Part shown: one piece after another, positions 1 to 64,000 of the stretch
Position numbering within the stretch: position 1 is the first letter of the stretch
How the letters are laid out: each line of letters starts with the position of its first letter
NCBI GenBank assembly: GCA_027491355.1
Contig: JAIXWI010000041.1
Coordinates: 27,627-91,626 of the forward strand
Source: Bacteroidota bacterium
Lineage (GTDB): Bacteria > Bacteroidota > Bacteroidia > UKL13-3
Direction: 5' to 3'
Length of the DNA stretch: 64,000 nt
Notes under the pieces: generated by a model
Database searches by the model: none
Seen by the model: only the letters and a program-made list of their open reading frames with translations
What the model was told of the DNA's origin: nothing
Made by a program: the position numbers and the translations under genes

Positions 1-43
1 GAAAACCCTTTTAGGTGGTTAATACACAATACGAGTTTATTTT

Positions 44-83
44 AAACCCGATTGCTTTTAAAACAAGTCATTCGGGTTTTTTT
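44..83 (+). terminator. Rho-independent terminator-like hairpin belonging to a gene upstream of the window
   Basis: AAACCCGA (44-51) pairs with TCGGGTTT (72-79) and is followed directly by a T-run to 83. Confidence 0.6.
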
Positions 84-170
84 ATGCTTTTTTATGTTTA
101 GAAATCAGCTAAATGACTTCAATTGTCAATTTATTTATCGATTTTTGCTGCCAAATGTAGCTAAGAACGC

Positions 171-1604
171 GTGAAGAAATTTTACCTTTTTATACTTCGA
201 AATTACTTAAAGGCATTTATCCCAACCTTTTTGATAGTTATGCTGATTTTGCTGATGCAAATCATTTGGCTATATGTAGATGAATTGGTTGGTAAAGGAT
301 TGGATTGGTTTGTAATTGCTGAATTACTGTTTTATTTCTCTGCAAGTTTAATACCTCAGGCATTGCCATTATCGGTTTTACTCTCTTCTATCATGACATT
401 TGGGAATTTAGGTGAAAGCTATGAACTGGTAGCAGCCAAAGCATCTGGAATTTCTATTTGGCGCATGTTTAAACCTATGTTGTTGTTGATGTTTATGATT
501 GCTTTGTTTGGCTTTTTTGTGTCTAATATTCTAATACCTATGGCCAACTTAAAGCGCAGTTCTTTGTTGTACGATGTAAGACAACAAAAACCTGCTTTGG
601 CCTTAAAAGAAGGTGTATTTAGTCAAGATATACCTGGCATTACAATGCGTATTGGTAGCAAAAATCACCAAACCCAAGAATTATACAACATTCTCATATA
701 CGACCACCGCGAAACACAACTGCAGGCTACTGTTCTGTTTGCCAAGAGAGGGGTCATGAAAATGAGTGAAGATAACCGTTATTTGTTTTTAACCCTTTAT
801 GATGGATCTAGGTATGAAGAATTAGAAAAAGTAAAAGGTTACCACCAGTCAAGACCTCATACCTCTACTTTTTTTACAGAAGAGCAAATCACTTTTGATT
901 TAAATAGTTTCAAGTTTAGTAGAACCGATGAAAACTTGTTCAAGCACCATTTTGAGATGTTGAATGTGATTGAATTGGAACATTCAACAGATTCGCTGAA
1001 TACTGTTATTGATGGAAAATACAGCAATTTAAACAAGTTCATTCAACCCTATTATTTTTTTACAAAATTAGGTGCCGATTCTATGCGCCAAATGTTATCG
1101 GGTAAAAGTTTACTCCCATTAAAAGATACCATTTATATCACCAGTTTATCAGGCAGCCAAACGGGAATGGTATACACCAATGCCCTAAACAATGCCAGAA
1201 CTGTTAGGAATGTGATAGAATATAGTTTAAATGAATTCAAAGAGTTAGAACAATTGCGAGCAAGACACCGCATAGAATGGCACCGAAAATTCATCTTATC
1301 ATTTGCATGCATTGTGATGTTTTTTATTGGAGCTCCATTGGGTTCAATTATCAGAAAAGGAGGGTTTGGACTACCAATTGTAGTTTCAGTTTTAATGTAT
1401 GTGTGTTACCATATTGTTTCACTTTCAGGTGAGAAGGCAGCCAAAACAATGGCATGGTCTCCTTTTGAAGGAATGTGGTTTGGAATAGGAGTTTTTGTAC
1501 CCCTTGGTTTGTTTTTAACTTGGAAGGCCGCTTCTGATTCAGGTATTTTTGACTTAGGTTGGTACAGGAAAATGGTAAAATTGGTTTTTAAAGCAAAATC
1601 ATAA
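171..1604 (+). CDS. LptF/LptG (YjgP/YjgQ) family LPS export permease
   Basis: 477 aa with a GTG start. Three hydrophobic helices at each end flank a soluble insert of about 230 aa. The N-terminus FILRNYLKAFIPTF is typical of the family. Confidence 0.75.
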   Translation: MKKFYLFILRNYLKAFIPTFLIVMLILLMQIIWLYVDELVGKGLDWFVIAELLFYFSASLIPQALPLSVLLSSIMTFGNLGESYELVAAKASGISIWRMFKPMLLLMFMIALFGFFVSNILIPMANLKRSSLLYDVRQQKPALALKEGVFSQDIPGITMRIGSKNHQTQELYNILIYDHRETQLQATVLFAKRGVMKMSEDNRYLFLTLYDGSRYEELEKVKGYHQSRPHTSTFFTEEQITFDLNSFKFSRTDENLFKHHFEMLNVIELEHSTDSLNTVIDGKYSNLNKFIQPYYFFTKLGADSMRQMLSGKSLLPLKDTIYITSLSGSQTGMVYTNALNNARTVRNVIEYSLNEFKELEQLRARHRIEWHRKFILSFACIVMFFIGAPLGSIIRKGGFGLPIVVSVLMYVCYHIVSLSGEKAAKTMAWSPFEGMWFGIGVFVPLGLFLTWKAASDSGIFDLGWYRKMVKLVFKAKS

Positions 1605-1609
1605 CGGGT

Positions 1610-2815
1610 ATGAAGATTTTGCAACTCATGAACCGATTTCCTTGGCCCCTCAAAGATGGTGGTGCATTGGGCTATTACAATTTTATAAAAGGATACCACG
1701 ATGCGGGTTGTCAGGTTACTGTTTTAACTTTCAATACCACTAAGCACTTTGTTGAATTTGATTCATTGCCTGAACAGGTTAAACAATTAGCAACCTTTCA
1801 CTTAGTACCTTTAGACAATAAAATTAATCCGTTTGCAGCTCTAGGCAATTTGTTATTCAGTCGTGAATCATACCATGTAAGTAGGTTTATCAGCCAAGAT
1901 TTTCATAAGGCCTTGCAAAATTTGCTCAATCAAGAACATTTTGATGTGGTGGTTTTTGAAAGTGTATTCATGGCTCCATATTTGAAAACAGTTCAATTAA
2001 ATAGTAAAGCTATAACTGTGCTCAGAGCCCACAATGTGGAGTATGAAATTTGGCAACGATTGTCTGTTCAAACTACCAATCCATTGAAAAAATTTTATTT
2101 GAATGTGTTGGCCAAACGGCTACAACATTTTGAAATGGGTTGTATGAACCAGTTTGATGCACTGACATTTGTTACTCAAACAGATGCGTTACATTTTAAG
2201 CAATTTGGTTTAAACAAACCAGCTTATGTTGCACCTACAGGCATTGACATTGTAAGACTGAAGCCTGATACAAATCAAATCATTCCAAATACCATTCTGC
2301 ACATTGGTTCAATGGATTGGATGCCAAACCAAGAAGCCGTTCAATGGTTCATTCAAGAAGTTTGGCCAGGATTAAGCGCAAAACATCCTCAGTTAGTTTT
2401 TAAAATTGCAGGTCGAAACATGCCGGGTCATTTTTATACATTCAATGGCAACGGTATAGCAGTGTTGGGAGAAGTAGAGGATGCCATTGCACTGATGCAG
2501 TCTGCAGCCATAATGGTTGTTCCTCTTTTTTCAGGGAGTGGCATCAGGATTAAAATTTTAGAAGGCATGGCGCTTGGGAAGTGCATAGTTTCTACCCAAT
2601 TAGGTTATTGTGGTATAGATGCTACAGATGGAAAGGACATCCATCTGGCTTCATCAGCCAATGATTTTATAAGGGTCATTTCAAACTTGTTAGACAATCC
2701 TTTGTTAATAACAAATACAAGCATAGCTGCAAGAAGACTCATTGAAGAACATTACGAAAGTAAAAGCATCATTCAAAAGCTCTTGCATTTTTATCAAACT
2801 ATAAAAAAACAGTAA
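1610..2815 (+). CDS. GT-B fold glycosyltransferase (GT4-like)
   Basis: 401 aa. C-terminal [21 protein letters not shown] is an EX7E-type motif. Rossmann-like N-terminus [15 protein letters not shown]. Confidence 0.8.
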
Positions 2816-2816
2816 A

Positions 2817-4031
2817 ATGGAACGCATACAATTCAATACCATTGAAGAAGCAATTGACGACATTCGTCAGGGTAAAATGATCATAGTAGTTGATGATGAA
2901 GACAGAGAAAATGAAGGAGATTTTTTAACGGCAGCTAGAAATGTTACTCCTGAAATCATCAATTTCATGAGCAAAGAAGGTCGGGGTTTGATTTGTGCTC
3001 CTCTAATTGAGGAGAGATGTGAAGCACTCCAATTAAATTTAATGGTCAATGACAATACCACCTCACATGGTACTCCTTTTACTGTTTCAATAGATTTATT
3101 AGGTAAAGGTTGTACAACAGGTATTTCTGCTCATGACAGAGCCAAAACATTTCAAGCATTGGTTGATCCTAATACCAAACCAGAAGATTTTGGTAAACCA
3201 GGACATATTTTTCCATTAAAAGCAAGAAAAGAAGGTGTTCTTAGAAGAGCAGGTCACACAGAAGCAGCCATTGATTTTGCCAGACTTGCAGGTTTTGAAC
3301 CAGCTGGGTGCATAGTTGAAATTATGAATGAAGATGGTTCAATGGCAAGGGTTCCTGATTTGGTTAAAATTGCCTCTAAGTTTGATATGAAGCTGGTGAG
3401 CATTAAAGATTTAATTGCATACAGACTTGAGAAAGAATCTTTAGTTAAAAAAGTTATTTCGGTTGAAATGCCAACACAGTATGGCAATTTTATATTGACT
3501 GCTTACCAACAAAAAGATACGGGAGAGGAACACCTTGTTTTACAAAAAGGTAACTGGGAACAGGATGAACCTGTTTTGGTAAGAGTTCATTCTTCTTGTA
3601 TAACTGGTGATATTTTTCATTCTATGCGATGCGATTGCGGAGACCAATTACACCAGGCCATGAAAATGATAGAACAAGAAGGCAAGGGAGTGGTTTTGTA
3701 TATTAACCAAGAGGGCAGGGGCATTGGCTTAATCAACAAATTGAAAGCATATAAATTACAAGAGCAAGGCTTAGATACCGTTGAAGCAAATTTACAATTG
3801 GGTTTTAAAATGGACGAACGAGATTATGGTGTTGGCGCGCAAATTTTAAGAGATTTAGGTATTCAAAAAATGCGCTTAATGACCAACAATCCAACCAAAA
3901 GAGCTGGTTTAATTGGATATGGTTTGGAAATAGTAGAAAATGTTCCTATCACTACACACCCTAATTTGCACAATCAGAAATACCTTGCTACCAAAAAAGA
4001 TAAAATGGGGCACGAGTTGAACCCTTCTTAA
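2817..4031 (+). CDS. ribBA: Bifunctional 3,4-dihydroxy-2-butanone-4-phosphate synthase / GTP cyclohydrolase II
   Basis: [10 protein letters not shown] (DHBP synthase signature) in the N-terminal half. [20 protein letters not shown] (GCH-II zinc site) in the C-terminal half. Confidence 0.95.
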
Positions 4032-4039
4032 CAGTTGCA

Positions 4040-4540
4040 ATGATGATTGAGGCTTATCAAAAAATACTTCAACAAGCGTCCAACAAAAAGGTTGAAAATA
4101 AAAAGTTTTTAGATCGTCTAAAAAAACAAAAGCCCAATGGTATAGACCAATTGTTTCAGCAATTAAACGATGAGGTTTTTGAAGAGGTTGATTGCTTAAA
4201 ATGTGCCAATTGTTGTGCTACTACTGGCCCTATGTTGTTAAATAAAGACATTGACAGGATGGCTAAAACTCAACAGTTAAGACCTGCAACATTCACCGAA
4301 AAGTACTTGAGAATTGACGAAGATGGTGATTATGTTTTCAAAGCAATGCCCTGTCCTTTTTTAGGAGCTGATAAATATTGTGGCATATATGATGACCGTC
4401 CAAATGCATGCCGAGCGTATCCTCACTTACACCAAAGAAACATGCTTCAAAAAATGACAATCACTTACCATAACAGTTTAATTTGCCCTGCAGTTGCCAA
4501 AGCCATAGAAAAGCTGAAAACTCATTTTGATTTTGGTTGA
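4040..4540 (+). CDS. YkgJ-family cysteine-cluster protein (UPF0153)
   Basis: CLKCANCC plus CPFL...YCGIYDDRPNACRAYP cysteine pattern. Confidence 0.75.
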   Translation: MMIEAYQKILQQASNKKVENKKFLDRLKKQKPNGIDQLFQQLNDEVFEEVDCLKCANCCATTGPMLLNKDIDRMAKTQQLRPATFTEKYLRIDEDGDYVFKAMPCPFLGADKYCGIYDDRPNACRAYPHLHQRNMLQKMTITYHNSLICPAVAKAIEKLKTHFDFG

Positions 4541-5541
4541 ACTTTTTCAGTTTTAGGGTTTTGAGGGGTTGTTGTTGTTGGAGAGGTATTCGTAAGAGTT
4601 GTTTTTGAAGACTTTTTGACCAATCCATAACTTTGTATGAAAAAGGTTTTACTAGCAGCTGGATCTTTACCAAAGCGGTAACTCAAGCCAATAGCATGAC
4701 TTTGTTTAGTCACAGCAAATATTTGTGTAGCCGGCATATTGTAGTTGTAAAATAAATTCAAACGTTCTTTGGTTTTAACATAAACCAAGGCGCCAATTTG
4801 ATTGCTAGGTGAGAAATTTATTCCAACTCCTAAAGTTCTATCAAGTACGAGCATGCCTGAAAACTGAAGTGTAAGTGGAATGTTGGTAGATGTACTTGCT
4901 AGAGCTGAAGCCTCCACCGACAAATGGTTGTTAACTTCAGTATTGTACCAAGCTTGCATTGATAATACAGGTTGTTCAGTTGCTTGTATAAAACGGTATC
5001 TTTTTTGTGGAATTAAATTTGAACAACTCATTCCAATTAAAAAATGATCAGGCTTGTACACAGCTAAACCTGCATCAAAATTATTAACTGGAATACCGTT
5101 TAAATTACTTGAAAGTAGTAGGTCGTCATTGTCAATTACTTTTTGGTTGCCCAACGACAAATAACTCTGGCTGAGCACATGTTTCATTCCCATTGATAAA
5201 TTTACAGTGCGGCTCAAATTTAAATGATATGCAAAGGCATTACTTATTGCATAACTGCTTACTGGTCCTGCATGGTCACTATAAATGGCTGTATTCCAAC
5301 CAGTATTTTCACTGAAAACTTTATCGTAAGCTAAAAACAATGTTTGCGGAGCTCCTTGTATACCAACCCATCTTGCCTCGTATCCCAATTGCAGTTGATT
5401 GTTCATTAATCCTGCAATGGCTGGGTTGATACCTGCCGGATTAAATAAATACTGATTGGTTCCGGTATTTATTTGTGCATTTACCTGAAGTAAATACCCT
5501 ATGCTTAAAAAAGTTAAAATGTATTGTTTAATCTGATTCAT
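4522..5541 (-). CDS. PorP/SprF family type IX secretion membrane protein
   Basis: Signal peptide ending VNAQ followed by NQYLFNPAGINPAIAG, the family's N-terminal motif. Lies immediately downstream of a type B CTD cargo gene. Confidence 0.85.
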   Translation of the reverse strand: MNQIKQYILTFLSIGYLLQVNAQINTGTNQYLFNPAGINPAIAGLMNNQLQLGYEARWVGIQGAPQTLFLAYDKVFSENTGWNTAIYSDHAGPVSSYAISNAFAYHLNLSRTVNLSMGMKHVLSQSYLSLGNQKVIDNDDLLLSSNLNGIPVNNFDAGLAVYKPDHFLIGMSCSNLIPQKRYRFIQATEQPVLSMQAWYNTEVNNHLSVEASALASTSTNIPLTLQFSGMLVLDRTLGVGINFSPSNQIGALVYVKTKERLNLFYNYNMPATQIFAVTKQSHAIGLSYRFGKDPAASKTFFIQSYGLVKKSSKTTLTNTSPTTTTPQNPKTEKVQPKSK

Positions 5542-5552
5542 TTTTAGTTGAA

Positions 5553-8500
5553 TTACCTGATGAGATAAATGTAACCTGTATGCGATTTGTTATTGGTTTT
5601 GGTAATGAATACATAGTAGTAAGTGTCGTTTGGTAAATATCCATTGTTCCCACTCATTAAAGTACCAATACTTACCTTTCCATCCCAATTGTTGCTATAG
5701 TTGAAGGTATGATATACCAATTCTCCCCAACGGTTGTAAATGCTCAATTCATTTTCTGGAAAATCTTCTATTCCTTTAATCACAAAGTTATCGTTTTTAC
5801 CATCCCCATTTGGTGAAAACCCTTCAGGAATGTATAAACCACATTTGTAAGTTGGCGTACCCTCTAAAGCTATTTCAACAGAGTCTTTGCAGCCCAATGA
5901 GTCAATTACAACGGCTTTGAAATTACCTGCTTTTAAACTCCTCATCAATGAATCTTTGGTTGCTTTTCCATTCCATGTAAACTGATATGGTGCTCTTCCT
6001 CCATAAGGTGTTAATAATACAATGCCATCTGTATCAGACTCACAAACCAATTGTTTAACAACTTCTGCACTGATTGCCACCGGATCAGGCTCTATTAACA
6101 CTATACTATCTGTTTTTGTACAACCTCTTTGGTCTGTTACTGAAAAGGTGTAAATACCCTTTGGTAATTGAACCAATTGTTGACTTGAACCAAAACCAAT
6201 CCATCCAGAACTTTGATATGGAGTGCTTCCGCCATTTATAATGGCTTTGACACTACCATTTGCTTTACCAAAACAAGTAATAGGTGATTTGATGCTTAAT
6301 AGCAAATTGATTGCAGAGGCAGGATTGGTAATTATTACGCTATCTGAAACAGTACAACCTAGTTCATCAGTTGCAGTAACTGTATATGTTCCAGGCCCTA
6401 TATTGTTGTAAACAGAATCATTGACATTGCCCGGTAACCAGTTGAAAGTTGTATTTCCTTTACCTCCTGTTGCATTTACTTTCACACTGCCGTTATTGTC
6501 ATTGAAACAAATGATATCTTGTTTGCTCAGGTTTATTTTTAGTGGCGGGTTCAATTCAATCCAAACACTGTCAGTAAAAGTACAATTGTTGTTTACAACT
6601 GAGCAGTAGATCCAACCAGTAAAATCTTTCAATACTATTGGATTACCAGTCTCTCCGTTGCTCCAATTGTAGTTGTCAAAACCATCAGGTGCCGTTAAAA
6701 TTATAGTATCTGATTCACAAGAAAGCTTGGCGATGGTATCGAAACTGAAACGAAAATTATTGGGTTCGACCACAGTTCTTATTTGAAAAGAACAAGCGCC
6801 ATCACCACTGTAATTGTATGCTTTGGGAATAGCTGTAAACTGCTGGTTTATTTTTGGTATCAAAAGCAAACTATCACCTGTTTGATTACTTGGTAACCAC
6901 GTTACTCTATTTTTATTTTCAACTATTTCTAGTAAGCCATAAATTTGTGAATAACAAGGGTCGTTTGCAGCATTGTCATCATCTAGCATGGTATTCCAAC
7001 TAAAAGGTTCGGAACAACTACTATTCATCATGTACACGTAATCTTCACCTTGATTATTTGAAGGTGCATTCGAATTCCAATTTGTGTAGGTACCAGGGTC
7101 ACAATTCATCCATACAAATTCATTGTTTTGATTACGCATCATACCTAACCATACATTTTTCTTTACAATTCTTTGTATGAATTTTTGTTCAGCAGTGTCG
7201 TTAATAATTGCCAAATAGCCACCTACAGACAGTGCTTTTTTAGCAGCATCAGACCAATTGCTTCTATTTGTAGCTACATAATAATAATGTCCTAAATACC
7301 TACCTAAATAAGTGTAACCAGGTAAAGTACTGCCATTGATGTATTTGTTTCTGACAGGACCTCCATAAGGATTGCAATTGTCGTTCCAGTTGATATTAAA
7401 TAATGTTGGACTGTTCATGCAGACTTGATTAAAAGTATCTTGCATTAAGTTGGCTCTATTGATAGCAAAAAATGAGCTATCTGTTCCTGAACAACCACCT
7501 TTACTGATATGAACCCTATACCATGTTGCTTGATTAAAAAGTGTGTTTGGGGTTTGATCTCCATTGCTCCAACTGTATTTTTCAAATCCACTTGGAGCCT
7601 GAACTGCATAGCCTGAATTGCCACAATAATAAATTGTATCAGGTAAGAATTGAATAGATAATTTATTGCTTACACTCACTTTAACAGTATCATAGCAATA
7701 GTTTCCAGGTGTACCAACTCTTGCCCAATAATTTGTGTTGGTTAACAATCCAGGTATCTGAATATTTTCTGTTGTATCTCCTGTTGACCATAAAATTCCT
7801 GTAGCTTTTCTAAGTCTAATTTGAAAATTGTCAATACTCCAACTTTCATTGCAGGCAACTAATTCAGTGTCTATCAATGTCCCTATCCATTTAAATTGCA
7901 GGGCAGTATCTTGGTGCGCAAACTTTTTACTGATACGGTATAAAGTGGTATTAGCAGAAGAATTATTAAAGCATCTTCTTGGCAAACCTGTCTGTGAGGC
8001 ATCTTGTTTTGCAGGAAAACTTCCACTATTGAACATTGCATAACTTTGGGTACAACTTGTATTGTTTGAGAAAGTATTGGAAACCGAATTTTGCTGATCT
8101 AATTGCCATGTCAATTGATCCGGACCTGTTAAAGAGCAATCACCCTCCCATGTATCATGTATGTATAAATCAAAAGCAATTTCTACAGAATCGTGTGGAA
8201 TCAATCTGCCTAACTTAAATTGTAAAGTGTCGTTATGAAAGAAACCTAGAACCTTACTACCATTGTAAGTGAAGGTTGATTGTTTATTGAAGCCATTAAA
8301 TGGAGGTAATCCAGAAAAATTTTCGTTGTAATAATCTACAAAAAAAGCTGGAGATTTTGGTCCCCGAATTTGAAATGGGGTATTGATACAAATTGAAGTA
8401 TCTGGAGTAACAATGCTTGCATTGTTGATGAGGGCATATACACTGTCAAAACCAAAACAACCACCATTACCTGTTACTTTTACTTTATGCCAACCACTTG

Positions 8501-11087
8501 TAGTTGCATAAATAGATGAACTTACTGCCCCAGTATTCCATAAGTAACTATTGAAGCCATTTTGAGCCTGTATAAAAATACTGTCTTGGTTACATGTTTT
8601 AAGTGAATCGCTTGTTATGATGCCATTAATTCTAGGAATGGTAATTTTTATTGCATCAGAACAGGTTGTATTTCCTTTTTTTACACTTAATAAATAAGTA
8701 ACATCATTGTTTGGTTGAACAACTATAGATGGGGTTGTAGCACCTGTAGACCAAGTATAAGAAATAGTGAATACTTCTGGGTCAATTTCCAATATGCCAT
8801 AGATGTTGTTTAGGCAAGTATCGCTAGCTATGTTATCTAATTCAGTATGTTGTCCCCATTTTCCTGAGTTGATACAGTTTTTATTTTGAAGAAAAACATA
8901 GTCTTCACCAACAACATCTGTAGGTTCGTTTGTTTTAAAATTACTGTAATCAAAATTTTCACAATTCATCCATCGGAATGTTCTGTTAGTAGCATCTCTG
9001 AACAGGCCAAGCCATAAATTGTTGTCTGCAATACCAGCCAAAAATTCTTGCTCAGATTCGGAATTGATTACAGCTAAATTTCCACCAGCATTCAATGCTT
9101 GTTGAGCTGCAACATTCCAACCACTTCTGCTTGTTGATTTGTAATAATAATGTCCTTGGAAACTACCTATGTACTGGTAACCACTGATAACCTGACCTGG
9201 TAGGTAACCACTTAGTTTTTGTGGCGCACCCAATGGGTTACAATTAAATGTTGGAAAAGCATTGAGTTGTATGGGTGATCCAGCACAAAGCAAGGTGTCA
9301 TTTTGCACAATTTTGCCAATAGCCATTTTTACATAAATACTGTCTGTAGCAAAGCATTGGGAACTTGAAACGCCTGCAGTACATGTGTACCAACCTTCCT
9401 TTTGAACTTCATTGTTTCGGCCATTTGTACCATTACTCCAAACATAGGTATCAAACCCTAATGGCGCTATTAACTTAACTGTATCTTGGTTGCAACTCAC
9501 CAATGTATCTGGCCCTAAATTTAGCGTCAAAGTATTGCCTTTGTTACAACTGAATACATTGCTAAATGTGTGTTGTTGGTTTACAGCGAATCCAGTTTTA
9601 ATGGTTTGAGTTCCATTAGGCCAATAGATGATTAAGCTATCAACAATGTTTTGTTTACCCAATCCGAATGTGATTTTTTCTGAACCATAATAGCCATTTG
9701 CACCTAAAGCGTTACTTCCAAAATGTCTGTTACGTTTAATATTACCAGCTTTTACATAAATTCTTGCACCTCTTGCATCTGCGCTGCCGTTACAGTTTAA
9801 TAACTTAACACTGATGTATCGGTTTGATAAATTACCGTTTGTGTTTTTAAGCAATTGCGACGATTCACATCTGTTGGCATCTCCGTATTTGAATATGTCC
9901 ATCAGGCCATCATTGTTGTAGTCGAAAAGGACAATTTTTTTAGAAGCCAACGAATTGTAATAACAGGTATTTAAAACTAAATTTTGTTGACTGGTAAAAA
10001 CATTGTTTCCGTTGTTTACTTGCAAAACAGGTAGAATAGAGTCATTACTGGTAGCATTACTTCTCACTTGCCATAAAACATCCTGGTCTCCATCATTTTC
10101 TAAATCAAATACAAATGAATTGATATAATCTTTGTTGTTACCTGTTTGATAGGTATCAAACAACATAGTTGCATCGGTAAATGTGAAGTTGCCGTTATTT
10201 ATAAATACTTTGTTCCTGTTGTTATTTGGTCCTACGCCAAGTACTTCTTTTGTTCCTAATAAAATATCTAACAAGCCATCATTGTTGAGGTCAGTTAAAT
10301 TTGCAAATCCAATACTTGAACACAATGGAAAAGTTGAAGTACCAGCAATTGAAAAACCACCAACTAAATTGTTTTCATACAAAAAAATTTCATCAGCAGC
10401 TAATTCTGACGTTTGTTTGATTAATAGAATATCATCAGCACCATTGTTGTCAAAATCACCCATGCTTAAAATTGGGTTGGCACTGTTGCCAAAGCCAGTA
10501 ATTAAATTAGAGATTACAGAAAATTGATTGCCGTCATTGATTAAAGCACAAACAATCCGTTCATTGATTGAACCACTTATTCTTGTAAACACAAGGTCTA
10601 AATCCCCATCTCTTTCAATATCACTGATTTGAATAATAGGATCTCTATTGGCAGGGGAAAGAATAAATTGAATTCCCTGAGGGATGCCCAAATTCAAGGT
10701 TGTTTCAGTAAAAGTATTTCCACAATTGTTTCTAAACAATCGAAAAAACAAACCGTTTTGAACCATACAAATGTCTTGAAATCCATCTGAGTTGTAATCG
10801 AATGAAAAGGCTGAGAAAGACTCATCCAAGGCAGTGATTGTTGGTAAACCTGCGGCAGTTGTTGATTCGAAGAATTTTCCAGACACATTTTTAAATAGCT
10901 TTACCTGTTTTTGCTGATTGTTGAGCATTAATAAGTCTTCCCAGCCATCGTTGTTAAAATCAAGTACATCCAAAATTTGGGTTTGGTTAGTATCAATACC
11001 TGCTGCTAAATTTACATTTTCGAATACTTGAGCAGTCAAGTTAAAACAGGTAAATACCAATAAAAGAGACAATAATTTAATATTCAT
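5553..11087 (-). CDS. Giant T9SS-secreted adhesin with FG-GAP/VCBS repeats, an ASPIC/UnbV-like region, two C-type lectin domains, SprB-like repeats and a type B (gliding motility-associated) C-terminal domain
   Basis: Likely ATG at 11087 (MNIKLLSLLLVF..AQ signal); the ORF extends to a GTG at 11126. Repeated xNNDGxxD(I/L)L motifs. ARGARIYVKAGN...IIYWPNG. Two GHYYY...WLG(L/M)..W(M)NC lectin modules (about 8780-9245 and 6920-7380). CxxxxNGS..GG..PYxF repeats. C-terminal FSPNGDGKNDNFVIKG...IYNRWGELVY. Confidence 0.85.
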   Translation of the reverse strand: MNIKLLSLLLVFTCFNLTAQVFENVNLAAGIDTNQTQILDVLDFNNDGWEDLLMLNNQQKQVKLFKNVSGKFFESTTAAGLPTITALDESFSAFSFDYNSDGFQDICMVQNGLFFRLFRNNCGNTFTETTLNLGIPQGIQFILSPANRDPIIQISDIERDGDLDLVFTRISGSINERIVCALINDGNQFSVISNLITGFGNSANPILSMGDFDNNGADDILLIKQTSELAADEIFLYENNLVGGFSIAGTSTFPLCSSIGFANLTDLNNDGLLDILLGTKEVLGVGPNNNRNKVFINNGNFTFTDATMLFDTYQTGNNKDYINSFVFDLENDGDQDVLWQVRSNATSNDSILPVLQVNNGNNVFTSQQNLVLNTCYYNSLASKKIVLFDYNNDGLMDIFKYGDANRCESSQLLKNTNGNLSNRYISVKLLNCNGSADARGARIYVKAGNIKRNRHFGSNALGANGYYGSEKITFGLGKQNIVDSLIIYWPNGTQTIKTGFAVNQQHTFSNVFSCNKGNTLTLNLGPDTLVSCNQDTVKLIAPLGFDTYVWSNGTNGRNNEVQKEGWYTCTAGVSSSQCFATDSIYVKMAIGKIVQNDTLLCAGSPIQLNAFPTFNCNPLGAPQKLSGYLPGQVISGYQYIGSFQGHYYYKSTSRSGWNVAAQQALNAGGNLAVINSESEQEFLAGIADNNLWLGLFRDATNRTFRWMNCENFDYSNFKTNEPTDVVGEDYVFLQNKNCINSGKWGQHTELDNIASDTCLNNIYGILEIDPEVFTISYTWSTGATTPSIVVQPNNDVTYLLSVKKGNTTCSDAIKITIPRINGIITSDSLKTCNQDSIFIQAQNGFNSYLWNTGAVSSSIYATTSGWHKVKVTGNGGCFGFDSVYALINNASIVTPDTSICINTPFQIRGPKSPAFFVDYYNENFSGLPPFNGFNKQSTFTYNGSKVLGFFHNDTLQFKLGRLIPHDSVEIAFDLYIHDTWEGDCSLTGPDQLTWQLDQQNSVSNTFSNNTSCTQSYAMFNSGSFPAKQDASQTGLPRRCFNNSSANTTLYRISKKFAHQDTALQFKWIGTLIDTELVACNESWSIDNFQIRLRKATGILWSTGDTTENIQIPGLLTNTNYWARVGTPGNYCYDTVKVSVSNKLSIQFLPDTIYYCGNSGYAVQAPSGFEKYSWSNGDQTPNTLFNQATWYRVHISKGGCSGTDSSFFAINRANLMQDTFNQVCMNSPTLFNINWNDNCNPYGGPVRNKYINGSTLPGYTYLGRYLGHYYYVATNRSNWSDAAKKALSVGGYLAIINDTAEQKFIQRIVKKNVWLGMMRNQNNEFVWMNCDPGTYTNWNSNAPSNNQGEDYVYMMNSSCSEPFSWNTMLDDDNAANDPCYSQIYGLLEIVENKNRVTWLPSNQTGDSLLLIPKINQQFTAIPKAYNYSGDGACSFQIRTVVEPNNFRFSFDTIAKLSCESDTIILTAPDGFDNYNWSNGETGNPIVLKDFTGWIYCSVVNNNCTFTDSVWIELNPPLKINLSKQDIICFNDNNGSVKVNATGGKGNTTFNWLPGNVNDSVYNNIGPGTYTVTATDELGCTVSDSVIITNPASAINLLLSIKSPITCFGKANGSVKAIINGGSTPYQSSGWIGFGSSQQLVQLPKGIYTFSVTDQRGCTKTDSIVLIEPDPVAISAEVVKQLVCESDTDGIVLLTPYGGRAPYQFTWNGKATKDSLMRSLKAGNFKAVVIDSLGCKDSVEIALEGTPTYKCGLYIPEGFSPNGDGKNDNFVIKGIEDFPENELSIYNRWGELVYHTFNYSNNWDGKVSIGTLMSGNNGYLPNDTYYYVFITKTNNKSHTGYIYLIR

Positions 11088-11227
11088 CTTGCATGAAATA
11101 GTTTTAGGGCAATTAAATTCTTGCACAATTTAGTGCATTTCAGTGCCTTAAACTGTTTCTATGGCGCTGATAACATACACATTGGAATGTAAATCGGAGC
11201 ATTTATTGGACAGTATGTCTTTGCTAA

Positions 11228-12271
11228 TTAGTCAGAGAACTTGGAAAGTGCTTCGCAAACCCTTGTAATTGCTTCATTTGTATGGTTGAGGTGCATTACA
11301 AATCGAATTCTATTGTTTCCAATATGATTGGCCTTTATGTGGTTATTTTGAAAGTGTGTTAAAAGTTTTTGTACCCAATCAAAATTTTGCATTTCAAAAA
11401 TGACAATATTAGTTTCAACTGGTAAAATTTCTTTTAAACCAGGTAGTTTTTGAAGCTGTTTTTCAATAGTTTTTGCCCTTTGATGGTCTGTTTCTAACCG
11501 ATTGATATTGTTTTTCAATGCATACAGACCAGCTGCTGCCATGTATCCTGCCTGTCTCATGCCGCCACCCCATCTTTTTCTTATGCGTTTGGCATTGTTG
11601 ATGAACTCTTTGTTGCCAATTATCAAAGAGCCTACTGGTGCACCCAAACCTTTTGATAGGCAAATAGAAATAGAATCGAACAGTTCTCCATAACTCAAAG
11701 CTTGTTCATTTTTTGCAACCAATGCATTAAAAATTCTAGCTCCATCAAGGTGAAATGCGAGTTGATTGTCTGTACAAACTTTCGCAATTTTTTTTAGTTC
11801 ATTCATGTCCCAACAGCCTCCACCACCTCTGTTGACAGTATTTTCTATACAAACCAATTTGGTTTTAGGGAAGTGCACATCATTTTTTCTGATAGCAGCC
11901 TCCACGTCTTCAGCTATAAATGTTCCATTTTTACCATATTGTAACATACAAGAAGCACCCGTATTGGCGGCTATTCCTCCTCCTTCGTATAAAAAAATAT
12001 GAGATTGTTCATGACAAATAACCTCTGTGCCTGGACCCGAATGTAAATGGATAGCTATCTGATTGGTCATTGTTCCGCTTGGACAAAATAGTGAAGCCTC
12101 CATTCCAAATAAATTTGCTGCATAATTTTGTAGCTCGTTCACCACTTGGTCTTCTCCAAATACATCATCGCCAATGAGTGTTTGGTCTATGCTGTTCATG
12201 TAATTGAGCATTTCTGGGCTAGGTTTACTTACTGTATCAGAACGTAGGTCAACTGAATGGATGTGCTGCAT
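11228..12271 (-). CDS. ltaE: Low-specificity L-threonine aldolase (beta-eliminating lyase family, PLP)
   Basis: DLRSDTVSKPSPEM...GDDVFGED N-terminal signature, 347 aa. Confidence 0.85.
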   Translation of the reverse strand: MQHIHSVDLRSDTVSKPSPEMLNYMNSIDQTLIGDDVFGEDQVVNELQNYAANLFGMEASLFCPSGTMTNQIAIHLHSGPGTEVICHEQSHIFLYEGGGIAANTGASCMLQYGKNGTFIAEDVEAAIRKNDVHFPKTKLVCIENTVNRGGGGCWDMNELKKIAKVCTDNQLAFHLDGARIFNALVAKNEQALSYGELFDSISICLSKGLGAPVGSLIIGNKEFINNAKRIRKRWGGGMRQAGYMAAAGLYALKNNINRLETDHQRAKTIEKQLQKLPGLKEILPVETNIVIFEMQNFDWVQKLLTHFQNNHIKANHIGNNRIRFVMHLNHTNEAITRVCEALSKFSD

Positions 12272-12274
12272 GAA

Positions 12275-12282
12275 TAAATTTG
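12275..12282 (+). promoter_or_regulatory. Candidate Bacteroidota -7 promoter box (TAnnTTTG) for lgt
   Basis: TAAATTTG matches TAnnTTTG exactly, 63 nt upstream of the 12345 ATG. A 7-bp inverted repeat ACGAATT/AATTCGT (12314-12332) lies between the box and the start. Confidence 0.35.
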
Positions 12283-12344
12283 TTATAATGAAATTTTGAT
12301 ATGAGATTTCGATACGAATTAACGAAATTCGTCAAAATTATCTT

Positions 12345-13511
12345 ATGTATCCTACTTTATCTGATTTGCTGCTCGATTTGTTTGGGTTCAACTTCCCATT
12401 GCCCATTCAAACTTTTGGTTTTTTCATGGCGCTTTCATTTGCTGCGGCTTATTGGTTCACTAACCATGAATTGATTCGCAAAGAACAAGGGGGTAAATTA
12501 ATGACACAAACCAAATTGGTTACAATCAACAAGCCACTAGAAGTTTCTGATTATTTGCTAAATGTTGGTATCTATGCTGCAATTGGTTTCAAGCTTTTAG
12601 AAATGTTTTTAGATTACAATGCATTGGTGCAAAATCCTCAGTTATTTATCCTTTCAAGTAAAGGTAATATTTTAGGAGCATTCATTGGAGCCGCCTATGG
12701 TTACTATGAAAAGCAAAGAGAAGCACAAAAACTAAAAGGCAAAACGCCTACGCAAGTAACCCAAACTGTTCATGCCCATGAACACATGGGTAACATTTTA
12801 GGATTAGCAGCAGTAGGAGGAGTTTTAGGAGCCAAATTGTTTCATAACCTTGAAAATTTGGATGAATTTTTTGCCAACCCAATAGAAGCTTTGTTTTCTT
12901 TTAGTGGGCTTACTTTTTATGGAGGCTTAATAGTAGCCGCGGTTTTAATTCTACGTTATACATCCAAAAATGGTATTGCTTGGTACCATATGGTTGATGC
13001 TGCCGCAGTTGGCTTGATGATGGCATATGGTATTGGTAGAGTTGGTTGTCACTTGAGTGGTGATGGTGATTGGGGAATTGTTAACACAATGGCAAAGCCA
13101 TCATTGATTGCTTTTATGCCTGATTGGTTTTGGTCTTTTCAATATCCTCACAATGTGATCAATGAAGGTATACCAATGCCCAATTGTTCAGGTAATCATT
13201 GTTTCATGTTGTCCAATCCAGTTTTTCCAACACCTCTATACGAGGCCATCATTAGCATAATTGTTGCCTTGGTTTTATGGTCAGTTCGTAAACAATTTAA
13301 AATAGCGGGTCAATTATTTTTTACGTATTTAATTTGTAATGGTTTGGAAAGATTTTTAATTGAAAAAATTAGAGTAAACAATGCTTATCAGATATTCGGA
13401 TACCACGTTACACAAGCAGAAATTATTTCATTTTCATTAGTTATTACTGGTATTATTGGTTTATGGTGGACTTATAAAAAATCTCAAACCAATTCGGCAT
13501 TCATTTTGTAA
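12345..13511 (+). CDS. lgt: Prolipoprotein diacylglyceryl transferase family protein
   Basis: Polytopic membrane protein with YGIGRVGCHLSGDGDWG and FPTPLYE motifs that resemble Lgt. Longer than the enterobacterial Lgt. Confidence 0.65.
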   Translation: MYPTLSDLLLDLFGFNFPLPIQTFGFFMALSFAAAYWFTNHELIRKEQGGKLMTQTKLVTINKPLEVSDYLLNVGIYAAIGFKLLEMFLDYNALVQNPQLFILSSKGNILGAFIGAAYGYYEKQREAQKLKGKTPTQVTQTVHAHEHMGNILGLAAVGGVLGAKLFHNLENLDEFFANPIEALFSFSGLTFYGGLIVAAVLILRYTSKNGIAWYHMVDAAAVGLMMAYGIGRVGCHLSGDGDWGIVNTMAKPSLIAFMPDWFWSFQYPHNVINEGIPMPNCSGNHCFMLSNPVFPTPLYEAIISIIVALVLWSVRKQFKIAGQLFFTYLICNGLERFLIEKIRVNNAYQIFGYHVTQAEIISFSLVITGIIGLWWTYKKSQTNSAFIL

Positions 13512-13521
13512 GTAATTTAAA

Positions 13522-14058
13522 ATGTACAAATTACTAACAACAGTAATCATTTGCATGTTTGGTTTTGTGTCAAAACCAATGTATGCCCAAGACAGTCTTA
13601 AATTTCAAGGGGTTTTGTTGCCAGATTTCATTGTTAAAGCTCAAAAAGATCCTGAATACGAGAAAAAGTACCAGCGCTTGGTGTACAATGTTAAAAAAGT
13701 ATTGCCCTATGCAAAAATGGCCAGCTTTAGGTTTCAATTGATGGAACAAAATTTACAATTATTGGCTACCGAAAAATTAAAAAAGGAATACTTGAAGCGT
13801 ACTGAACAATCTATCAAAGATCAGTTTATGGATGACCTTTACAACCTGACCCAAACACAAGGTCGAATTCTCATAAAATTGTTATACCGAGAAACCGGTA
13901 AAACAGGCTATGAACTCTTGCAAAATTATAGAGGGAACTTTACCGCTTGGTACTGGCAAGGAATGGCTAAAATTTTCAACGCCAATCTTAAAGAAGAATT
14001 TGACCCAATAGAGGATTGGCAAATTGAACAAATCATCAAACAACTTGGATTTGAATAA
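13522..14058 (+). CDS. Hypothetical secreted protein (possibly DUF4294-like)
   Basis: 178 aa with signal peptide MYKLLTTVIICMFGFVSKPMYAQ. The family assignment is from memory only. Confidence 0.5.
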   Translation: MYKLLTTVIICMFGFVSKPMYAQDSLKFQGVLLPDFIVKAQKDPEYEKKYQRLVYNVKKVLPYAKMASFRFQLMEQNLQLLATEKLKKEYLKRTEQSIKDQFMDDLYNLTQTQGRILIKLLYRETGKTGYELLQNYRGNFTAWYWQGMAKIFNANLKEEFDPIEDWQIEQIIKQLGFE

Positions 14059-14141
14059 AATTGTCTAAAAAGTAGGAATAATTCACAAGCTGTTGATATT
14101 GGTATTGAGTTTGGAAGGCCCGTAGCTTTAAATTTGCCAAG

Positions 14142-15269
14142 ATGATGCAGGAAGAAATAAGTGGTTTACATTGGTTAATTTTATTAGGAGCGGGCGTCTT
14201 TGCATGTGTATTGCTTGGCTACTACTTCATGTTGTTTTTGAAATTGGCAAATTACAAATCTCAATTACCCGAAAAGGGTGGGGAGCCTGTTTCAATAATT
14301 ATTGCAGCAAGAAATGAATATGTTAACCTCGAGAAAAATTTAAAAGCAGTATTAGAACAAGATTACCCGCAATTCGAAGTAATTGTTGTGAATGATTGCA
14401 GCTGGGACGAGTCACAAAAATTGTTGGAATATTACCAAGAGGTATATGCCCACTTGAAAGTTTGCAAAATTATAGAACAAGAGAAATACCCAACTGGTAA
14501 AAAGTTTGCATTGACTTTGGGAATCAAAGCTGCAAAATACAACCATTTGCTGTTTACGGATGCAGATTGTATGCCAGCCTCAAAAGATTGGTTGAGTAAA
14601 ATGGCTGCAGGTTTTAATACCAACAAGCAAATAGTACTCGGGTTTTCTCCTTACAAATCGTATCCTGGATTGCTCAATTTATTCATCCGTTTCGAAGCAG
14701 CTATGACTGCTGTATTTTATTTTTCTGCAGCATTGGCTAGGAAACCATTTATGGGTGTGGGAAGAAATTTAGCGTACACTTCATCTTTGTTTTTTGGAAA
14801 CAAAGGATTTGCCAAATACCAACATCTCATGAGTGGTGATGATGACCTGTTTATTAACCAAGTGGCAACCCCAACCAATGTTCACATTCAATTGCATCCT
14901 GATAGTTTCATGCACACAGAACCTAAAATGAATTACAAAGCATGGTCTGATCAAAAGTCGAGGCATATCAATACAGGTAAGTATTATAAAATGTTCGATA
15001 AATTACTATTAGGCGGATATTATGTTGGCATGCTATTTTTTTATGCATCATTGGTTGTTGGCATGGTTTTTCAAGTTAATTGGCAACTACTAATTGGCAT
15101 TTACCTTTTTAAAACCATTTTACAGTGGCTGGTATTTTACTTTGTATTTAAAAAATTGGCTCAAACAAAATTATTGTGGTTACTCCCGATTCTGGATGTT
15201 CTATACCTCTTTTATATGTATGCATTTGGTATCAAAGATATATTCACTAAAAAAAGAAAAGTGTGGTAA
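14142..15269 (+). CDS. Family 2 glycosyltransferase, membrane-anchored
   Basis: VSIIIAARNE, VIVVNDCSWDES and FTDADC (DxD) motifs, plus C-terminal TM helices. Confidence 0.85.
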   Translation: MMQEEISGLHWLILLGAGVFACVLLGYYFMLFLKLANYKSQLPEKGGEPVSIIIAARNEYVNLEKNLKAVLEQDYPQFEVIVVNDCSWDESQKLLEYYQEVYAHLKVCKIIEQEKYPTGKKFALTLGIKAAKYNHLLFTDADCMPASKDWLSKMAAGFNTNKQIVLGFSPYKSYPGLLNLFIRFEAAMTAVFYFSAALARKPFMGVGRNLAYTSSLFFGNKGFAKYQHLMSGDDDLFINQVATPTNVHIQLHPDSFMHTEPKMNYKAWSDQKSRHINTGKYYKMFDKLLLGGYYVGMLFFYASLVVGMVFQVNWQLLIGIYLFKTILQWLVFYFVFKKLAQTKLLWLLPILDVLYLFYMYAFGIKDIFTKKRKVW

Positions 15270-15925
15270 TGGAACCCAAACAGCAACTAGAAAGGATTTT
15301 TAGCTATTTCCCTGAGCTTACAACGCTTCAAAAAAATCAGCTCACTTTATTAGAGTCGGTTTACAGAGAATGGAATAACCAAATTAACGTCATTTCAAGA
15401 AAAGACTTTGACTCGCTCTATGAAAAACATGTATTGCATAGCTTAGCTATTGCAAAATTTATCAATTTCAAGCCTGGAACAAAAGTCTTGGATATTGGAA
15501 CAGGAGGAGGATTTCCTGGCATTCCACTAGCCATTTTTTTTCCAGAAACTGAATTTACGCTCATCGATTCTATTGCCAAGAAAATTAAAGTTGCCGAATC
15601 AGTTTCAGAAGCACTTGAACTTGAAAACACAGACTTCGTAATAGGTAGAGTAGAACAGCTCAATGAACCCTTTCATTTTGTTACAGCCAGGGCTGTAGCA
15701 CCTTGCGAACAGTTGTATAGATGGTCAAATAAATACATCAATGTAGAAGAAGATTTTAATAGTAAAATCAATGGGTTTATTTTTTTAAAGGGCGGCGATT
15801 TGCAACAAGAATTCAAAGATTTAAAAGCCATCAATAAAAAATTACATATCCAAGAATTTCCATTGACTGATTATTTCAGTGAACCATTTTTCGAAACCAA
15901 AAAGTTGGTTTATATCTTTCAATAA
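15269..15925 (+). CDS. rsmG: 16S rRNA (guanine527-N7)-methyltransferase
   Basis: DIGTGGGFPGIPLAI SAM-binding motif. The ATG at 15269 overlaps the upstream TAA (TAATG). Confidence 0.9.
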   Translation: MEPKQQLERIFSYFPELTTLQKNQLTLLESVYREWNNQINVISRKDFDSLYEKHVLHSLAIAKFINFKPGTKVLDIGTGGGFPGIPLAIFFPETEFTLIDSIAKKIKVAESVSEALELENTDFVIGRVEQLNEPFHFVTARAVAPCEQLYRWSNKYINVEEDFNSKINGFIFLKGGDLQQEFKDLKAINKKLHIQEFPLTDYFSEPFFETKKLVYIFQ

Positions 15926-15942
15926 TTGTTTAAGTTTGGGAG

Positions 15943-18564
15943 GTGTTTGAACCTAAGCCAATAAACCCTCGTCAGACTGTTATTAGCAATTTGCTTTTCA
16001 TTGCAATTGTACTTTTGTTTCCTGTTCAAATTTTGGCCCAATCTATTAAAGGGTTAGTTACAGACCAAAACGGTGCACCTTTATCCTATATCACAGTAAG
16101 TTTAAAAGACTCAAATCTCAATACTTATACCAATCAGGAGGGGTATTTTGAATTTAAACTCAATTCAGGAACATATGAGTTAGTTTTACATGCCATCGAT
16201 TTTCAAACAGTAAAATTAACAGTTGAATTGGCAAACCAACAAAACAAACTAATCAATGTGGTTTTAATGCCTCAGACCTATCAATTGTCTGAAATGACAG
16301 TTAGGGCTAATCAAAAAAATCCGGCTGTTTATATCATGCGAAAAGCCATTGCTATGGCGCCTTACTACAGAAGGCAAGTATTGTCATACAAAGCAAAAGT
16401 ATATTTAAAAGGAAATGGTGTATTTGAGAAAATTCCAGGAATGTTAAAGAAAATGATGCTCAATTCTCAAATAGAAGAAGGTAAGTCAATGCTAACAGAA
16501 AGTGTCAATGAATTACAGTTCTTTCAACCAAGTACATACCGTGAACGTGTTTTATCACTGAAATCAAACATGAAATTAGCGTCTGCTCCTGAACCTATGC
16601 AAATGGTTAGAGGTAGCTTTTACAATACATCTAACCAAGAATTGGTTTCGCCATTATCACCACAAGCATTTTCTGTTTATGAATTTACTTATGAAGGTAG
16701 TTTTATGGATGCTGGCGTAGAGGTGAATAAGATAAAAGTAACCCCTAAACGTGCTGGTTCTGATGTCTATCAGGGAACTATTTACATCATAGACCAATTG
16801 TGGTGTATCCATTCTTTGAATTTAAATAATACTGGTAATTTGTTTGAGGTAAGTTCAAAGGCAAAATTTGCACCAGTTGCTTCATTTCCTTTTGTATGGA
16901 TGCCAATTTCCTATGATTTTGAGTTCAAAGGAGCAATGTTAGGATTTAAAGCAAAGTTTCATTATTTGGCAGCTCTTTCTGGATACCAAATTAAACTCAA
17001 TCCAAACCTGAATCATGTTTGGCAAGAAGCAATAAAATCTGAAAAAGCGCTTACAAAAAATCAATTAAATGCCAACAAAATGGTGAAGGCATTGTCTCAA
17101 AAAACAAATCCTTCCAAGCTAGAAATGCTAAGGGTTTTGTCTAAAATTAAAAAAGATGCAGCCCAAAATCAACATTCAAAAATAACAGTAGACAGCAGTG
17201 AATTGAGCATTGATGCAACTGCATACAATAAAGATAGTTTATTTTGGCAAAGCAACAGAATTGTTTCTCTAGATGAACATGAAGTAAAAGCATATGCCAT
17301 TTCAGATACTGTTGTTTCTCCAGAAGTTAAAAGTAGATTAAATAAACCCAAAAAAGACGGGTTGAGTTTTGGACTGTTGTTGAATGGTAGTTATGTACCT
17401 AAAGACTCAAGCAAAATGGTTGCATATTGGCAAACCCCATTGAGTGGCTTGTTTTTAAATACAGTTGATGGATGGGGCTTGAAATTAACAACTAGATTTG
17501 AAACTGCACCTGTTAATAACCGAAATTGGACCTATACTTTAAAGGGAAGTATACCATTTGAGCGGAAAGCATTGAATGGGAGCATTGCTGTTAATTGGCT
17601 TAACAAAAGCCATCCACAGCACCAAGTGTTGTTTGAAATTGGATCGGACCTAAAGGATTTTAATCCAAACGGTGCAAGTGCACTTCCTAATGCTTTTCAA
17701 TTGCTATTTTACCAAAGTAACAATACACGCTTATTTCAGGAAGATTATATTAAAACAAATTTTAGCAAACCACTTCATCCCACTTTTGTATTACATGCTG
17801 AGTTAAAAGTTGCAAATCGCAACAGTTTAGAAAATTGTTATAGATTTGAGCAGCTGGAATCAAAACATATAGGCATTACACCAAACAATGTAACAGGAGA
17901 CGGTCCGTTTTTACGTTCACTTGATTTTAGTACTTATCAATTGTGTAATCTGAAACTGGGAGTAGATTGGAAAATTGGTCAAAAATTGATAAAAAGAAAA
18001 GGTAAATACCAAATTGTATCTTCCAAATTTCCTGCCATTGCTGTAGATTTAACTAAGTCTTTACCAGGTATATGGGGTTCTGATTTAGATTATACAAAAA
18101 TTAATATCAAATTGAGTCAGCAAGTTCATATATGGCATTGGTTAGAAGTTAAATACATTTTTGAAGCAGGAAGGTTTTTACAAACAAGAACACTCAAGTT
18201 TCCTGACTATTTCTCATTTGATGGCAATACAGCTTGGTTCATGAATGATGATAGCAGGAACCGTTTTTTTAACCTGCCATTTTACATGTATTCTACCAAT
18301 AAACAATTTGTATTGGGTAAAATGGAGTTACAATTCAAAAGATTGGCATTGCTGAGGTTGCCTTATCTCAATAAAACCAATTTTAAAGAATCCATTAAAA
18401 TTAATTTTTTAGGCACTCCTGAGTACCACAAATACACCGAATTAGCTTATGGAATGGTGAATATTTTTAAGCTTTTTGATTGCTATCTGTATACCAACTA
18501 CTACAATTCAAATTACCAAGATTGGGGTTTTAGGTTGAACCTTACTTTGCCGTTGACTTTCTAA
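15943..18564 (+). CDS. Carboxypeptidase-regulatory-like domain protein with a large C-terminal beta-rich domain (DUF5686-like)
   Basis: Signal peptide followed by IKGLVTDQNGAPLSYITVSLKD...TNQEGYFEF (CarboxypepD_reg fold). 873 aa, GTG start. Confidence 0.7.
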   Translation: MFEPKPINPRQTVISNLLFIAIVLLFPVQILAQSIKGLVTDQNGAPLSYITVSLKDSNLNTYTNQEGYFEFKLNSGTYELVLHAIDFQTVKLTVELANQQNKLINVVLMPQTYQLSEMTVRANQKNPAVYIMRKAIAMAPYYRRQVLSYKAKVYLKGNGVFEKIPGMLKKMMLNSQIEEGKSMLTESVNELQFFQPSTYRERVLSLKSNMKLASAPEPMQMVRGSFYNTSNQELVSPLSPQAFSVYEFTYEGSFMDAGVEVNKIKVTPKRAGSDVYQGTIYIIDQLWCIHSLNLNNTGNLFEVSSKAKFAPVASFPFVWMPISYDFEFKGAMLGFKAKFHYLAALSGYQIKLNPNLNHVWQEAIKSEKALTKNQLNANKMVKALSQKTNPSKLEMLRVLSKIKKDAAQNQHSKITVDSSELSIDATAYNKDSLFWQSNRIVSLDEHEVKAYAISDTVVSPEVKSRLNKPKKDGLSFGLLLNGSYVPKDSSKMVAYWQTPLSGLFLNTVDGWGLKLTTRFETAPVNNRNWTYTLKGSIPFERKALNGSIAVNWLNKSHPQHQVLFEIGSDLKDFNPNGASALPNAFQLLFYQSNNTRLFQEDYIKTNFSKPLHPTFVLHAELKVANRNSLENCYRFEQLESKHIGITPNNVTGDGPFLRSLDFSTYQLCNLKLGVDWKIGQKLIKRKGKYQIVSSKFPAIAVDLTKSLPGIWGSDLDYTKINIKLSQQVHIWHWLEVKYIFEAGRFLQTRTLKFPDYFSFDGNTAWFMNDDSRNRFFNLPFYMYSTNKQFVLGKMELQFKRLALLRLPYLNKTNFKESIKINFLGTPEYHKYTELAYGMVNIFKLFDCYLYTNYYNSNYQDWGFRLNLTLPLTF

Positions 18565-19757
18565 GCCTGTAATTCTTGAATGGCAATCCAAGCCATCAAG
18601 CCAGCGCCAATTTTTAAGGCAGCTTCATCAACATTGAAATGCGGATTGTGAACTCCATGTACAATTCCTTTTTCATGGTTTGCAGTACCAAGTCTATAAA
18701 ATGTTGCGGGTACCTGTTGGCTATAGTATGCAAAATCTTCAGAAGCCATCCATGCATCTAAATCAACTACTTTATCTGAACCTAAATAGGCAATGGCGGC
18801 TTGTTTAGCCTTAGATGTAAGTGCTGGATTGTTGTTTAAGAATGGATATCCTTTAATGATGTTTACCTTGGCTTCTAATCCAAAAGTTTGGGCAATTTGT
18901 TGACAGGTTTGTTCAATTTCTTTGTGGGCTTGTACTCGCCATTTTTCATCAAAAGTGCGGAATGTACCTTCTAACAATACATTGTCAGGGATGACATTTG
19001 TTGCCCCATTTGCAATGACTTTACCAATGGTTAGTACACATGGTACCAAAGGGTTGTTTTTTCTCGCTACTATTTGTTGCAATGCTGTTATGATTTGTGC
19101 CGCAACAGGAACAGGGTCTAAACACAAATGTGGCATGGCGCCATGCCCACCTTTTCCCTTTATCTCGATGTACAATTCATCGGAACTTGCCATGTACAAA
19201 CCCGATCTGAACCCAACAGTTCCAACAGGTAAAAAAGGCATCACATGTTGACCAAGAATTGCATCAACTTTGGGCGATTCCAATACCTTTTCTTGTATTA
19301 GAATACTCGCGCCTCCGGGTAATTTCTCTTCACCTGGCTGAAAAATCAATTTGATGGTGCCAGTCCATTGAGATTTTGTATCGTTTAAAATTTTTGCGGC
19401 TCCCAATAAACATGCGGTATGTACATCGTGTCCGCAAGCGTGCATTATGCCGTTATTTTGTGATCGGTAACTTATATCGTTTAATTCTTCAATGGGCAAA
19501 GCATCTAAATCTGCGCGCAGTGCAATGGTTTTAGACTCCGGATTGATACCTTCTATGATTGCAACAACACCAGTTTTTGCTATGGTTTCAATGACATTGA
19601 TGCCAAATGATTTTAAGGTATGAGCAACGTAAGCTGCTGTTTGGTGCTCTTGAAATGAAAGTTCTGGGTTTTGATGGATATGCCTTCTAATGGCAATTAT
19701 TTCTGCTTCTAATGATTGCGCAAAGGTTTTAATTTGTTCGGCATGAATCATATACAA
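18561..19757 (-). CDS. M20 family amidohydrolase (N-acyl-L-amino acid amidohydrolase / hippurate hydrolase type)
   Basis: MHACGHDVHTA metal-binding motif, FQPGEE, 398 aa. Confidence 0.9.
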   Translation of the reverse strand: MYMIHAEQIKTFAQSLEAEIIAIRRHIHQNPELSFQEHQTAAYVAHTLKSFGINVIETIAKTGVVAIIEGINPESKTIALRADLDALPIEELNDISYRSQNNGIMHACGHDVHTACLLGAAKILNDTKSQWTGTIKLIFQPGEEKLPGGASILIQEKVLESPKVDAILGQHVMPFLPVGTVGFRSGLYMASSDELYIEIKGKGGHGAMPHLCLDPVPVAAQIITALQQIVARKNNPLVPCVLTIGKVIANGATNVIPDNVLLEGTFRTFDEKWRVQAHKEIEQTCQQIAQTFGLEAKVNIIKGYPFLNNNPALTSKAKQAAIAYLGSDKVVDLDAWMASEDFAYYSQQVPATFYRLGTANHEKGIVHGVHNPHFNVDEAALKIGAGLMAWIAIQELQA

Positions 19758-19818
19758 TGTTAACCAATTAAAGCTAAAAATGAAGTAATTTTTGAAGAAC
19801 GATTCAGTGGAGGCATCA

Positions 19819-21189
19819 TTATTTTGCCCTAAAAAAATACATCAATACCTGCTTGTTTTTATTTTCTTTGATAACAAGTAACTCTTCTCCTAGGTCAGAA
19901 TAATTAATATCAAGTGCCTCTGAACCTGTTTGTTCGCAATACTTTTTGAGGGTTGTGTTCATTTGTAAGGTTTTGATTCGATTGTACAAGTTGTCATTGT
20001 CCACACAATAGCCATCCAAATTCAGTTGATCATATGTTCCCATTTGAATTTGATTGAATAACAATTCACCTTGTTCATTTAAAGTAATCAATTGGTTTAA
20101 GCCTTCTTCTTGAATGGAGGTTCTTGATTTGTACAAACTGATTTCAATTCGGTTTCCTTGATTCCTTACTTCAGGAGGTAATGGGCTTGAGTATCCATCA
20201 AAGTCTATCAGTTTGAATTTGTTATTATGGATGACCGGAATCAATTTCCTCCAAAATAAAGTCAGCACATTGGACTGATTTTGAAATCCATAGTTGCAAA
20301 TCAAAACATAAGGTTTGTTGTCTTTAATGATGTTGGCTCCTATGACAATGGTTTGTGTTTTTTTGTTGAGCGTAACACTGGCTTCTTTACCAAATAGAGA
20401 TTCACCTGGGTACAATAAATTATCTATGAGTAATTCTTTGTTTAACTGGTATTTGTCATTGTAAAATAACAAGTGGTATGCCAGAGAAGTAGGTTCATAT
20501 TCAGCATTTGAGCCTCTTCTAATTAGTATATGGAACTGTTTATTTGCAGTTAAATAGCTCCATGGTCCAATTTTCATTTTTTCAAATGGATTGGAAGAAG
20601 GAAAGGCATTGTCTATTTCATAGAACCCTTTTTTTTCTGTGTTGAAAAGGTCATATTCGAACAAATGCAAGTCTTCACGACTGTCATAAACCTCAAGCAA
20701 GAGTTTGTTAAATGGTGTCAAAGTAGTTCTGGCAATCAAATCCTGACTAAGGCCTATATCTGCTATGCTTACAATAAAAGTTTTGATTTCTTTTCCAGCA
20801 TAATCAACCAATTTCATATGGTATGTTTCTTCTATGCGGTCTATGAGTAACATGTAATCATCATTGGCAAAAACTGAAATTTCACCGGAGCAATTCATTC
20901 TAAAAGTTGCATTTTTTAACAAATCCTTGCTGTAATAGAAGAAAGTTTCTTGTATGCCAGCACCTTTTCCAGTTCCTCTTACATCATCAATGTATTTGTT
21001 GTATTTGAGTAAAAAACCATGCTCGTTTAAGTCAATGTAATCATGACAATACAAGCCAATTTGTTTGGAATCTAAAATGGTTTTGGTTTGGGCATGCACA
21101 CCTAAATTGACACAGCACAGTATCAATCCCAATAAAAAGCCAATTGGGAAACAAATATGGATGTGATATTTAGGCATAAGATACCTCAT
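19819..21189 (-). CDS. Hypothetical exported or membrane-anchored protein
   Basis: Preferred ATG at 21189 forms a TAATG overlap with the accC stop. Hydrophobic N-terminus ICFPIGFLLGLILCCVNLGVHAQ. I recognise no domain. Confidence 0.55.
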   Translation of the reverse strand: MRYLMPKYHIHICFPIGFLLGLILCCVNLGVHAQTKTILDSKQIGLYCHDYIDLNEHGFLLKYNKYIDDVRGTGKGAGIQETFFYYSKDLLKNATFRMNCSGEISVFANDDYMLLIDRIEETYHMKLVDYAGKEIKTFIVSIADIGLSQDLIARTTLTPFNKLLLEVYDSREDLHLFEYDLFNTEKKGFYEIDNAFPSSNPFEKMKIGPWSYLTANKQFHILIRRGSNAEYEPTSLAYHLLFYNDKYQLNKELLIDNLLYPGESLFGKEASVTLNKKTQTIVIGANIIKDNKPYVLICNYGFQNQSNVLTLFWRKLIPVIHNNKFKLIDFDGYSSPLPPEVRNQGNRIEISLYKSRTSIQEEGLNQLITLNEQGELLFNQIQMGTYDQLNLDGYCVDNDNLYNRIKTLQMNTTLKKYCEQTGSEALDINYSDLGEELLVIKENKNKQVLMYFFRAK

Positions 21190-22667
21190 TATTTTCTTTG
21201 AATGCGCCAATTACTGATGGGCGTATCTTCTCTTTGAGCAGCTGCTGTTTTGGCTTGTTTGTTGTACAAGATCCCACTCATGTATGCTGTTGCATCGTTC
21301 AAATTTTCTGAATTGTTTTGAAGCAACTCAGGGTTAAAATAGGTGTCAATGAATTTGGTATCAAAATGCCCTTCAATAAATGCCGGATGGTTCATTGCAA
21401 AAAGACCAAATGGTAAAGTAGTTTCAATACCAGTAATTTGGTAATCAACAATGGCCCTTTTCATTCTGTCAATTGCTTCGGTTCGGGTTTTTCCAAAACA
21501 AACCAATTTGGCAATCATAGGGTCGTACTGTATAGGAATTTCCATACCCGCTTCAAATGAGTCATCCACCCGAACACCATATCCTTGTGGAGTCTTGTAG
21601 GAGGCTAATTTGCCAATATCTGGCAAGAAATTGTTCATTGGGTCTTCCGCACAAACCCTCAATTCTATTGCATGGCCATGAATTTTTAAGTCAGTTTGTG
21701 CATAACCTAATGCTTCACCACGTGCAATTCTTATTTGTTCCTTAACCAAGTCAAGTCCAACAATTTGTTCTGTAACAGGGTGTTCAACCTGCAAGCGAGT
21801 ATTCATTTCTAAAAAATAAAAATTCAGATGCTCATCTGCTAAAAACTCAACCGTACCTGCACCATAATAGTTGCATGCTTTGGCAACATTTACCGCAGCT
21901 TCTCCCATTTTATTTCTGATTTCAGGAGTCAAACAACTGGATGGCGCCTCTTCAATTAATTTTTGGTGTCTTCTTTGAATGCTACATTCCCTTTCAAACA
22001 AATACACAATATTTCCGTGCTGGTCGCCCAATATTTGAATTTCAATGTGTTTGGGAGAACCTACATATTTTTCAATAAATACACTGTCGTCTCCAAAAGC
22101 GCTCAAGGCCTCTGATTGTGCCATTTGTATCGCAGATTCAAAACCATCAGCATTTTCAACAACACGCATGCCTTTTCCTCCGCCTCCAGCCGATGCTTTT
22201 ATCAATACTGGGTAACCAATTTCATCGGCAATTTTTTTACCCAAAGCAATGTCATTCAGTGCTTCTTTAGTTCCAGGTACCAAAGGCACATCAAAACCAG
22301 CTACGGTTTGTTTGGCACTGATTTTATCGCCCATTTTCTCCATAGACTCAGGTGAAGGGCCAATAAAAATTAAACCTGCAGCAGCAACTTTTCTTGCAAA
22401 ATCTGCATTTTCACTTAAGAATCCGTAGCCAGGATGAATGGCATCTGCACCTGTTTGTTTGGCTACTTCAATGATTTTATCACCCAATAAATAACTTTGG
22501 TTACTTGGAGGTGGGCCAATACAAATTGCTTCGTCAGCATACCTTACGTGAAGGGCTTTTCTGTCTGCTTCACTGAAAACTGCAACGGTTTTTATACCCA
22601 TTTCTTTAGCTGTTCTCATGACACGCAGTGCAATTTCTCCTCTATTGGCTACTAGTATTTTTTTCAT
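21189..22667 (-). CDS. accC: Biotin carboxylase (acetyl-CoA carboxylase family) with a C-terminal extension
   Basis: MKKILVANRGEIALRV..., GGGGKGMR ATP-grasp loop, EMNTRLQVEHPVTE. Confidence 0.9.
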   Translation of the reverse strand: MKKILVANRGEIALRVMRTAKEMGIKTVAVFSEADRKALHVRYADEAICIGPPPSNQSYLLGDKIIEVAKQTGADAIHPGYGFLSENADFARKVAAAGLIFIGPSPESMEKMGDKISAKQTVAGFDVPLVPGTKEALNDIALGKKIADEIGYPVLIKASAGGGGKGMRVVENADGFESAIQMAQSEALSAFGDDSVFIEKYVGSPKHIEIQILGDQHGNIVYLFERECSIQRRHQKLIEEAPSSCLTPEIRNKMGEAAVNVAKACNYYGAGTVEFLADEHLNFYFLEMNTRLQVEHPVTEQIVGLDLVKEQIRIARGEALGYAQTDLKIHGHAIELRVCAEDPMNNFLPDIGKLASYKTPQGYGVRVDDSFEAGMEIPIQYDPMIAKLVCFGKTRTEAIDRMKRAIVDYQITGIETTLPFGLFAMNHPAFIEGHFDTKFIDTYFNPELLQNNSENLNDATAYMSGILYNKQAKTAAAQREDTPISNWRIQRK

Positions 22668-22776
22668 TTTACAATCCTACAATTTAAGTATAAATTGAGA
22701 CAAAAATACATTTTCCGAAAGATGTTTGTATGCAATTTTGTCCAAGTCTATGGTTTTGGTTATTTTTACCTCCAGC

Positions 22777-23433
22777 ATGTCAACACATCAAATCAAACAA
22801 TTTATTAGAAAAGAGCTTGTTACCGAATGGAGACAACGCTACGCTATCAATGGAATTGTATTACATGTTTTAGCTTCTGTTTTGATAGTGTATTTAGCTG
22901 CTAAAATATTGAACAATCCCGCTTGGAATGCAATATATTGGCTGATAATGGTATTTGTATCAATTCAATCCATCTCTAAAAGCTTTATTGCTGAGTCTAA
23001 AGGAAAAAACTTGTATTACCACCAGCTTATTTTACCTCAGAATTTACTCTTTGCTAAATTTTGTTACCATGCATTTTTAAATAGTCTAATTGCTGGCGTT
23101 TGTTTATTTTTCTATGCTATCCTAATGGGGAATCCAATTACTTTCATGTCATATTATTTAATGGCTACTTTATTGGGTTGTGTGGGTTTCGCAGCTACAT
23201 TTACACTTTTATCAGCTATAGCTTCTAAAGCAGGAAATAGCAATATGTTGATGCCGGTATTGAGTTTACCCGTCATTATTCCATTGTTATTGATTTTAAT
23301 CAAGGCTTGCAAAAGAGCCATGGATGGAACTGACCCTGCTCAAATTGGTAAAGACTTATTGGTATTGCTTGTATTTAACGGATTACTCATTGGTTTGGCT
23401 CACCTGCTTTTCCCCTCACTTTGGAAAGAATAA
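22777..23433 (+). CDS. CcmB-like heme exporter / ABC-2 type permease
   Basis: Six-TM protein. The N-terminus IKQFIRKELVTEWRQRYAINGIVLHV resembles Bacteroidota CcmB annotations. Start is uncertain (ATG at 22750 or 22777; the ORF opens at TTG 22726). Confidence 0.55.
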   Translation: MSTHQIKQFIRKELVTEWRQRYAINGIVLHVLASVLIVYLAAKILNNPAWNAIYWLIMVFVSIQSISKSFIAESKGKNLYYHQLILPQNLLFAKFCYHAFLNSLIAGVCLFFYAILMGNPITFMSYYLMATLLGCVGFAATFTLLSAIASKAGNSNMLMPVLSLPVIIPLLLILIKACKRAMDGTDPAQIGKDLLVLLVFNGLLIGLAHLLFPSLWKE

Positions 23434-23434
23434 C

Positions 23435-24694
23435 ATGATTAAAAAAATAAAAATCATTATCACCCTGCTGAACATTACCTTGTTTAAAATTGGTATTGCA
23501 GCCGTTTCAAATGAGATTTTTGATGCCAGGGTCAAATCTATTCAATTGTTCAAAAACAATACAGATGATCGCTATCCAATTATTTCAATTGATGGTGAGC
23601 AATTAAAATTGAGCTTTGATGTCATGGGTACACAAACAGAAAATTTGCAGTATTCTTTGACACTCTGTGATGCGATGTGGAATCCAAGCTCGTTCAATCA
23701 GTTCGAATACATAAGTGGAATGCAGTTTGATAACATATCAGATTTTAAATTTTCTACCAATACCTATAGCAAATACGTTCATTACAACGTGGTTTTTCCA
23801 AACGAAAACATGAAGCCAATTTGGGCAGGCAACTATATTTTGAAGGTATTCAGAAATTTTGATGAGTCTGATATTTTGTTCCAAAGAAGGTGTATGCTCA
23901 TTAAACGCAACAGCACAATAGATGCATCTGCCAAAATAGCTTCTTTACCTCAATACAGATATACCAAGCAAGAGCTATTGTTTTCTGTTAATTATAACCC
24001 TAGTCAGGTAGTCAACCCTTTGGAAGATGTGAAAGTTGTCATTTTACAAAATTACCGATGGGACAATGCAATTACTGGTCTCAAACCTATGTTCTCGAGT
24101 AATCAAAAATTGGAGTATACTTATCCAGATAACAGCCTATTTGATGGTAGAAATGAGTTTCGGTTTTTTGATATTAGAAACCTTAAGCAATTCAGTATCA
24201 ATGTAAGAAGCAAGCGTTTGGATACAGCTTGGCATGTCATTTTAAACATAGATGAAAGTAGGGCGTCAAATCAATATTTTCAATATTTAGATTTCAATGG
24301 TCGACAAATTTTACAAAACAAAGAGGGTTTTAATTCTGAAATAGATGGGGATTATGCCTATGTAAATTTTTACCTCAATGCTTGGACTTCATCAGGTGAA
24401 GGACAAGAGGTATATGTGATAGGGGAGTTTACCGATTGGAAATGTTTGCCTGAATATAAAATGTATTTCAATAGAAATAGGTTACGGTATGACCTTGAGG
24501 TTCCACTCAAACAAGGACGCTATGAATATGCCTATGCCATCAAGAACAATTCAGGTAATCCTGATGATGTGGCTATAGAAGGCAACCATTCTCAAACAGA
24601 AAATGAGTACCTCATTTTGGTTTATGCCCGCAATCTTCAGTACAATTATGACGAGTTAATAGGTGTCAAAAGGTTTCAGTCAAACAGTAACTAG
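23435..24694 (+). CDS. DUF5103-like protein (T9SS plug-protein family candidate)
   Basis: Start at the ATG 23435 (MIKKIKIIITLL signal). The longer ORF from 23324 overlaps the previous gene. The family call is from memory of the N-terminal VKSIQLF...PIISI pattern. Confidence 0.5.
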   Translation: MIKKIKIIITLLNITLFKIGIAAVSNEIFDARVKSIQLFKNNTDDRYPIISIDGEQLKLSFDVMGTQTENLQYSLTLCDAMWNPSSFNQFEYISGMQFDNISDFKFSTNTYSKYVHYNVVFPNENMKPIWAGNYILKVFRNFDESDILFQRRCMLIKRNSTIDASAKIASLPQYRYTKQELLFSVNYNPSQVVNPLEDVKVVILQNYRWDNAITGLKPMFSSNQKLEYTYPDNSLFDGRNEFRFFDIRNLKQFSINVRSKRLDTAWHVILNIDESRASNQYFQYLDFNGRQILQNKEGFNSEIDGDYAYVNFYLNAWTSSGEGQEVYVIGEFTDWKCLPEYKMYFNRNRLRYDLEVPLKQGRYEYAYAIKNNSGNPDDVAIEGNHSQTENEYLILVYARNLQYNYDELIGVKRFQSNSN

Positions 24695-24743
24695 AAGCTA
24701 TATTTCAGTCAAATATAAACACTCAATTTTGGCTGAAATATGT

Positions 24744-24751
24744 TATTTTTG
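24744..24751 (+). promoter_or_regulatory. Candidate Bacteroidota -7 promoter box for gatB
   Basis: TATTTTTG matches TAnnTTTG exactly, 19 nt before the ATG at 24770. The same TATTTTTGTAG string occurs upstream of sufB. Confidence 0.4.
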
Positions 24752-24769
24752 TAGTGCTAAAGAAAAGTC

Positions 24770-26239
24770 ATGACCGAGATAGACATCGATTTTGAAAAAT
24801 ATGAACCCGTTATTGGATTGGAAGTACATGCTCAAATGCTCACCAAAAGTAAAGCTTATTGTTCCGATCCATACGATTACGGAGCAGAACCCAATACACA
24901 GGTAAGTCCAATAAGTTTAGGGCATCCTGGTACATTACCTAAGCACAACAAGCAGGTGGTTAACAATGCCATTAAAATGGGTTTGGCTTGCCATTGCAAC
25001 ATTGCTACTTTCCAGTATTATGCCCGAAAAAATTATTTTTATGCAGATTTACCAAAGGGTTATCAAATTACACAAGACAAAACCCCTATTTGCACAGGCG
25101 GCTACATCACCATTAAACTAAAAGATCAAGCTCCAAAAAATATTACTTTAACCAGGATCCATATGGAAGAGGATGCAGGTAAAAGCATGCATGACCAAGA
25201 TCTTTATGATTCGCTGATTGATTTAAACAGGGCTGGAGTTCCCTTAATAGAAATTGTAACTGAACCTGAAATTGCAAATGGTGAAGAGGCTTATGCATAT
25301 TTGAGTGAGGTCAGAAAATTGGTACGATACTTAGAAATATGTGATGGCAATATGGAAGAGGGGAGTTTGCGATGTGATGCCAATATTTCGGTCCGTTTAA
25401 AAGGCACTAAACTTTTTGGAACTAAAGTTGAGGTTAAAAACATGAACTCAATGCGCAATGTTCAAAAAGCCATTGATTTTGAAATTAAAAGGCAAATTAC
25501 ATGCATAGAGAACGGTGAAAGAATTGCACAAGAAACCCGTTCGTTTGATGCTTTGAAAGGAATTACCATTAGCATGCGTAGTAAAGAAGGTGCCAGTGAT
25601 TACAGGTATTTCCCTGAGCCAGATTTGCCGCCTTTACATGTCAGTTCAGCCTATATAGAAAGTGTCAGGGCTTTGATGCCTGAATTACCTAAAGCATTGT
25701 TTGACAAATACACACAACAACTTGGATTGAATGAATACGATGCCAATGTGTTGACTGAAAACAAAGACATTGCCGCTTATTTTGAAGCCATATTAACGCA
25801 TACCAATAATATCAAAGCTGCTGCTAACTGGGTAATGGTAGGCATTAAGGGTTATTTAAATGAACAAGCATTAGAAATCAAAGATTTTTCAGTTCAGGCC
25901 AACAGAATTGCCGATTTAATTAACCTCATTGATGAAGGTAAAATCAGTCACAGTGTTGCCTCACAGAAGGTATTCCCTGTAATGATCAATGAACACCATT
26001 TGAGTCCATTTCAAATTGCTGAGAAATTAAACCTTTTACAAGAAAGCAATACAGACGAGTTGCAAACTTGGATTAACTTATCAATAGAAAAATTTCCTAA
26101 CAAAGTTGCTGAATACAAAGCTGGAAAAGAAAGTTTATTGGGTTTGTTTATGGGCGAAGTCATGAAACAGAGCAAGGGCAAAGCTGATCCTAAATTAACC
26201 AGTCAATTGTTAAAAAACACCCTAGATAACCATGCATAA
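24770..26239 (+). CDS. gatB: Asp-tRNA(Asn)/Glu-tRNA(Gln) amidotransferase subunit B
   Basis: YEPVIGLEVHAQM, RIHMEEDAGKS, RCDANISVR, YRYFPEPDLPP. Confidence 0.95.
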   Translation: MTEIDIDFEKYEPVIGLEVHAQMLTKSKAYCSDPYDYGAEPNTQVSPISLGHPGTLPKHNKQVVNNAIKMGLACHCNIATFQYYARKNYFYADLPKGYQITQDKTPICTGGYITIKLKDQAPKNITLTRIHMEEDAGKSMHDQDLYDSLIDLNRAGVPLIEIVTEPEIANGEEAYAYLSEVRKLVRYLEICDGNMEEGSLRCDANISVRLKGTKLFGTKVEVKNMNSMRNVQKAIDFEIKRQITCIENGERIAQETRSFDALKGITISMRSKEGASDYRYFPEPDLPPLHVSSAYIESVRALMPELPKALFDKYTQQLGLNEYDANVLTENKDIAAYFEAILTHTNNIKAAANWVMVGIKGYLNEQALEIKDFSVQANRIADLINLIDEGKISHSVASQKVFPVMINEHHLSPFQIAEKLNLLQESNTDELQTWINLSIEKFPNKVAEYKAGKESLLGLFMGEVMKQSKGKADPKLTSQLLKNTLDNHA

Positions 26240-27359
26240 ATTTAAATACCTGTTTCTTTTTTTAGGACTGAATTTGTTTTTATTGGCTTGTACTGAAACT
26301 GACCAAAATGAAGTAAAAGCTGGTTTTTTGTTAAAAGGTAAATTACCTGTATCCTATAAAAATTCAGTTTTGAGCATACAAGAACTCACCACAGGAGGTC
26401 TTATCAATATTGACACCGCATTGGTTGCTCAAGACGGAAGTTTCCAGTTTGATGGAATCATTAAAGAGAAAGTTTTTTGTATTGTAAGACTTAAAAATGG
26501 AGACGTTTTGATGGTATTGGATACCAATAGTCGCTTGGATTTAGAGATAGCTCCTGATTCTACTTTAAAATACAGTTTAAAAGGTTCCAGAGAAAATGAT
26601 GAACTCAAGGAGCTCTACCAAATGAATGGTCAATTTATGCAAGCTGTTCAACAGTTAGAGACCAAGTATGCGCAATTGGGAGAAGGGGTTCCCCCATTGG
26701 CAATTCAAGAACAAATTCGATTTGAATACGATAGCCTCAGAAGAAACCATGTTGCTGGAATGAGAAGTTATATCAGCGGCTTACAGCATTCAATTGTACC
26801 TTATTTTGCAACCAATTTCTTGATACCAGAAGATGACTTTGAATTTTTGTATCAAGTAGATCAGCAACTTTACAAAGAATTTTCTAACAGTAAATACGCC
26901 ATACAATTGCACCAAAAAGTTGAAGATTTAAAGCGAACCGCTTTAGGTGCTATTGCTCCTGATATTGTATTAAATGACCCATTTGGTAAAAACATTTCCT
27001 TATCTGCTTTGAGAGGAAAAGTGGTATTGGTAGATTTTTGGGCTAGTTGGTGTAAACCTTGTAGAGACGAAAATCCAAATGTTGTAAAATTGTATAACAA
27101 ATACAAATCTAAAGGTTTTGATGTGTTGGGTGTGAGTTTAGATGACAATAGGAGTGCATGGATTGATGCCATTAACCAAGATAAATTGTTATGGAACCAT
27201 GGTTCAGATTTATTGAAATGGAACAGTTCTGTTGTAAAACAATACAGCATTGATGGCATTCCATTTACAGTTTTGGTTGATAAAGATGGTAAAATCATTG
27301 GAAAATCTTTGAGAGGTAAGCAGTTGGAACTTAAATTGCAAGAATTATTTGGATTTTAA
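26232..27359 (+). CDS. TlpA-family thiol-disulfide oxidoreductase lipoprotein (N-terminal DUF4369-like domain plus thioredoxin domain)
   Basis: Lipobox LLAC. FWASWCKPCRDENP (CxxC active site). Confidence 0.9.
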   Translation: MHKFKYLFLFLGLNLFLLACTETDQNEVKAGFLLKGKLPVSYKNSVLSIQELTTGGLINIDTALVAQDGSFQFDGIIKEKVFCIVRLKNGDVLMVLDTNSRLDLEIAPDSTLKYSLKGSRENDELKELYQMNGQFMQAVQQLETKYAQLGEGVPPLAIQEQIRFEYDSLRRNHVAGMRSYISGLQHSIVPYFATNFLIPEDDFEFLYQVDQQLYKEFSNSKYAIQLHQKVEDLKRTALGAIAPDIVLNDPFGKNISLSALRGKVVLVDFWASWCKPCRDENPNVVKLYNKYKSKGFDVLGVSLDDNRSAWIDAINQDKLLWNHGSDLLKWNSSVVKQYSIDGIPFTVLVDKDGKIIGKSLRGKQLELKLQELFGF

Positions 27360-27434
27360 TTGGTTAACATTAATTTAACCCTGTCCTAACGGTAGAAAAA
27401 TCTAGCAAGTCCAATTTTACAAAAAAAAGTACAC

Positions 27435-28115
27435 ATGGAAATAGCACGTAAAATTTTGGTTGTTGATGATGAATCAGATATTCTAGATTTTATTACATAT
27501 AACCTTAAAAAGGAGGGTTATTTGGTTGCCACAGCATTTAATGGTGCTCAAGCAATTGAAGTTTCTAAAACATTCAAGCCAGACCTAATTTTATTGGACG
27601 TGATGATGCCCGTGATGGACGGAATTGAAACATGCGCTCATATTAAGAGTCTGCCTGAATTTGCTAAAACATTCATTGTCTTTTTAACGGCAAGGTCTGA
27701 GGAGTATTCTGAAATAGCGGGTTTTCAAGCAGGCGCCGATGACTATATTGCCAAACCAATTAAGCCAAAAGTGCTAATAACCAGATTGAATGCCATATTA
27801 AGAAGAAAAGACAAAGAAGAAACTGCATCTACCAAATTAGTTGTTGGAGACATAACAATTGATCGTGATTCATTTTTAGTTTACAGAGGGTCAGATAAAA
27901 TTCAACTTGCAAGAAAAGAGTTTGAATTGTTGTTTCTTTTGGCTTCTAAACCTGGTAAAGTTTTCACACGCGATTTTATTTTAGAGAAAGTTTGGGGAGA
28001 TGAAGTATTGGTTGTAGATAGAACCATTGATGTTCACATTCGTAAAATCAGAGAAAAATTAGGTGACGATTACATTGGCACTGTGAAAGGTGTAGGCTAT
28101 AAATTTGAGATATGA
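27435..28115 (+). CDS. OmpR/PhoB-family response regulator
   Basis: ILVVDDE...LDVMMP receiver domain. C-terminal winged helix ...VDVHIRKIREKL...GVGYKF. Confidence 0.9.
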   Translation: MEIARKILVVDDESDILDFITYNLKKEGYLVATAFNGAQAIEVSKTFKPDLILLDVMMPVMDGIETCAHIKSLPEFAKTFIVFLTARSEEYSEIAGFQAGADDYIAKPIKPKVLITRLNAILRRKDKEETASTKLVVGDITIDRDSFLVYRGSDKIQLARKEFELLFLLASKPGKVFTRDFILEKVWGDEVLVVDRTIDVHIRKIREKLGDDYIGTVKGVGYKFEI

Positions 28116-29161
28116 CAAGAAACCCAAAACCGTTAAACATAGCCACGCTTATTTCTGCTATATTAGCAATATGTGTAGGCAGTGTGAGTTTTGTGTTAAC
28201 TGAAAATGTATGGATCAATACGGCTATTGTTATTACCTTAACATTTGGGCTTTCATTTTTCCTCTATTTTTATTCGCTAGAATATTTCATTTATCGAAAA
28301 ATAAAATTAATCTACAAAACCATTCACAGTTTAAAAACTCAACGTTACGATGCTGTTTTGAAAAACTTTGATTGGGATAAAGATCCAATTGTTGAAATGA
28401 ATAAAGAAGTAATTAATTGGGCAAGAGACAACCGAATGGAAATTGATCAGTTGAAAAGGCTTGCTGATTTTAGGAAGGAGTTCTTAGGTAATGTTTCTCA
28501 TGAGTTAAAAACACCAATATTCAATATACAGGGTTATTTGCACACGCTCTTAGATGGTGCAATGTCTGATCCTGAAGTAAACGTTCGTTTTTTACAAAGA
28601 GCAGCAAAAAGTGCCGCACGTTTGAGTGATTTAGTTGCTGATTTATTAGCAATTAGTCAGTTAGAGAGTGGAGAGTTGGTAATGGAAATTGAACGATTTG
28701 ATATCAATTCATTGGTAAAAGATGTTTATGAACAATTAGAGGAAAAAGCAAAACGCAAACACATTGTGTTGTTGATAAAGGATGGTTGTAACAAGCCCTT
28801 TTACGTAGAAGCAGACAAATACAGAATCAGGCAGGTTTTGGTAAATTTAGTAACCAATGCCATAAAATATGGCGTAGAAAGTGGTACCATTACTGCAGCT
28901 TACTATGACATGGATGAAAACCTGTTGATTGAAATTGCTGATAACGGTGAAGGAATAGCACAAGAACATTTACCGCGCATTTTTGAACGTTTTTACAGGG
29001 TAGAGAAAAGCCGTGCAAGAGACAATGAAAACGGTGGTACAGGTCTTGGTTTAGCAATTGTAAAGCACATCATTGAAGCACATAACCAAGCTGTAAATGT
29101 AAGAAGCACGGAAGGAGCTGGAACCACATTTGGGTTTACATTGACTAAGTCTGACGTCTAG
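28112..29161 (+). CDS. PhoR-like sensor histidine kinase (two TM helices with a very short external loop)
   Basis: H-box SHELKTPI, N-box NAIKY, DNGEGI, GGTGLGLAIVKHI. ATGA overlap with the regulator gene. Confidence 0.9.
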   Translation: MTRNPKPLNIATLISAILAICVGSVSFVLTENVWINTAIVITLTFGLSFFLYFYSLEYFIYRKIKLIYKTIHSLKTQRYDAVLKNFDWDKDPIVEMNKEVINWARDNRMEIDQLKRLADFRKEFLGNVSHELKTPIFNIQGYLHTLLDGAMSDPEVNVRFLQRAAKSAARLSDLVADLLAISQLESGELVMEIERFDINSLVKDVYEQLEEKAKRKHIVLLIKDGCNKPFYVEADKYRIRQVLVNLVTNAIKYGVESGTITAAYYDMDENLLIEIADNGEGIAQEHLPRIFERFYRVEKSRARDNENGGTGLGLAIVKHIIEAHNQAVNVRSTEGAGTTFGFTLTKSDV

Positions 29162-29265
29162 ATCTCAATACCTATTTACGTATTTTATTTTGCAAGCGCT
29201 TTTATATTTTAAATGAAGATTCACATAAGACGACATTAAATCTCATCCCTAAGAAAATAAAGTTT

Positions 29266-29458
29266 GGATGTTCCGACCATTGTCAATCGGCGCACAAAAT
29301 CACCAGTGCTTGTTGTGGGAAGGCCTTTAGCAAGCGAATCCCGACAGCAATTAACAAGAAACAACAATTGGAAACCAATATTGACTTGCTGCGTTATGCG
29401 CGTGGAGAACAAGGACGCAGATAGATTTTAAGCCGATTGGGTGAGGTCTTGATTTTTT
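29266..29458 (+). ncRNA. Candidate structured small RNA, copy 1 (unassigned family)
   Basis: Nested helices: GACC 29275-78 / GGTC 29445-48; CAATCGGC 29284-91 / GCCGATTG 29432-39; GCTTGTTG 29308-15 / TAGCAAGC 29328-35; CAGCAA 29345-50 / TTGCTG 29386-91; GCGTT 29391-95 / GACGC 29414-18. Ends in TTGATTTTTT. Confidence 0.55.
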
Positions 29459-29586
29459 GCTTCCTTTTTTATCAAGAAAAAAGGTACGAAAACATGACTT
29501 TTAACTGATTCCCGTTCAAAAGCAGCAAACTCTTTTTCTGAATTTTATCAAGAAAAAAGGGACAATCAAATTCAAAACTCTCTAAC

Positions 29587-29609
29587 GACCATTCACGCAA
29601 GACCATTCA
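29587..29609 (+). promoter_or_regulatory. Paired direct-repeat boxes GACCATTCA-N5-GACCATTCA upstream of RNA copy 2
   Basis: Boxes at 29587-95 and 29601-09 (14 bp start to start). The second box starts 37 nt before the GGA at 29638. Confidence 0.4.
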
Positions 29610-29637
29610 AAATCTCATCCAAAAACCAATATCAATC

Positions 29638-29826
29638 GGATGTTCCGACCATTGTCAATCGGCGCACAAAATCACCAGTACTTGTTGTGGGTAAGCCTAC
29701 AGCAAGCGAATGCCAAAGCAAGTAACAGAAATACGTATTCAAAGCAATATGGATTGCTGCGTCAGACGCGAGGAGAACAAGGACGCAGATAGATTTTAAG
29801 CCGATTGGGTGAGGTCTTGATTTTTT
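29638..29826 (+). ncRNA. Candidate structured small RNA, copy 2
   Basis: Same helices as copy 1, with a different 32-nt segment (29722-29753) inside the AGCAA/TTGCT stem. Ends in TTGATTTTTT. Confidence 0.55.
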
Positions 29827-29957
29827 GCTTCCTTTTTTATCAAGTAAAAAGGTACGAAAAATTGACTTTTAACCAATGACCGTTCAAAAGCAGCAAACTC
29901 TTTTTTTTAAATTATTATCAAAAAAAAAGAAGCAACAAATAGAAAAAACTATCAATC

Positions 29958-30009
29958 GACCATTCACGCACAAATAACTCGCACACGACCATTCACGCAA
30001 GACTATTCA
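29958..30009 (+). promoter_or_regulatory. Three box copies (GACCATTCA, GACCATTCA, GACTATTCA) upstream of RNA copy 3
   Basis: Boxes at 29958-66, 29987-95 and 30001-09. The extra box accounts for the 400-bp period. The last box starts 37 nt before the GGA at 30038. Confidence 0.4.
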
Positions 30010-30037
30010 AAATCTCATCAAAAAGAAAATACCAATT

Positions 30038-30227
30038 GGATGTTCCGACCATTGTCAATCGGCGCACAAAATCACCAGTGCTTGTTGTGGGAAGGCCTGC
30101 AGCAAGCGAATGCCAAAGCAACAAACCATAGTTCCATATTAAATAGAAATTTAGATTGCTGCGTCAGACGCGTGGAGAACAAGGACGCAGATAGATTTTA
30201 AGCCGATTGGCGAAGGTCTTGATTTTT
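30038..30227 (+). ncRNA. Candidate structured small RNA, copy 3
   Basis: Same helices, with a different 34-nt segment (30122-30155). Internal-loop change GGTGA to GCGAA. Ends in TTGATTTTT. Confidence 0.55.
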
Positions 30228-30358
30228 GGGGTACCTTTTTTATCAAGAAAAAAGGTACGGAAATATGACTTTTAACCAATTCCCGATCAAAAGCAGCAAA
30301 CTCTTTTTCTGAATTTTATCAAGAAAAAAGAAGAAACAAATAGAAAAAACTCTCAAAC

Positions 30359-30381
30359 GACCATTCACGCAAGACCATTCA
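30359..30381 (+). promoter_or_regulatory. Same paired GACCATTCA boxes upstream of the S46 peptidase gene
   Basis: Boxes at 30359-67 and 30373-81. The second box starts 37 nt before the GGA at 30410, where array homology ends. The peptidase ATG is at 30512. Confidence 0.4.
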
Positions 30382-30511
30382 AAATCTCATCCCAAAACCA
30401 ATTTCGTTTGGAAGCTATTTATGTTTTGATATCCCACCTAACATATAAGATAATATACACAATCTATGCATTTAGTTGAATTTTGACCTTGTTCAGTTTT
30501 ATATTCGTTTC

Positions 30512-32677
30512 ATGAATAAGTTATATACCTTTTTGGCTACAATCCTGGTGCTGGTTACTTTCACTGCTGCAAAACTAATAAACCCAGATGAGGGCATGTT
30601 CCCTTTGTCTGAAATCAAACAATTGGAATTAAAAAAAATTGGTCTTAAAATGGATCCAATGGCATTATACAATCCACAAGGAATTAGTCAAATAGATGCC
30701 ATTGTTAGGGTAGGAGGATGTACAGGTTCTTTTGTTTCAGACGATGGTTTAATTGTTACTAATCACCATTGTGCATTCAGTTTTGTACATGCCATCAGCG
30801 ATACACAGAACAAGTATGTTGACAAAGGATTTTTAGCTAAAACTAGAACAGAAGAAGTACCAGCAAAAGGACTGGTTTGCAAAATTACAGCCAGTTATGA
30901 AGATGTCAGTGCAAAGGTTTTAATGGGTACCCAAGTTACCAATGACCCAATGATCCGCTTAAAAATTATTTCTGACAACATTAAAAATTTAACTGAATCC
31001 GAAAACAAATTGCATCCCAATTTGCAATGTGAAATTTCTGAAATGTTTACTGGAAGAACCTACGTGTTGTTTCGTTACCAATTGTTAAAAGACGTGAGAT
31101 TGGTTTACGTTCCAGGCAGGAGCATTGGAGAGTATGGTGGCGAAAAAGACAATTGGGTTTGGCCAAGACACAGTGGAGATTTTGCATTTTTGAGAGCCTA
31201 TGTAGGTAAAGATGGAACCCCTGCAAACTATAGTCTTGAAAACGTTCCTTACAAACCTGTAAAACATTTAAATATCAATATCAAAGGCATCAAAGAAAAT
31301 GATTTTGTATTTATTTTGGGTTATCCAGGAAGGACATTTAGGAACCAACCTGCAGCATTTTACAAGTATCACGAACAATACCTTTTGAAATATGTCAGTG
31401 AATTGTACAATTGGCAAATCAATTTCATGGAACAATTGGGTACAGGTAATCAATTCCTTGAACTGAAGTATGCTGCACGCATTAAAAGTTTAGCCAATAC
31501 CGCCAAAAACTATGAAGGCAAATTGCAAGGTTTTAGAAGGGTAGGGCTTACCAAAAACAAAGAAATAGACGAGCAGTTAATGCAAGAATTCATCAATAAA
31601 GACGATACGCGTAAAAAGAGATACGGCAACCTGATTCCTACTATCAATACCTTGTATGCAGACATCATCCGATATGCTCCAAGGAATTTGTTTTATGATT
31701 ATTTGTATGGCATGTCTCCAAGTTTTCAGTTTTTAGCTGCAATAGATAATTACCAAACAGCTTTTGCAAAATTGAAAACCAAAGAAGAGAAAGCGGCCTT
31801 TTTAGCCAAACAAGTTCCTAGATTAAAACAATTGTACCAGAAGCTATTTGCGCAAATGGACCCTGTTTTGGAACAACCCTTGATTGAAAAACTATTGGAA
31901 GAAGCAAGTCAATACAATGTCGATAACCGTGTAGAAACGGTCGTGAAATTCTATAAAAAATTTGGTGACAAAGTTGCCAGAACCAAGGCAATTGCAGAAT
32001 TGTTCAACAACGCCATTCAATTAAATGAAGGCAAAATGAACCAATTATTAGCCGATTCAAATGAGAAAATCATGCACATCAAATTGCCATTACAAGATTG
32101 GGTACATTTGATGAACCAAGAAGTTAATAAGTACGACGACGAAGACAAGCAAAGAGAGGCAGCACTAAATTCCTTACTGGCTAAATATGTAGATGCAAAA
32201 AGCGAATTCAAACAAGCATCTTTTATTCCAGATGCAAATGGTACACTTAGGTTTACTTATGGCAATGTAAAAGGCTATGCTCCTAACGATGCTGTTTGGA
32301 ACAAACCATTTACAACACTCAGAGGTGTAATAGAAAAAGAAGATGGGAAAGATTTTGAATTGATGCAAATAATCAAAGAATTGTATTTAGCCAAAGACTA
32401 TGGTCAATATTTACATCCTGATTTAGGCGATTTGCCTATTGATTTTTTATACAATTTAGATACTACCGGTGGCAATAGTGGGAGTCCTGTAATGGATGAA
32501 AATGGGGATTTGGTTGGTGTCAATTTTGACAGGGCCTATACTGCAACCATCAATGACTATGCATGGAATGAGTCTTATTCGAGAAGTGTAGCTGTAGACA
32601 TCCGTTATGTTTGTTGGGTACTTGATAAAGTTGCAGGTGCTAAACATTTGTTAAAAGAAATGCAGGTACCTCAGTAA
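30512..32677 (+). CDS. S46 family dipeptidyl-peptidase (DPP7/DPP11 type)
   Basis: GGCTGSFVSDDGLIVTNHHCA (catalytic His region) and DTTGGNSGSPV (catalytic Ser). ATG at 30512 gives the signal peptide MNKLYTFLATILVLV. Confidence 0.9.
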   Translation: MNKLYTFLATILVLVTFTAAKLINPDEGMFPLSEIKQLELKKIGLKMDPMALYNPQGISQIDAIVRVGGCTGSFVSDDGLIVTNHHCAFSFVHAISDTQNKYVDKGFLAKTRTEEVPAKGLVCKITASYEDVSAKVLMGTQVTNDPMIRLKIISDNIKNLTESENKLHPNLQCEISEMFTGRTYVLFRYQLLKDVRLVYVPGRSIGEYGGEKDNWVWPRHSGDFAFLRAYVGKDGTPANYSLENVPYKPVKHLNINIKGIKENDFVFILGYPGRTFRNQPAAFYKYHEQYLLKYVSELYNWQINFMEQLGTGNQFLELKYAARIKSLANTAKNYEGKLQGFRRVGLTKNKEIDEQLMQEFINKDDTRKKRYGNLIPTINTLYADIIRYAPRNLFYDYLYGMSPSFQFLAAIDNYQTAFAKLKTKEEKAAFLAKQVPRLKQLYQKLFAQMDPVLEQPLIEKLLEEASQYNVDNRVETVVKFYKKFGDKVARTKAIAELFNNAIQLNEGKMNQLLADSNEKIMHIKLPLQDWVHLMNQEVNKYDDEDKQREAALNSLLAKYVDAKSEFKQASFIPDANGTLRFTYGNVKGYAPNDAVWNKPFTTLRGVIEKEDGKDFELMQIIKELYLAKDYGQYLHPDLGDLPIDFLYNLDTTGGNSGSPVMDENGDLVGVNFDRAYTATINDYAWNESYSRSVAVDIRYVCWVLDKVAGAKHLLKEMQVPQ

Positions 32678-32874
32678 GTATTACTTTACAATGTTCAATT
32701 GCTTTAACAAATGTAAACTCGAAGGTCAGTCTATCGTAAAATATTGATATTGAGTTGCATACTGATTTTTGGTGTTGGTTTCATGCTTTGAATGAAAATT
32801 TAGCCAACGTAAAACTTTTATCAAATTGGATTGTAATTTATTTAGACTAAGTATAAACAGCAATAAAAAAGCTG

Positions 32875-32882
32875 TATTTTTG
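32875..32882 (+). promoter_or_regulatory. Candidate Bacteroidota -7 promoter box for the suf operon
   Basis: TATTTTTG matches TAnnTTTG exactly, 25 nt before the sufB ATG. Confidence 0.4.
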
Positions 32883-32906
32883 TAGCCTCAATTTAAATCA
32901 AATTCA

Positions 32907-34352
32907 ATGACAGAAGCGTCGAACATCATAGACCAGGTTGTGAGTCAAGAATATCAGTATGGTTTCAGTACTGCTATTGAAATGGAGACTGCTCCAATAG
33001 GTTTAAGCGAAGACATCGTTAGGTTTATCTCAGCCAAGAAAAACGAACCTGAGTGGATGTTAAATTACAGGCTCAAGGCATACAAACATTGGTTAACCAT
33101 GGAGGAACCCAATTGGCAAAACTTCAATTACCCACCTATAGATTTCCAAAACATCATCTACTATGCTGCACCCAAAGAAAAAAAGAAGCTCAATAGTTTA
33201 GATGAGGTTGATCCTGAATTGTTAAAAACGTTTGAGAAACTAGGCATTTCATTGACTGAACAAAAAAGATTGACGGGTGTTGCTGTAGATGCTGTATTTG
33301 ATTCAGTTTCTATTGCCACAACATTCAAAGATCAATTGAAAGAAAAAGGGGTTATTTTCTGTAGCATGAGCGAAGCTGTTCATGAACACCCCGAGTTGGT
33401 AAAGCAATATTTAGGTTCTGTAGTGCCATACACCGACAATTATTTTGCAGCTTTAAATGCAGCGGTATTTTCAGATGGTTCTTTTGTATACATTCCAAAA
33501 GGAGTGCGTTGTCCTATGGAGTTATCCACTTATTTCAGAATCAATGCAGAAAACACCGGTCAATTTGAACGTACATTGATCATAGCTGATGACCATTCAT
33601 ACGTTTCTTATCTAGAGGGTTGTACAGCACCCATGCGTGACGAAAATCAATTGCATGCTGCGGTGGTAGAATTGGTGGCACACACGCATGCTGAAATCAA
33701 ATACTCTACTGTACAAAACTGGTATCCAGGAGACAAAGATGGCAAAGGTGGGATCTATAATTTCGTTACTAAAAGAGGAACTTGTGAAGGGGATTATGCC
33801 AAAATTTCTTGGACGCAAGTTGAAACTGGAAGTGCCATTACCTGGAAATACCCAAGTTGTGTGTTAAAAGGTAACCATTCAAATGGTGAGTTCTTTTCAG
33901 TTGCAGTAACCAACAATGCACAGTTAGCTGATACTGGCACCAAAATGATACATTTAGGCAGCCATACAAAAAGTAGAATTGTATCAAAAGGTATATCAGC
34001 CGGAAAATCTCACAATACTTATAGGGGTTTGGTAAAAGTTGCTGCAAAAGCTACAGATGCCAGAAACTATACCCAATGTGACAGCATGCTCATTGGTGAT
34101 CGTTCTGGCGCACACACTTTTCCTTACATAGAAGTAGCAAACTCATCGGCTGTGGTTGAACATGAAGCCAGTACCAGTAAAATAGGTGAAGATCAAATTT
34201 TTTACTGTAACCAAAGAGGCATAGGCACTGAAGAAGCCATTGGTTTAATTGTAAACGGATTTTGTAAAGAAGTATTGAACCAATTGCCAATGGAATTTGC
34301 AGTAGAAGCTCAGAAATTATTGGCCGTTTCATTAGAAGGGTCGGTAGGATAA
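32907..34352 (+). CDS. sufB: Fe-S cluster assembly scaffold SufB
   Basis: 481 aa; ...[21 protein letters not shown]..., FYCNQRGI; first gene of a suf cluster. Confidence 0.95.
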
Positions 34353-34374
34353 TCAACAATTATAAAATAGAACA

Positions 34375-35136
34375 ATGTTAAGTATAGAAAATTTACATGC
34401 CGGAATTGAGGGAAAAAACATCCTAAACGGAATCAATTTAAACATTCGTCCAGGTGAGGTACATGCCATTATGGGTCCAAATGGTGCAGGAAAAAGCACT
34501 TTGTCATCAGTATTGGCAGGTAAAAACGAATACACTGTAAGCCAAGGTTCTGTGTATTTTGATGGAAAAGATTTACTAGAAATGAGTCCGGAAGACAGGG
34601 CCAGAGAAGGTTTGTTTTTGGCATTTCAATACCCAGTTGAAATACCTGGTGTGAGTAATACCAATTTCTTGAAGACAGCTGTAAACGAACAACGAAAGTA
34701 TAGAGGCTTGCCGCCAATGGAGGCCACTGATTTCTTGAAATTCATGCGTGAAAAAATGGATTTTGTGGAAATGGATAAATCGTTGACCAGTCGTTCTTTG
34801 AATGAAGGTTTTAGTGGTGGTGAGAAAAAAAGAAATGAAATTTTTCAAATGGCAATGTTGGCGCCTAAATTGGCCATCCTTGATGAAACTGATTCCGGTT
34901 TGGACATTGATGCCTTAAGATTGGTTTCTAATGGCGTGAATAAATTAAGAAGCAAAGAGAATGCATTTGTAGTCATCACCCATTACCAAAGATTACTTGA
35001 CTACATTGTACCAGATTTTGTTCATGTACTCTACAAAGGTAGAATAGTAAAAAGCGGAACAGCTGAATTGGCCAAAGAATTGGAGCAAAAAGGATACGAC
35101 TGGATCAAGGCTGAGCTAGAAACTCAAAACGCATAA
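34375..35136 (+). CDS. sufC: Fe-S cluster assembly ATPase SufC
   Basis: Walker [10 protein letters not shown], signature FSGGEKKR, Walker [11 protein letters not shown]. Confidence 0.95.
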
Positions 35137-35148
35137 CCGCAATCAGAC

Positions 35149-36411
35149 ATGAGTTTACTTCATCAAATCAAAGAAAAAGCGGCTGGGCAAGCAACTTCAA
35201 ATGAATTGCAACAACATGCACGAGCTGTTTTTCTCTCTAACGGCATACCAACCAGAAAAAACGAAGAATGGAAATATTTCAGTTTCAAGCCTACGTTTGA
35301 TCATGACTTAACCTGGGTTGATGGTGCAAATCAACAATTGCCAATCAATACCCAATTGCACAATATCAAAGCCAACCGATTGGTTTTTGTAAATGGGCAA
35401 TTAGACATCCAATACTCAGAAATTTTAGATCAAATTCCTGGTTTGATTGTATGTTCTATGGAGGAAGCATCAGCATTACATGGGGCTATTTTTACCCAAC
35501 ATTTTGGAAAGTACGCTTCAATAGAAAATGAGTCACTCAATGCATTGAATACAGCATTTGATCCGCAGGGTTCATTTGTTTACATCCCTAAAGGTGCTGT
35601 TTGTGAGTATCCATTTTTTATACAACATGTTACAACCTCAATTGATTACGCTAGTTTTAGTCAACTCCGGAATCTATGGATAATAGGTGCTAATGCCAGC
35701 GCTAGCTTTATAGAATCGTATGAGAGTATAGGTAGTAATAAATGTTTAACCAACGTAGTAAGTGAAATTGCTATTGCTGAAAATGCTCAAGTAAATTCAT
35801 ACAAATTGCAACAACAACAAGCAGTTGCCCAACTCAATCATTATACCCAAATTAACCAATCTGCCCATTCAAATGTGAAGCAAATTACAGTGAGCATGTG
35901 CGGTGAAATTGTCAGAAATAATTTACACTTTAAGTTAAACGGACCTGCTGCTGATTGCATGTTACATGGATTGTATTTTACCGATAAAAAACGTTTGGTT
36001 GATAACCATACCAGGGTAGATCATGTGAGTCCGCATTGTACCAGTGATGAAAAATACAAGGGTATTTTGACTGACGAATCTACGGCCGTTTTCAATGGTA
36101 AAATACAAGTACATTTAGATGCACAAAAAACGGCTGCCTACCAACGCAACCAAAATATTTTATTGAGCGATAAAGCCACTATTAATACCAAACCTCAGTT
36201 AGAGATTTTTGCAGATGATGTCAAGTGTACACATGGTGCTACCATTGGCAGATTAGACGAAAAATCTTTGTTTTATTTGAGGAGTAGAGGAATACCTGAA
36301 GCAGTAGCAAAATCTATGTTGTTAAAGGCTTATGCAAAAGACATCACTGATGCCATTGATGAACCCTCCTTGACTTTATTCATTGAGCAATTTATAGAAG
36401 CAAATATTTAA
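35149..36411 (+). CDS. sufD: Fe-S cluster assembly protein SufD
   Basis: 420 aa between sufC and sufS. C-terminal PQLEIFADDVKCTHGATIGRLD...FYLRSRGI. Confidence 0.9.
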   Translation: MSLLHQIKEKAAGQATSNELQQHARAVFLSNGIPTRKNEEWKYFSFKPTFDHDLTWVDGANQQLPINTQLHNIKANRLVFVNGQLDIQYSEILDQIPGLIVCSMEEASALHGAIFTQHFGKYASIENESLNALNTAFDPQGSFVYIPKGAVCEYPFFIQHVTTSIDYASFSQLRNLWIIGANASASFIESYESIGSNKCLTNVVSEIAIAENAQVNSYKLQQQQAVAQLNHYTQINQSAHSNVKQITVSMCGEIVRNNLHFKLNGPAADCMLHGLYFTDKKRLVDNHTRVDHVSPHCTSDEKYKGILTDESTAVFNGKIQVHLDAQKTAAYQRNQNILLSDKATINTKPQLEIFADDVKCTHGATIGRLDEKSLFYLRSRGIPEAVAKSMLLKAYAKDITDAIDEPSLTLFIEQFIEANI

Positions 36412-36412
36412 C

Positions 36413-37645
36413 TTGAACCAGTCAATTGATATAGCAAGTATACGCGCTCAATTTCCTGTTTTAAACGAGCAAGTAAATGGCAAGCCATTGGTTTATTTTG
36501 ACAATGCGGCAACTACACAAAAACCACATTCTGTTATCAATGCATTGCAATCCTATTACCAACATGACAATGCAAACATTCACCGTTCGGCACATACTTT
36601 AGCTGCCAGAGCTACAGAACATTTTGAGGCTACCAGAGAAATGCTCAAATTATTCATCAATGCCAAAGAATCTGCTGAATGTATTTTTACAAAAGGTGTA
36701 ACTGAAAGCATCAATTTAGTTGCGGCATCTTACGGTAAATTGGTTTTAAAACCTGGGGATGAAGTTTTGCTTACAGAAATGGAACACCATAGCAATTTGG
36801 TTCCATGGCAAAGAATCTGTGCTGAAACTGGCGCAGTGTTAAAATTTATACCTGTTGAATCAGACGGCTCAATTCATTTAGAAACTGCATTGGCATGTAT
36901 CAATTCCAAAGTTAAAATTGTTTCCATGGTATGGGTGAGTAATGCATTGGGTACAATTAATCCTATTCAAACCATTATTGAAACCGCCCATGGCATAGGT
37001 GCTAAAGTAATGATTGATGCAGCTCAGGCAGCCTCACATTTTAAAATTGATGTACAAGCTCTAGACTGCGATTTTATGGCCTTATCTTCGCACAAATTAT
37101 ATGGTCCGACAGGTTTGGGCGTTTTGTACGGAAAGAGAGAGCTTTTAGCCGCCATGCCACCTTACCAAAGTGGTGGTGAAATGATCAAAGAGGTGTTCTT
37201 AACTCACAGTACATACAACGAATTGCCTTATAAGTTTGAAGCGGGAACACCCAATATTGCTGACGTCATTGCCTTTAAAATGGCATTAAAGTTTGTATCT
37301 GATATTGGACATGATAGCATTGCATCGCATGAAAATAGTTTGTACCATTATTTGCTAAATGCCATCAATCACGCATCACTCAAGCAATTAAAATTAATTG
37401 GTACTAGCTCCAATAAAATAGCTGTTCAGTCTTTTGAAATTGAAAGTCTACACCATTTTGATGTAGGTTTATTATTGGATGCCTCCGGAATTGCAGTAAG
37501 AACAGGTCATCATTGTACACAACCATTGATGCGTAAATTTGGTATTGATGGAACTGTAAGGGCTTCATTTGCCATTTATAACACCACGGATGAGATTGAT
37601 TATTTTATAGCGGCACTTCAGAAAATTTGTCATAGAATTAAATGA
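36413..37645 (+). CDS. sufS: Cysteine desulfurase SufS (class II aminotransferase V)
   Basis: SSHKLYGPTGLGVLYG (PLP lysine) and RTGHHCTQPL (catalytic Cys loop); TTG start. Confidence 0.95.
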   Translation: MNQSIDIASIRAQFPVLNEQVNGKPLVYFDNAATTQKPHSVINALQSYYQHDNANIHRSAHTLAARATEHFEATREMLKLFINAKESAECIFTKGVTESINLVAASYGKLVLKPGDEVLLTEMEHHSNLVPWQRICAETGAVLKFIPVESDGSIHLETALACINSKVKIVSMVWVSNALGTINPIQTIIETAHGIGAKVMIDAAQAASHFKIDVQALDCDFMALSSHKLYGPTGLGVLYGKRELLAAMPPYQSGGEMIKEVFLTHSTYNELPYKFEAGTPNIADVIAFKMALKFVSDIGHDSIASHENSLYHYLLNAINHASLKQLKLIGTSSNKIAVQSFEIESLHHFDVGLLLDASGIAVRTGHHCTQPLMRKFGIDGTVRASFAIYNTTDEIDYFIAALQKICHRIK

Positions 37646-38067
37646 AAACTATCAACGAAATACAAGATGAAATTGTAGCAGATTTTAGTCTATTTGAGGA
37701 TGACATGGAAAGCAAACTCTTTTACTTGATGGACTTAGGAAAGAAACTAGAACCAATGGATTCAGCTCATCAAACACCAGAATTTTTGATCAAGGGCTGT
37801 ATGAGTAAAGTTTGGGTTTATCCAATTTTTGTAGATGGAATTTTACATTTTGAAGTGGACAGCAATACTGAAATTACCAAAGGTTTGGTAGCTTTATTGG
37901 TTAAAATTTGGAACAATAGAACTCCGTCAGAAATATTGAATACCGATTTGTATTTTATTGCTCAAATTGGAATGGGCAATATGATTGGTTCTCAAAGAAG
38001 CAATGGATTTGCTGGCATGATTCAACAAATGAAATTGTACGCAACTGCTTTTCAATCCCACAATTAA
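37642..38067 (+). CDS. sufE: Sulfur acceptor SufE
   Basis: 141 aa, KGCMSKVW active-site Cys motif, ATGA overlap with sufS. Confidence 0.9.
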   Translation: MKTINEIQDEIVADFSLFEDDMESKLFYLMDLGKKLEPMDSAHQTPEFLIKGCMSKVWVYPIFVDGILHFEVDSNTEITKGLVALLVKIWNNRTPSEILNTDLYFIAQIGMGNMIGSQRSNGFAGMIQQMKLYATAFQSHN

Positions 38068-38068
38068 C

Positions 38069-38407
38069 ATGGAAGATAATAATACACAACCAATGAGGAA
38101 TTTTGTAGATATACAGAACGAGGCTATTAAAGTTATTCAAACAGTTTATGACCCTGAAATTCCAGTTAATATATACGAATTGGGTTTGATTTATGAAGTG
38201 AATGTTTCTCATGATTTGAATGTAGAAATTATCATGTCTTTGACCTCACCATTTTGTCCTGCTGCCCAAAGTATGCCTGCTGAAATTAAAGAGAAAGTGG
38301 GAGCCATTGAAGGGGTAAAAGAAGTAACAGTAACAGTAACTTTTGAACCAGCTTGGACCCAAGATTTAATGAGTGAATCTGCAAAATTACAGTTGGGTTT
38401 TTTATAA
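38069..38407 (+). CDS. DUF59 (SufT/PaaD-like) Fe-S assembly protein
   Basis: 112 aa, VYDPEIPVNIYELGLIY and LTSPFCPAA motifs. Confidence 0.85.
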   Translation: MEDNNTQPMRNFVDIQNEAIKVIQTVYDPEIPVNIYELGLIYEVNVSHDLNVEIIMSLTSPFCPAAQSMPAEIKEKVGAIEGVKEVTVTVTFEPAWTQDLMSESAKLQLGFL

Positions 38408-38473
38408 AAGAATGCTTTTAAAGTTTTAAAGAGTGTTTATGAAATAGTTCTTAAATGCATTCAATTAGAAAGC

Positions 38474-38680
38474 TTATTCCCAATCAGTATTATCCAATTC
38501 AAATAAATCATACAAAGAAGTTTCAAGCACATAGGCTATTTTAAGAGCCAATAAAATGCTTGGATTGAACTTGCCAGATTCAATGGCATAAATTGATTGT
38601 CTGCTAATTCCTACCTTCTGAGCCAATTCCTCTTGTGTGAAACCTTTATTTGTTCTAATTGATTTTAAATTGCTTCTCAT
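38474..38680 (-). CDS. XRE-family helix-turn-helix transcriptional regulator
   Basis: 68 aa, LKSIRTNKGFTQEELAQKVGISRQSIYAIESGKFNPS. Confidence 0.85.
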   Translation of the reverse strand: MRSNLKSIRTNKGFTQEELAQKVGISRQSIYAIESGKFNPSILLALKIAYVLETSLYDLFELDNTDWE

Positions 38681-39120
38681 TGTTTCATTTTTTTATTGGT
38701 TTTATACAATTCAAATTGAAAGAAAAGGTTGAAAAGGATCAAAAAGCTAAAAAGATTCATCAACATTAAATTTAAAAACGACAATCCACCAAAAAACCAA
38801 GTACCAACAATCAATCCAGCTGTTTGAAAAATTGCTGATTTGATTAAAGCTTGATACCTTAAAAAATCGATGTATTCATCTTCTTTTTTGCGCTGAATAA
38901 ATCCTAGTATGTAAAGAGCAATTAGAATAAAAGTCAGCGCTAAATCTCCTTGATAGTTACTCCTTTCAAGCAGTACTGCAATTCCAGTATTTGAACTTTT
39001 AATTTGTAAAAACGGCAGAATCGTATCGTTTAAATAAGCAAATCCCAGGCCCATACCTAGTGCAAGCAATAACATAGCATAAGGAATAAATTTTCGGTCA
39101 ATTAAAAAGCTATTTTTCAT
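38677..39120 (-). CDS. Small four-TM membrane protein co-transcribed with the XRE regulator (DUF2178-like arrangement)
   Basis: 147 aa and hydrophobic. 4-nt overlap with the regulator gene. Confidence 0.6.
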   Translation of the reverse strand: MKNSFLIDRKFIPYAMLLLALGMGLGFAYLNDTILPFLQIKSSNTGIAVLLERSNYQGDLALTFILIALYILGFIQRKKEDEYIDFLRYQALIKSAIFQTAGLIVGTWFFGGLSFLNLMLMNLFSFLILFNLFFQFELYKTNKKMKQ

Positions 39121-39147
39121 TTTACAGAATGATTAATTCCATCAAAA

Positions 39148-39211
39148 ATGTAAACAAAACTTTACATTTGCAAGTCACAATCTAAAAAATACTATAAAAG
39201 TAGTATTTTTT
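39148..39211. promoter_or_regulatory. Two inverted repeats in the divergent intergenic region (candidate operators), plus a TAnnTTTG box
   Basis: ATGTAAA (39148-54) / TTTACAT (39161-67). AAAAAATACTA (39184-94) / TAGTATTTTTT (39201-11). TACATTTG at 39163-70 matches TAnnTTTG on the + strand. Confidence 0.3.
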
Positions 39212-39260
39212 GCTAAGTCAAAAACAGTAGGTTTGAGTAGAACAATCAAACAAAATAATT

Positions 39261-39575
39261 ATGAGTTTTACAGGAAATGAAGAGCATAGCATAACACTAG
39301 CAGATGCTTCAGTATTAACCGAACGCTTTAGAGACAACATGCCCTGGGATGATACCATTGCGGAGTTTTTTGGTAAAGCTGCCCTGTTAGAAATTTTAGA
39401 ACAAGAGGACTGTGTAGGTATTCGGTTTTACTATGGTTTTGACGACCAAATGAGGCCAAGTTTAGTTGCTGTTGGAGCCAAACCTAATCAGGACGATTTG
39501 GTCAATGGCTTTATTGCTGAAACAGGAAGAAGGTGCCCTGTTTATTGTAGCACACCAAATGATTTAAACTCATAG
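39261..39575 (+). CDS. Hypothetical small soluble protein
   Basis: 104 aa with no motif I recognise. First gene of a same-strand run ending in a kinase/regulator pair. Confidence 0.5.
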   Translation: MSFTGNEEHSITLADASVLTERFRDNMPWDDTIAEFFGKAALLEILEQEDCVGIRFYYGFDDQMRPSLVAVGAKPNQDDLVNGFIAETGRRCPVYCSTPNDLNS

Positions 39576-39576
39576 G

Positions 39577-40215
39577 TTGAATTCATTATTGCCAAATACA
39601 ATTGTATTTATTGAAGTACTTGGGCTATTTGTATTGGCTTGGACTTGGAAATCTATTGTACCAAATCACAAGTATTTGGCAGTTTACTTAATAACAGCTG
39701 TTGTTTTTGAATGTATGTATATGATCGCAGATCCGTACGGTTCAAAATACAATTTGATTTTAGGAAACATTTATTCATTGATAGAAGTTTGGGTGTTGTC
39801 TATCCTCTATACCCAATGGAATAAAGAGAAAACAGGTATTTTTTATCTGTTTTCTCTTATTTATTTTTTAGTATGGGCCATTTATTACCTGAACAATGGT
39901 CTTTCTTTTATGAATGGAATCATTCATGGTATGGCCAGTTTAATCATAATGGTTATGAGTATCATTGCATATATCCGTTATTTAGCTTCAGATTACAAGA
40001 GTTTCAAATTGCCCATTACTTTGGGCTTTATTTTTTATTCCTGTACCAATGTCGGAATCATGACCTTCTCGGCTTATCTGTCATCATTGAATTCAGAAAA
40101 AGTAGTATTTTTTTATTATGTCATTAATCTTTTTTCAAATTTAGGGTTGTATATTTTCATGACAATTGGACTGATTAAATGCAAGAAACAATCATCGGAA
40201 TTATCGTCATACTGA
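39577..40215 (+). CDS. Multi-pass membrane protein (about 6 TM)
   Basis: 212 aa. TTG start one nt after the preceding TAG. The 3' end overlaps the kinase gene by 37 nt in a different frame. Confidence 0.55.
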   Translation: MNSLLPNTIVFIEVLGLFVLAWTWKSIVPNHKYLAVYLITAVVFECMYMIADPYGSKYNLILGNIYSLIEVWVLSILYTQWNKEKTGIFYLFSLIYFLVWAIYYLNNGLSFMNGIIHGMASLIIMVMSIIAYIRYLASDYKSFKLPITLGFIFYSCTNVGIMTFSAYLSSLNSEKVVFFYYVINLFSNLGLYIFMTIGLIKCKKQSSELSSY

Positions 40216-40925
40216 CCTCTACAATTTTAACTTTGTTTCTGGTTGCTGTGGTATACATTAATAAATATTTTAGAGAAAAAGTTGTTTCACAACAACAATT
40301 GTTTTCGGCTATAGTTGAAGCACAAGAAATTGAAAGGCAAGCTATTTCTAACAATATACACGACGAATTAGGGGGTATTCTAACTTCAACAAAAATTACG
40401 ATTTCTGTTTTGTTAGAGAACCCAGATTTGAGTTCAGAAGTCAAATCGAAAATGACACAATTGTACAACGATTTAGGTACAGCCAGTTCAATTGCTAGAA
40501 ATGCATCCAATTCTTTGTCGCCAACTTCAATCAATAGGTATGGATTAAAAGGAGCTCTCTCAGATTTATGCGACCGTTTAACACAAAATGGAATTGCAGT
40601 GAATTTTAGCTTTCAATTATCGGTTGATTTACCTGAAAACATTCAGATAAACTTGTATAGAATTATAAATGAAGCAATCAATAATTCTCTTAAGTATGCT
40701 CATGCAACCGAATTGTATGTCATTGTTCAAGATAAAGTTCAAAACAGGGTACAAGTTAAAATTGGTGACAATGGAATTGGTTTCAATTGGAATGAAATGC
40801 TAAAAAAATCAAAGTCAAAAGGGCTGCAAAATATGTACAACAGATGTAAACTCATCAATGCTGATTTGCATGTAGAATCGACTCCTGAAACGGGCACACA
40901 TATTCAAATTCTTTTTCATTTGTAA
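40179..40925 (+). CDS. NarL-class (HisKA_3) sensor histidine kinase
   Basis: One N-terminal TM helix, ERQAISNNIHDELGGIL H-box, NNSLKYA N-box, DNGIGF. Confidence 0.85.
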   Translation: MQETIIGIIVILTSTILTLFLVAVVYINKYFREKVVSQQQLFSAIVEAQEIERQAISNNIHDELGGILTSTKITISVLLENPDLSSEVKSKMTQLYNDLGTASSIARNASNSLSPTSINRYGLKGALSDLCDRLTQNGIAVNFSFQLSVDLPENIQINLYRIINEAINNSLKYAHATELYVIVQDKVQNRVQVKIGDNGIGFNWNEMLKKSKSKGLQNMYNRCKLINADLHVESTPETGTHIQILFHL

Positions 40926-40928
40926 GCC

Positions 40929-41585
40929 ATGGTATTGAAATACAATATTGCAATTGTTGATGACCACCCAATGATTTTAAATGGATTGATTGCTTATTTG
41001 AAATCAGTGAGTTATGTGGAAACAATCAATGGTTTTTTAAATATTAATGACTTCAAAGCATGGATTGTTCAAAATCCCATTGATATAGCTATTTTAGATT
41101 TGCGCATACATGACAAAGATGGTGGATTTGAATTGGCAGCTCATTTAAAAAAAGAATATCCTCAAACCAAAATTTTAATTTATACAGCACATTTAAACAG
41201 TTCTTACATAATGGATTGTATGAGTATTGGTGTAAATGCATACATCTGTAAAGACAGCCCGGTTCAAGAAATCAAAAATGCAATAGCCGCTTTTAATAAA
41301 AATGAAATATACTATTCTGATGATGTTGCTAAGCTCATCAAACAACATAAAAAATTGTATTTTTCTACATTAACCAATGATGAATTGTTATCTAAAAGGG
41401 AAATTGAAATTTTACGTATGATATGCAAAGGATTAAATGCTGAGCAAATAGGTGCTGCTTTGTTTATTTCTAAAAATACAGCTAGAAAGCACCGTCAAAA
41501 TATTATGAGTAAAACGGATTGCCACAATGTTCAGGAATTATGGCAATATGCTTCTGCCAATCGTTTGTTATCAGAAAAATATTAA
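40929..41585 (+). CDS. LuxR/NarL-family response regulator
   Basis: IAIVDDHPMI...ILDLRI receiver domain. C-terminal LSKREIEILRMICKGLNAEQIGAALFISKNTARKHRQNIMSK HTH. Confidence 0.9.
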   Translation: MVLKYNIAIVDDHPMILNGLIAYLKSVSYVETINGFLNINDFKAWIVQNPIDIAILDLRIHDKDGGFELAAHLKKEYPQTKILIYTAHLNSSYIMDCMSIGVNAYICKDSPVQEIKNAIAAFNKNEIYYSDDVAKLIKQHKKLYFSTLTNDELLSKREIEILRMICKGLNAEQIGAALFISKNTARKHRQNIMSKTDCHNVQELWQYASANRLLSEKY

Positions 41586-41641
41586 TCAAAGCTTCTTTTT
41601 ATTATTTGATTCCTATTAAATTAGGTGCAATTTTTATAGGT

Positions 41642-42073
41642 ATGCGAATAAATTGGAGAAATATTACAGCAATTGTGATAGGAATGCTTGCTGGATCGAT
41701 TGCAAATATGGGTGTTATAGAAATTGGATCAATGCTGATTCCTGCACCAAATGGTGTTGATATTGAAAATTTTGAGTCTATCAAAGCACATATTCATCTG
41801 TACCAACCCTCTCAATTTTTGTTTCCATTCATAGCCCATTGTATTGGAACATTTATTACTGTTTGGTTATTTATGTTCATTGCCAGTACCCGTTATCCAA
41901 TCAGGTATGTAAACATGTTTGGAACGCTCTTTTTTTTATGTGGGGTTTACATGGTATACATTTTACCAGCACCCATTTGGTTCAATTTGCTAGACTTAAC
42001 CATTGCCTATTTTCCCATGGCCTATTTGGGTTATCAATTTTCAATTAGAAAAGAAAAAGTTCCCATTCAATAA
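41642..42073 (+). CDS. Small membrane protein
   Basis: ATG at 41642 avoids overlap with the regulator gene. About 4 TM helices. Confidence 0.5.
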   Translation: MRINWRNITAIVIGMLAGSIANMGVIEIGSMLIPAPNGVDIENFESIKAHIHLYQPSQFLFPFIAHCIGTFITVWLFMFIASTRYPIRYVNMFGTLFFLCGVYMVYILPAPIWFNLLDLTIAYFPMAYLGYQFSIRKEKVPIQ

Positions 42074-42086
42074 AATCAGTAACAGG

Positions 42087-44378
42087 TTAATTTCCTATCA
42101 ATTCAAATGAAGTTTCAAGTACCTCATTTACGTTTTTGCCAATAAATAATTTGAACTGACCCGGTTCTAGCACTCGTTCCATATTTGCATTGTAAAAATA
42201 CAATTCATCCATTGTTATTTTAAAGCATACTTGTTTACTTGTTCCTGCTTTTAAAAATACTTTGCTGAATTTTTTCAACTCTTTTAAAGGTCTTGTGCTG
42301 CTACCAACTAAATCTTGAACATACAATTGAACTATTTCATAGCCATCTATTTTTCCAGTATTTGTAATCGTTACAGATGCTGCTATCGTATCGTTTTTTT
42401 TGAATTGATTTTGATTGAGTTGTAGGTTAGAATAGTTGAATTGGGTATAGCTTAAACCAAAACCAAAAGGGTAGAGTGGTGTATTAGGAATGTCTAAATA
42501 TTTTGAAGTGTACTTTTGATTGTTATCAAAAGGTCTGCCGGTATTTTTAGCCGCATAGTATATTGGAACTTGGCCAATACTTCTTGGAAAACTCATGGTC
42601 AATTTACCTGAAGGATTTTCATCACCAAACAATACTTTACAAATAGCTGGACCCGATTGTGTTCCCAAAAACCAAGTTTCAAGGATAGCAGAAACATGTT
42701 CGTTTTCCCATGAAAGTGATAGTGGTCTTCCGTTACTCAAGAGCAACACAATTGGTTTACCTAATGCATGAATTGCTTTCAATAAATTCATTTGATTTGG
42801 TGGAATACCAATTGCTGATCTGCTTGCAGCTTCACCACTCATCCCTTCAGACTCGCCCAATGCCATAACAATTATGTTTGCTTTTGATGCAACTGTAATG
42901 GCTTCATTTATGAGGGTTTCTGCACTTCGTTTATCAATAAATTCTTGGATGTGCATTTTTTGAATTAACAAAGTATCATCTGTAACATTTGCTCCTAAGG
43001 CATAACTGATTGATGCCTTACCAACTGTTTTTGCTGCAACAGCATCCCATAAACTTTTAGCTTGTGTATAATCCCCTGCAGCACTCCAATTACCAATTAA
43101 ATCTCTTTTATTCTTTACAAAAGGGCCTATGAATGCAATGCTTTCTTCGTTTTTAAGCGGCAACAGGTTGTTGTCGTTTTTTAGCAACACCATGGAGGCA
43201 GTGGCTGTTTGTTCAGCTGCCTGTAAGTGTTCGGTTGTCATGATATTGTTTTTTGCACGCTTTTCGTCGCAATACAAATAAGGATTTTCAAACAAACCCA
43301 ATTGCCATTTTGCATCTAAAATTCTATAAACTGCTGCGTCAATATCAGCTATTTTTACTTCATTTTTCTCAACAGCTGCTTTTAAGTAAGTGATGTATAC
43401 GGCTCCTTGCATATCCATATCGATGCCTGCATTCAAGGCTGCTACACCTGCTTCGTATTCATTGGCTACATTGCCATGGTTGACCATTTCATTAATTGAA
43501 GTGTAGTCTGTAACTACAAATCCTTTGAAACCCCATTGTTTGCGCAATAAATCGGTCATCAACCATTTGTTAGCTGTAGCAGGTACACCGTTTATTTCAT
43601 TGAATGAACTCATTACACTGGCGGCACCTGCGTCAATGGCTGCTTTGTATGGTGGTAAATATACATTGAACATGCTTTGCATGCTCATGTCAACAGTATT
43701 GTAATCTCTTCCAGCTACTGGCGCACCGTACAATGCAAAATGTTTGACACAGCTCAAAATACTTTCTTTGCTTTTTAAATCAGTTCCTTGGTATCCTTTT
43801 ACTTTTGCCCTGGCAATTGCAGAACCTAAAACAGGATCTTCTCCAGACCCTTCTGCTACTCTTCCCCAGCGTGGGTCTCTTGTAATATCAACCATGGGCG
43901 AATAAGTCCAATGTAGGCCATCTGCACTGGCCTCGGTTGCAGCAATTTTTGCAGACTGTTCAGATAAAAGGGTATCCCAAGCACAAGACTCTCCTAGTGG
44001 AATTGGAAAAATAGTTTTGTGGCCATGAATGACATCGTAACCAAACAAGAGCGGAATTTTTAGCCTTGATTGCATGGCCATGTCTTGTAATTTTCGGGTG
44101 TAAACTGGCGTGTATGCGTTGAAAATATTTCCACATCGTCCACTCATGATATCTTGTTTGTAGTTGTCACGCATGATTGGTCCTGTTACAGACATATCAC
44201 TGGTGTAAAGGGTTAGCTGTCCTAACTTTTCATCCAAGGTCATTTTGGAAATGAGTGTTTGAATGAAGGCCTCTTTGTTGGCTGGATTAGTATTTTTTTT
44301 GTGAATGTTTTGTGCAAGACAAAATTGGCTCAATCCAATGAGTAATAAGCAAAAGCTGTTTTTTCTGAAATTTCTCAT
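42087..44378 (-). CDS. bglX: Glycoside hydrolase family 3 beta-glucosidase
   Basis: Signal peptide, KHFALYG, GFKGFVVTDY (nucleophile Asp region), C-terminal fibronectin-like domain, 763 aa. Confidence 0.9.
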   Translation of the reverse strand: MRNFRKNSFCLLLIGLSQFCLAQNIHKKNTNPANKEAFIQTLISKMTLDEKLGQLTLYTSDMSVTGPIMRDNYKQDIMSGRCGNIFNAYTPVYTRKLQDMAMQSRLKIPLLFGYDVIHGHKTIFPIPLGESCAWDTLLSEQSAKIAATEASADGLHWTYSPMVDITRDPRWGRVAEGSGEDPVLGSAIARAKVKGYQGTDLKSKESILSCVKHFALYGAPVAGRDYNTVDMSMQSMFNVYLPPYKAAIDAGAASVMSSFNEINGVPATANKWLMTDLLRKQWGFKGFVVTDYTSINEMVNHGNVANEYEAGVAALNAGIDMDMQGAVYITYLKAAVEKNEVKIADIDAAVYRILDAKWQLGLFENPYLYCDEKRAKNNIMTTEHLQAAEQTATASMVLLKNDNNLLPLKNEESIAFIGPFVKNKRDLIGNWSAAGDYTQAKSLWDAVAAKTVGKASISYALGANVTDDTLLIQKMHIQEFIDKRSAETLINEAITVASKANIIVMALGESEGMSGEAASRSAIGIPPNQMNLLKAIHALGKPIVLLLSNGRPLSLSWENEHVSAILETWFLGTQSGPAICKVLFGDENPSGKLTMSFPRSIGQVPIYYAAKNTGRPFDNNQKYTSKYLDIPNTPLYPFGFGLSYTQFNYSNLQLNQNQFKKNDTIAASVTITNTGKIDGYEIVQLYVQDLVGSSTRPLKELKKFSKVFLKAGTSKQVCFKITMDELYFYNANMERVLEPGQFKLFIGKNVNEVLETSFELIGN

Positions 44379-44623
44379 GTGTTATTTTACAATAGCTGTT
44401 GATTCTAATACAATTTGATTGCTAATTTTGAAGTCAATGTTTTGTATAAACAAATTTCAAATCAATCTGATGTGTTAGTTTTCCATTTTGCAAAATATAA
44501 AAAAAAACTATACGCAATGGGTCATTTTATGAGAAAAATCATCAGGTAAACCAATAAAAATTGTGTTAACAAGTTATCATTAAGCCAAGTAAAGAATTAG
44601 TTTTGTTTCTTTATTTCAAACTG

Positions 44624-45496
44624 ATGTCAATCAAGAAAATTGAACGTATTATCCAGCCTTCTGGAACTCATTTTGTAGGTGATGGTTTCAAAGTTCACAA
44701 TATCATTCCTGGTATACAGGGTTTGAGTATGCAGCGGATGAGCCCATTTATCATGCTCGATTACAATGCACCTCATTATTTTTCACCAAGTGAAACGCCA
44801 AGGGGGGTTGATGTGCACCCTCACAGAGGTTTTGAGACAGTTACCATTGCTTATCAAGGCAAAGTAGAACACCATGACAGCAGTGGAGGAGGAGGCATCA
44901 TAGAAGAAGGTGATGTGCAATGGATGACTGCTGCATCAGGTGTTTTACACAAAGAGTTCCACGAAAAAGAGTGGAGTAAAAAAGGTGGCATTTTTCAAAT
45001 GGTTCAATTGTGGGTGAATTTGCCAGCCAAATACAAAATGTCTCCACCCAAGTACCAAGCCATCTCAAACCAAGATATTCCCAAAGTTCAGTTAGCAAAC
45101 AATACAGGCGTTTTGGAGGTAATTGCTGGCGCATACAATGGCATAAATGGCGCGGCATCAACATTTACAGAAGTACATTTACTAAATGTAAAACTCAATC
45201 AACATGGGAAAGCTGATTTCAGTTTTCCAGCTCATTACAATACTGCTGTTTTGGTTTTAGCGGGTTCAATCACCATCAATGAGCAAAATGTTCAAACAAA
45301 TGCCTTTGCGTTGTTTGCCAATACAGGTGAAAACTTTAACATAAGTGCCTCTGAAAATGCGGAGGTTTTAGTGTTGAGTGGAGAACCAATCAATGAACCA
45401 ATTGCTGCGCATGGCCCTTTTGTGATGAACACTAGGCAAGAATTGATGCAAGCTATGCATGATTTCAACGCAGGTAAATTTGGCGAATTGGTATAG
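44624..45496 (+). CDS. Pirin family protein
   Basis: HPHRGFETVTIAYQG cupin metal motif. ATG at 44624. Confidence 0.9.
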   Translation: MSIKKIERIIQPSGTHFVGDGFKVHNIIPGIQGLSMQRMSPFIMLDYNAPHYFSPSETPRGVDVHPHRGFETVTIAYQGKVEHHDSSGGGGIIEEGDVQWMTAASGVLHKEFHEKEWSKKGGIFQMVQLWVNLPAKYKMSPPKYQAISNQDIPKVQLANNTGVLEVIAGAYNGINGAASTFTEVHLLNVKLNQHGKADFSFPAHYNTAVLVLAGSITINEQNVQTNAFALFANTGENFNISASENAEVLVLSGEPINEPIAAHGPFVMNTRQELMQAMHDFNAGKFGELV

Positions 45497-45578
45497 TTGA
45501 AAATTAGACAATTTTAACATTCAATGCTGTTGTCAATAAGTTTGAGTGTGATAGCTTACATTTGAGCTAAAATTTGCC

Positions 45579-46370
45579 ATGACGCAATTGATTGATGAAT
45601 TAAAAACAAGAAACGAAACCTTATTTTATTTTGGATTGATTTGTCTGATTGCGTCAGTTGCATTTATACTCCTAGCTCAATTCAGTCAACTGAAAGTTTA
45701 CCAAGTTAGTGCATTTTACAAGCCTTTTAAATTTGCCTTCTCAACTTTTTTGTATACATGGACAATGGCTTGGTTTTGTCATTACTTACCAAACTTTTCA
45801 ATCAATTGGTTCAATTGGTCGGTCATTCTACTATTGGGTTTTGAAATTGTTTACATAGCTATACAGGCCAGTAGGGGAGAGCGCTCTCATTACAATTTAA
45901 GTACGCCATTTTATGCAAACTTGTTTGCGTTGATGGCATTGGCTGCTACTTTGGTAACACTTTACACGGCATTTATTTGTTATTTGTTTTTTACAACCGA
46001 TTTACAAGACCTCCCAATTTATTATCTATGGTCTATTAGGTTGTCACTGCTCATTTTTGTTATCTTTTCATTTGAAGGTTTTTTGATGGGTTCAAGGCTC
46101 AATCACAGTGTAGGAGGCTTCAATGACAATTCTAATGTGTTCATTGTAGGTTGGAGCAAAACGGTGGGCGACCTCAGAATTGCTCATTTCATAGGTATGC
46201 ATGCTTTGCAGGTATTGCCTTTGCTGTCATTTTATGTGTTCAAAAACACCAAAGCAACGGTTGTAGTTGCTACTCTTTATTTTTTACTTGCCTTTTTTAC
46301 TTTGGTACAAGCATTAAAAGGCCAATCAATTTTTAAAACAAAATCAACTGAAAATGAAATTATCCAATAA
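45579..46370 (+). CDS. Polytopic membrane protein of unknown function
   Basis: 263 aa, about 7 hydrophobic segments. Confidence 0.55.
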   Translation: MTQLIDELKTRNETLFYFGLICLIASVAFILLAQFSQLKVYQVSAFYKPFKFAFSTFLYTWTMAWFCHYLPNFSINWFNWSVILLLGFEIVYIAIQASRGERSHYNLSTPFYANLFALMALAATLVTLYTAFICYLFFTTDLQDLPIYYLWSIRLSLLIFVIFSFEGFLMGSRLNHSVGGFNDNSNVFIVGWSKTVGDLRIAHFIGMHALQVLPLLSFYVFKNTKATVVVATLYFLLAFFTLVQALKGQSIFKTKSTENEIIQ

Positions 46371-47175
46371 AGAAAAACAAAGGTTATTCAATCAATATGG
46401 TCAATGGGCAATTGTAACGGGAGCTACTTCTGGAATTGGCTTGGAATTAGCAACTCAATTGGCAGCTGCTGGTTTTAATTTGATTGTAACTGCAAGAAAT
46501 ATAGCACAACTTGAAGCTTTAGCCTCTGAATTGAGTGCATACGCTCCTATTCAAGTTAAAGTTGTAGCTGCTGATTTATCAAATACAGAAGGTGTTAATC
46601 AGGTAATCGATGCATCAAAAGGATTAAAAATTGGTTTACTGATTGCTTCTGCTGGTTTTGGAACCTCAGGTTATTTCATCAAGAATTCAATAGCGTCTGA
46701 AGTAAATATGTTAAAGGTGAATTGTGAGGCTTTGTTAGTTTTGACCCATCATTTCAGTAAGCAATTTGTCGACCAAAAACGGGGTGGAATCATTTTAATG
46801 AGTTCTATGGTTGCCTTTCAGGGGACACCTTATTCAGCAAATTATGCGGCAACCAAGGCATATGTTCAAACACTGGCTGAAGCGTTAGCCGAGGAGTTAA
46901 AATCTAAAGGTGTGGATGTATTGGCCGCTGCACCTGGTCCTGTTAAATCAGGATTCGCCAAAGTAGCAGGAATGAACATGTCAATGGCGCTTACAACAGC
47001 TCAGGTGGGTATTCCAATTCTAAGAGCTTTGGGTAGAAAAACAACCGTTTATCCGGGTTTTTTAAGTAAATTTTTGGTCTATTCATTGAACTTGCTCCCC
47101 AGATTTTTGAAAGTTAAAATGATTGGTATCGTAATGAAACAAATGACCAAGCATCAAAATGCTGCACAGTTTTAA
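46354..47175 (+). CDS. Short-chain dehydrogenase/reductase (SDR)
   Basis: VTGATSGIG cofactor motif and YAATKAY (YxxxK) catalytic motif. Confidence 0.9.
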   Translation: MKLSNKEKQRLFNQYGQWAIVTGATSGIGLELATQLAAAGFNLIVTARNIAQLEALASELSAYAPIQVKVVAADLSNTEGVNQVIDASKGLKIGLLIASAGFGTSGYFIKNSIASEVNMLKVNCEALLVLTHHFSKQFVDQKRGGIILMSSMVAFQGTPYSANYAATKAYVQTLAEALAEELKSKGVDVLAAAPGPVKSGFAKVAGMNMSMALTTAQVGIPILRALGRKTTVYPGFLSKFLVYSLNLLPRFLKVKMIGIVMKQMTKHQNAAQF

Positions 47176-47208
47176 TTTTGGTGAAAGGAAAAATGTAGCA
47201 AAAAAGCC

Positions 47209-47499
47209 TTAGTTATTTGGTTTGATGTATTGCTGTAAAACCTGCACATATGCTTCAAAAGCTTTGAGGCCTTTCTTAGTAATTGCACACTTGGTTAAAG
47301 GGTATTTGCCTTTGAAACTTTTTTCAACTTTGATGTATTTTGCCTCTTGCAATTTTTCAATCTGAACGCTCAAGTTTCCTGCAGTGGCATTGGTTTTTTC
47401 TTTTAAAAATAAAAACTCAGCTTCTTCAACTGTTACCAATATAGATACAATGGCCAATCGGAGTTGTGAATGCAACAAAGGGTCTAAATTTTGAAACAT
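47209..47499 (-). CDS. Winged-helix transcriptional regulator (ArsR/MarR-like small wHTH)
   Basis: 96 aa, LDPLLHSQLRLAIVSIL...TNATAGNLSVQIEKLQEAKYI. Confidence 0.7.
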   Translation of the reverse strand: MFQNLDPLLHSQLRLAIVSILVTVEEAEFLFLKEKTNATAGNLSVQIEKLQEAKYIKVEKSFKGKYPLTKCAITKKGLKAFEAYVQVLQQYIKPNN

Positions 47500-47510
47500 T
47501 TTCAGTTGAA

Positions 47511-48083
47511 TTATTTTGATTCAGCTTTTTCACTTGTTCTCAATACAATACCCGGAATGACAAAAGCAGCCAAAGCGCCAGCAGCCAATAAAAGCAATTG
47601 CACGTCGAATGTAACAAAGAAAGAAATGATTGCAAATACCCAACAGGCAATGGCTCCCCATATAAATGATTTTATTTTAAATGCGGTACCCGATACAAAA
47701 GTGGTCAAAGCATAAAAGGAAAGTAAAACAGGGTAGGTGTTCAATTGAAGTTGCGAAGCGAATATCAAAACAATAAAAATACTCACCCCAAAAGCCATCC
47801 ACATACTCGCCAAAATATGTTCAACCATGGTTTTAGATTGGGCTTCTTTTTTCTGTTTTTTGACGATGACCAATTGAGCAATAACTGCAATTGGAATAAC
47901 GATTGCCCACCCAATCCCATTGTTTGGATTGTCGTTGAGCAACAAAATATACTGCAACAAACTGGCGATGGCAACAGCTGCACCCCACAGAATATAGTAG
48001 GGACTGTCATTGTAAAAACGTTTTTGCGCAGATTTCATCATTTGCGCAATGAAGTCGAGGTTTTGTTGAGCGGTGTTTTCCAT
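47511..48083 (-). CDS. Membrane protein co-transcribed with the wHTH regulator
   Basis: 190 aa, about 5 TM helices, 11-nt gap to the regulator gene. Confidence 0.55.
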   Translation of the reverse strand: MENTAQQNLDFIAQMMKSAQKRFYNDSPYYILWGAAVAIASLLQYILLLNDNPNNGIGWAIVIPIAVIAQLVIVKKQKKEAQSKTMVEHILASMWMAFGVSIFIVLIFASQLQLNTYPVLLSFYALTTFVSGTAFKIKSFIWGAIACWVFAIISFFVTFDVQLLLLAAGALAAFVIPGIVLRTSEKAESK

Positions 48084-48199
48084 GATTTATTTTTAAACTA
48101 TGTGCAATTATAAAGTAGTTTATAATATAAACCAAAAAATATCAAAAAATGGCCTACAATTGTTTACCATGCAGCAATTTCAATCATTACAAGTAATTT

Positions 48200-49123
48200 T
48201 TAATACTGCTCATACCAACTGAACTTTTCATGTATGATGCGGTTTTTTTCTTTGCTCAAGTATTCTATGAATGATTTAGCTACTGGAGATAATTTTTTTC
48301 CTTTGAGCCAAATTAAACTCCATGTTGTTTTAATTGGAAGTCCTTTAATTGGTATAATTTTAAGTTCATTGGAATGAAGTTCATTTCTGATTCCAATTAA
48401 TGGCATAATAGAATAGCCTAAACCTGCTAAAATAGACTGTTTGACAACTTCATTTGAGGTCAATTCAATTTTTTTTAATACTGAAATGTTGTTTCTGTTA
48501 AAGAAAGATTCCATTATTTGCCTTGTACCAGATCCTTTTTCTCTGAATATAATAGGTAAGTTTTTGAACAATTCTCTGGTAGGAATATGTTTTTTTAGTG
48601 CTAAATGATTGTTTCCAACCATGTATAATTTATTTTGAAGTAAATCTAATTGTTCAATTTGTATTGAATTTGGGATGATTGATACCAATGCAAAATCAAC
48701 CTCATTGTTCTCTAAACTTTCAATAACTTTTGATTTGTTTGTAACATCCATTTTAAGCTCTATACCTTCGTGTTTACTCATAAACTCAGACAAGAAGTAA
48801 GGCATAACATATTTACCTGTAGAAACAACAGATAACTTTAAACGACCGGTTAGCTGTCTTTTATAAGCCAATGTTTTAAAGTTTATTTCATTTACTTGAT
48901 TGATAATGCTCTCAGCTGATTCAGCAATTTCATTTCCAAAATCAGTGATGTGTATTTTCCTTCCAATGACCTCAGTTAATGGAATATCAAATTGATCTTG
49001 AAAATTTTTTAATTGAATAGAAACTGCAGGTTGCGTCAGATGCAATTCTTCAGCTGCTTTTGTAACACTTTTTGTTTTTACAATCCTTAAAAAAATTTGT
49101 AATTGATTCAAAGTGTAATTCAT
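48200..49123 (-). CDS. LysR-family transcriptional regulator
   Basis: LNQLQIFLRIVKTKSVTKAAEELHLTQPAVSIQLKNFQ HTH, 307 aa. Confidence 0.9.
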   Translation of the reverse strand: MNYTLNQLQIFLRIVKTKSVTKAAEELHLTQPAVSIQLKNFQDQFDIPLTEVIGRKIHITDFGNEIAESAESIINQVNEINFKTLAYKRQLTGRLKLSVVSTGKYVMPYFLSEFMSKHEGIELKMDVTNKSKVIESLENNEVDFALVSIIPNSIQIEQLDLLQNKLYMVGNNHLALKKHIPTRELFKNLPIIFREKGSGTRQIMESFFNRNNISVLKKIELTSNEVVKQSILAGLGYSIMPLIGIRNELHSNELKIIPIKGLPIKTTWSLIWLKGKKLSPVAKSFIEYLSKEKNRIIHEKFSWYEQY

Positions 49124-49214
49124 AAAATAAATTAATATATATTATTACAAATATAAATAAAGATAAATGGGAAATTTTTGTAAAATTTGTAGCTAAAAAT
49201 ACAATTCAACTAAA

Positions 49215-50651
49215 ATGACACGAATAACTATTGCAAAAGGAGATGGTATTGGCCCCGAAATAATGGATGCCACATTAGAGGTTTTAAAAGCGGCTGGAGC
49301 TGAATTGGAATATGATGAAATTGAAATTGGGGAAAGTGTTTATTTAGGCGGTAATACTTCAGGCATATCAGACGGGGCCTGGGATATCATAAGACGCAAC
49401 AAAGTTTTTTTAAAAGCGCCCATTACAACTCCTCAGGGTGGTGGTTATAAAAGTTTGAATGTGACCACTCGTAAATTTTTAGGCTTGTATGCCAATGTTA
49501 GACCATGTGTGAGTTTACATCCTTTTGTAAGTACTAAGCATCCAGTAATGGATATCGTAATTGTAAGAGAAAATGAAGAAGATTTGTATGCCGGAATTGA
49601 ACATCAGCAAACGGATGAAGTAGTACAATGCTTAAAACTCATCAGCAGACCTGGTTGTGAAAAAATTGTACGCTATGCTTTTGAATATGCTAAGCAACAA
49701 AACCGTAAAAAAGTTACTTGTTTTACCAAAGACAATATCATGAAACAGACTGATGGCCTATTTCACCAGGTATTTGATGAGATTGCCAAAGAATATCCAG
49801 AAATAGAAAATGAGCATTGGATTGTAGATATCGGAGCAGCTATGTTGGCTGATACACCAGAATGTTTTGATGTGATTGTAATGCCAAATTTGTATGGCGA
49901 TATTTTGAGCGATATAGCAGCACAAATTACGGGTTCAGTAGGTTTAGCAGGTTCAGCCAATATAGGTGAAGAATGTGCAATGTTTGAAGCAATTCATGGT
50001 TCTGCTCCTAGAATAGCTCGTCAGAATATTGCTAACCCTTCAGGATTGTTACACGGTGCACTGATGATGCTCAACCACATTGGGCAATCTGAAATAGCTG
50101 AAAAAGTACACAATGCCTGGTTAAAAACATTAGAAGATGGTATCCATACTTTTGATATTTTTAAAGAGGGTGCCAGCAAACAAAAAGTTGGTACAAAGGA
50201 ATTTGCAAAAGCTGTTATCAATAATTTAGGTAAAACCCCATCGCTGCTAAAGTCAGTTGCTTATGCCAATAATGCTGCAATTCATTTACCTAAATACACA
50301 AGAAAACCATCTTTGCAAAAAGAACTAGTTGGGGTTGATGTTTTTGTTCATTGGTCAGGCAATGATCCAAATGATTTGGCAGAAATTGTAAAAAGAATTG
50401 AATTCAATGGTATTAAATTATCCATGATCACCAACAGAGGAATTAAAGTTTGGCCGAATGGTTTCAAAGAAACATTTTGCACCGACCATTGGCGTTGTAG
50501 GTTCAAATCTGAAAATACCAAGGTGATAGAAAAATCTGATATCATAGAATTACTAGCCAATGCAATTGACGAGAACATTGATACCATAAAAACAGAAAAC
50601 CTATACGCCATAAATGGAAAGGAAGCTTATTCATTAGGTCAAGGACAATAA
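49215..50651 (+). CDS. icd: Isocitrate/isopropylmalate dehydrogenase family enzyme, probably isocitrate dehydrogenase, with a C-terminal extension of about 140 aa
   Basis: ITIAKGDGIGPEIM, NLYGDILSDIAAQITGSVGLAGSANIG family signature. Confidence 0.75.
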   Translation: MTRITIAKGDGIGPEIMDATLEVLKAAGAELEYDEIEIGESVYLGGNTSGISDGAWDIIRRNKVFLKAPITTPQGGGYKSLNVTTRKFLGLYANVRPCVSLHPFVSTKHPVMDIVIVRENEEDLYAGIEHQQTDEVVQCLKLISRPGCEKIVRYAFEYAKQQNRKKVTCFTKDNIMKQTDGLFHQVFDEIAKEYPEIENEHWIVDIGAAMLADTPECFDVIVMPNLYGDILSDIAAQITGSVGLAGSANIGEECAMFEAIHGSAPRIARQNIANPSGLLHGALMMLNHIGQSEIAEKVHNAWLKTLEDGIHTFDIFKEGASKQKVGTKEFAKAVINNLGKTPSLLKSVAYANNAAIHLPKYTRKPSLQKELVGVDVFVHWSGNDPNDLAEIVKRIEFNGIKLSMITNRGIKVWPNGFKETFCTDHWRCRFKSENTKVIEKSDIIELLANAIDENIDTIKTENLYAINGKEAYSLGQGQ

Positions 50652-50813
50652 TCAAAATAGTTTTAGTTGGTCAACTTTCAATCACAACATTGAGCACCCA
50701 AAAGAGCTAACAATATATACTGAGCAGCCTTAAACCTAATTGAAGTAAATAATATTTGACAGTTTGATGACTTACATTAAAAATGCTAACATTCCATACC
50801 TAGTTAAAATAGA

Positions 50814-51053
50814 ATGAACAAAGCAGCACCAGAAAGTATCTATCTGCTCACATTAATAATGATTCTATTTTTTGCTCTTGCCTTTGTTTCTAGCGTTTTA
50901 GCACGCTCTAAATTACTTGCTGATTTGTGTATTTTAGGTGGAGTCATGTTAGCTATAAAAATGTCTGAAACTAAACCAAATTTAAACATCAAGACAAGCT
51001 TGAATGAGATTCATATACCATGTAACGGAATTAAAACCATAAATATTAATTGA
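50814..51053 (+). CDS. Possible small two-TM membrane protein
   Basis: 79-aa ORF in an otherwise empty 450-bp gap, with two hydrophobic stretches. No other support. Confidence 0.3.
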   Translation: MNKAAPESIYLLTLIMILFFALAFVSSVLARSKLLADLCILGGVMLAIKMSETKPNLNIKTSLNEIHIPCNGIKTININ

Positions 51054-51105
51054 TGAACAATGGATTTTAAAAGCAACAAGCAGTGTTTAATAACTAAGGT
51101 TTTTT

Positions 51106-51942
51106 ATGTTTGAAGGTAGAAAATTAGTCATTGCTACCAAACATCTTAAAGAGACAGTCATTGCTCCTATTCTATCTAATGAGTTAGGCGTAAGTTGCGT
51201 TGTTTCATCCAATTTAAATACAGATTTATTGGGTACTTTTACAGGAGAGTTTGACAGAAAATACGACCCCATAAAAACTGCAAGAGAAAAATGCTTACTA
51301 GGGATGGAATTGACCAATACAGATTTAGCTATTGCTAGTGAAGGTTCTTTTGGTCCACATCCAAATTTACAGCTAATTCCTGCCAATGAAGAGTTGTTGA
51401 TTTTCATAGATAAAAAAAACAAGCTAGAAATCATAGCGAGAGAAATCAGTACTGATACCAATTTTAATGGGATGGAAATCAAAACAGAAAACGAATTATC
51501 TGATTTCATTCAAAAGGTAAAATTTCCAACTCATGCGCTGATACTCAAAAAGTCTAAGTATGATTTAACGGATATTTTAAAAGGAGTAACAGATAAGCAG
51601 GTATTGTATCAGTGTTTTAAAAAATATACCCAAGAAAATGGTTCAATTTTTATTGAGACAGACATGAGGGCCATGTACAATCCCACAAGAATGAGCAATA
51701 TTGAAAAGCTAACTCATAAACTGGTCAGTCAAATTCATAATACTTGTCCTGAATGCAAAACACCAGGCTTCTCAGTTTCTGAAGTGGTATTGGGTTTACC
51801 TTGTGAAAATTGCATGTTCCCAACAAATAGTGTTTTGAAACATGTTTACGTTTGTAAAAAATGCATGTTCAAACATGTTCACATGTATCCAAATACTAAA
51901 ACTACTGAAAATCCGATGTTTTGCTTTGTTTGTAATCCTTAG
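51106..51942 (+). CDS. Hypothetical protein with a C-terminal four-CxxC zinc-ribbon region
   Basis: 278 aa. CPEC, CENC, CKKC and CFVC lie within the last 70 aa or so. Confidence 0.6.
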   Translation: MFEGRKLVIATKHLKETVIAPILSNELGVSCVVSSNLNTDLLGTFTGEFDRKYDPIKTAREKCLLGMELTNTDLAIASEGSFGPHPNLQLIPANEELLIFIDKKNKLEIIAREISTDTNFNGMEIKTENELSDFIQKVKFPTHALILKKSKYDLTDILKGVTDKQVLYQCFKKYTQENGSIFIETDMRAMYNPTRMSNIEKLTHKLVSQIHNTCPECKTPGFSVSEVVLGLPCENCMFPTNSVLKHVYVCKKCMFKHVHMYPNTKTTENPMFCFVCNP

Positions 51943-51947
51943 TGAGT

Positions 51948-53294
51948 ATGAAAAAAATTATCATAAAAAATGCCTTTGTAGTGAATGAAGGTACCATTCA
52001 AGAAGTTGATGTTTTAATTGTAAATGAAAGGATTGAAAAAATTGCCCATTTCATTTCTGATTCAAATGCTGAAATTATTGATGCCACTGGTTTGTACCTC
52101 TTACCTGGTGTGATAGATGATCAAGTACATTTTAGAGAGCCAGGTCTTACTCATAAAGGAAACATTGCATCAGAATCGATTGCTGCTGTTGCTGGTGGTA
52201 TTACTTCTTTTATGGAAATGCCCAATACCATTCCCAATACCTTAACACTTGAACAATTAGAAGCCAAATACCTGATTGCATCCAAAACGTCAGTAGCAAA
52301 TTACTCTTTCTTTATGGGTATCAATCAAGAAAACATTGAAGAAGCCCTGAAAGTAAATAACGAAGATGTATGTGGAATTACAGATGATGGACTTTATTTC
52401 AATGATCAACACGGAATATTGGCCAATTATCCTGATTTTTTAGAGTTGTTATTTGCTCGAACTGAAACCTTAGTGGCTTTACACTGTGAAGATGACTCAA
52501 TCATTTATAAGAATTCAGCACACTACAAAACTCAATATGGAGAAGAAATTCCTGTAGAGTTTCACAGCAAAATTCGCAGCGAAGAGGCTTGTTTTGCTGC
52601 TACAAAACGTGTTTTTGATATTGCAAAAAAATACAATAACCGATTGCATTATTTTCATATTTCAACATTGGCAGAAGCCAATCTGTTTGATAACTTAACA
52701 CCCCTAAGAGATAAACGAATTACAGCGGAGGCTTGTATACATCATTTATTTTTTTCAGATAATGATTACACTAAATTAAAAGAGAAGATAAAATGGAATC
52801 CATCTATTAAAACAAAAATGGATAACGATGGATTGTTAAAAGCATTGATTGATCATAAAATTGATATCATCGCAACAGATCATGCTCCTCATACCATGAA
52901 TGAAAAATCAGGTACTTATTTTAAATCATTGTCAGGAGGACCAATGGTGCAACACGCTTTGGTTGCAATGCTTGAATTCTTCCACGATGGAAAAATCAGC
53001 CTCACTGACATAGTTTCAAAAATGAGTCACAATGTAGCTGATATCTATCGCATGAAAGAAAGAGGTTTTATAAGAGAGGGCTATTATGCTGATTTGGTTT
53101 TAGTAAATCTTCAATCAAATTGGGAAGTTACTTCAGACAATATCTTGTACAAATGTAAATGGTCTCCATTTGAAGGTTATGTATTTAGAAGTAAAGTTGT
53201 CAATACATTTGTTAATGGAAATATGGTGTACAACAACGGTATTTTCAATCATATCAAAATGGGTAAACGACTAAAATTCGAGAAAATTAGATAA
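51948..53294 (+). CDS. pyrC: Dihydroorotase (cyclic amidohydrolase superfamily, long Bacteroidota form)
   Basis: GVIDDQVHFREPG and IATDHAPH motifs. ATG at 51948. Confidence 0.8.
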   Translation: MKKIIIKNAFVVNEGTIQEVDVLIVNERIEKIAHFISDSNAEIIDATGLYLLPGVIDDQVHFREPGLTHKGNIASESIAAVAGGITSFMEMPNTIPNTLTLEQLEAKYLIASKTSVANYSFFMGINQENIEEALKVNNEDVCGITDDGLYFNDQHGILANYPDFLELLFARTETLVALHCEDDSIIYKNSAHYKTQYGEEIPVEFHSKIRSEEACFAATKRVFDIAKKYNNRLHYFHISTLAEANLFDNLTPLRDKRITAEACIHHLFFSDNDYTKLKEKIKWNPSIKTKMDNDGLLKALIDHKIDIIATDHAPHTMNEKSGTYFKSLSGGPMVQHALVAMLEFFHDGKISLTDIVSKMSHNVADIYRMKERGFIREGYYADLVLVNLQSNWEVTSDNILYKCKWSPFEGYVFRSKVVNTFVNGNMVYNNGIFNHIKMGKRLKFEKIR

Positions 53295-53315
53295 CATTTT
53301 TTAATAACCTAACAC

Positions 53316-54278
53316 ATGAGTTATAGTCTGTTAATAGACAATTTAACCAATCCAGCCTTGTTATTTTTTGTACTTGGAGTACTAGCTGTTTATTTAAAAA
53401 GTGATTTAGAAATACCAGCTAATTCATCTAAGTTCATTTCTTTGTATTTATTGTTTGCAATAGGATTCAAGGGCGGTCAAGAATTGTCTCATGAAGCTTT
53501 TACTAGTGAAATTGCATGGTCTATTTTATTTGGTATCTCCATTTCATTTTTTATTCCATTGTATACTTTTTTTATTCTCAAAAGAAAACTGAATGTATAC
53601 GATGCAGGAGCTATAGCCGCTGCTTATGGCTCAGTGAGCGCTGTAACTTTTGTTACTGCTGTTTCTTATTTAGAATCACAACAACTTGCACTACATGGGC
53701 ATTTAGTGGCAATAATGGCACTTATGGAATCACCTGCTATTATTATAGGACTTATTTTAATTTCTAAATTTGACACTGAAGGTCAAAGCAGTATTCCTAA
53801 TACCCGTGTGCTTAAACATTCCTTGACCAATGGCTCTGTTATGCTTATACTAGGTAGCTTATTAATTGGTTACATAGCAAATGCCAAACAAGCAGAGGGC
53901 ATTAAACCCTTTACAAATGACATTTTTAAAGGGTTTTTAGCAATTTTTTTATTAGACATGGGAATTACCAGTGGTAAAAAACTAAAAGCATTTTTTTCAT
54001 TTGGTACGTTCCCTTTTATTTTTGCAATACTTGTTCCAATTTTCAACGGCTGCATCATTGCACTTTTAAGTTCATTTGTAACATCGGAAATTTCTGACCG
54101 ATTTATGTTTGCAGTTTTAGCAGCAAGTGCCTCATACATTGCGGTACCTGCAGCAATTAAAATTTCAGTTCCTAAAGCAAATCCTGGTCTTTTTTTACCG
54201 ATGGCTTTGGCAGTTACATTTCCTGTTAACATAACTATTGGAATGCCAATTTATTTTTTAATTGTACAACATACTTAA
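53316..54278 (+). CDS. SbtA-like sodium-dependent bicarbonate transport family permease (DUF897)
   Basis: 10-TM protein. N-terminus NPALLFFVLGVLAVYLKSDLEIP...LYLLFAIGFKGG resembles the family. Confidence 0.65.
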   Translation: MSYSLLIDNLTNPALLFFVLGVLAVYLKSDLEIPANSSKFISLYLLFAIGFKGGQELSHEAFTSEIAWSILFGISISFFIPLYTFFILKRKLNVYDAGAIAAAYGSVSAVTFVTAVSYLESQQLALHGHLVAIMALMESPAIIIGLILISKFDTEGQSSIPNTRVLKHSLTNGSVMLILGSLLIGYIANAKQAEGIKPFTNDIFKGFLAIFLLDMGITSGKKLKAFFSFGTFPFIFAILVPIFNGCIIALLSSFVTSEISDRFMFAVLAASASYIAVPAAIKISVPKANPGLFLPMALAVTFPVNITIGMPIYFLIVQHT

Positions 54279-54570
54279 ATTGTAATGGTATACTTTACAA
54301 ATGCATTCAATTAATAGGGTATTTAATTTTAGAATATTTATACACCTCACTCAATTGAAACCATACATTTTAGATTTGCGTATTGTTTTGTAATGAATGG
54401 TTCAAGTATATTGATATTCAAATGATTCACTTAGAGCGTAACAGGTATTTTGTGTTTTTATGCTTTTTTACAAGCTTTATAAGTGTTTTGACACATTTAA
54501 TATGTATTTTATTGGATGCAATCTAACTCAATTCAAATTGAATAAGCACTCAATACATATTTTTGAGCAA

Positions 54571-56682
54571 ATGAATCGAATGTCGGTTATAAAAATAGTT
54601 GCATGCATTGTATACATGTTTGTTTTTTCTTGCATTGCTATTGCTCAAGTTTCAAAGCAAAGAATTGATACAAGTAGTTCATACACCATTAAGGACATTG
54701 TTATAACAGGAACCAAAACATTTAAAAGAAAGACTGAAACACCTGTCATAGTAAATATTTTGGATAACAAATCACTCAATCAGTTACAAGTTTGTAATTT
54801 ATCTGAAGGATTAAAGTTTCAACCAGGATTGAGGGTTGAAACAGATTGCCAAACTTGTAATTATACCCAATTACGTATGAACGGATTACAAGGAAGTTAT
54901 TCTCAAATCTTAATCAATGGACGCCCTGTTTTTAGCCCACTGATGGGACTTTACGGGATGGAACAAATTCCAGTAAATATGATTGAGCGTATTGAAGTAG
55001 TGAGAGGCGGTGGTTCTTCACTTTATGGCTCAAGTGCCATTGGAGGTACTGTAAACATTATTACTAAACTGCCACAAAAAACTGGTTTTGAATTGAATTC
55101 ATTCTATCAAAACATCAATGGCCAGACAAATGATTTTAATTTTAACGGCAATGCAACTGTTTTAGATAAAAGCGGTAGAAAGGGTATTTCGTTATATGTA
55201 AGCAAACGTGATAGAGATTTTTTTGATGCCAATAATGATCAATTTTCAGAAATTTCTAAAATGGAAAATACCGCTGTTGGGTTCAATACATTTTATAAAA
55301 TAAACGAGTCCCAAAAATTAGAATTGTCATTTTGTAATTTATTAGAAAATAGAATTGGTGGTGAAATGGTTGATAAGCCAGTATACTTGACTCAACAATC
55401 AGAAGAAAGAAAGCATCGTATTTGGATGGGTAATATAGATTATCAAATTAATTTTAATAAAAATAAATCCTCGTTTATTTTATATTCAGCTTTTCAAGAA
55501 ACAAGAAGAAATCATTACACTGGCATTTTTCCTAACGACTCTGATGCCATTCAAAAACACCTAGCTAATCCACCATTTGGATCTACTTATAATTTGACGC
55601 TTCAAGGGGGTTTCCAATTAAACCATCAATTGAATAATTTTTTTAGAACTAAAAATATCCTAACAATTGGAGCTGAAGTATTATCCGATCAGGTTAAGGA
55701 TGCTATTGCTGCATACAGTTATTCTGTTAATCAGTATACCAAAGACATAGGTTTGTTTATTCAGAGTGATTGGGATATCACATCGCAGTTCAACCTATTA
55801 TCTGGTGTGAGGGTTGATAAACACAATTTATTAGAAGATTTGGTGATGAGTCCAAGAGTTGCAGCTTTGTTTAAATTAAACAGAAATACACAATTAAGAA
55901 TGAACTACGGAACAGGTTTCAGGGCTCCGCAAGCTTTTGATACTGATTTACATATTTCATTTGCAAGTGGAGGCGTTTCTAGAGTACAGCTTTTACGGAA
56001 TTTGCAACAAGAACATTCGCAAAGTTTTAGTATTTCATTGAATGCTGATAAAATTTCAGACAATTGGATAGCTGGGTACACATTAGATTTATTTCATACA
56101 GAACTGATGAATGCTTTTGTTTTGGAGCAAATAGGGGAGGATGTTTTTGGTAAAATATTTGAGAAAAGAAATGGTCAATCTGCAATTGTGCAAGGTGTAA
56201 CTTTAGAATTAAGAGCTAATTACAACAGACGAATTCAAATAGAGGCAGGTTTTACTATACAAAAGAGTGAATTTGAGACTCCAGTTGAATACATTAAAGG
56301 AATTGAACCCGTAAAAATGTTTTTGAGAACGCCTAATGACTATGGATTTGCTAATTTAAATGTTGCCATTGGTAAAAGGAATCACTTCAACCTAAACTAT
56401 GTTTATACAGGTGAAATGAAATTGGCACATTTTGCAGGAGCAGACAATGTTTTAACAGATCAAATTACCACTACAAAAGCGTTCTCAGATTTAAGTACAA
56501 AAATTGCCAGAACTTTCAACCCAACTAAGTCTAAATTCAAAATAGATATTTATGGTGGAATTAAGAATGTTTTTAATGCATATCAGATAGACTTTGACAA
56601 AGGTAAAAATAGAGACAGTAACTACATTTATGGACCCAGTTTACCAAGAACATTCTTTATAGGCTTCAAAATAATGTTATAA
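54571..56682 (+). CDS. TonB-dependent outer-membrane receptor
   Basis: Signal peptide from the ATG at 54571. Plug domain (ERIEVVRGGGSSLYGSSAIGGTVNI). C-terminal ...PRTFFIGFKIML ends in an aromatic/aliphatic barrel terminus. Confidence 0.85.
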   Translation: MNRMSVIKIVACIVYMFVFSCIAIAQVSKQRIDTSSSYTIKDIVITGTKTFKRKTETPVIVNILDNKSLNQLQVCNLSEGLKFQPGLRVETDCQTCNYTQLRMNGLQGSYSQILINGRPVFSPLMGLYGMEQIPVNMIERIEVVRGGGSSLYGSSAIGGTVNIITKLPQKTGFELNSFYQNINGQTNDFNFNGNATVLDKSGRKGISLYVSKRDRDFFDANNDQFSEISKMENTAVGFNTFYKINESQKLELSFCNLLENRIGGEMVDKPVYLTQQSEERKHRIWMGNIDYQINFNKNKSSFILYSAFQETRRNHYTGIFPNDSDAIQKHLANPPFGSTYNLTLQGGFQLNHQLNNFFRTKNILTIGAEVLSDQVKDAIAAYSYSVNQYTKDIGLFIQSDWDITSQFNLLSGVRVDKHNLLEDLVMSPRVAALFKLNRNTQLRMNYGTGFRAPQAFDTDLHISFASGGVSRVQLLRNLQQEHSQSFSISLNADKISDNWIAGYTLDLFHTELMNAFVLEQIGEDVFGKIFEKRNGQSAIVQGVTLELRANYNRRIQIEAGFTIQKSEFETPVEYIKGIEPVKMFLRTPNDYGFANLNVAIGKRNHFNLNYVYTGEMKLAHFAGADNVLTDQITTTKAFSDLSTKIARTFNPTKSKFKIDIYGGIKNVFNAYQIDFDKGKNRDSNYIYGPSLPRTFFIGFKIML

Positions 56683-57021
56683 ACTGTTTTATTGTGCATT
56701 GGCATTTTTTCGGTAAACGGTATCCTATAGCCTTCCTTGGTTGATAGATAGGTGAATGATAAAATTTCACACAATCATTGCTAATTTGATTGGCTAATGT
56801 AACATTAGTAGCTGTATGCGCCGATCTCGGTGATGAAGGCTCTCATCTTCTAACGGACTGGGATTAGCTCTGCTGAGCCCTTTTGGGGGGAATACCAAAA
56901 CAATTGAAAGCAAGTTGTTTTACAACTTTAACTTTTTTGTTTCACATTACTTACAAAAGCAAACTTTTGACGCATGTAAAACAAAAAAGCCAACCTAACG
57001 GCTAGCTTTTCAATTGTTTTG

Positions 57022-57106
57022 CGGAGAGAGAGGGATTCGAACCCCCGGACCTGTTACAGTCAACAGTTTTCAAGACTGCCGCAATCGACCACTCTGCCAT
57101 CTCTCC
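57022..57106 (-). tRNA. tRNA-Ser (anticodon UGA), class II with a long variable arm
   Basis: The reverse complement reads GGAGAGA-TG-GCA..TGC-G-GCAGT-CT TGA AA-ACTGT-long arm-GGGGG-TTCGAAT-CCCTC-TCTCTCC-G. All four stems pair. Confidence 0.95.
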
Positions 57107-57193
57107 GCTGCGAAAATAAGCTTAGTAATGTGAATACCAAAAAAAAAAGCGCTTTGGAGTTTCCAAAGCGCTTTTTCTTGTTTGAAGTAGCTG

Positions 57194-59407
57194 TTATTCA
57201 ACAACTATTTTTTTAGAGAATTTTTGTCCTTCAATTGTTAAGCTTATAAAATAGATACCTGAACTGAGTTCGTATTGGCTCTTGCCAATTTCAATTTCTT
57301 GAGTTCCTGCACTTTGTTCTCCACTGTAAAGGGTTACAATTTCTTTTCCTGTAATGTCTATGATACGAATTTCTACCTGTTTGCGATTGCTCAAGAAATA
57401 CCTCAATTTGGTACTGGTAGCGAATGGGTTAGGTTGAACGCTTAATTTCAATTCATCGTTCAATATTTCACCATTTCCGGTTGAAGAACCTAAACGAACA
57501 TTGTCTAAGAAAAAGTTATTTCCACCTTGGTACCTGAAGTCGATTTTGAATTTTACATTTGAATTAGATGGAATACTAGCACCAGAGATCATTACATCTT
57601 TCCATTTAGCTTGGTCTGCAGGGATAAAATTAACAGAGCTAGCCAAAATACTTGTCGCTGTATTTCCAATTGTTGAAATAGATGAAGAACCTACAGTTAG
57701 TCTAGTAGTCCAAGTTTTACCACAATCTGTTGAAACGAATACCTTTATTTCTTCATTGGTACCGCCTCCACCTATTGAAGAAGGCAGTCTACCTTGTGCG
57801 AATGCATAATTGAATGCAAAATAACCATTGCTGATTCCGCTAAAATCAAATGATGGTGAAATCAAAGATGCAGTAGTCCCAACAGTCATTAATTGATTAA
57901 ATGGATCTTTGGGCAACAACATACTGGCATTCTGATTGTATGAAGCAGCTGTTGTACGTTCAAATTTTCTGTTTGGGCTTTCGTATTCAAAAGACCATCC
58001 TTTATCTTGCCAGTTATTTTGGTACCACCAATCAACCGTGTAGAATCCTTTAGGGTTAGCATTATTGGCTTGAATGGTAATGTAATTTGGTTTTGTTAAG
58101 GTATCAGAACCTCCAGGACCATTGACAATTAAAGTTACATCATAGTTGCCAGCAACATCGTATTTAACTGTTGGTCTTTTCGCTGTAGAAGATGATGGAG
58201 TGGCTCCTGGGAATAGCCAATTGTAACTTGTAATGGTATTGTTGTATGAATTATCGTTAAAAGATAAACTGTTTCCTTCACAGGTAATTCTTGCACTCGT
58301 GTTAAAAGCAGCAATAGGCTTACAATTACTTGGAGTGGTTTCAAATACGCCAGTTGCAGCTAAATTTTCAGGAGTCCATAACTGATTTCTATATGTTTCA
58401 AGAACATAATGCATTCTAGCAACTTGTTGCTTGGTAAACATATTGCTTGCGCAATTACCAATAAAATAATCCATGTAATTTTCTTGCATATCAGGCAAGT
58501 CTGGAACTTCTAAGGTACATGAGTTAAATTTTTTGTTGTTGCAACGGTTTCTCAAAGGTTCATTGGAAGTTGCAGAAAATATTGTTGGAGGGGTGTCTAA
58601 AATTTCATCGCCATCAATTTCACAAGTGTCCATTTGAGTTTGGAATGGGTGGTAAAGACCTAACCAGTGACCAACTTCATGTGTACTTGTTGTAACATTT
58701 GGTGTTTGTCCGGCTTGAGAGGTTCCAATGTTTCCAAATTCTTGGTGAATAACCATAATTCCATCGGTTGATGCACCACCACTGAAGCCCATAGGGAATT
58801 GAGCATACCCAGCAACACCTACTGAATTTCCTTTGTTGATTGACCTAACAACCCATATGTTAAAATATCTTTTGGTGTCCCATACACTAATGGGTTTAAG
58901 TTCGTCATTTGCTTTGTTTGCAAGTGGGGTTTGCACCCTAACAATGCCATTTGTGCAATTGCCTTTAGGATCTTTTTTTGCCAATTTGAATTCAATTTCT
59001 GCGTCAGCAGCCAATGCTTTGAAACTGTAAAAAATACCATTGAAAGTATCTTGTCTGCGGTTAATAGAGTCACTGACAAGGTTTCTGAAACTCAAATTTA
59101 AGAAGTCAATTTCACTTTTTATTTGAGCATCGCTGATGTTTTCGGAACCGTTGTCATGCAATACATGAACCACAACAGGTATGATGTATTTTGGGATAGA
59201 ACCTTTTTTGTTCAGGCCTGAACTTGGTTTGTAGGTTTTGAGAAACTCTTTGAAACCAGCATCAAATTTTTTTCTGGCTGCTATTAGTTCAGGATACTTC
59301 TTTGCTTTTTCTGCAAAATCATGGTCAGTTCCGCAAGAATTTTGTGCTTGCAAACTTGATGTTGATCCTAAAATAGCCAAGGATGCAATTAATAATAACT
59401 TCTTCAT
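57194..59407 (-). CDS. M43-family zinc metalloprotease with a PKD-like domain and a T9SS type A C-terminal sorting domain
   Basis: HEVGHWLGLYHPF zincin motif. C-terminal LSVQPNPFATSTKLRYFL...GIYFISLTIEG...KKIVVE. ATG at 59407 gives the signal peptide MKKLLLIASLAILG. Confidence 0.85.
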   Translation of the reverse strand: MKKLLLIASLAILGSTSSLQAQNSCGTDHDFAEKAKKYPELIAARKKFDAGFKEFLKTYKPSSGLNKKGSIPKYIIPVVVHVLHDNGSENISDAQIKSEIDFLNLSFRNLVSDSINRRQDTFNGIFYSFKALAADAEIEFKLAKKDPKGNCTNGIVRVQTPLANKANDELKPISVWDTKRYFNIWVVRSINKGNSVGVAGYAQFPMGFSGGASTDGIMVIHQEFGNIGTSQAGQTPNVTTSTHEVGHWLGLYHPFQTQMDTCEIDGDEILDTPPTIFSATSNEPLRNRCNNKKFNSCTLEVPDLPDMQENYMDYFIGNCASNMFTKQQVARMHYVLETYRNQLWTPENLAATGVFETTPSNCKPIAAFNTSARITCEGNSLSFNDNSYNNTITSYNWLFPGATPSSSTAKRPTVKYDVAGNYDVTLIVNGPGGSDTLTKPNYITIQANNANPKGFYTVDWWYQNNWQDKGWSFEYESPNRKFERTTAASYNQNASMLLPKDPFNQLMTVGTTASLISPSFDFSGISNGYFAFNYAFAQGRLPSSIGGGGTNEEIKVFVSTDCGKTWTTRLTVGSSSISTIGNTATSILASSVNFIPADQAKWKDVMISGASIPSNSNVKFKIDFRYQGGNNFFLDNVRLGSSTGNGEILNDELKLSVQPNPFATSTKLRYFLSNRKQVEIRIIDITGKEIVTLYSGEQSAGTQEIEIGKSQYELSSGIYFISLTIEGQKFSKKIVVE

Positions 59408-59480
59408 AGTTGTTAGTACTCGTTTGGAGGGCAAAATAGTGAATTATTTTTTTAAGTCAACGAATTAAATTCAAAGGTTG

Positions 59481-59993
59481 TCAACTTGTGCCTTTTGGAC
59501 ATTCCCAAATCTCAAGATCAAACATTCTTTTGTGCTCCATTTTAAGCCTCATGGCTGTAGAAACAGAATGGAAACCATGAACCCCTGCAGCACCTGGATT
59601 TAAGTGCATCATGCCTGTTACAGGGTCTTTCATTGCTTTTAAAACATGGGAGTGTCCGCAAACCATTAAATCAAAATGTTGGTTCACAACTGTTTTTTTA
59701 AACAATGGACTGTATTTTCCTGGGTAACCACCAATGTGTAAAATGCAAACGCTTAATTTTTCAATTTCAAAAGTTAAAATTTCTGACATTTCCTGACGAA
59801 TACTAGGTCCATCAATGTTGCCATAAACTGTTTTCAAGGGTTTAAATGCTCTTAATTGTTGAACCAATTCTAAACTGCCCCAATCTCCAGCATGCCATAT
59901 TTCATGACAATTCGAGAAAAAATCATACAAGTTAGGGGGGATGTACCCGTGTGTATCACTTAAAATTCCAATTTGCTTCACTATACAAATCAA
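59481..59993 (-). CDS. YfcE/MJ0936-type metallophosphoesterase
   Basis: GILSDTHG, HAGD, GNIDG and CGHSH metal-ligand motifs. Confidence 0.8.
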   Translation of the reverse strand: MICIVKQIGILSDTHGYIPPNLYDFFSNCHEIWHAGDWGSLELVQQLRAFKPLKTVYGNIDGPSIRQEMSEILTFEIEKLSVCILHIGGYPGKYSPLFKKTVVNQHFDLMVCGHSHVLKAMKDPVTGMMHLNPGAAGVHGFHSVSTAMRLKMEHKRMFDLEIWECPKGTS

Positions 59994-60054
59994 ATAAAAA
60001 AATGAAATGTAGCTTATTAAAAAATGATTTTAAGTAATTTAGTAACTTTGTTCA

Positions 60055-60675
60055 ATGCACATATTGGTAAACATGTCGGCAGCCTATTGGCTTATTTTAA
60101 TTACTGTTTTGGTAAGTTTTGGAGCATTTTCAAATGATAGGATCTTATCGGAAACCATACTCAGCCCATACAGGGTTCGCAAGCACAATGAGTATTGGCG
60201 ATTAATTACCGCAGGTTTTTTACATGCAGATTGGGCTCATTTGTTACTGAACATGTTTGTACTATTTGCTTTTGGCCCCATGGTAGAAGCTGAATTTATA
60301 GTTTTTTTTGGTCCAGTAGGTAAAATTTTATTTGCAGTGATGTATCTGAGTTCTATTGTAGCTGCACATGCTAGTTCTTATTTTAAAGAGCAAAACAATC
60401 CGAATTATTTATCACTAGGTGCCTCTGGAGCAACTTCAGCAGTTGTATTTGCATCTATTCTGTTTCATCCGCTACAGAAATTTTATTTTGGAATACCTGG
60501 TTTCGTTATGGGAGCTATTTATTTGTATTATTCAAGCTATGCTGCCAAACAAATGAGTGATAAAATAAACCATGAAGCACATTTTTATGGTGCTGTCTAT
60601 GGATTTATTTTCCCCATTTTTCTAAAGCCTGAAATTGGCCTATTTTGCTTGAATCAAGTTAGAAATTGGTTTTAA
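60055..60675 (+). CDS. Rhomboid family intramembrane serine protease
   Basis: WRLITAGFLHADWAHLLLNM and GASGATSAV (catalytic Ser) motifs. Confidence 0.85.
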   Translation: MHILVNMSAAYWLILITVLVSFGAFSNDRILSETILSPYRVRKHNEYWRLITAGFLHADWAHLLLNMFVLFAFGPMVEAEFIVFFGPVGKILFAVMYLSSIVAAHASSYFKEQNNPNYLSLGASGATSAVVFASILFHPLQKFYFGIPGFVMGAIYLYYSSYAAKQMSDKINHEAHFYGAVYGFIFPIFLKPEIGLFCLNQVRNWF

Positions 60676-61262
60676 AACATCAATCCAATTCGAATGTCCC
60701 AAGGACTTCCAAATGGACTGGTGTTGACATCATAAAGCACGTTGTACAATAACAAAACATACATTCCTTTATCAGGCATCATTCCGCCACCAACAAACAA
60801 TTGATTTAGCCAATCTCTTTGGTCTTTTTTTGTTAAGCTTTGCATATTGATAGGCATGTATTCTACGTGTGCTTGTATTGATGATATGAGTCCTTGTCGC
60901 GCAAACAATTGTGGTCCATATATACTTGATTCGTATTTTACACCTCTATAACTCTGTGCAAAGTAAATATAGGTGAAACCACCACCAATCATTGTTTTTG
61001 GTTTTAACAAATAGCCAGCCATAGGTTGTAACAATAACATGCCTCCTCCATTTGAAAAACCTGCAGTAAAGTTACCCCCAAAACGCCATTTGTCGAAATC
61101 TTCTATTGATTTGCCTGAATCAATGGTTTCCTTTGGGCTTTGGTCATCTAGTGGAATCAATTTGCGTTGGGCATTAGCGTAAAAAGCCATGTTTAGAAGT
61201 AACAGGCATACCATTAGTCGCTTATAGTTGAACAACATGTTTTGCTTATCCATAAATTTCAT
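60672..61262 (-). CDS. Hypothetical outer-membrane beta-barrel-like protein
   Basis: Signal peptide ...LLLLNMAFYANAQ and C-terminal ...WDIRIGLMF (terminal Phe). Start is uncertain (61301, 61262 or 61238). Confidence 0.5.
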   Translation of the reverse strand: MKFMDKQNMLFNYKRLMVCLLLLNMAFYANAQRKLIPLDDQSPKETIDSGKSIEDFDKWRFGGNFTAGFSNGGGMLLLQPMAGYLLKPKTMIGGGFTYIYFAQSYRGVKYESSIYGPQLFARQGLISSIQAHVEYMPINMQSLTKKDQRDWLNQLFVGGGMMPDKGMYVLLLYNVLYDVNTSPFGSPWDIRIGLMF

Positions 61263-61336
61263 GGAACGAAAATAAATGATTTGAAATTGAAAAAATCGCA
61301 TTTGGTTTCCTTAATTCGCATATTCAATTTAAAGAC

Positions 61337-62407
61337 ATGAGTAAAATTCACAATTTTTCTGCAGGTCCGGCAATTTTGCCAACATCTGCCATTGAAGCCA
61401 GTATAGAAGCCTTGAAAGATTTTGCAGGCACAGGATTGTCATTGATAGAAATCAGTCATAGAAGCAAAGAATACGAGGCTGTGGTAGCCGAAGCAACCCA
61501 ATTGGTTAAGGAACTCCTAAAAGTTGGGGATGATTACGAGGTAGTGTTTTTACAAGGAGGTGCCAGCTTACAATTCGACATGGTACCTATGAACTTTTTA
61601 AACGATGGCCAGAAAGCCGCTTATTTGAATACTGGTGTTTGGGCAAAAAGAGCCATCAAAGAAGCTGGCTTTTTTGGACAAGTAGATGTAGTTGGCAGTT
61701 CGGAAGATAAAAATTATTCATACATACCCAAAGGCTATACAATACCTGCAGATGCTGCCTATTTTCATTGTACATCAAACAATACCATTTATGGAACAGA
61801 AATGTTTGATTATCCTCAAACCAATGTGCCAATGGTTTGTGACATGAGCAGCGACATATTTAGTAGGCCCATTGATGCCTCAAAGTTTGCTATGATTTAT
61901 GCAGGTGCTCAGAAAAACATGGGGCCTGCGGGTGCAACATTGGCTGTGATTAAGAAAGATTTCTTGACTACCATTAAAAGAAAAATTCCAACTATGTTGG
62001 ATTACAGAGTTCATATCGAAAATGGCAGCATGTACAATACCCCAAGTGTATTTGCCATTTTTGTAACCATGCATACATTGAGATGGATTAAATCTATAGG
62101 TCTAGAAGCAATGGAAACTAGAAACAAAGCAAAAGCCGAATTACTGTACGCTGAAATAGACCGCAATCCATTTTTTAAAGGTACAGTCAATGTTGAAGAC
62201 AGAAGCCGTATGAATGTGAATTTTGTTCTGAATGATCCAAGTTTGGAGGAAGAGTTCTTTAAATTGTGCAAATCACACAACTTAAGTGGATTAAAAGGAC
62301 ACCGTTCGGTTGGGGGCTTGAGGGCTTCTTTGTATAATGCACTCGAATTAGACAGTGTACAAGCATTGGTTGATGCCATGCAAGCATTTGAAAAATTAAA
62401 AAGCTAA
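61337..62407 (+). CDS. serC: Phosphoserine aminotransferase
   Basis: HNFSAGPAILP, FLQGGASLQF, YAGAQKNMGPAG (PLP lysine). Confidence 0.95.
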   Translation: MSKIHNFSAGPAILPTSAIEASIEALKDFAGTGLSLIEISHRSKEYEAVVAEATQLVKELLKVGDDYEVVFLQGGASLQFDMVPMNFLNDGQKAAYLNTGVWAKRAIKEAGFFGQVDVVGSSEDKNYSYIPKGYTIPADAAYFHCTSNNTIYGTEMFDYPQTNVPMVCDMSSDIFSRPIDASKFAMIYAGAQKNMGPAGATLAVIKKDFLTTIKRKIPTMLDYRVHIENGSMYNTPSVFAIFVTMHTLRWIKSIGLEAMETRNKAKAELLYAEIDRNPFFKGTVNVEDRSRMNVNFVLNDPSLEEEFFKLCKSHNLSGLKGHRSVGGLRASLYNALELDSVQALVDAMQAFEKLKS

Positions 62408-62425
62408 ACCAAAATTTAAACGAAC

Positions 62426-63394
62426 ATGATTAGAATTTTAGCCAATGATGGCATTGACAACAGCGGTAAATCTTTGTTAGAAGCTGCAGGTTTTTTTGTA
62501 GAAACTACCAAGGTTCCACAAGACAAACTCAGTGAAGCTTTACAAGATTACGATGCTGTTTTGGTAAGATCTGCAACTAAAATTAGAAAAGAACTATTAG
62601 AGTCATGTCCTAAATTAAAGCTCATTGGAAGGGGTGGTGTTGGTTTGGATAATATTGATGTGGAGTTTGCCAAACAAAAAGGCATCAAGGTTATCAATAC
62701 GCCTGCTTCATCTTCAGTAAGTGTGGCTGAATTGGTATTTGCACATTTGTTTGCAGGGGCTAGATTCATTCAGCATACCAACCGCATCATGCCTACAGAA
62801 GGTAATGCCCGATTTGCTGAATTGAAAAAGAAAGCTTCAGAAGGCATAGAATTACAAGGCAAAACCATGGGTATTTTTGGTTTTGGTAGAATTGGTCAAG
62901 AAGTGGCTAAAATGGCCATTGGTTTGGGCATGAAAGTATTGGCTTTTGACCCTTATGTTGAAAAAGTAGATTTGACATTGAATTTGCCAATGTTGGGCGC
63001 TCAATCAAGAGTAAAAGTTCCAATTCAAACAGTGAGTGAACACTCAGTAATCACACAATCAGATTTTATCACATTCCATATTCCATTTAACGAAGGCGAT
63101 AAATCTCCAATAGATGCTACTATGATAGCCAAAATGAAAAAGGGCGTGGCATTGATAAACTGTTCTAGAGGGGGTGTTATTTCTGAAGCTGATTTGTTAG
63201 CTGCTTTAGAATCGGGTCATGTAGCATTTGCTGGCTTGGATGTATTTGAAAAAGAGCCGCCAGTAAACATGCATATATTGCAACATCCTCATGTTTCTTT
63301 AAGCCCACATGTGGGTGGTTCAACCAAGGAAGCACAAAACAGAATCAGCATTGAACTTGCTGAAAAAGTAATTGAGTATTTCAGAAACGCTTAA
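62426..63394 (+). CDS. serA: D-3-phosphoglycerate dehydrogenase (D-2-hydroxyacid dehydrogenase family, short form)
   Basis: GIFGFGRIGQEVA NAD motif and SPHVGGST. Directly follows serC. Confidence 0.85.
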   Translation: MIRILANDGIDNSGKSLLEAAGFFVETTKVPQDKLSEALQDYDAVLVRSATKIRKELLESCPKLKLIGRGGVGLDNIDVEFAKQKGIKVINTPASSSVSVAELVFAHLFAGARFIQHTNRIMPTEGNARFAELKKKASEGIELQGKTMGIFGFGRIGQEVAKMAIGLGMKVLAFDPYVEKVDLTLNLPMLGAQSRVKVPIQTVSEHSVITQSDFITFHIPFNEGDKSPIDATMIAKMKKGVALINCSRGGVISEADLLAALESGHVAFAGLDVFEKEPPVNMHILQHPHVSLSPHVGGSTKEAQNRISIELAEKVIEYFRNA

Positions 63395-63402
63395 GTTTTA
63401 AA

Positions 63403-64000
63403 ATGGCCATAGTTAAACCCTTTGCAGCATTAAGGCCTGCAAAAGAAAAGGCTGGTTTGGTATCAAGTCAGCCTTATGATTCTGGTTCAAGAGATTTGGC
63501 GAACTTAGAAATAGAGCAAAATCCGCTTTCGTATTTGCATGTAGTAAAACCGTATTTGCATTTCAAAGGCGAGAAAAAAAATCCACAAAAACATTTTCCA
63601 AAAGGTTTAGAATTTCTTAGAAAATTCAAGGCAGATGCTGTCCTTGTTAAAGAGGAAAAACCTGCCTACTACATATACAGAATGATTGTTGGAAGCCATG
63701 CCTATACAGGAATTATGGCTGCGGCATCGGTTGAAGATTACCTCAACAGTATTATTCTAAAACACGAAAATACTTTAACAGAAAAGCAAGAAGAACTAGC
63801 CAATCACATTGAGTTTTTCCATTCTTTAGGAAACCCAGTTCTGCTTACTTACCCAGACGAACAAGGAATTGATGAACTCATTCAAAAATATGTAGTTCAA
63901 AATGTACCCGAGTACAATTTTATCAGTGCCGACCAAAAGAAACACAACCTTTGGGTAATGACAGATGAAAATGACATTGCCTATTTAGAAGCAAAATTTG
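63403..64000 (+). CDS. DUF1015 family protein, 5' part (runs off the window)
   Basis: The open frame from the ATG at 63403 reads MAIVKPFAALRPAKEKAGLVSSQPYD, a typical DUF1015 N-terminus. No stop codon before the window end. Confidence 0.7.
   Translation, partial: MAIVKPFAALRPAKEKAGLVSSQPYDSGSRDLANLEIEQNPLSYLHVVKPYLHFKGEKKNPQKHFPKGLEFLRKFKADAVLVKEEKPAYYIYRMIVGSHAYTGIMAAASVEDYLNSIILKHENTLTEKQEELANHIEFFHSLGNPVLLTYPDEQGIDELIQKYVVQNVPEYNFISADQKKHNLWVMTDENDIAYLEAKF

Follow-up and report, generated by a model that had tools for sequence, protein, structure and literature searches.

The window, that is, the whole 64,000-nt stretch of Bacteroidota DNA analysed here, carries a tandem array of structured repeats that we tentatively interpret, with a confidence slightly short of even, as part of a lineage-specific family of candidate small-RNA gene cassettes spread by DNA recombination. 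Each unit would represent a gene-like cassette for a putative non-coding RNA of ~175-185 nt that would be encoded on the + strand and is predicted to fold as one long irregular hairpin, referred to below as the rod. The host lineage is an uncultured freshwater group of Bacteroidota known from metagenome bins only.

The tandem array and its repeat unit

The array extends from 29204 to 30412, where a direct-repeat search detected three tandem units of 372-400 nt and a partial fourth; Tandem Repeats Finder did not report it. An initial annotation had described three tandem cores of ~190 nt. The three direct copies are indeed present, their starts lying 368/403 and 372/400 nt apart in the repeat search, but these spacings together with the alignment indicate that the repeated unit includes conserved flanks and, at 372-400 nt, exceeds the core. 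Repeat search and alignment delimited unit 1 (29204-29575, + strand; upstream module degenerate), unit 2 (29576-29975, +; with an extra ACCATTCACGCA copy in the spacer) and unit 3 (29976-30347, +). The partial unit 4 (30348-30412, +; the repeat search matches the 5′ 67 nt of a unit at 30346-30412) has the upstream module only, with the direct repeats GACCATTCA (twice), AAATCTCATCC and TTTGGAAGC, and stops where the rod would start, ~100 nt before the start codon of the downstream gene.

All genes around the array are on the + strand. Upstream are an OmpR-type response regulator gene (27435-28115) and the gene of its partner histidine kinase (28112-29161, +), and downstream is an S46-family peptidase gene (30512-32677, +), for whose protein no identical sequence is on record. 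In blastn comparisons of positions 27000-33000 with the two nearest relatives (L001 and L002), the flanks were 82-85% identical and ~1.3 kb comprising the array (window ~29146-30438) had no counterpart; the distance from the kinase stop to the peptidase start is 67-73 nt in both relatives. The blastn result and a comparison of the kinase-peptidase junctions place the extra segment at about 29150-30441 (+), from the histidine-kinase stop region to a conserved ATATAAGATAATATACAC upstream of the peptidase gene, and at its edge the last codons of the kinase read TKSDV* in the window and TRSTL* in the relatives. As judged from these alignments, the array is a ~1.3-kb insertion between the kinase and peptidase genes relative to L001 and L002, and may have arisen by one insertion followed by tandem duplication. 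The initial annotation contained neither this insertion nor the dispersed, multicopy nature of the family with its mosaic, mobile-like behaviour, described below.

A covariance model located the rods, each on the + strand, at 29275-29448 (198.6 bits; from the 5′ to the 3′ strand of helix P1), 29647-29816 (191.7 bits) and 30047-30218 (194.7 bits). In rod 1, P1 is formed by 29275-29278/29445-29448, P2 by 29284-29291/29432-29439, P3 by 29296-29301/29424-29429 and P4 by 29306-29314/29408-29416. The variable tip lies between AGCAA and TTGCT at 29351-29385 (+), and those of rods 2 and 3 are at 29722-29753 and 30122-30155 (+). The arms, 93-100% identical between units, are near-invariant with their unpaired internal loops included, whereas the tips (45-52% identical) exist in several unrelated versions. 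Every rod is followed by a U-rich tract, TTGATTTTTT, and a hairpin module H (CCTTTTTT-ATCAAG-AAAAAAGG), at 29449-29486, 29817-29854 and 30219-30257 (+), and in all homologues module H follows the rod at a constant spacing. The upstream module, composed of the direct repeats CGACCATTCACGCAAGACCATTCA and then AAATCTCATCC, is located at 29586-29620, 29986-30020 and 30358-30392 (+); a degenerate copy occupies 29227-29248. The layout is asymmetric (upstream module, rod, U-tract, hairpin) and all modules of the unit are present at dispersed single copies too, which argues against a transposon bounded by the inverted repeats of the rod; by this arrangement the unit looks gene-like, unlike a transposon with inverted ends. 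Regulation by the adjacent two-component system via the GACCATTCA direct repeats was not supported, because these repeats accompany copies without such a neighbour and have a period of 14 nt.

As originally annotated, 29162-30511 contains no ORF of at least 60 aa (the longest have 58 and 55 aa), and the cores, of ~175 nt each, are GC-enriched (0.42-0.46 versus 0.26-0.34 in the spacers). None of the small ORFs keeps its frame in all three units: one on the + strand is cut short at codon 21 of unit 1, the frames differ past the variable segment, and one on the − strand is frameshifted in unit 2. We therefore rejected small-peptide coding, in line with the earlier judgement that protein coding is unlikely. 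Tandem units of 370-400 nt, each with its own signals, a highly structured RNA with paired 5′ and 3′ ends and short T-rich ORFs on the − strand of the spacers would also be expected of type I toxin-antitoxin repeats resembling LDR or SIB of E. coli, in which every unit encodes a toxic small peptide together with an antisense RNA. We consider such a system very improbable, since a conserved small hydrophobic ORF was not found in each unit and homologues in other genomes lack the ORF-bearing spacers.

Predicted fold and putative transcription signals

Thirteen full copies from four genomes or metagenome contigs fit a single long rod with six helices and 41 nested pairs. In these copies, 90.4% of the rod cells are paired, compared to 35-41% when the partners were slid. 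Changes on both sides were observed in 8 of the 41 pairs (22 cells), and the covariation score was 0.119 versus 0.057 in shuffles, none of 500 shuffles reaching it; these values come from a structure derived from the same sequences and from copies belonging to very few lineages, hence from few independent compensatory events. Compensatory substitutions support the helices. In P4 the two strands switch together (GC..GG to AA..UU) in five copies and are never mismatched, and the AGCAA/UUGCU stem of the initial annotation covaries as well, from A-U to G-C in three copies and from C-G to A-U in two. Uncompensated mismatches are a G.A in P2 in 9 of the 13 copies and a C.C in P3 in three. Covariation of this kind would also be expected of inverted repeats that are recognised as DNA.

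The outer part of the originally proposed fold was found throughout: GACC/GGTC (P1) and CAATCGGC/GCCGATTG (P2) form in all three core folds of the window, and both helices are kept in 13 of 13 homologues. Its inner hairpins fared differently. They are predicted exactly in window copies 2 and 3, and in the window copies alone the fold that contains them has the lowest predicted energy, lying 6-10 kcal/mol below the rod; as family features, however, GCTTGTTG/CAGCAAGC and GCGTC/GACGC did not hold, being only 72% and 71% paired across homologues and costing 11-30 kcal/mol when enforced in the ten copies outside the window. Family-wide, their place is taken by the long-range helices AAAAUC/GAUUUU (96% paired across homologues) and GUGCUUGUU/AACAAGGAC, which switches to GUAAUUGUU/AACAAUUAC (92%). 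Predicted folding energies of the window cores range from −56 to −62 kcal/mol; relative to dinucleotide-shuffled sequences, the three z-scores are −1.8, −2.7 and −3.6. The initial suggestion that the structured element lies on the + strand agrees with the more stable + strand fold in 13 of 14 copies (summed −656 versus −565 kcal/mol on the − strand) and with the presence of five G-U and zero A-C cells in P1-P5 and the core of P6. The T at 29395 opposite G29414 is as had been described. Insertions occur only at certain places in the rod, which favours the cassette reading: small palindromes are confined to internal loops or to the position immediately behind P1, and an 836-nt insert with a toxin-antitoxin operon, described below, is at the tip.

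We suggest that the upstream module could supply a promoter with a −7-like box, and that the transcript could be ended jointly by the U-tract behind the rod and the hairpin that follows. A Bacteroidota −7-like box ends 12-13 nt before the rod; it is weak, matching 5 of 6 specified bases in only four copies and 2-4 of 6 in most others, and L105 has none. A −33 TTTG was not found upstream of the rods. The sequence TTGATTTTT(T), previously noted as terminator-like, does follow each core, but the terminator is weak: a 4-bp helix precedes the U-tract, with no canonical hairpin plus U-tract, and a terminator scan called none after the rod. A U-rich tract in this position, the uniform + strand of the window neighbours and the location of 7 of 10 scorable copies downstream of a same-strand gene (the window array after the kinase operon included) might instead point to a transcribed cis-acting hairpin that, similar to REP or ERIC, insulates, terminates or stabilises neighbouring mRNAs and yields no free-standing small RNA. 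This is unlikely in our view: the other three copies have no co-directional gene before them, copies face the downstream gene in both orientations (4 versus 5), three tandem copies with their own upstream modules fit a terminator poorly, and a stabilising role needs neither invariant unpaired loops nor discrete tip types.

For a small RNA, a protein might conceivably dock onto the conserved arms, and the specificity of an individual copy might reside in its variable tip, probably exerted through base pairing. Within the window, the only notable pairing between a tip and a possible target is a match of 14 nt in the response-regulator gene, which is borderline, with shuffled tips reaching 12-14 nt; no protein partner or pairing target of the rod was found in our searches.

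Dispersed copies and signs of mobility

Homologues were found only in L001 and L002, with many dispersed copies each, and in one metagenome. The copies lie on at least seven contigs in one MAG and at least five in the other, often at contig ends; the family is dispersed in ten or more copies per genome and shows insertion polymorphism. The family copies were found once the metagenome match had shown which bases are conserved. Exact 19-21-mers from window-specific parts had been used first to search a genome collection and gave either no match or 20 scattered matches in unrelated phyla, none of which could be extended with nhmmer. The covariance model of the rod found no copy in ~1 Mb from 80 other Bacteroidota, and there were no homologues in viral contigs or in phage and plasmid records, where a 24/25-nt viral match, located within a phage ORF, was treated as chance and matches to Persicobacter plasmids cover only a low-complexity CTTGATTTTTTG...TTTTTTATCAAG hairpin. 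In a literature search, nothing relevant to such a repeat or small RNA in Bacteroidota came up. On these comparisons, the repeat belongs to a previously undescribed multicopy family, so far seen in one narrow lineage only.

Such a narrow taxonomic range, the dispersal in many copies often at contig ends and the absence of the array from the same locus in L001 and L002 would be typical of selfish or neutral structured DNA akin to ERIC/IRU, Correia or Neisseria mosaic elements, which is the main rival of the small-RNA cassettes. Such repeats would have no RNA function and would be copied by recombination or by an enzyme acting in trans, and the hairpin would reflect inverted repeats kept for that enzyme or a by-product of the origin of the repeat. 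In keeping with this, Logan contigs break at the first arm, truncated or internally deleted copies exist (L107 copy A, L107 3480-3680 and L105 8640-8714), and copies are embedded in mosaics made up of small palindromes and further repeated modules. Multicopy dispersal, presence and absence at a locus, truncated copies and mosaic embedding were counted against the small-RNA reading and fit selfish DNA.

Other observations point away from selfish DNA. The unit is asymmetric and extends past the inverted repeats on both sides: at dispersed copies, homology reaches ~70-100 nt upstream and ~50-80 nt downstream of them, and these flanks are not inverted copies of each other. The arms are unequal in length, and their internal loops, although unequal too, have conserved sequences; similarity varies strongly from one part of the unit to another, without uniform decay, and the folding energy shows the strand bias mentioned above. 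No transposase, as an autonomous partner of a MITE with the same ends would encode, adjoins any of ~20 copies within the loci examined, and no target-site duplication was seen at the edges of the window insertion compared with L001 and L002. A mobile unit with terminal inverted repeats and target-site duplication was rejected on the latter ground and because homology exceeds the inverted repeats. We consider the selfish-repeat explanation a serious possibility, although on balance not a likely one, and we retain the cassette reading, in which the family probably spreads and reshuffles as DNA through recombination, without a transposase that acts on inverted ends.

The tips deserve separate consideration. 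One tip type is kept in four dispersed copies, whose upstream modules diverge more than the tips, and the same tip was found on both P4 arm types. In L106, an 836-nt insert carrying a Gp49/HTH toxin-antitoxin operon sits exactly at the rod tip, and in L107 a RhuM gene follows the 5′ arm. Unrelated tips in otherwise near-identical units, these two cases, an 8-bp box, 5-nt spacer and 4-bp box on both sides that recall the R and L boxes of attC, and neighbouring genes typical of cassette cargo (Fic, MNT/HepT, HigBA-like) would fit a DNA recombination site or cassette system in which the arms form a folded single-stranded site, loosely like attC, and the tips are the 'cassettes'. We find this improbable: RYYYAAC/GTTRRRY boxes are absent, the cargo lies inside the hairpin and not between hairpins, copies are mostly solitary in ordinary intergenic regions with no integrase nearby, and there is a single complete case of cargo within a tip. 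Moreover, the L106 toxin-antitoxin module occurs with 86% identity in many other contexts without arms, indicating that it moves by itself; for the same reason, we rejected the arms as untranslated ends of a toxin-antitoxin mRNA. It is conceivable, if doubtful, that the rods are a new modular RNA or single-stranded DNA site, consisting of an invariant hairpin scaffold for a dedicated protein and an exchangeable tip that acts as a programmable, guide-like specificity segment or as an entry point for foreign DNA such as toxin-antitoxin operons.

Significance and relation to known systems

Bacteroidota have a poorly charted small-RNA biology and, to our knowledge, neither Hfq nor ProQ. Should the RNA exist, its conserved unpaired loops, discrete tip types and multicopy tandem dosage would mark it as a candidate for an RNA that is bound by a protein and can exchange its specificity, and would open the way to a new RNA-protein system; should the rods be the modular RNA or single-stranded DNA site considered above, Bacteroidota would possess a cassette or guide system that has so far escaped notice. 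If the repeat is selfish DNA, it would be a clean example of a gene-sized structured repeat reshaping intergenic regions, one that puts 1.3 kb and a spare promoter-like module before a peptidase gene and also breaks metagenome assemblies. Either way, the family is missing from current RNA and repeat libraries.

At gathering scores, the 4227 models of Rfam 15, which include 6S, 6S-Flavo, Flavo-1, Bacteroidales-1, HEARO, Y RNA, riboswitches and ribozymes, matched the whole window only once, at a tRNA. At E ≤ 10, positions 29100-30560 gave chance matches only (13-23 bits versus thresholds of 39-91), and homologous loci matched nothing in either gathering or permissive searches, so that the array remains outside Rfam, in agreement with the initial annotation, which could not place the core in a known RNA family. 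In its length of ~175-185 nt, rod shape, closing stem of ~40 nt per side, large internal loop and terminal stem, as well as in the idea of a protein-binding RNA scaffold, the rod resembles 6S and 6S-Flavo RNA (RF00013, RF01685). However, it has no covariance-model match at E ≤ 10, its central loop is lopsided (20 versus 6 nt), and the rod family is multicopy and variably present, in contrast to the one or two conserved gene copies of 6S. 6S RNA, defined by a single housekeeping copy and a central bubble open on both strands, was therefore rejected. Type III toxin-antitoxin systems (ToxI repeats of ~36 nt by an endoribonuclease gene) were rejected likewise, as the period here is 372-400 nt, an S46 peptidase gene lies downstream and solitary copies have unrelated neighbours.

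With attC sites the rods share an imperfect hairpin, two boxed helices with 5-nt spacers and a variable terminal part, and with attC arrays the association with toxin-antitoxin and Fic genes and, as in L107, arrays of a single orientation; unlike attC, they have no R-box consensus, are mostly solitary and have no integrase at the loci. An integron attC was rejected: the boxes here are CAAKCGGC/GCCGATTG and GACC/GGTC, and the L106 cargo is inside the hairpin.

Similar to the ERIC/IRU and Correia elements of Proteobacteria, the family is multicopy, intergenic, found in either orientation and lineage-restricted, forms a long imperfect hairpin with internal insertions at fixed points, and encodes no transposase. 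It differs from them in its asymmetric unit of about 350 nt with conserved non-palindromic flanks, in its unequal arms with conserved loops and in having no terminal inverted repeats that bound the whole unit and no visible target duplication. Tandem or multicopy small-RNA gene families include the NsiR1 arrays in Nostoc, LhrC1-5 in Listeria, Qrr and PrrF1/2. The rod family differs from these by the lack of any sequence or Rfam relationship, by the far greater length and the rod shape of the putative RNA and by its additional dispersal in ten or more copies per genome. The organization of the array nevertheless resembles theirs, with near-identical units arranged head to tail in an intergenic gap, each with its own upstream and downstream signals, and with paralogues that differ mainly in one segment.

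A repeat array at the kinase-peptidase junction

The gap between the histidine-kinase gene (window 28112-29161), whose partner OmpR-type regulator is encoded at 27435-28115, and the S46-family peptidase gene (30512-32677) contains no ORF of ≥60 aa and carries three direct repeats spaced 368-403 nt from start to start, plus a fourth copy comprising the first 67 nt only. Alignment placed unit 1 at 29204-29575, unit 2 at 29576-29975, unit 3 at 29976-30347 and a tail, the partial fourth unit, at 30348-30412; Tandem Repeats Finder did not report the array. The cores have a GC content of 0.42-0.46 (spacers, 0.26-0.34), and all of them fold with the closing helices GACC/GGUC and CAAUCGGC/GCCGAUUG, at energies of -56 to -62 kcal/mol (z-scores of -1.8 to -3.6 versus shuffles). 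The repeat search, ORF scan, GC content and folds thus confirmed the three repeated structured cores in an ORF-free gap described in the initial annotation, and the extent of the aligned units showed that the repeated entity is 372-400 nt long rather than just the ~190-nt core. Small ORFs within and between the cores had no conserved frame, in line with the earlier view that protein coding is unlikely, and the lack of a conserved peptide makes it scarcely credible that the array is a type I toxin-antitoxin repeat.

The corresponding junctions of relatives were reached via the peptidase gene, giving 80 related loci. In the closest two, L001 and L002, the peptidase is 89-91% identical (82-85% for the DNA) and both flanks, kinase and peptidase, can be aligned; nothing there corresponds to window ~29146-30438, and only 67-73 nt separate the kinase stop from the peptidase start. 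Judged from this alignment, the array is an insertion relative to both loci, and it could have arisen by one insertion followed by tandem duplication. At its edge, the insertion altered the final codons of the kinase gene (29146-29161; TKSDV-stop versus TRSTL-stop in L001 and L002), and no target duplication is visible at the edges. In more distant relatives, an opposite-strand 600-aa gene occupies the junction. Public contigs encoding the identical kinase break off 134 nt past it, at the first conserved arm, as expected where a sequence recurs elsewhere in the genome. The two relative MAGs (L117 vs L115, L113 vs L118, L001 vs L002) are 98-99% identical at some loci and 89.5% identical at the peptidase locus, a pattern pointing to genomes that are mosaic, to recent exchange or to mixed bins.

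Dispersed copies and their common fold

At gathering scores, Rfam 15 matched nothing in the whole window except a tRNA; in the gap, E≤10 brought up only chance-level matches, and the element was likewise unmatched in the homologous loci, so that the cmscan search bore out the earlier failure to place the core in a known RNA family. Exact patterns from parts later seen to be window-specific returned nothing useful. A metagenome scan picked up L105 and L106, two contigs from a single sample, which revealed the conserved bases, and a genome-collection scan with ATTTTAAGCCGATTGGNNNNGGTC yielded 11 stretches, all in the two MAGs closest to the window. Including the earlier loci, one MAG has copies on at least seven contigs and the other on at least five, frequently at contig ends. 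No copy was present in the viral contigs, phage records and plasmid records searched, or, using a covariance model, in ~1 Mb of sequence from 80 other Bacteroidota. A real, well-delimited element with a narrow host range, it belongs to a multicopy, dispersed family confined, as far as visible, to a narrow lineage and one more divergent variant. The mixed orientation of the copies relative to their neighbors makes it improbable that they act in cis as transcript hairpins affecting neighboring mRNAs.

Thirteen full copies were aligned (alignment A2) once small palindromic insertions had been removed, and the structure was derived from RNAalifold and a refined, explicitly counted model. The consensus is a single long nested hairpin, the rod, built from P1 (GACC/GGUC, A2 columns 13-16/185-188), P2 (CAAKCGGC/GCCGAUUG, 22-29/172-179), P3 (AAAAUC/GAUUUU, 34-39/164-169), P4 (GUGCUUGUU/AACAAGGAC, 45-53/148-156), P5 (GCGAAU/AUUCGC, 74-79/136-141) and P6 (GACAGCAA/UUGCUGUC, 82-90/126-133), with a variable tip (91-125). 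Standard pairs fill 90.4% of the cells compared with 35-41% for slid partners, both sides have changed at eight pairs (22 cells), and the covariation score of 0.119 (0.057 in shuffles) was reached by none of 500 shuffles. The clearest case of covariation is P4, where GUAAUUGUU/AACAAUUAC replaces GUGCUUGUU/AACAAGGAC in five copies and a mixed combination occurs in none; one tip sequence is found on both P4 arm types, showing that copies recombine. In P6, two copies have GGAAA/UUUCC in place of AGCAA/UUGCU. Against the model stand an uncompensated G.A in P2 (9/13 copies) and a C.C in P3 (3/13), and independent events are few because the copies stem from few lineages.

The + strand, to which the core had initially been assigned, is favored by its more stable folding in 13 of 14 copies and by five G-U versus zero A-C cells in P1-P5 and the core of P6; folded + strand DNA would give the same bias. 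From the fold first proposed, the outer helices and the AGCAA stem were confirmed; its two inner hairpins were not, with just 72% and 71% pairing family-wide. In the ten copies outside the window the rod lies 0-4 kcal/mol from the minimum and the first fold 11-30 kcal/mol above it, whereas in the three window copies the rod is 6-10 kcal/mol worse than the first fold, which is at the predicted minimum or within 1.2 kcal/mol of it. These computed energies suggest that the window variant may be rewired inside or bistable; what characterizes the family as a whole is the rod.

Unit layout and exchange at the tip

Dispersed solitary copies have more than the rod in common. An upstream module (CGCAAGAC ... 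AAUYUCAUCC ... AACCAAU ... GUUCGGAAGC) extends to the rod, which is followed by a U-rich tract, the hairpin CCUUUUUU-AUCAAG-AAAAAAGG and ACCATTC direct repeats. Because neither flank is an inverted copy of the other, the inverted repeats of the rod are not the bounds of the duplicated unit, which by its sequence layout is gene-like, not transposon-like. An 8-mer similar to the -7 box of Bacteroidota lies upstream, its end 12-13 nt before P1; 5/6 specified bases agree in just four copies and 2-4/6 in most others, and it is missing in L105. No -33 TTTG was found upstream of the rods, for comparison with TTTG-N19-TATTTTCG at the window's own tRNA gene, and a terminator scan did not call the rod plus U-tract. 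Promoter and terminator are thus plausible candidates, not proven ones. That tRNA gene (57022-57106, - strand) has a textbook Bacteroidota promoter within 57107-57150, next to the hairpin and T-run terminator of the gene upstream of it (~57150-57180). A spare copy of the promoter-like module (30348-30412) closes the array ~100 nt before the peptidase start codon; should this module be a promoter, peptidase expression may have been altered by the insertion. The hairpin CCTTGATTTTTTGTTTCGTTTTTTATCAAGG on Persicobacter sp. JZB09 plasmid CP012861.1 (L135, 700-732) resembles TCTTGATTTTTTGCTTCCTTTTTTATCAAGA, found after each rod; five plasmids of Persicobacter or Aureibacter carry such hairpins, a low-complexity match, at eleven places.

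Between the window units the arms share 93-100% identity, whereas the tips, at 45-52%, are essentially unrelated. Four dispersed copies in the relatives have one tip type in common even though their upstream modules diverge more than the tips, so that tips exist as discrete, maintained versions. Within the tip of rod 1, 14 nt (29357-29370) could pair without mismatch with AATTGTTGTTTCTT in the adjacent response-regulator gene (27925-27938); this may be chance, as shuffled tips attain 12-14 nt.

An 836-nt insert takes the place of the tip in L106; it holds a Gp49(HigB-like)/HTH_3 toxin-antitoxin operon with the same orientation. This operon (~710 nt, L106 228-937; L120-L134) recurs at 86% DNA identity on many unrelated contigs, in arm-less contexts, has thousands of close protein relatives and behaves within Bacteroidota as a highly mobile module. 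As an independent mobile module, it either landed in the tip or was brought there by recombination. Since it is widespread without arms, the arms are not its untranslated regions. In L107, a 5′ arm is followed by a RhuM-family gene, a Fic gene lies between units, and the rod has been lost entirely from one unit; L105 has a solitary 3′ arm, and MNT/HepT genes adjoin another copy. That 3′ arm directly abuts a SAM-I/IV riboswitch (L105 8482-8576, - strand; 61 bits, gathering score 41.1), downstream of which lie two small ORFs (7952-8320 and 7643-7948) with no Pfam hit.

Small palindromes (CCCTGATGAAGC...GCTTATCAGGAT and TACTGACGAGGC...GCCTGTCAGCA) are inserted only in internal loops of the rod or just past P1. 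Such helix-sparing insertions fit selection on the fold, and a target preference of the palindromes could be an alternative cause. Two families of small palindromic repeats that look REP-like (CCCTGATGAAGCnnnGCTTATCAGGAT and TACTGACGAGGCTTTGCCTGTCAGCA), single or as doublets and with a longer relative (TGCTGAC...GTCAGCATTTA), are inserted after TTG or ACG, in rod loops and just past the rod, and occur at L107 333-363, 1878-1935 and 3548-3625 and in L110, L111, L114, L117 and L119; the window has none. Further repeated intergenic modules surround the relatives' rods, among them the hairpin set ACACTCCTAACGGAGTGT/GCACCTAACGGTGC/CAACTCCTACGGAGTTG and TTTCGGCTCCGCTCAACGGYCCTAAAA, faintly reminiscent of a tRNA 3′ end (L107 140-235 and 1445-1540; flanks in L119, L111, L110 and L114; L105 8755-8775; L106 1-20 and ~1205-1225), and the rods thus belong to larger mosaic repeat regions.

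Interpretation and comparison with known systems

The main rival, which we consider rather unlikely, is a selfish structured DNA repeat without an RNA role; it would fit the dispersed copies, their presence/absence polymorphism, the truncation of some and the other repeats found alongside. Our preferred reading, held tentatively, is a lineage-specific cassette family for a rod-shaped non-coding RNA on the + strand, duplicated and shuffled by DNA recombination. Its near-invariant unpaired loops might serve as a protein-binding scaffold, and the discrete tips could provide copy-specific recognition. A recombination site for cassettes of the attC kind is very unlikely: the defining boxes of attC are missing and the cargo is located differently. 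The element rather represents a new family, found in neither Rfam nor phage or plasmid collections, within the familiar general kind of multicopy structured intergenic elements or small-RNA paralogues, and is unusual in its gene-sized asymmetric unit, its exchangeable tip and the cargo carried there.

Follow-up and report, generated by a model that had tools for sequence, protein, structure and literature searches.

The window, that is, the whole stretch of Bacteroidota DNA that was analysed (64,000 nt), has a G+C content of 32–38%, and its DNA was present in freshwater metagenomes. A Pfam scan of 30 window ORFs identified T9SS components (a plug domain, PorP/SprF and a CHU_C/SprB-repeat protein), together with GatB, the Suf system, S46 and further housekeeping proteins; no cas, reverse-transcriptase, transposase or integrase genes were detected among these 30 ORFs. 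The best homologues of the S46 protein were those of uncultured Bacteroidota MAGs. The region of interest is the intergenic gap at 29162–30475, which is flanked on its 5′ side by a HisKA/HATPase kinase gene (28112–29161, + strand) with an OmpR-type regulator gene ahead of it, and on its 3′ side by a Peptidase_S46 gene (30476–32677, + strand). The gap consists of three direct units with a start-to-start spacing of 368–403 bp. When the whole window was searched with Rfam 15, the only match at gathering score was a tRNA (57022–57106), and a permissive Rfam scan of 29100–30500 returned only spurious hits with E values of at least 0.99 and scores far under gathering. The features of the array are as follows.

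29222–29272, + strand: upstream (promoter-like) module of unit 1, with the AAATCTCATCC box at 29238–29248, a 17-nt A/T-rich spacer and GGATG
29275–29459, + strand: RNA copy 1, from P1 GACC (29275–29278) to GGTC (29445–29448), then a U-run; nhmmer 2e-68
29345–29391, + strand: apical stem CAGCAA/TTGCTG around loop 1 (29351–29385, 35 nt), with stem covariation
29463–29484, + strand: terminator-like hairpin of unit 1, CCTTTTTT-ATCAAG-AAAAAAGG; the module also follows the Fic genes of L006 and L027
29485–29609, + strand: inter-unit spacer 1, in which a degenerate second terminator-like copy occupies 29541–29560 and a CGACCATTCAC motif 29586–29596
29610–29644, + strand: upstream module of unit 2
29647–29827, + strand: RNA copy 2, with variable loop 2 at 29722–29753 (32 nt)
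29831–29852, + strand: terminator-like hairpin of unit 2
29853–30009, + strand: inter-unit spacer 2, with two CGACCATTCAC motifs at 29957–29967 and 29986–29996
30010–30044, + strand: upstream module of unit 3
30047–30229, + strand: RNA copy 3, with variable loop 3 at 30122–30155 (34 nt)
30234–30255, + strand: terminator-like hairpin of unit 3
30346–30415, + strand: fourth, solo upstream module without an RNA scaffold (CGACCATTCAC, CAAGACCATTCAAAATCTCATCC, GGAAGC), directly 5′ of the S46 peptidase gene

Copies of the element elsewhere were located by sequence. An exact-pattern scan of GTDB species genomes returned one Bacteroidota MAG contig (L003), and a scan of JGI metagenomes returned three freshwater contigs (L004–L006). 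With nhmmer, 11 full copies were found at five loci (window and L006, three each; L003 and L004, two each; L005, one), together with a dozen fragments. Searches with the exact sequences of eight array ORFs and with a concatenated 719-aa six-frame pseudo-protein found no further copies. The Fic protein was also considered as an anchor for more copies and was rejected, as Fic is widespread and the other contexts lacked the element; among the Fic contexts, only L027, a contig of 100% identity, carried the terminator module.

The same signals framed each unit. In every copy, P1 was preceded by AAAT(C/T)TCATCC, 17 nt and GGA(A/T)G, and the 3′ side read GGUC(U/G)UGAUUUUUUG followed by the hairpin module. 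The box with its 17-nt spacing recurred ahead of all full copies (11/11), truncated copies and protein genes in relatives, and one to four CGACnATTCAC motifs often lay further upstream of the copies. Several protein genes were enclosed by the same elements. The MNT/HepT operon of L004 lay between a terminator module and an upstream module extended by 53 nt of scaffold, and in L003 a RhuM-family gene came after 104 positions from the 5′ part of a copy. A DUF4160/DUF2442-like gene pair ended in the last 70 positions of a copy and a terminator, and the Fic genes of L006 and L027 ended in the U-run and hairpin module. As the modules are common to RNA copies and protein genes, they have the look of expression signals, and they orient transcription in the direction of the fold. 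The upstream module is presumably a promoter; it fits neither the sigma-70 nor the Bacteroidetes −33/−7 consensus well, a comparison made partly by eye. Each unit reads, in order, upstream module, RNA, U-run and terminator-like hairpin. A search for RNA runs containing the window found none. A lake metatranscriptome yielded a single 151-nt contig (depth 4) covering terminator, spacer, upstream module and 5′ scaffold, which could be DNA or read-through.

The position of the array ahead of a peptidase gene raises the possibility that the units act in cis on the S46 gene, as controlling leaders in the form of tandem attenuators or of riboswitch-like elements. The three units and the gene share a strand, the solo upstream module stands directly ahead of the gene, and the terminator-like element can form mutually exclusive hairpins (CUUGAU/AUCAAG or CCUUUUUU/AAAAAAGG). 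The relatives, however, did not keep this arrangement. The downstream gene varied by locus, being a small ORF in L005 and a toxin-antitoxin island or the contig end in L003, L004 and L006. Syntenic contigs whose S46 was 91% identical (L009–L011) retained no more than the terminator module, the repeated spacer motifs and the 3′ third of a single element, and relatives with S46 at 68–71% identity had no element at the S46 locus. A copy number as high as that described below is likewise unlike a riboswitch, and control in cis is accordingly considered highly improbable. The remnant at 91% identity and the lack of any element at 68–71% further indicate that the family is narrow and turns over quickly.

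The structure shared by the copies was then predicted. RNAalifold applied to the 11 copies gave a rod-shaped fold, whose base is formed by P1 (GACC/GGUC) and P2 (CAAnCGGC/GCCGnUUG), with the 5′ and 3′ ends of the RNA paired. These are followed by P3 (GUnCUUGUU/AACAAGnAC), by a small hairpin and, at the top of the rod, by the apical stem AGCAA/UUGCU that closes the variable loop. A further small hairpin, GCG, has an alternative pairing with GCGAAU that lengthens the apical hairpin, and a separate CCUUUUUU/AAAAAAGG hairpin lies 3′ of the rod. The AGCAA/TTGCT arms, which a sequence-only reading of the window had taken for a stem, do enclose the apical loop and covary across the family (AGCAA/UUGCU, AGAAA/UUUUU and AAAAA/UUUUU). 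An A-U helix between P2 and P3 covaried by eye, with AAAAUC/GAUUUU replaced by AAAAUGC/GCAUUUU in other copies. In the rod model, 94.9% of cells were paired and 10 pairs had changes on both sides across the 11 copies, counts to be read with the structure having come from the same sequences that scored it. On four of the five measures, the model was matched by none of 500 shuffles, and sliding it by 1–3 columns left just 40–54% paired. A hand-refined model on a second alignment gave 91% paired cells and nine compensatory pairs. G-U cells numbered 36 on the + strand vs 2 on the − strand, an excess that identifies + as the folding strand and so argues for an RNA, not for a signal in duplex DNA. 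On this covariation support, the scaffold is a genuine structured RNA of ~185–200 nt.

A coding function was also considered for the array. A small protein or RiPP precursor was rejected, given a stop before the loop in copy 1, loop lengths (35, 32 and 34) that shift the frame, relatives without an ATG, and tiny ORFs from the loop end that vary in length and sequence. No called proteins matching the array ORFs were found.

The abundance of the element was estimated from k-mer depth in three lake metagenomes. Single-copy flanks had depths of 76–83, 32–38 and ~5, and scaffold bins in the same metagenomes reached 2,600–6,800, 875–2,900 and 120–450; the most conserved 18 nt of the scaffold had a depth of ~13,000 in X1. 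Relative to the flanks, scaffold depth was 30–150x, that of spacer bins 4–12x and that of loop bins 1–8x. The similar scaffold-to-flank ratio across the samples suggests tens of copies per genome-equivalent, to which co-occurring relatives may contribute. Joints in the metagenomes skipped or repeated one unit, demonstrating copy-number polymorphism. Short-read contigs stopped at the first copy, as short-read assemblies break at the locus because the arrays are tandem.

Such numbers are also what a selfish or structural DNA repeat would produce, and a MITE- or REP-like unit that spreads and multiplies between genes, with a fold that serves mobilisation or is incidental and a loop that is unconstrained, would account for the high copy number, the polymorphism and rearranged joints in populations, the breaking of short-read contigs, the common truncated copies and the accessory-gene islands close by. 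The details of the unit are difficult to reconcile with it. No terminal inverted repeat of at least 8 nt was found at the unit ends and no transposase lies nearby, the one-strand G-U excess and the compensatory changes point to selection on RNA, and the unit comes with upstream and terminator modules of its own that protein genes share. Junctions of truncated copies fell at model positions 53, 104, 126, 146, 158 and 186, a scatter that defines no recombination site, shows that the loop is not a dedicated one and rules out an attachment site within it. A DNA repeat of this kind is judged improbable.

The sequence-only reading had placed three variable sequences at 29351–29385, 29722–29753 and 30122–30155, each between AGCAA and TTGCT and embedded in a conserved flanking scaffold. 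These positions were exact and the contrast was pronounced. Scaffold identity among the three window copies was 91–93%, vs 43–50% for the 32–35 nt segment (Fisher p = 2e-8 to 2e-9) and 43–46% for loop 1 against loops 2 and 3. The scaffold cores on either side of the loop (34 and 37 nt) were invariant in 3/3 copies, for a chance expectation of 0 matches. Between units, the terminator module was 85–97% identical and the inter-unit spacer ~83–90% identical over its alignable part only. When per-column conservation was measured over more copies (n = 11), as that reading had proposed, the segment was still the least conserved stretch, with a majority-base fraction of 0.59–0.66 vs 0.72–0.95 elsewhere. 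Every other part of the unit, the spacer between the RNAs included, diverges several-fold more slowly than the loop.

The loops were, however, not wholly unrelated. The claim that they cannot be aligned held for the first and third loops (w1–w3), whose alignment was no better than chance, and failed for w1–w2 and w2–w3, whose alignments beat those of shuffled loops (p ≤ 0.003 over the full loop length, 0.013–0.017 for the core); the first 3–5 and last 5 nt of the loops were in addition semi-conserved. This residual similarity indicates divergence from a common ancestor, not swapping-in. Population variants gave the same picture. Metagenome contigs contained a loop that resembled w1 except for a clustered 4-nt change, loops three changes away from w2, and one loop with a w3-like start and a w2-like end, which shows that loops change through point mutation and micro-recombination and not through insertion of foreign spacers. 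The segment had also been described as swappable, a term that these point changes and small mosaics contradict, as they are not cassette exchange.

Comparisons between sister copies showed that the history of the loop is decoupled from that of the scaffold. In L4a and L4b, the scaffolds were 97% identical and the loops 63%. L6a and L6c had the same loop on scaffolds differing at 10/149 positions, clustered in the internal-loop region, and such copy-to-copy exchange complicates any rate argument. Two internal-region types and two apical types occurred in three combinations, which makes the RNA family a mosaic. As near-identical scaffolds carry divergent loops while flanks and spacer stay similar, it can be argued that the loop differences are maintained.

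Other properties of the loop were tightly held. Its length was kept to 31–35 nt (35, 32, 34, 32, 34, 35, 34, 34 and 34 in the main subfamily), with 41–56% A and 0–17% C, compared with 26% A in the scaffold. The mean predicted unpaired probability was 0.49–0.79 for the loops vs 0.32–0.45 for the rest of the RNA, and the segment is indeed AT-rich and predicted to be mostly unpaired, as had been proposed. In 5/8 distinct type-A loops, the ends beside the stem read (A)GUA...GAA, which may be the signature of a loop-E or bulged-G motif. In the subfamily L5/L6b, the apical stem was replaced by a 9-bp AUCAAAUUG/CAAUUUGAU helix around a 41-nt variable segment. Low-complexity, A-rich loops also fit a role without sequence specificity.

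These observations can be read in two ways within the same RNA family. In the first, the loop is a flexible A-rich single-stranded platform of fixed length, a spacer or tether and not a reader, possibly with a site for an A-rich-binding protein, and function (protein sponge, RNP scaffold) resides in the conserved rod. Constraint on length and composition alone would let the loop sequence drift freely. The narrow length range, the strong A bias and the lack of a conserved core sequence agree with this, as do the residual similarity, which can be read as gradual drift from one ancestor, the semi-conserved AGUA/GAA ends, which suggest a structural or protein-binding role at the loop base, and the outcome of the target searches given below, in which no targets were found. 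The difficulty is that exchange keeping flanks and spacer 83–97% identical should also homogenise the loop, and yet the identity between loops is at chance level or close to it. We regard a platform as rather unlikely.

In the second reading, which we prefer, the region is most likely a tandem triplication of the gene for an undescribed, structured, multicopy small RNA family, and the apical loop would be its specificity element, acting in sequence-specific recognition through base pairing; we put the probability of this role for the loop at roughly 45%. The scaffold would be kept uniform through purifying selection and exchange between copies, and the apical hairpin would present a 31–35 nt, A-rich, largely unpaired loop. 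This exposed single-stranded loop would recognise a nucleic-acid partner, and sibling copies would then address different partners. The limits of transcription, action in trans and base pairing by the loop are all three inferred. A unit and an apparently untranscribed spacer that remain similar around a loop of near-chance identity, whose length, composition and openness are nevertheless held, are expected if the sequence matters for recognition, and the pattern is harder to obtain if composition alone matters.

Partners of the loops were sought in the window and in mobile DNA. The sequence-only reading had proposed a search for complementary sites with a focus on start-codon regions; duplex energies against the 49 start regions of the window were no better than those of shuffled loops (p ~0.5–0.6), so no enrichment was apparent within the 64 kb. 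The only long complement was a perfect 14-nt match of w1 to the response-regulator gene (27925–27938), with p = 0.023 prior to correction for three loops. The proposed search of phage and plasmid databases was negative as well. Exact 22-mers of the three loops were not found in IMG/VR, and a blastn search of the array against phage and plasmid collections gave no loop match; the terminator-like module alone was matched, in Persicobacter and Aureibacter. Of four scaffold patterns searched in viral contigs, three had no match, and the two hits of the fourth were chance matches in high-GC coding regions. Targeting by the loops is plausible, and the three copies might, as first suggested, address three different targets.

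The layout also recalls guide RNAs. In this interpretation, the RNAs are guides for a protein effector in defence, transposition or transcription control, with a programmable loop core of ~25 nt and many independently transcribed genes forming a guide repertoire. A fixed scaffold with a 31–35 nt variable segment, scaffolds at high and loops at low copy in metagenomes, and the location of copies among toxin-antitoxin or defence-type genes (Fic, HepT, PIN, RhuM) at 3/5 loci are in keeping with it, and non-CRISPR guide RNAs are already known in Bacteroidota from dCas12f-sigmaE (PMC13472631). Against it, no cas, TnpB/IscB, IS110, Argonaute or reverse-transcriptase gene was found within ~30 kb on either side or beside the copies elsewhere, no loop matched phage, IMG/VR or plasmid sequence, the loops evolve through point mutation and not acquisition, and in known systems the guide occupies an end of the RNA or a paired internal loop instead of a hairpin loop. 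We assign guides for a protein effector a low probability. A long shot of the same kind is a new RNA-guided system of freshwater Bacteroidota, with dozens of independently transcribed scaffold RNAs per genome and ~25 nt guides in the apical loop above a loop-E-like motif; its effector protein would be encoded elsewhere in the genome, and its guides would diversify by mutation and not by spacer acquisition.

Comparison with described systems provides further insight into the preferred reading, that of a small RNA family with a recognition loop. Sibling sRNA families include LhrC1-5 of Listeria, which is tandem, Qrr1-5 of Vibrio and the csRNAs of Streptococcus under CiaRH, and the FopS paralogues of Bacteroides thetaiotaomicron are reportedly a multicopy trans-acting sRNA family. 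Such families conserve the base-pairing seed and vary the rest. The present family resembles them in having several near-identical RNA genes, some of them tandem, with a promoter and a terminator for each gene (putative here, from the conserved modules), and the array adjoins a two-component system, as with the csRNAs. It differs from them in a conserved scaffold whose exposed loop evolves faster than all other parts, and in a longer, rod-shaped RNA and a much higher apparent copy number. The family would work most like sibling sRNAs, but with the conservation pattern inverted, which counts against the preferred reading.

CRISPR arrays likewise have direct repeats around unique segments of narrow length (~32–35 nt). 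The repeat here is ~340 bp including the upstream and terminator modules, vs ~23–55 bp in CRISPR arrays, and recurs with a period of 368–403 bp. A CRISPR array was rejected, as there are no cas genes and no protospacer matches and as the loops, which retain some homology to one another, change through point mutations. A folded conserved scaffold with a short variable recognition segment is also shared with the IS110 bridge RNA, the TnpB/IscB omega RNA and the dCas12f gRNA. The gRNAs of dCas12f-sigmaE are 85–105 nt long with a 3′ guide of 14–16 nt, are encoded beside dcas12f and form tandem gRNA genes in some Bacteroidota (PMC13472631). All of those RNAs lie beside a protein gene and have the guide at an end or in paired internal loops, whereas here a hairpin loop varies; with no cognate recombinase or nuclease gene in the window or beside the copies of L003–L006, membership in these classes was dismissed.

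Arrays of structured units with a variable central hairpin, and with unit gain and loss between close relatives in Bacteroidota, are a further likeness, in this case to UG27, retron msr-msd and DRT ncRNAs. UG27 ncRNA arrays have ~150-nt units, are prophage-borne beside an RT and two accessory genes, and are diverse over the whole unit length, with AUCN7UANAG and UUYA motifs (10.64898/2026.09.22.753630). These systems were excluded, as there is no RT domain in the scanned neighbours, AUCN7UANAG is absent from both strands and the scaffold is highly conserved. A DGR, whose differences would be confined to adenine positions of a template repeat, was discounted, since close loops also differ by G>C, C>T and T>G substitutions and there is no RT, and so was an integron attC site, given no RYYYAAC/GTTRRRY boxes at the helix ends (by eye), no integrase and scattered junctions. 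The archaeal and eukaryotic box C/D and H/ACA guide RNAs also comprise dozens of paralogues with one scaffold and a short differing guide; those boxes are absent here, and we know of no such guides in bacteria. Overall, the layout is guide-RNA-like, yet every testable feature of membership, namely a partner gene, an end-located guide and an acquisition signature, fails.

The results establish a multicopy RNA family with a fast-evolving apical loop that is real and previously undescribed. Small-RNA biology is poorly charted in the Bacteroidota, which hardly use Shine-Dalgarno sequences and, to our knowledge, lack Hfq and ProQ, and the family would rank among the few covariation-supported structured RNAs from uncultured freshwater members of the phylum. 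The modules common to the RNA units and the toxin-antitoxin cassettes point to a lineage-specific expression cassette. A fixed scaffold with a fast-evolving exposed loop is what diversifying pressure on a recognition module would be expected to leave, and if the loop reads nucleic acids, the family would provide naturally occurring loop variants that share one scaffold, from which the rules of specificity would be directly testable.

The terminator-like module that closes each RNA unit was also found outside the RNA family, and it is duplicated within two of the three units. Its sequence reads GTCTTGATTTTTTG-N5-CTTTTTTATCAAGAAAAAAG (window 29445-29484). Further copies are located as follows.

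29541-29560 (window): second, degenerate copy in unit 1, ~75 nt past the first
30312-30331 (window): second, degenerate copy in unit 3, ~75 nt past the first
1501-1537 of L007: match in Aureibacter tunicatorum pAT6, in the cas7d-cas5d interval
1499-1537 of L008: match in Persicobacter sp. JZB09

The degenerate copies in units 1 and 3 imply that an internal duplication took place earlier in the unit's history. The Cytophagales replicons (Persicobacter, Aureibacter) carry the module at 4-7 places each, showing that it is multicopy there too, and the sequence upstream of it in these replicons presented no homologous RNA scaffold. The module is possibly a terminator widespread among Bacteroidota, or else a small mobile hairpin.

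Fragments of the RNA genes (5' and/or 3') were observed flanking toxin-antitoxin-type cassettes in the freshwater metagenome contig L004 (447-1284, 2542-3160) and the Bacteroidota MAG contig L003 (280-1420). These cassettes, comprising MNT/HepT, a DUF4160/DUF2442-like pair and RhuM, apparently reuse the upstream and terminator modules of the RNA genes. Short CCCTGATGAAGC...GCTTATCAGG hairpin repeats also sit within the RNA copies of L003 (340-370, 1880-1940, 3550-3640), and one unit has them in place of its entire scaffold, from the upstream module to the terminator module; they look like a second, REP/MITE-like repeat family.

Nucleotides 6-19 of loop 1 (29356-29369) form a perfect complement to positions 27925-27938 in the mRNA of the neighbouring OmpR-type response regulator gene, within the region encoding its DNA-binding domain, with a per-loop p of 0.023 that loses significance once the three loops are corrected for.

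Two other features of the window were identified.

38400-44600: low-GC block (0.32) between the SufE and Pirin genes, with a HisKA_3 kinase, a LuxR-type regulator, a GH3 glycosidase and unannotated ORFs
57022-57106, - strand: single tRNA gene, the sole Rfam gathering-score match across the window

This block probably represents an island that was inserted; SufE and Pirin are separated in the close relative L009 by a small FeS_assembly_P gene alone.

Repeats of the RNA family are break points of short-read assemblies: contigs L001 and L002 end 134 nt past the kinase gene, and many Fic-gene contigs measure only 1.3-1.5 kb. The family is therefore likely under-represented in MAGs and databases.
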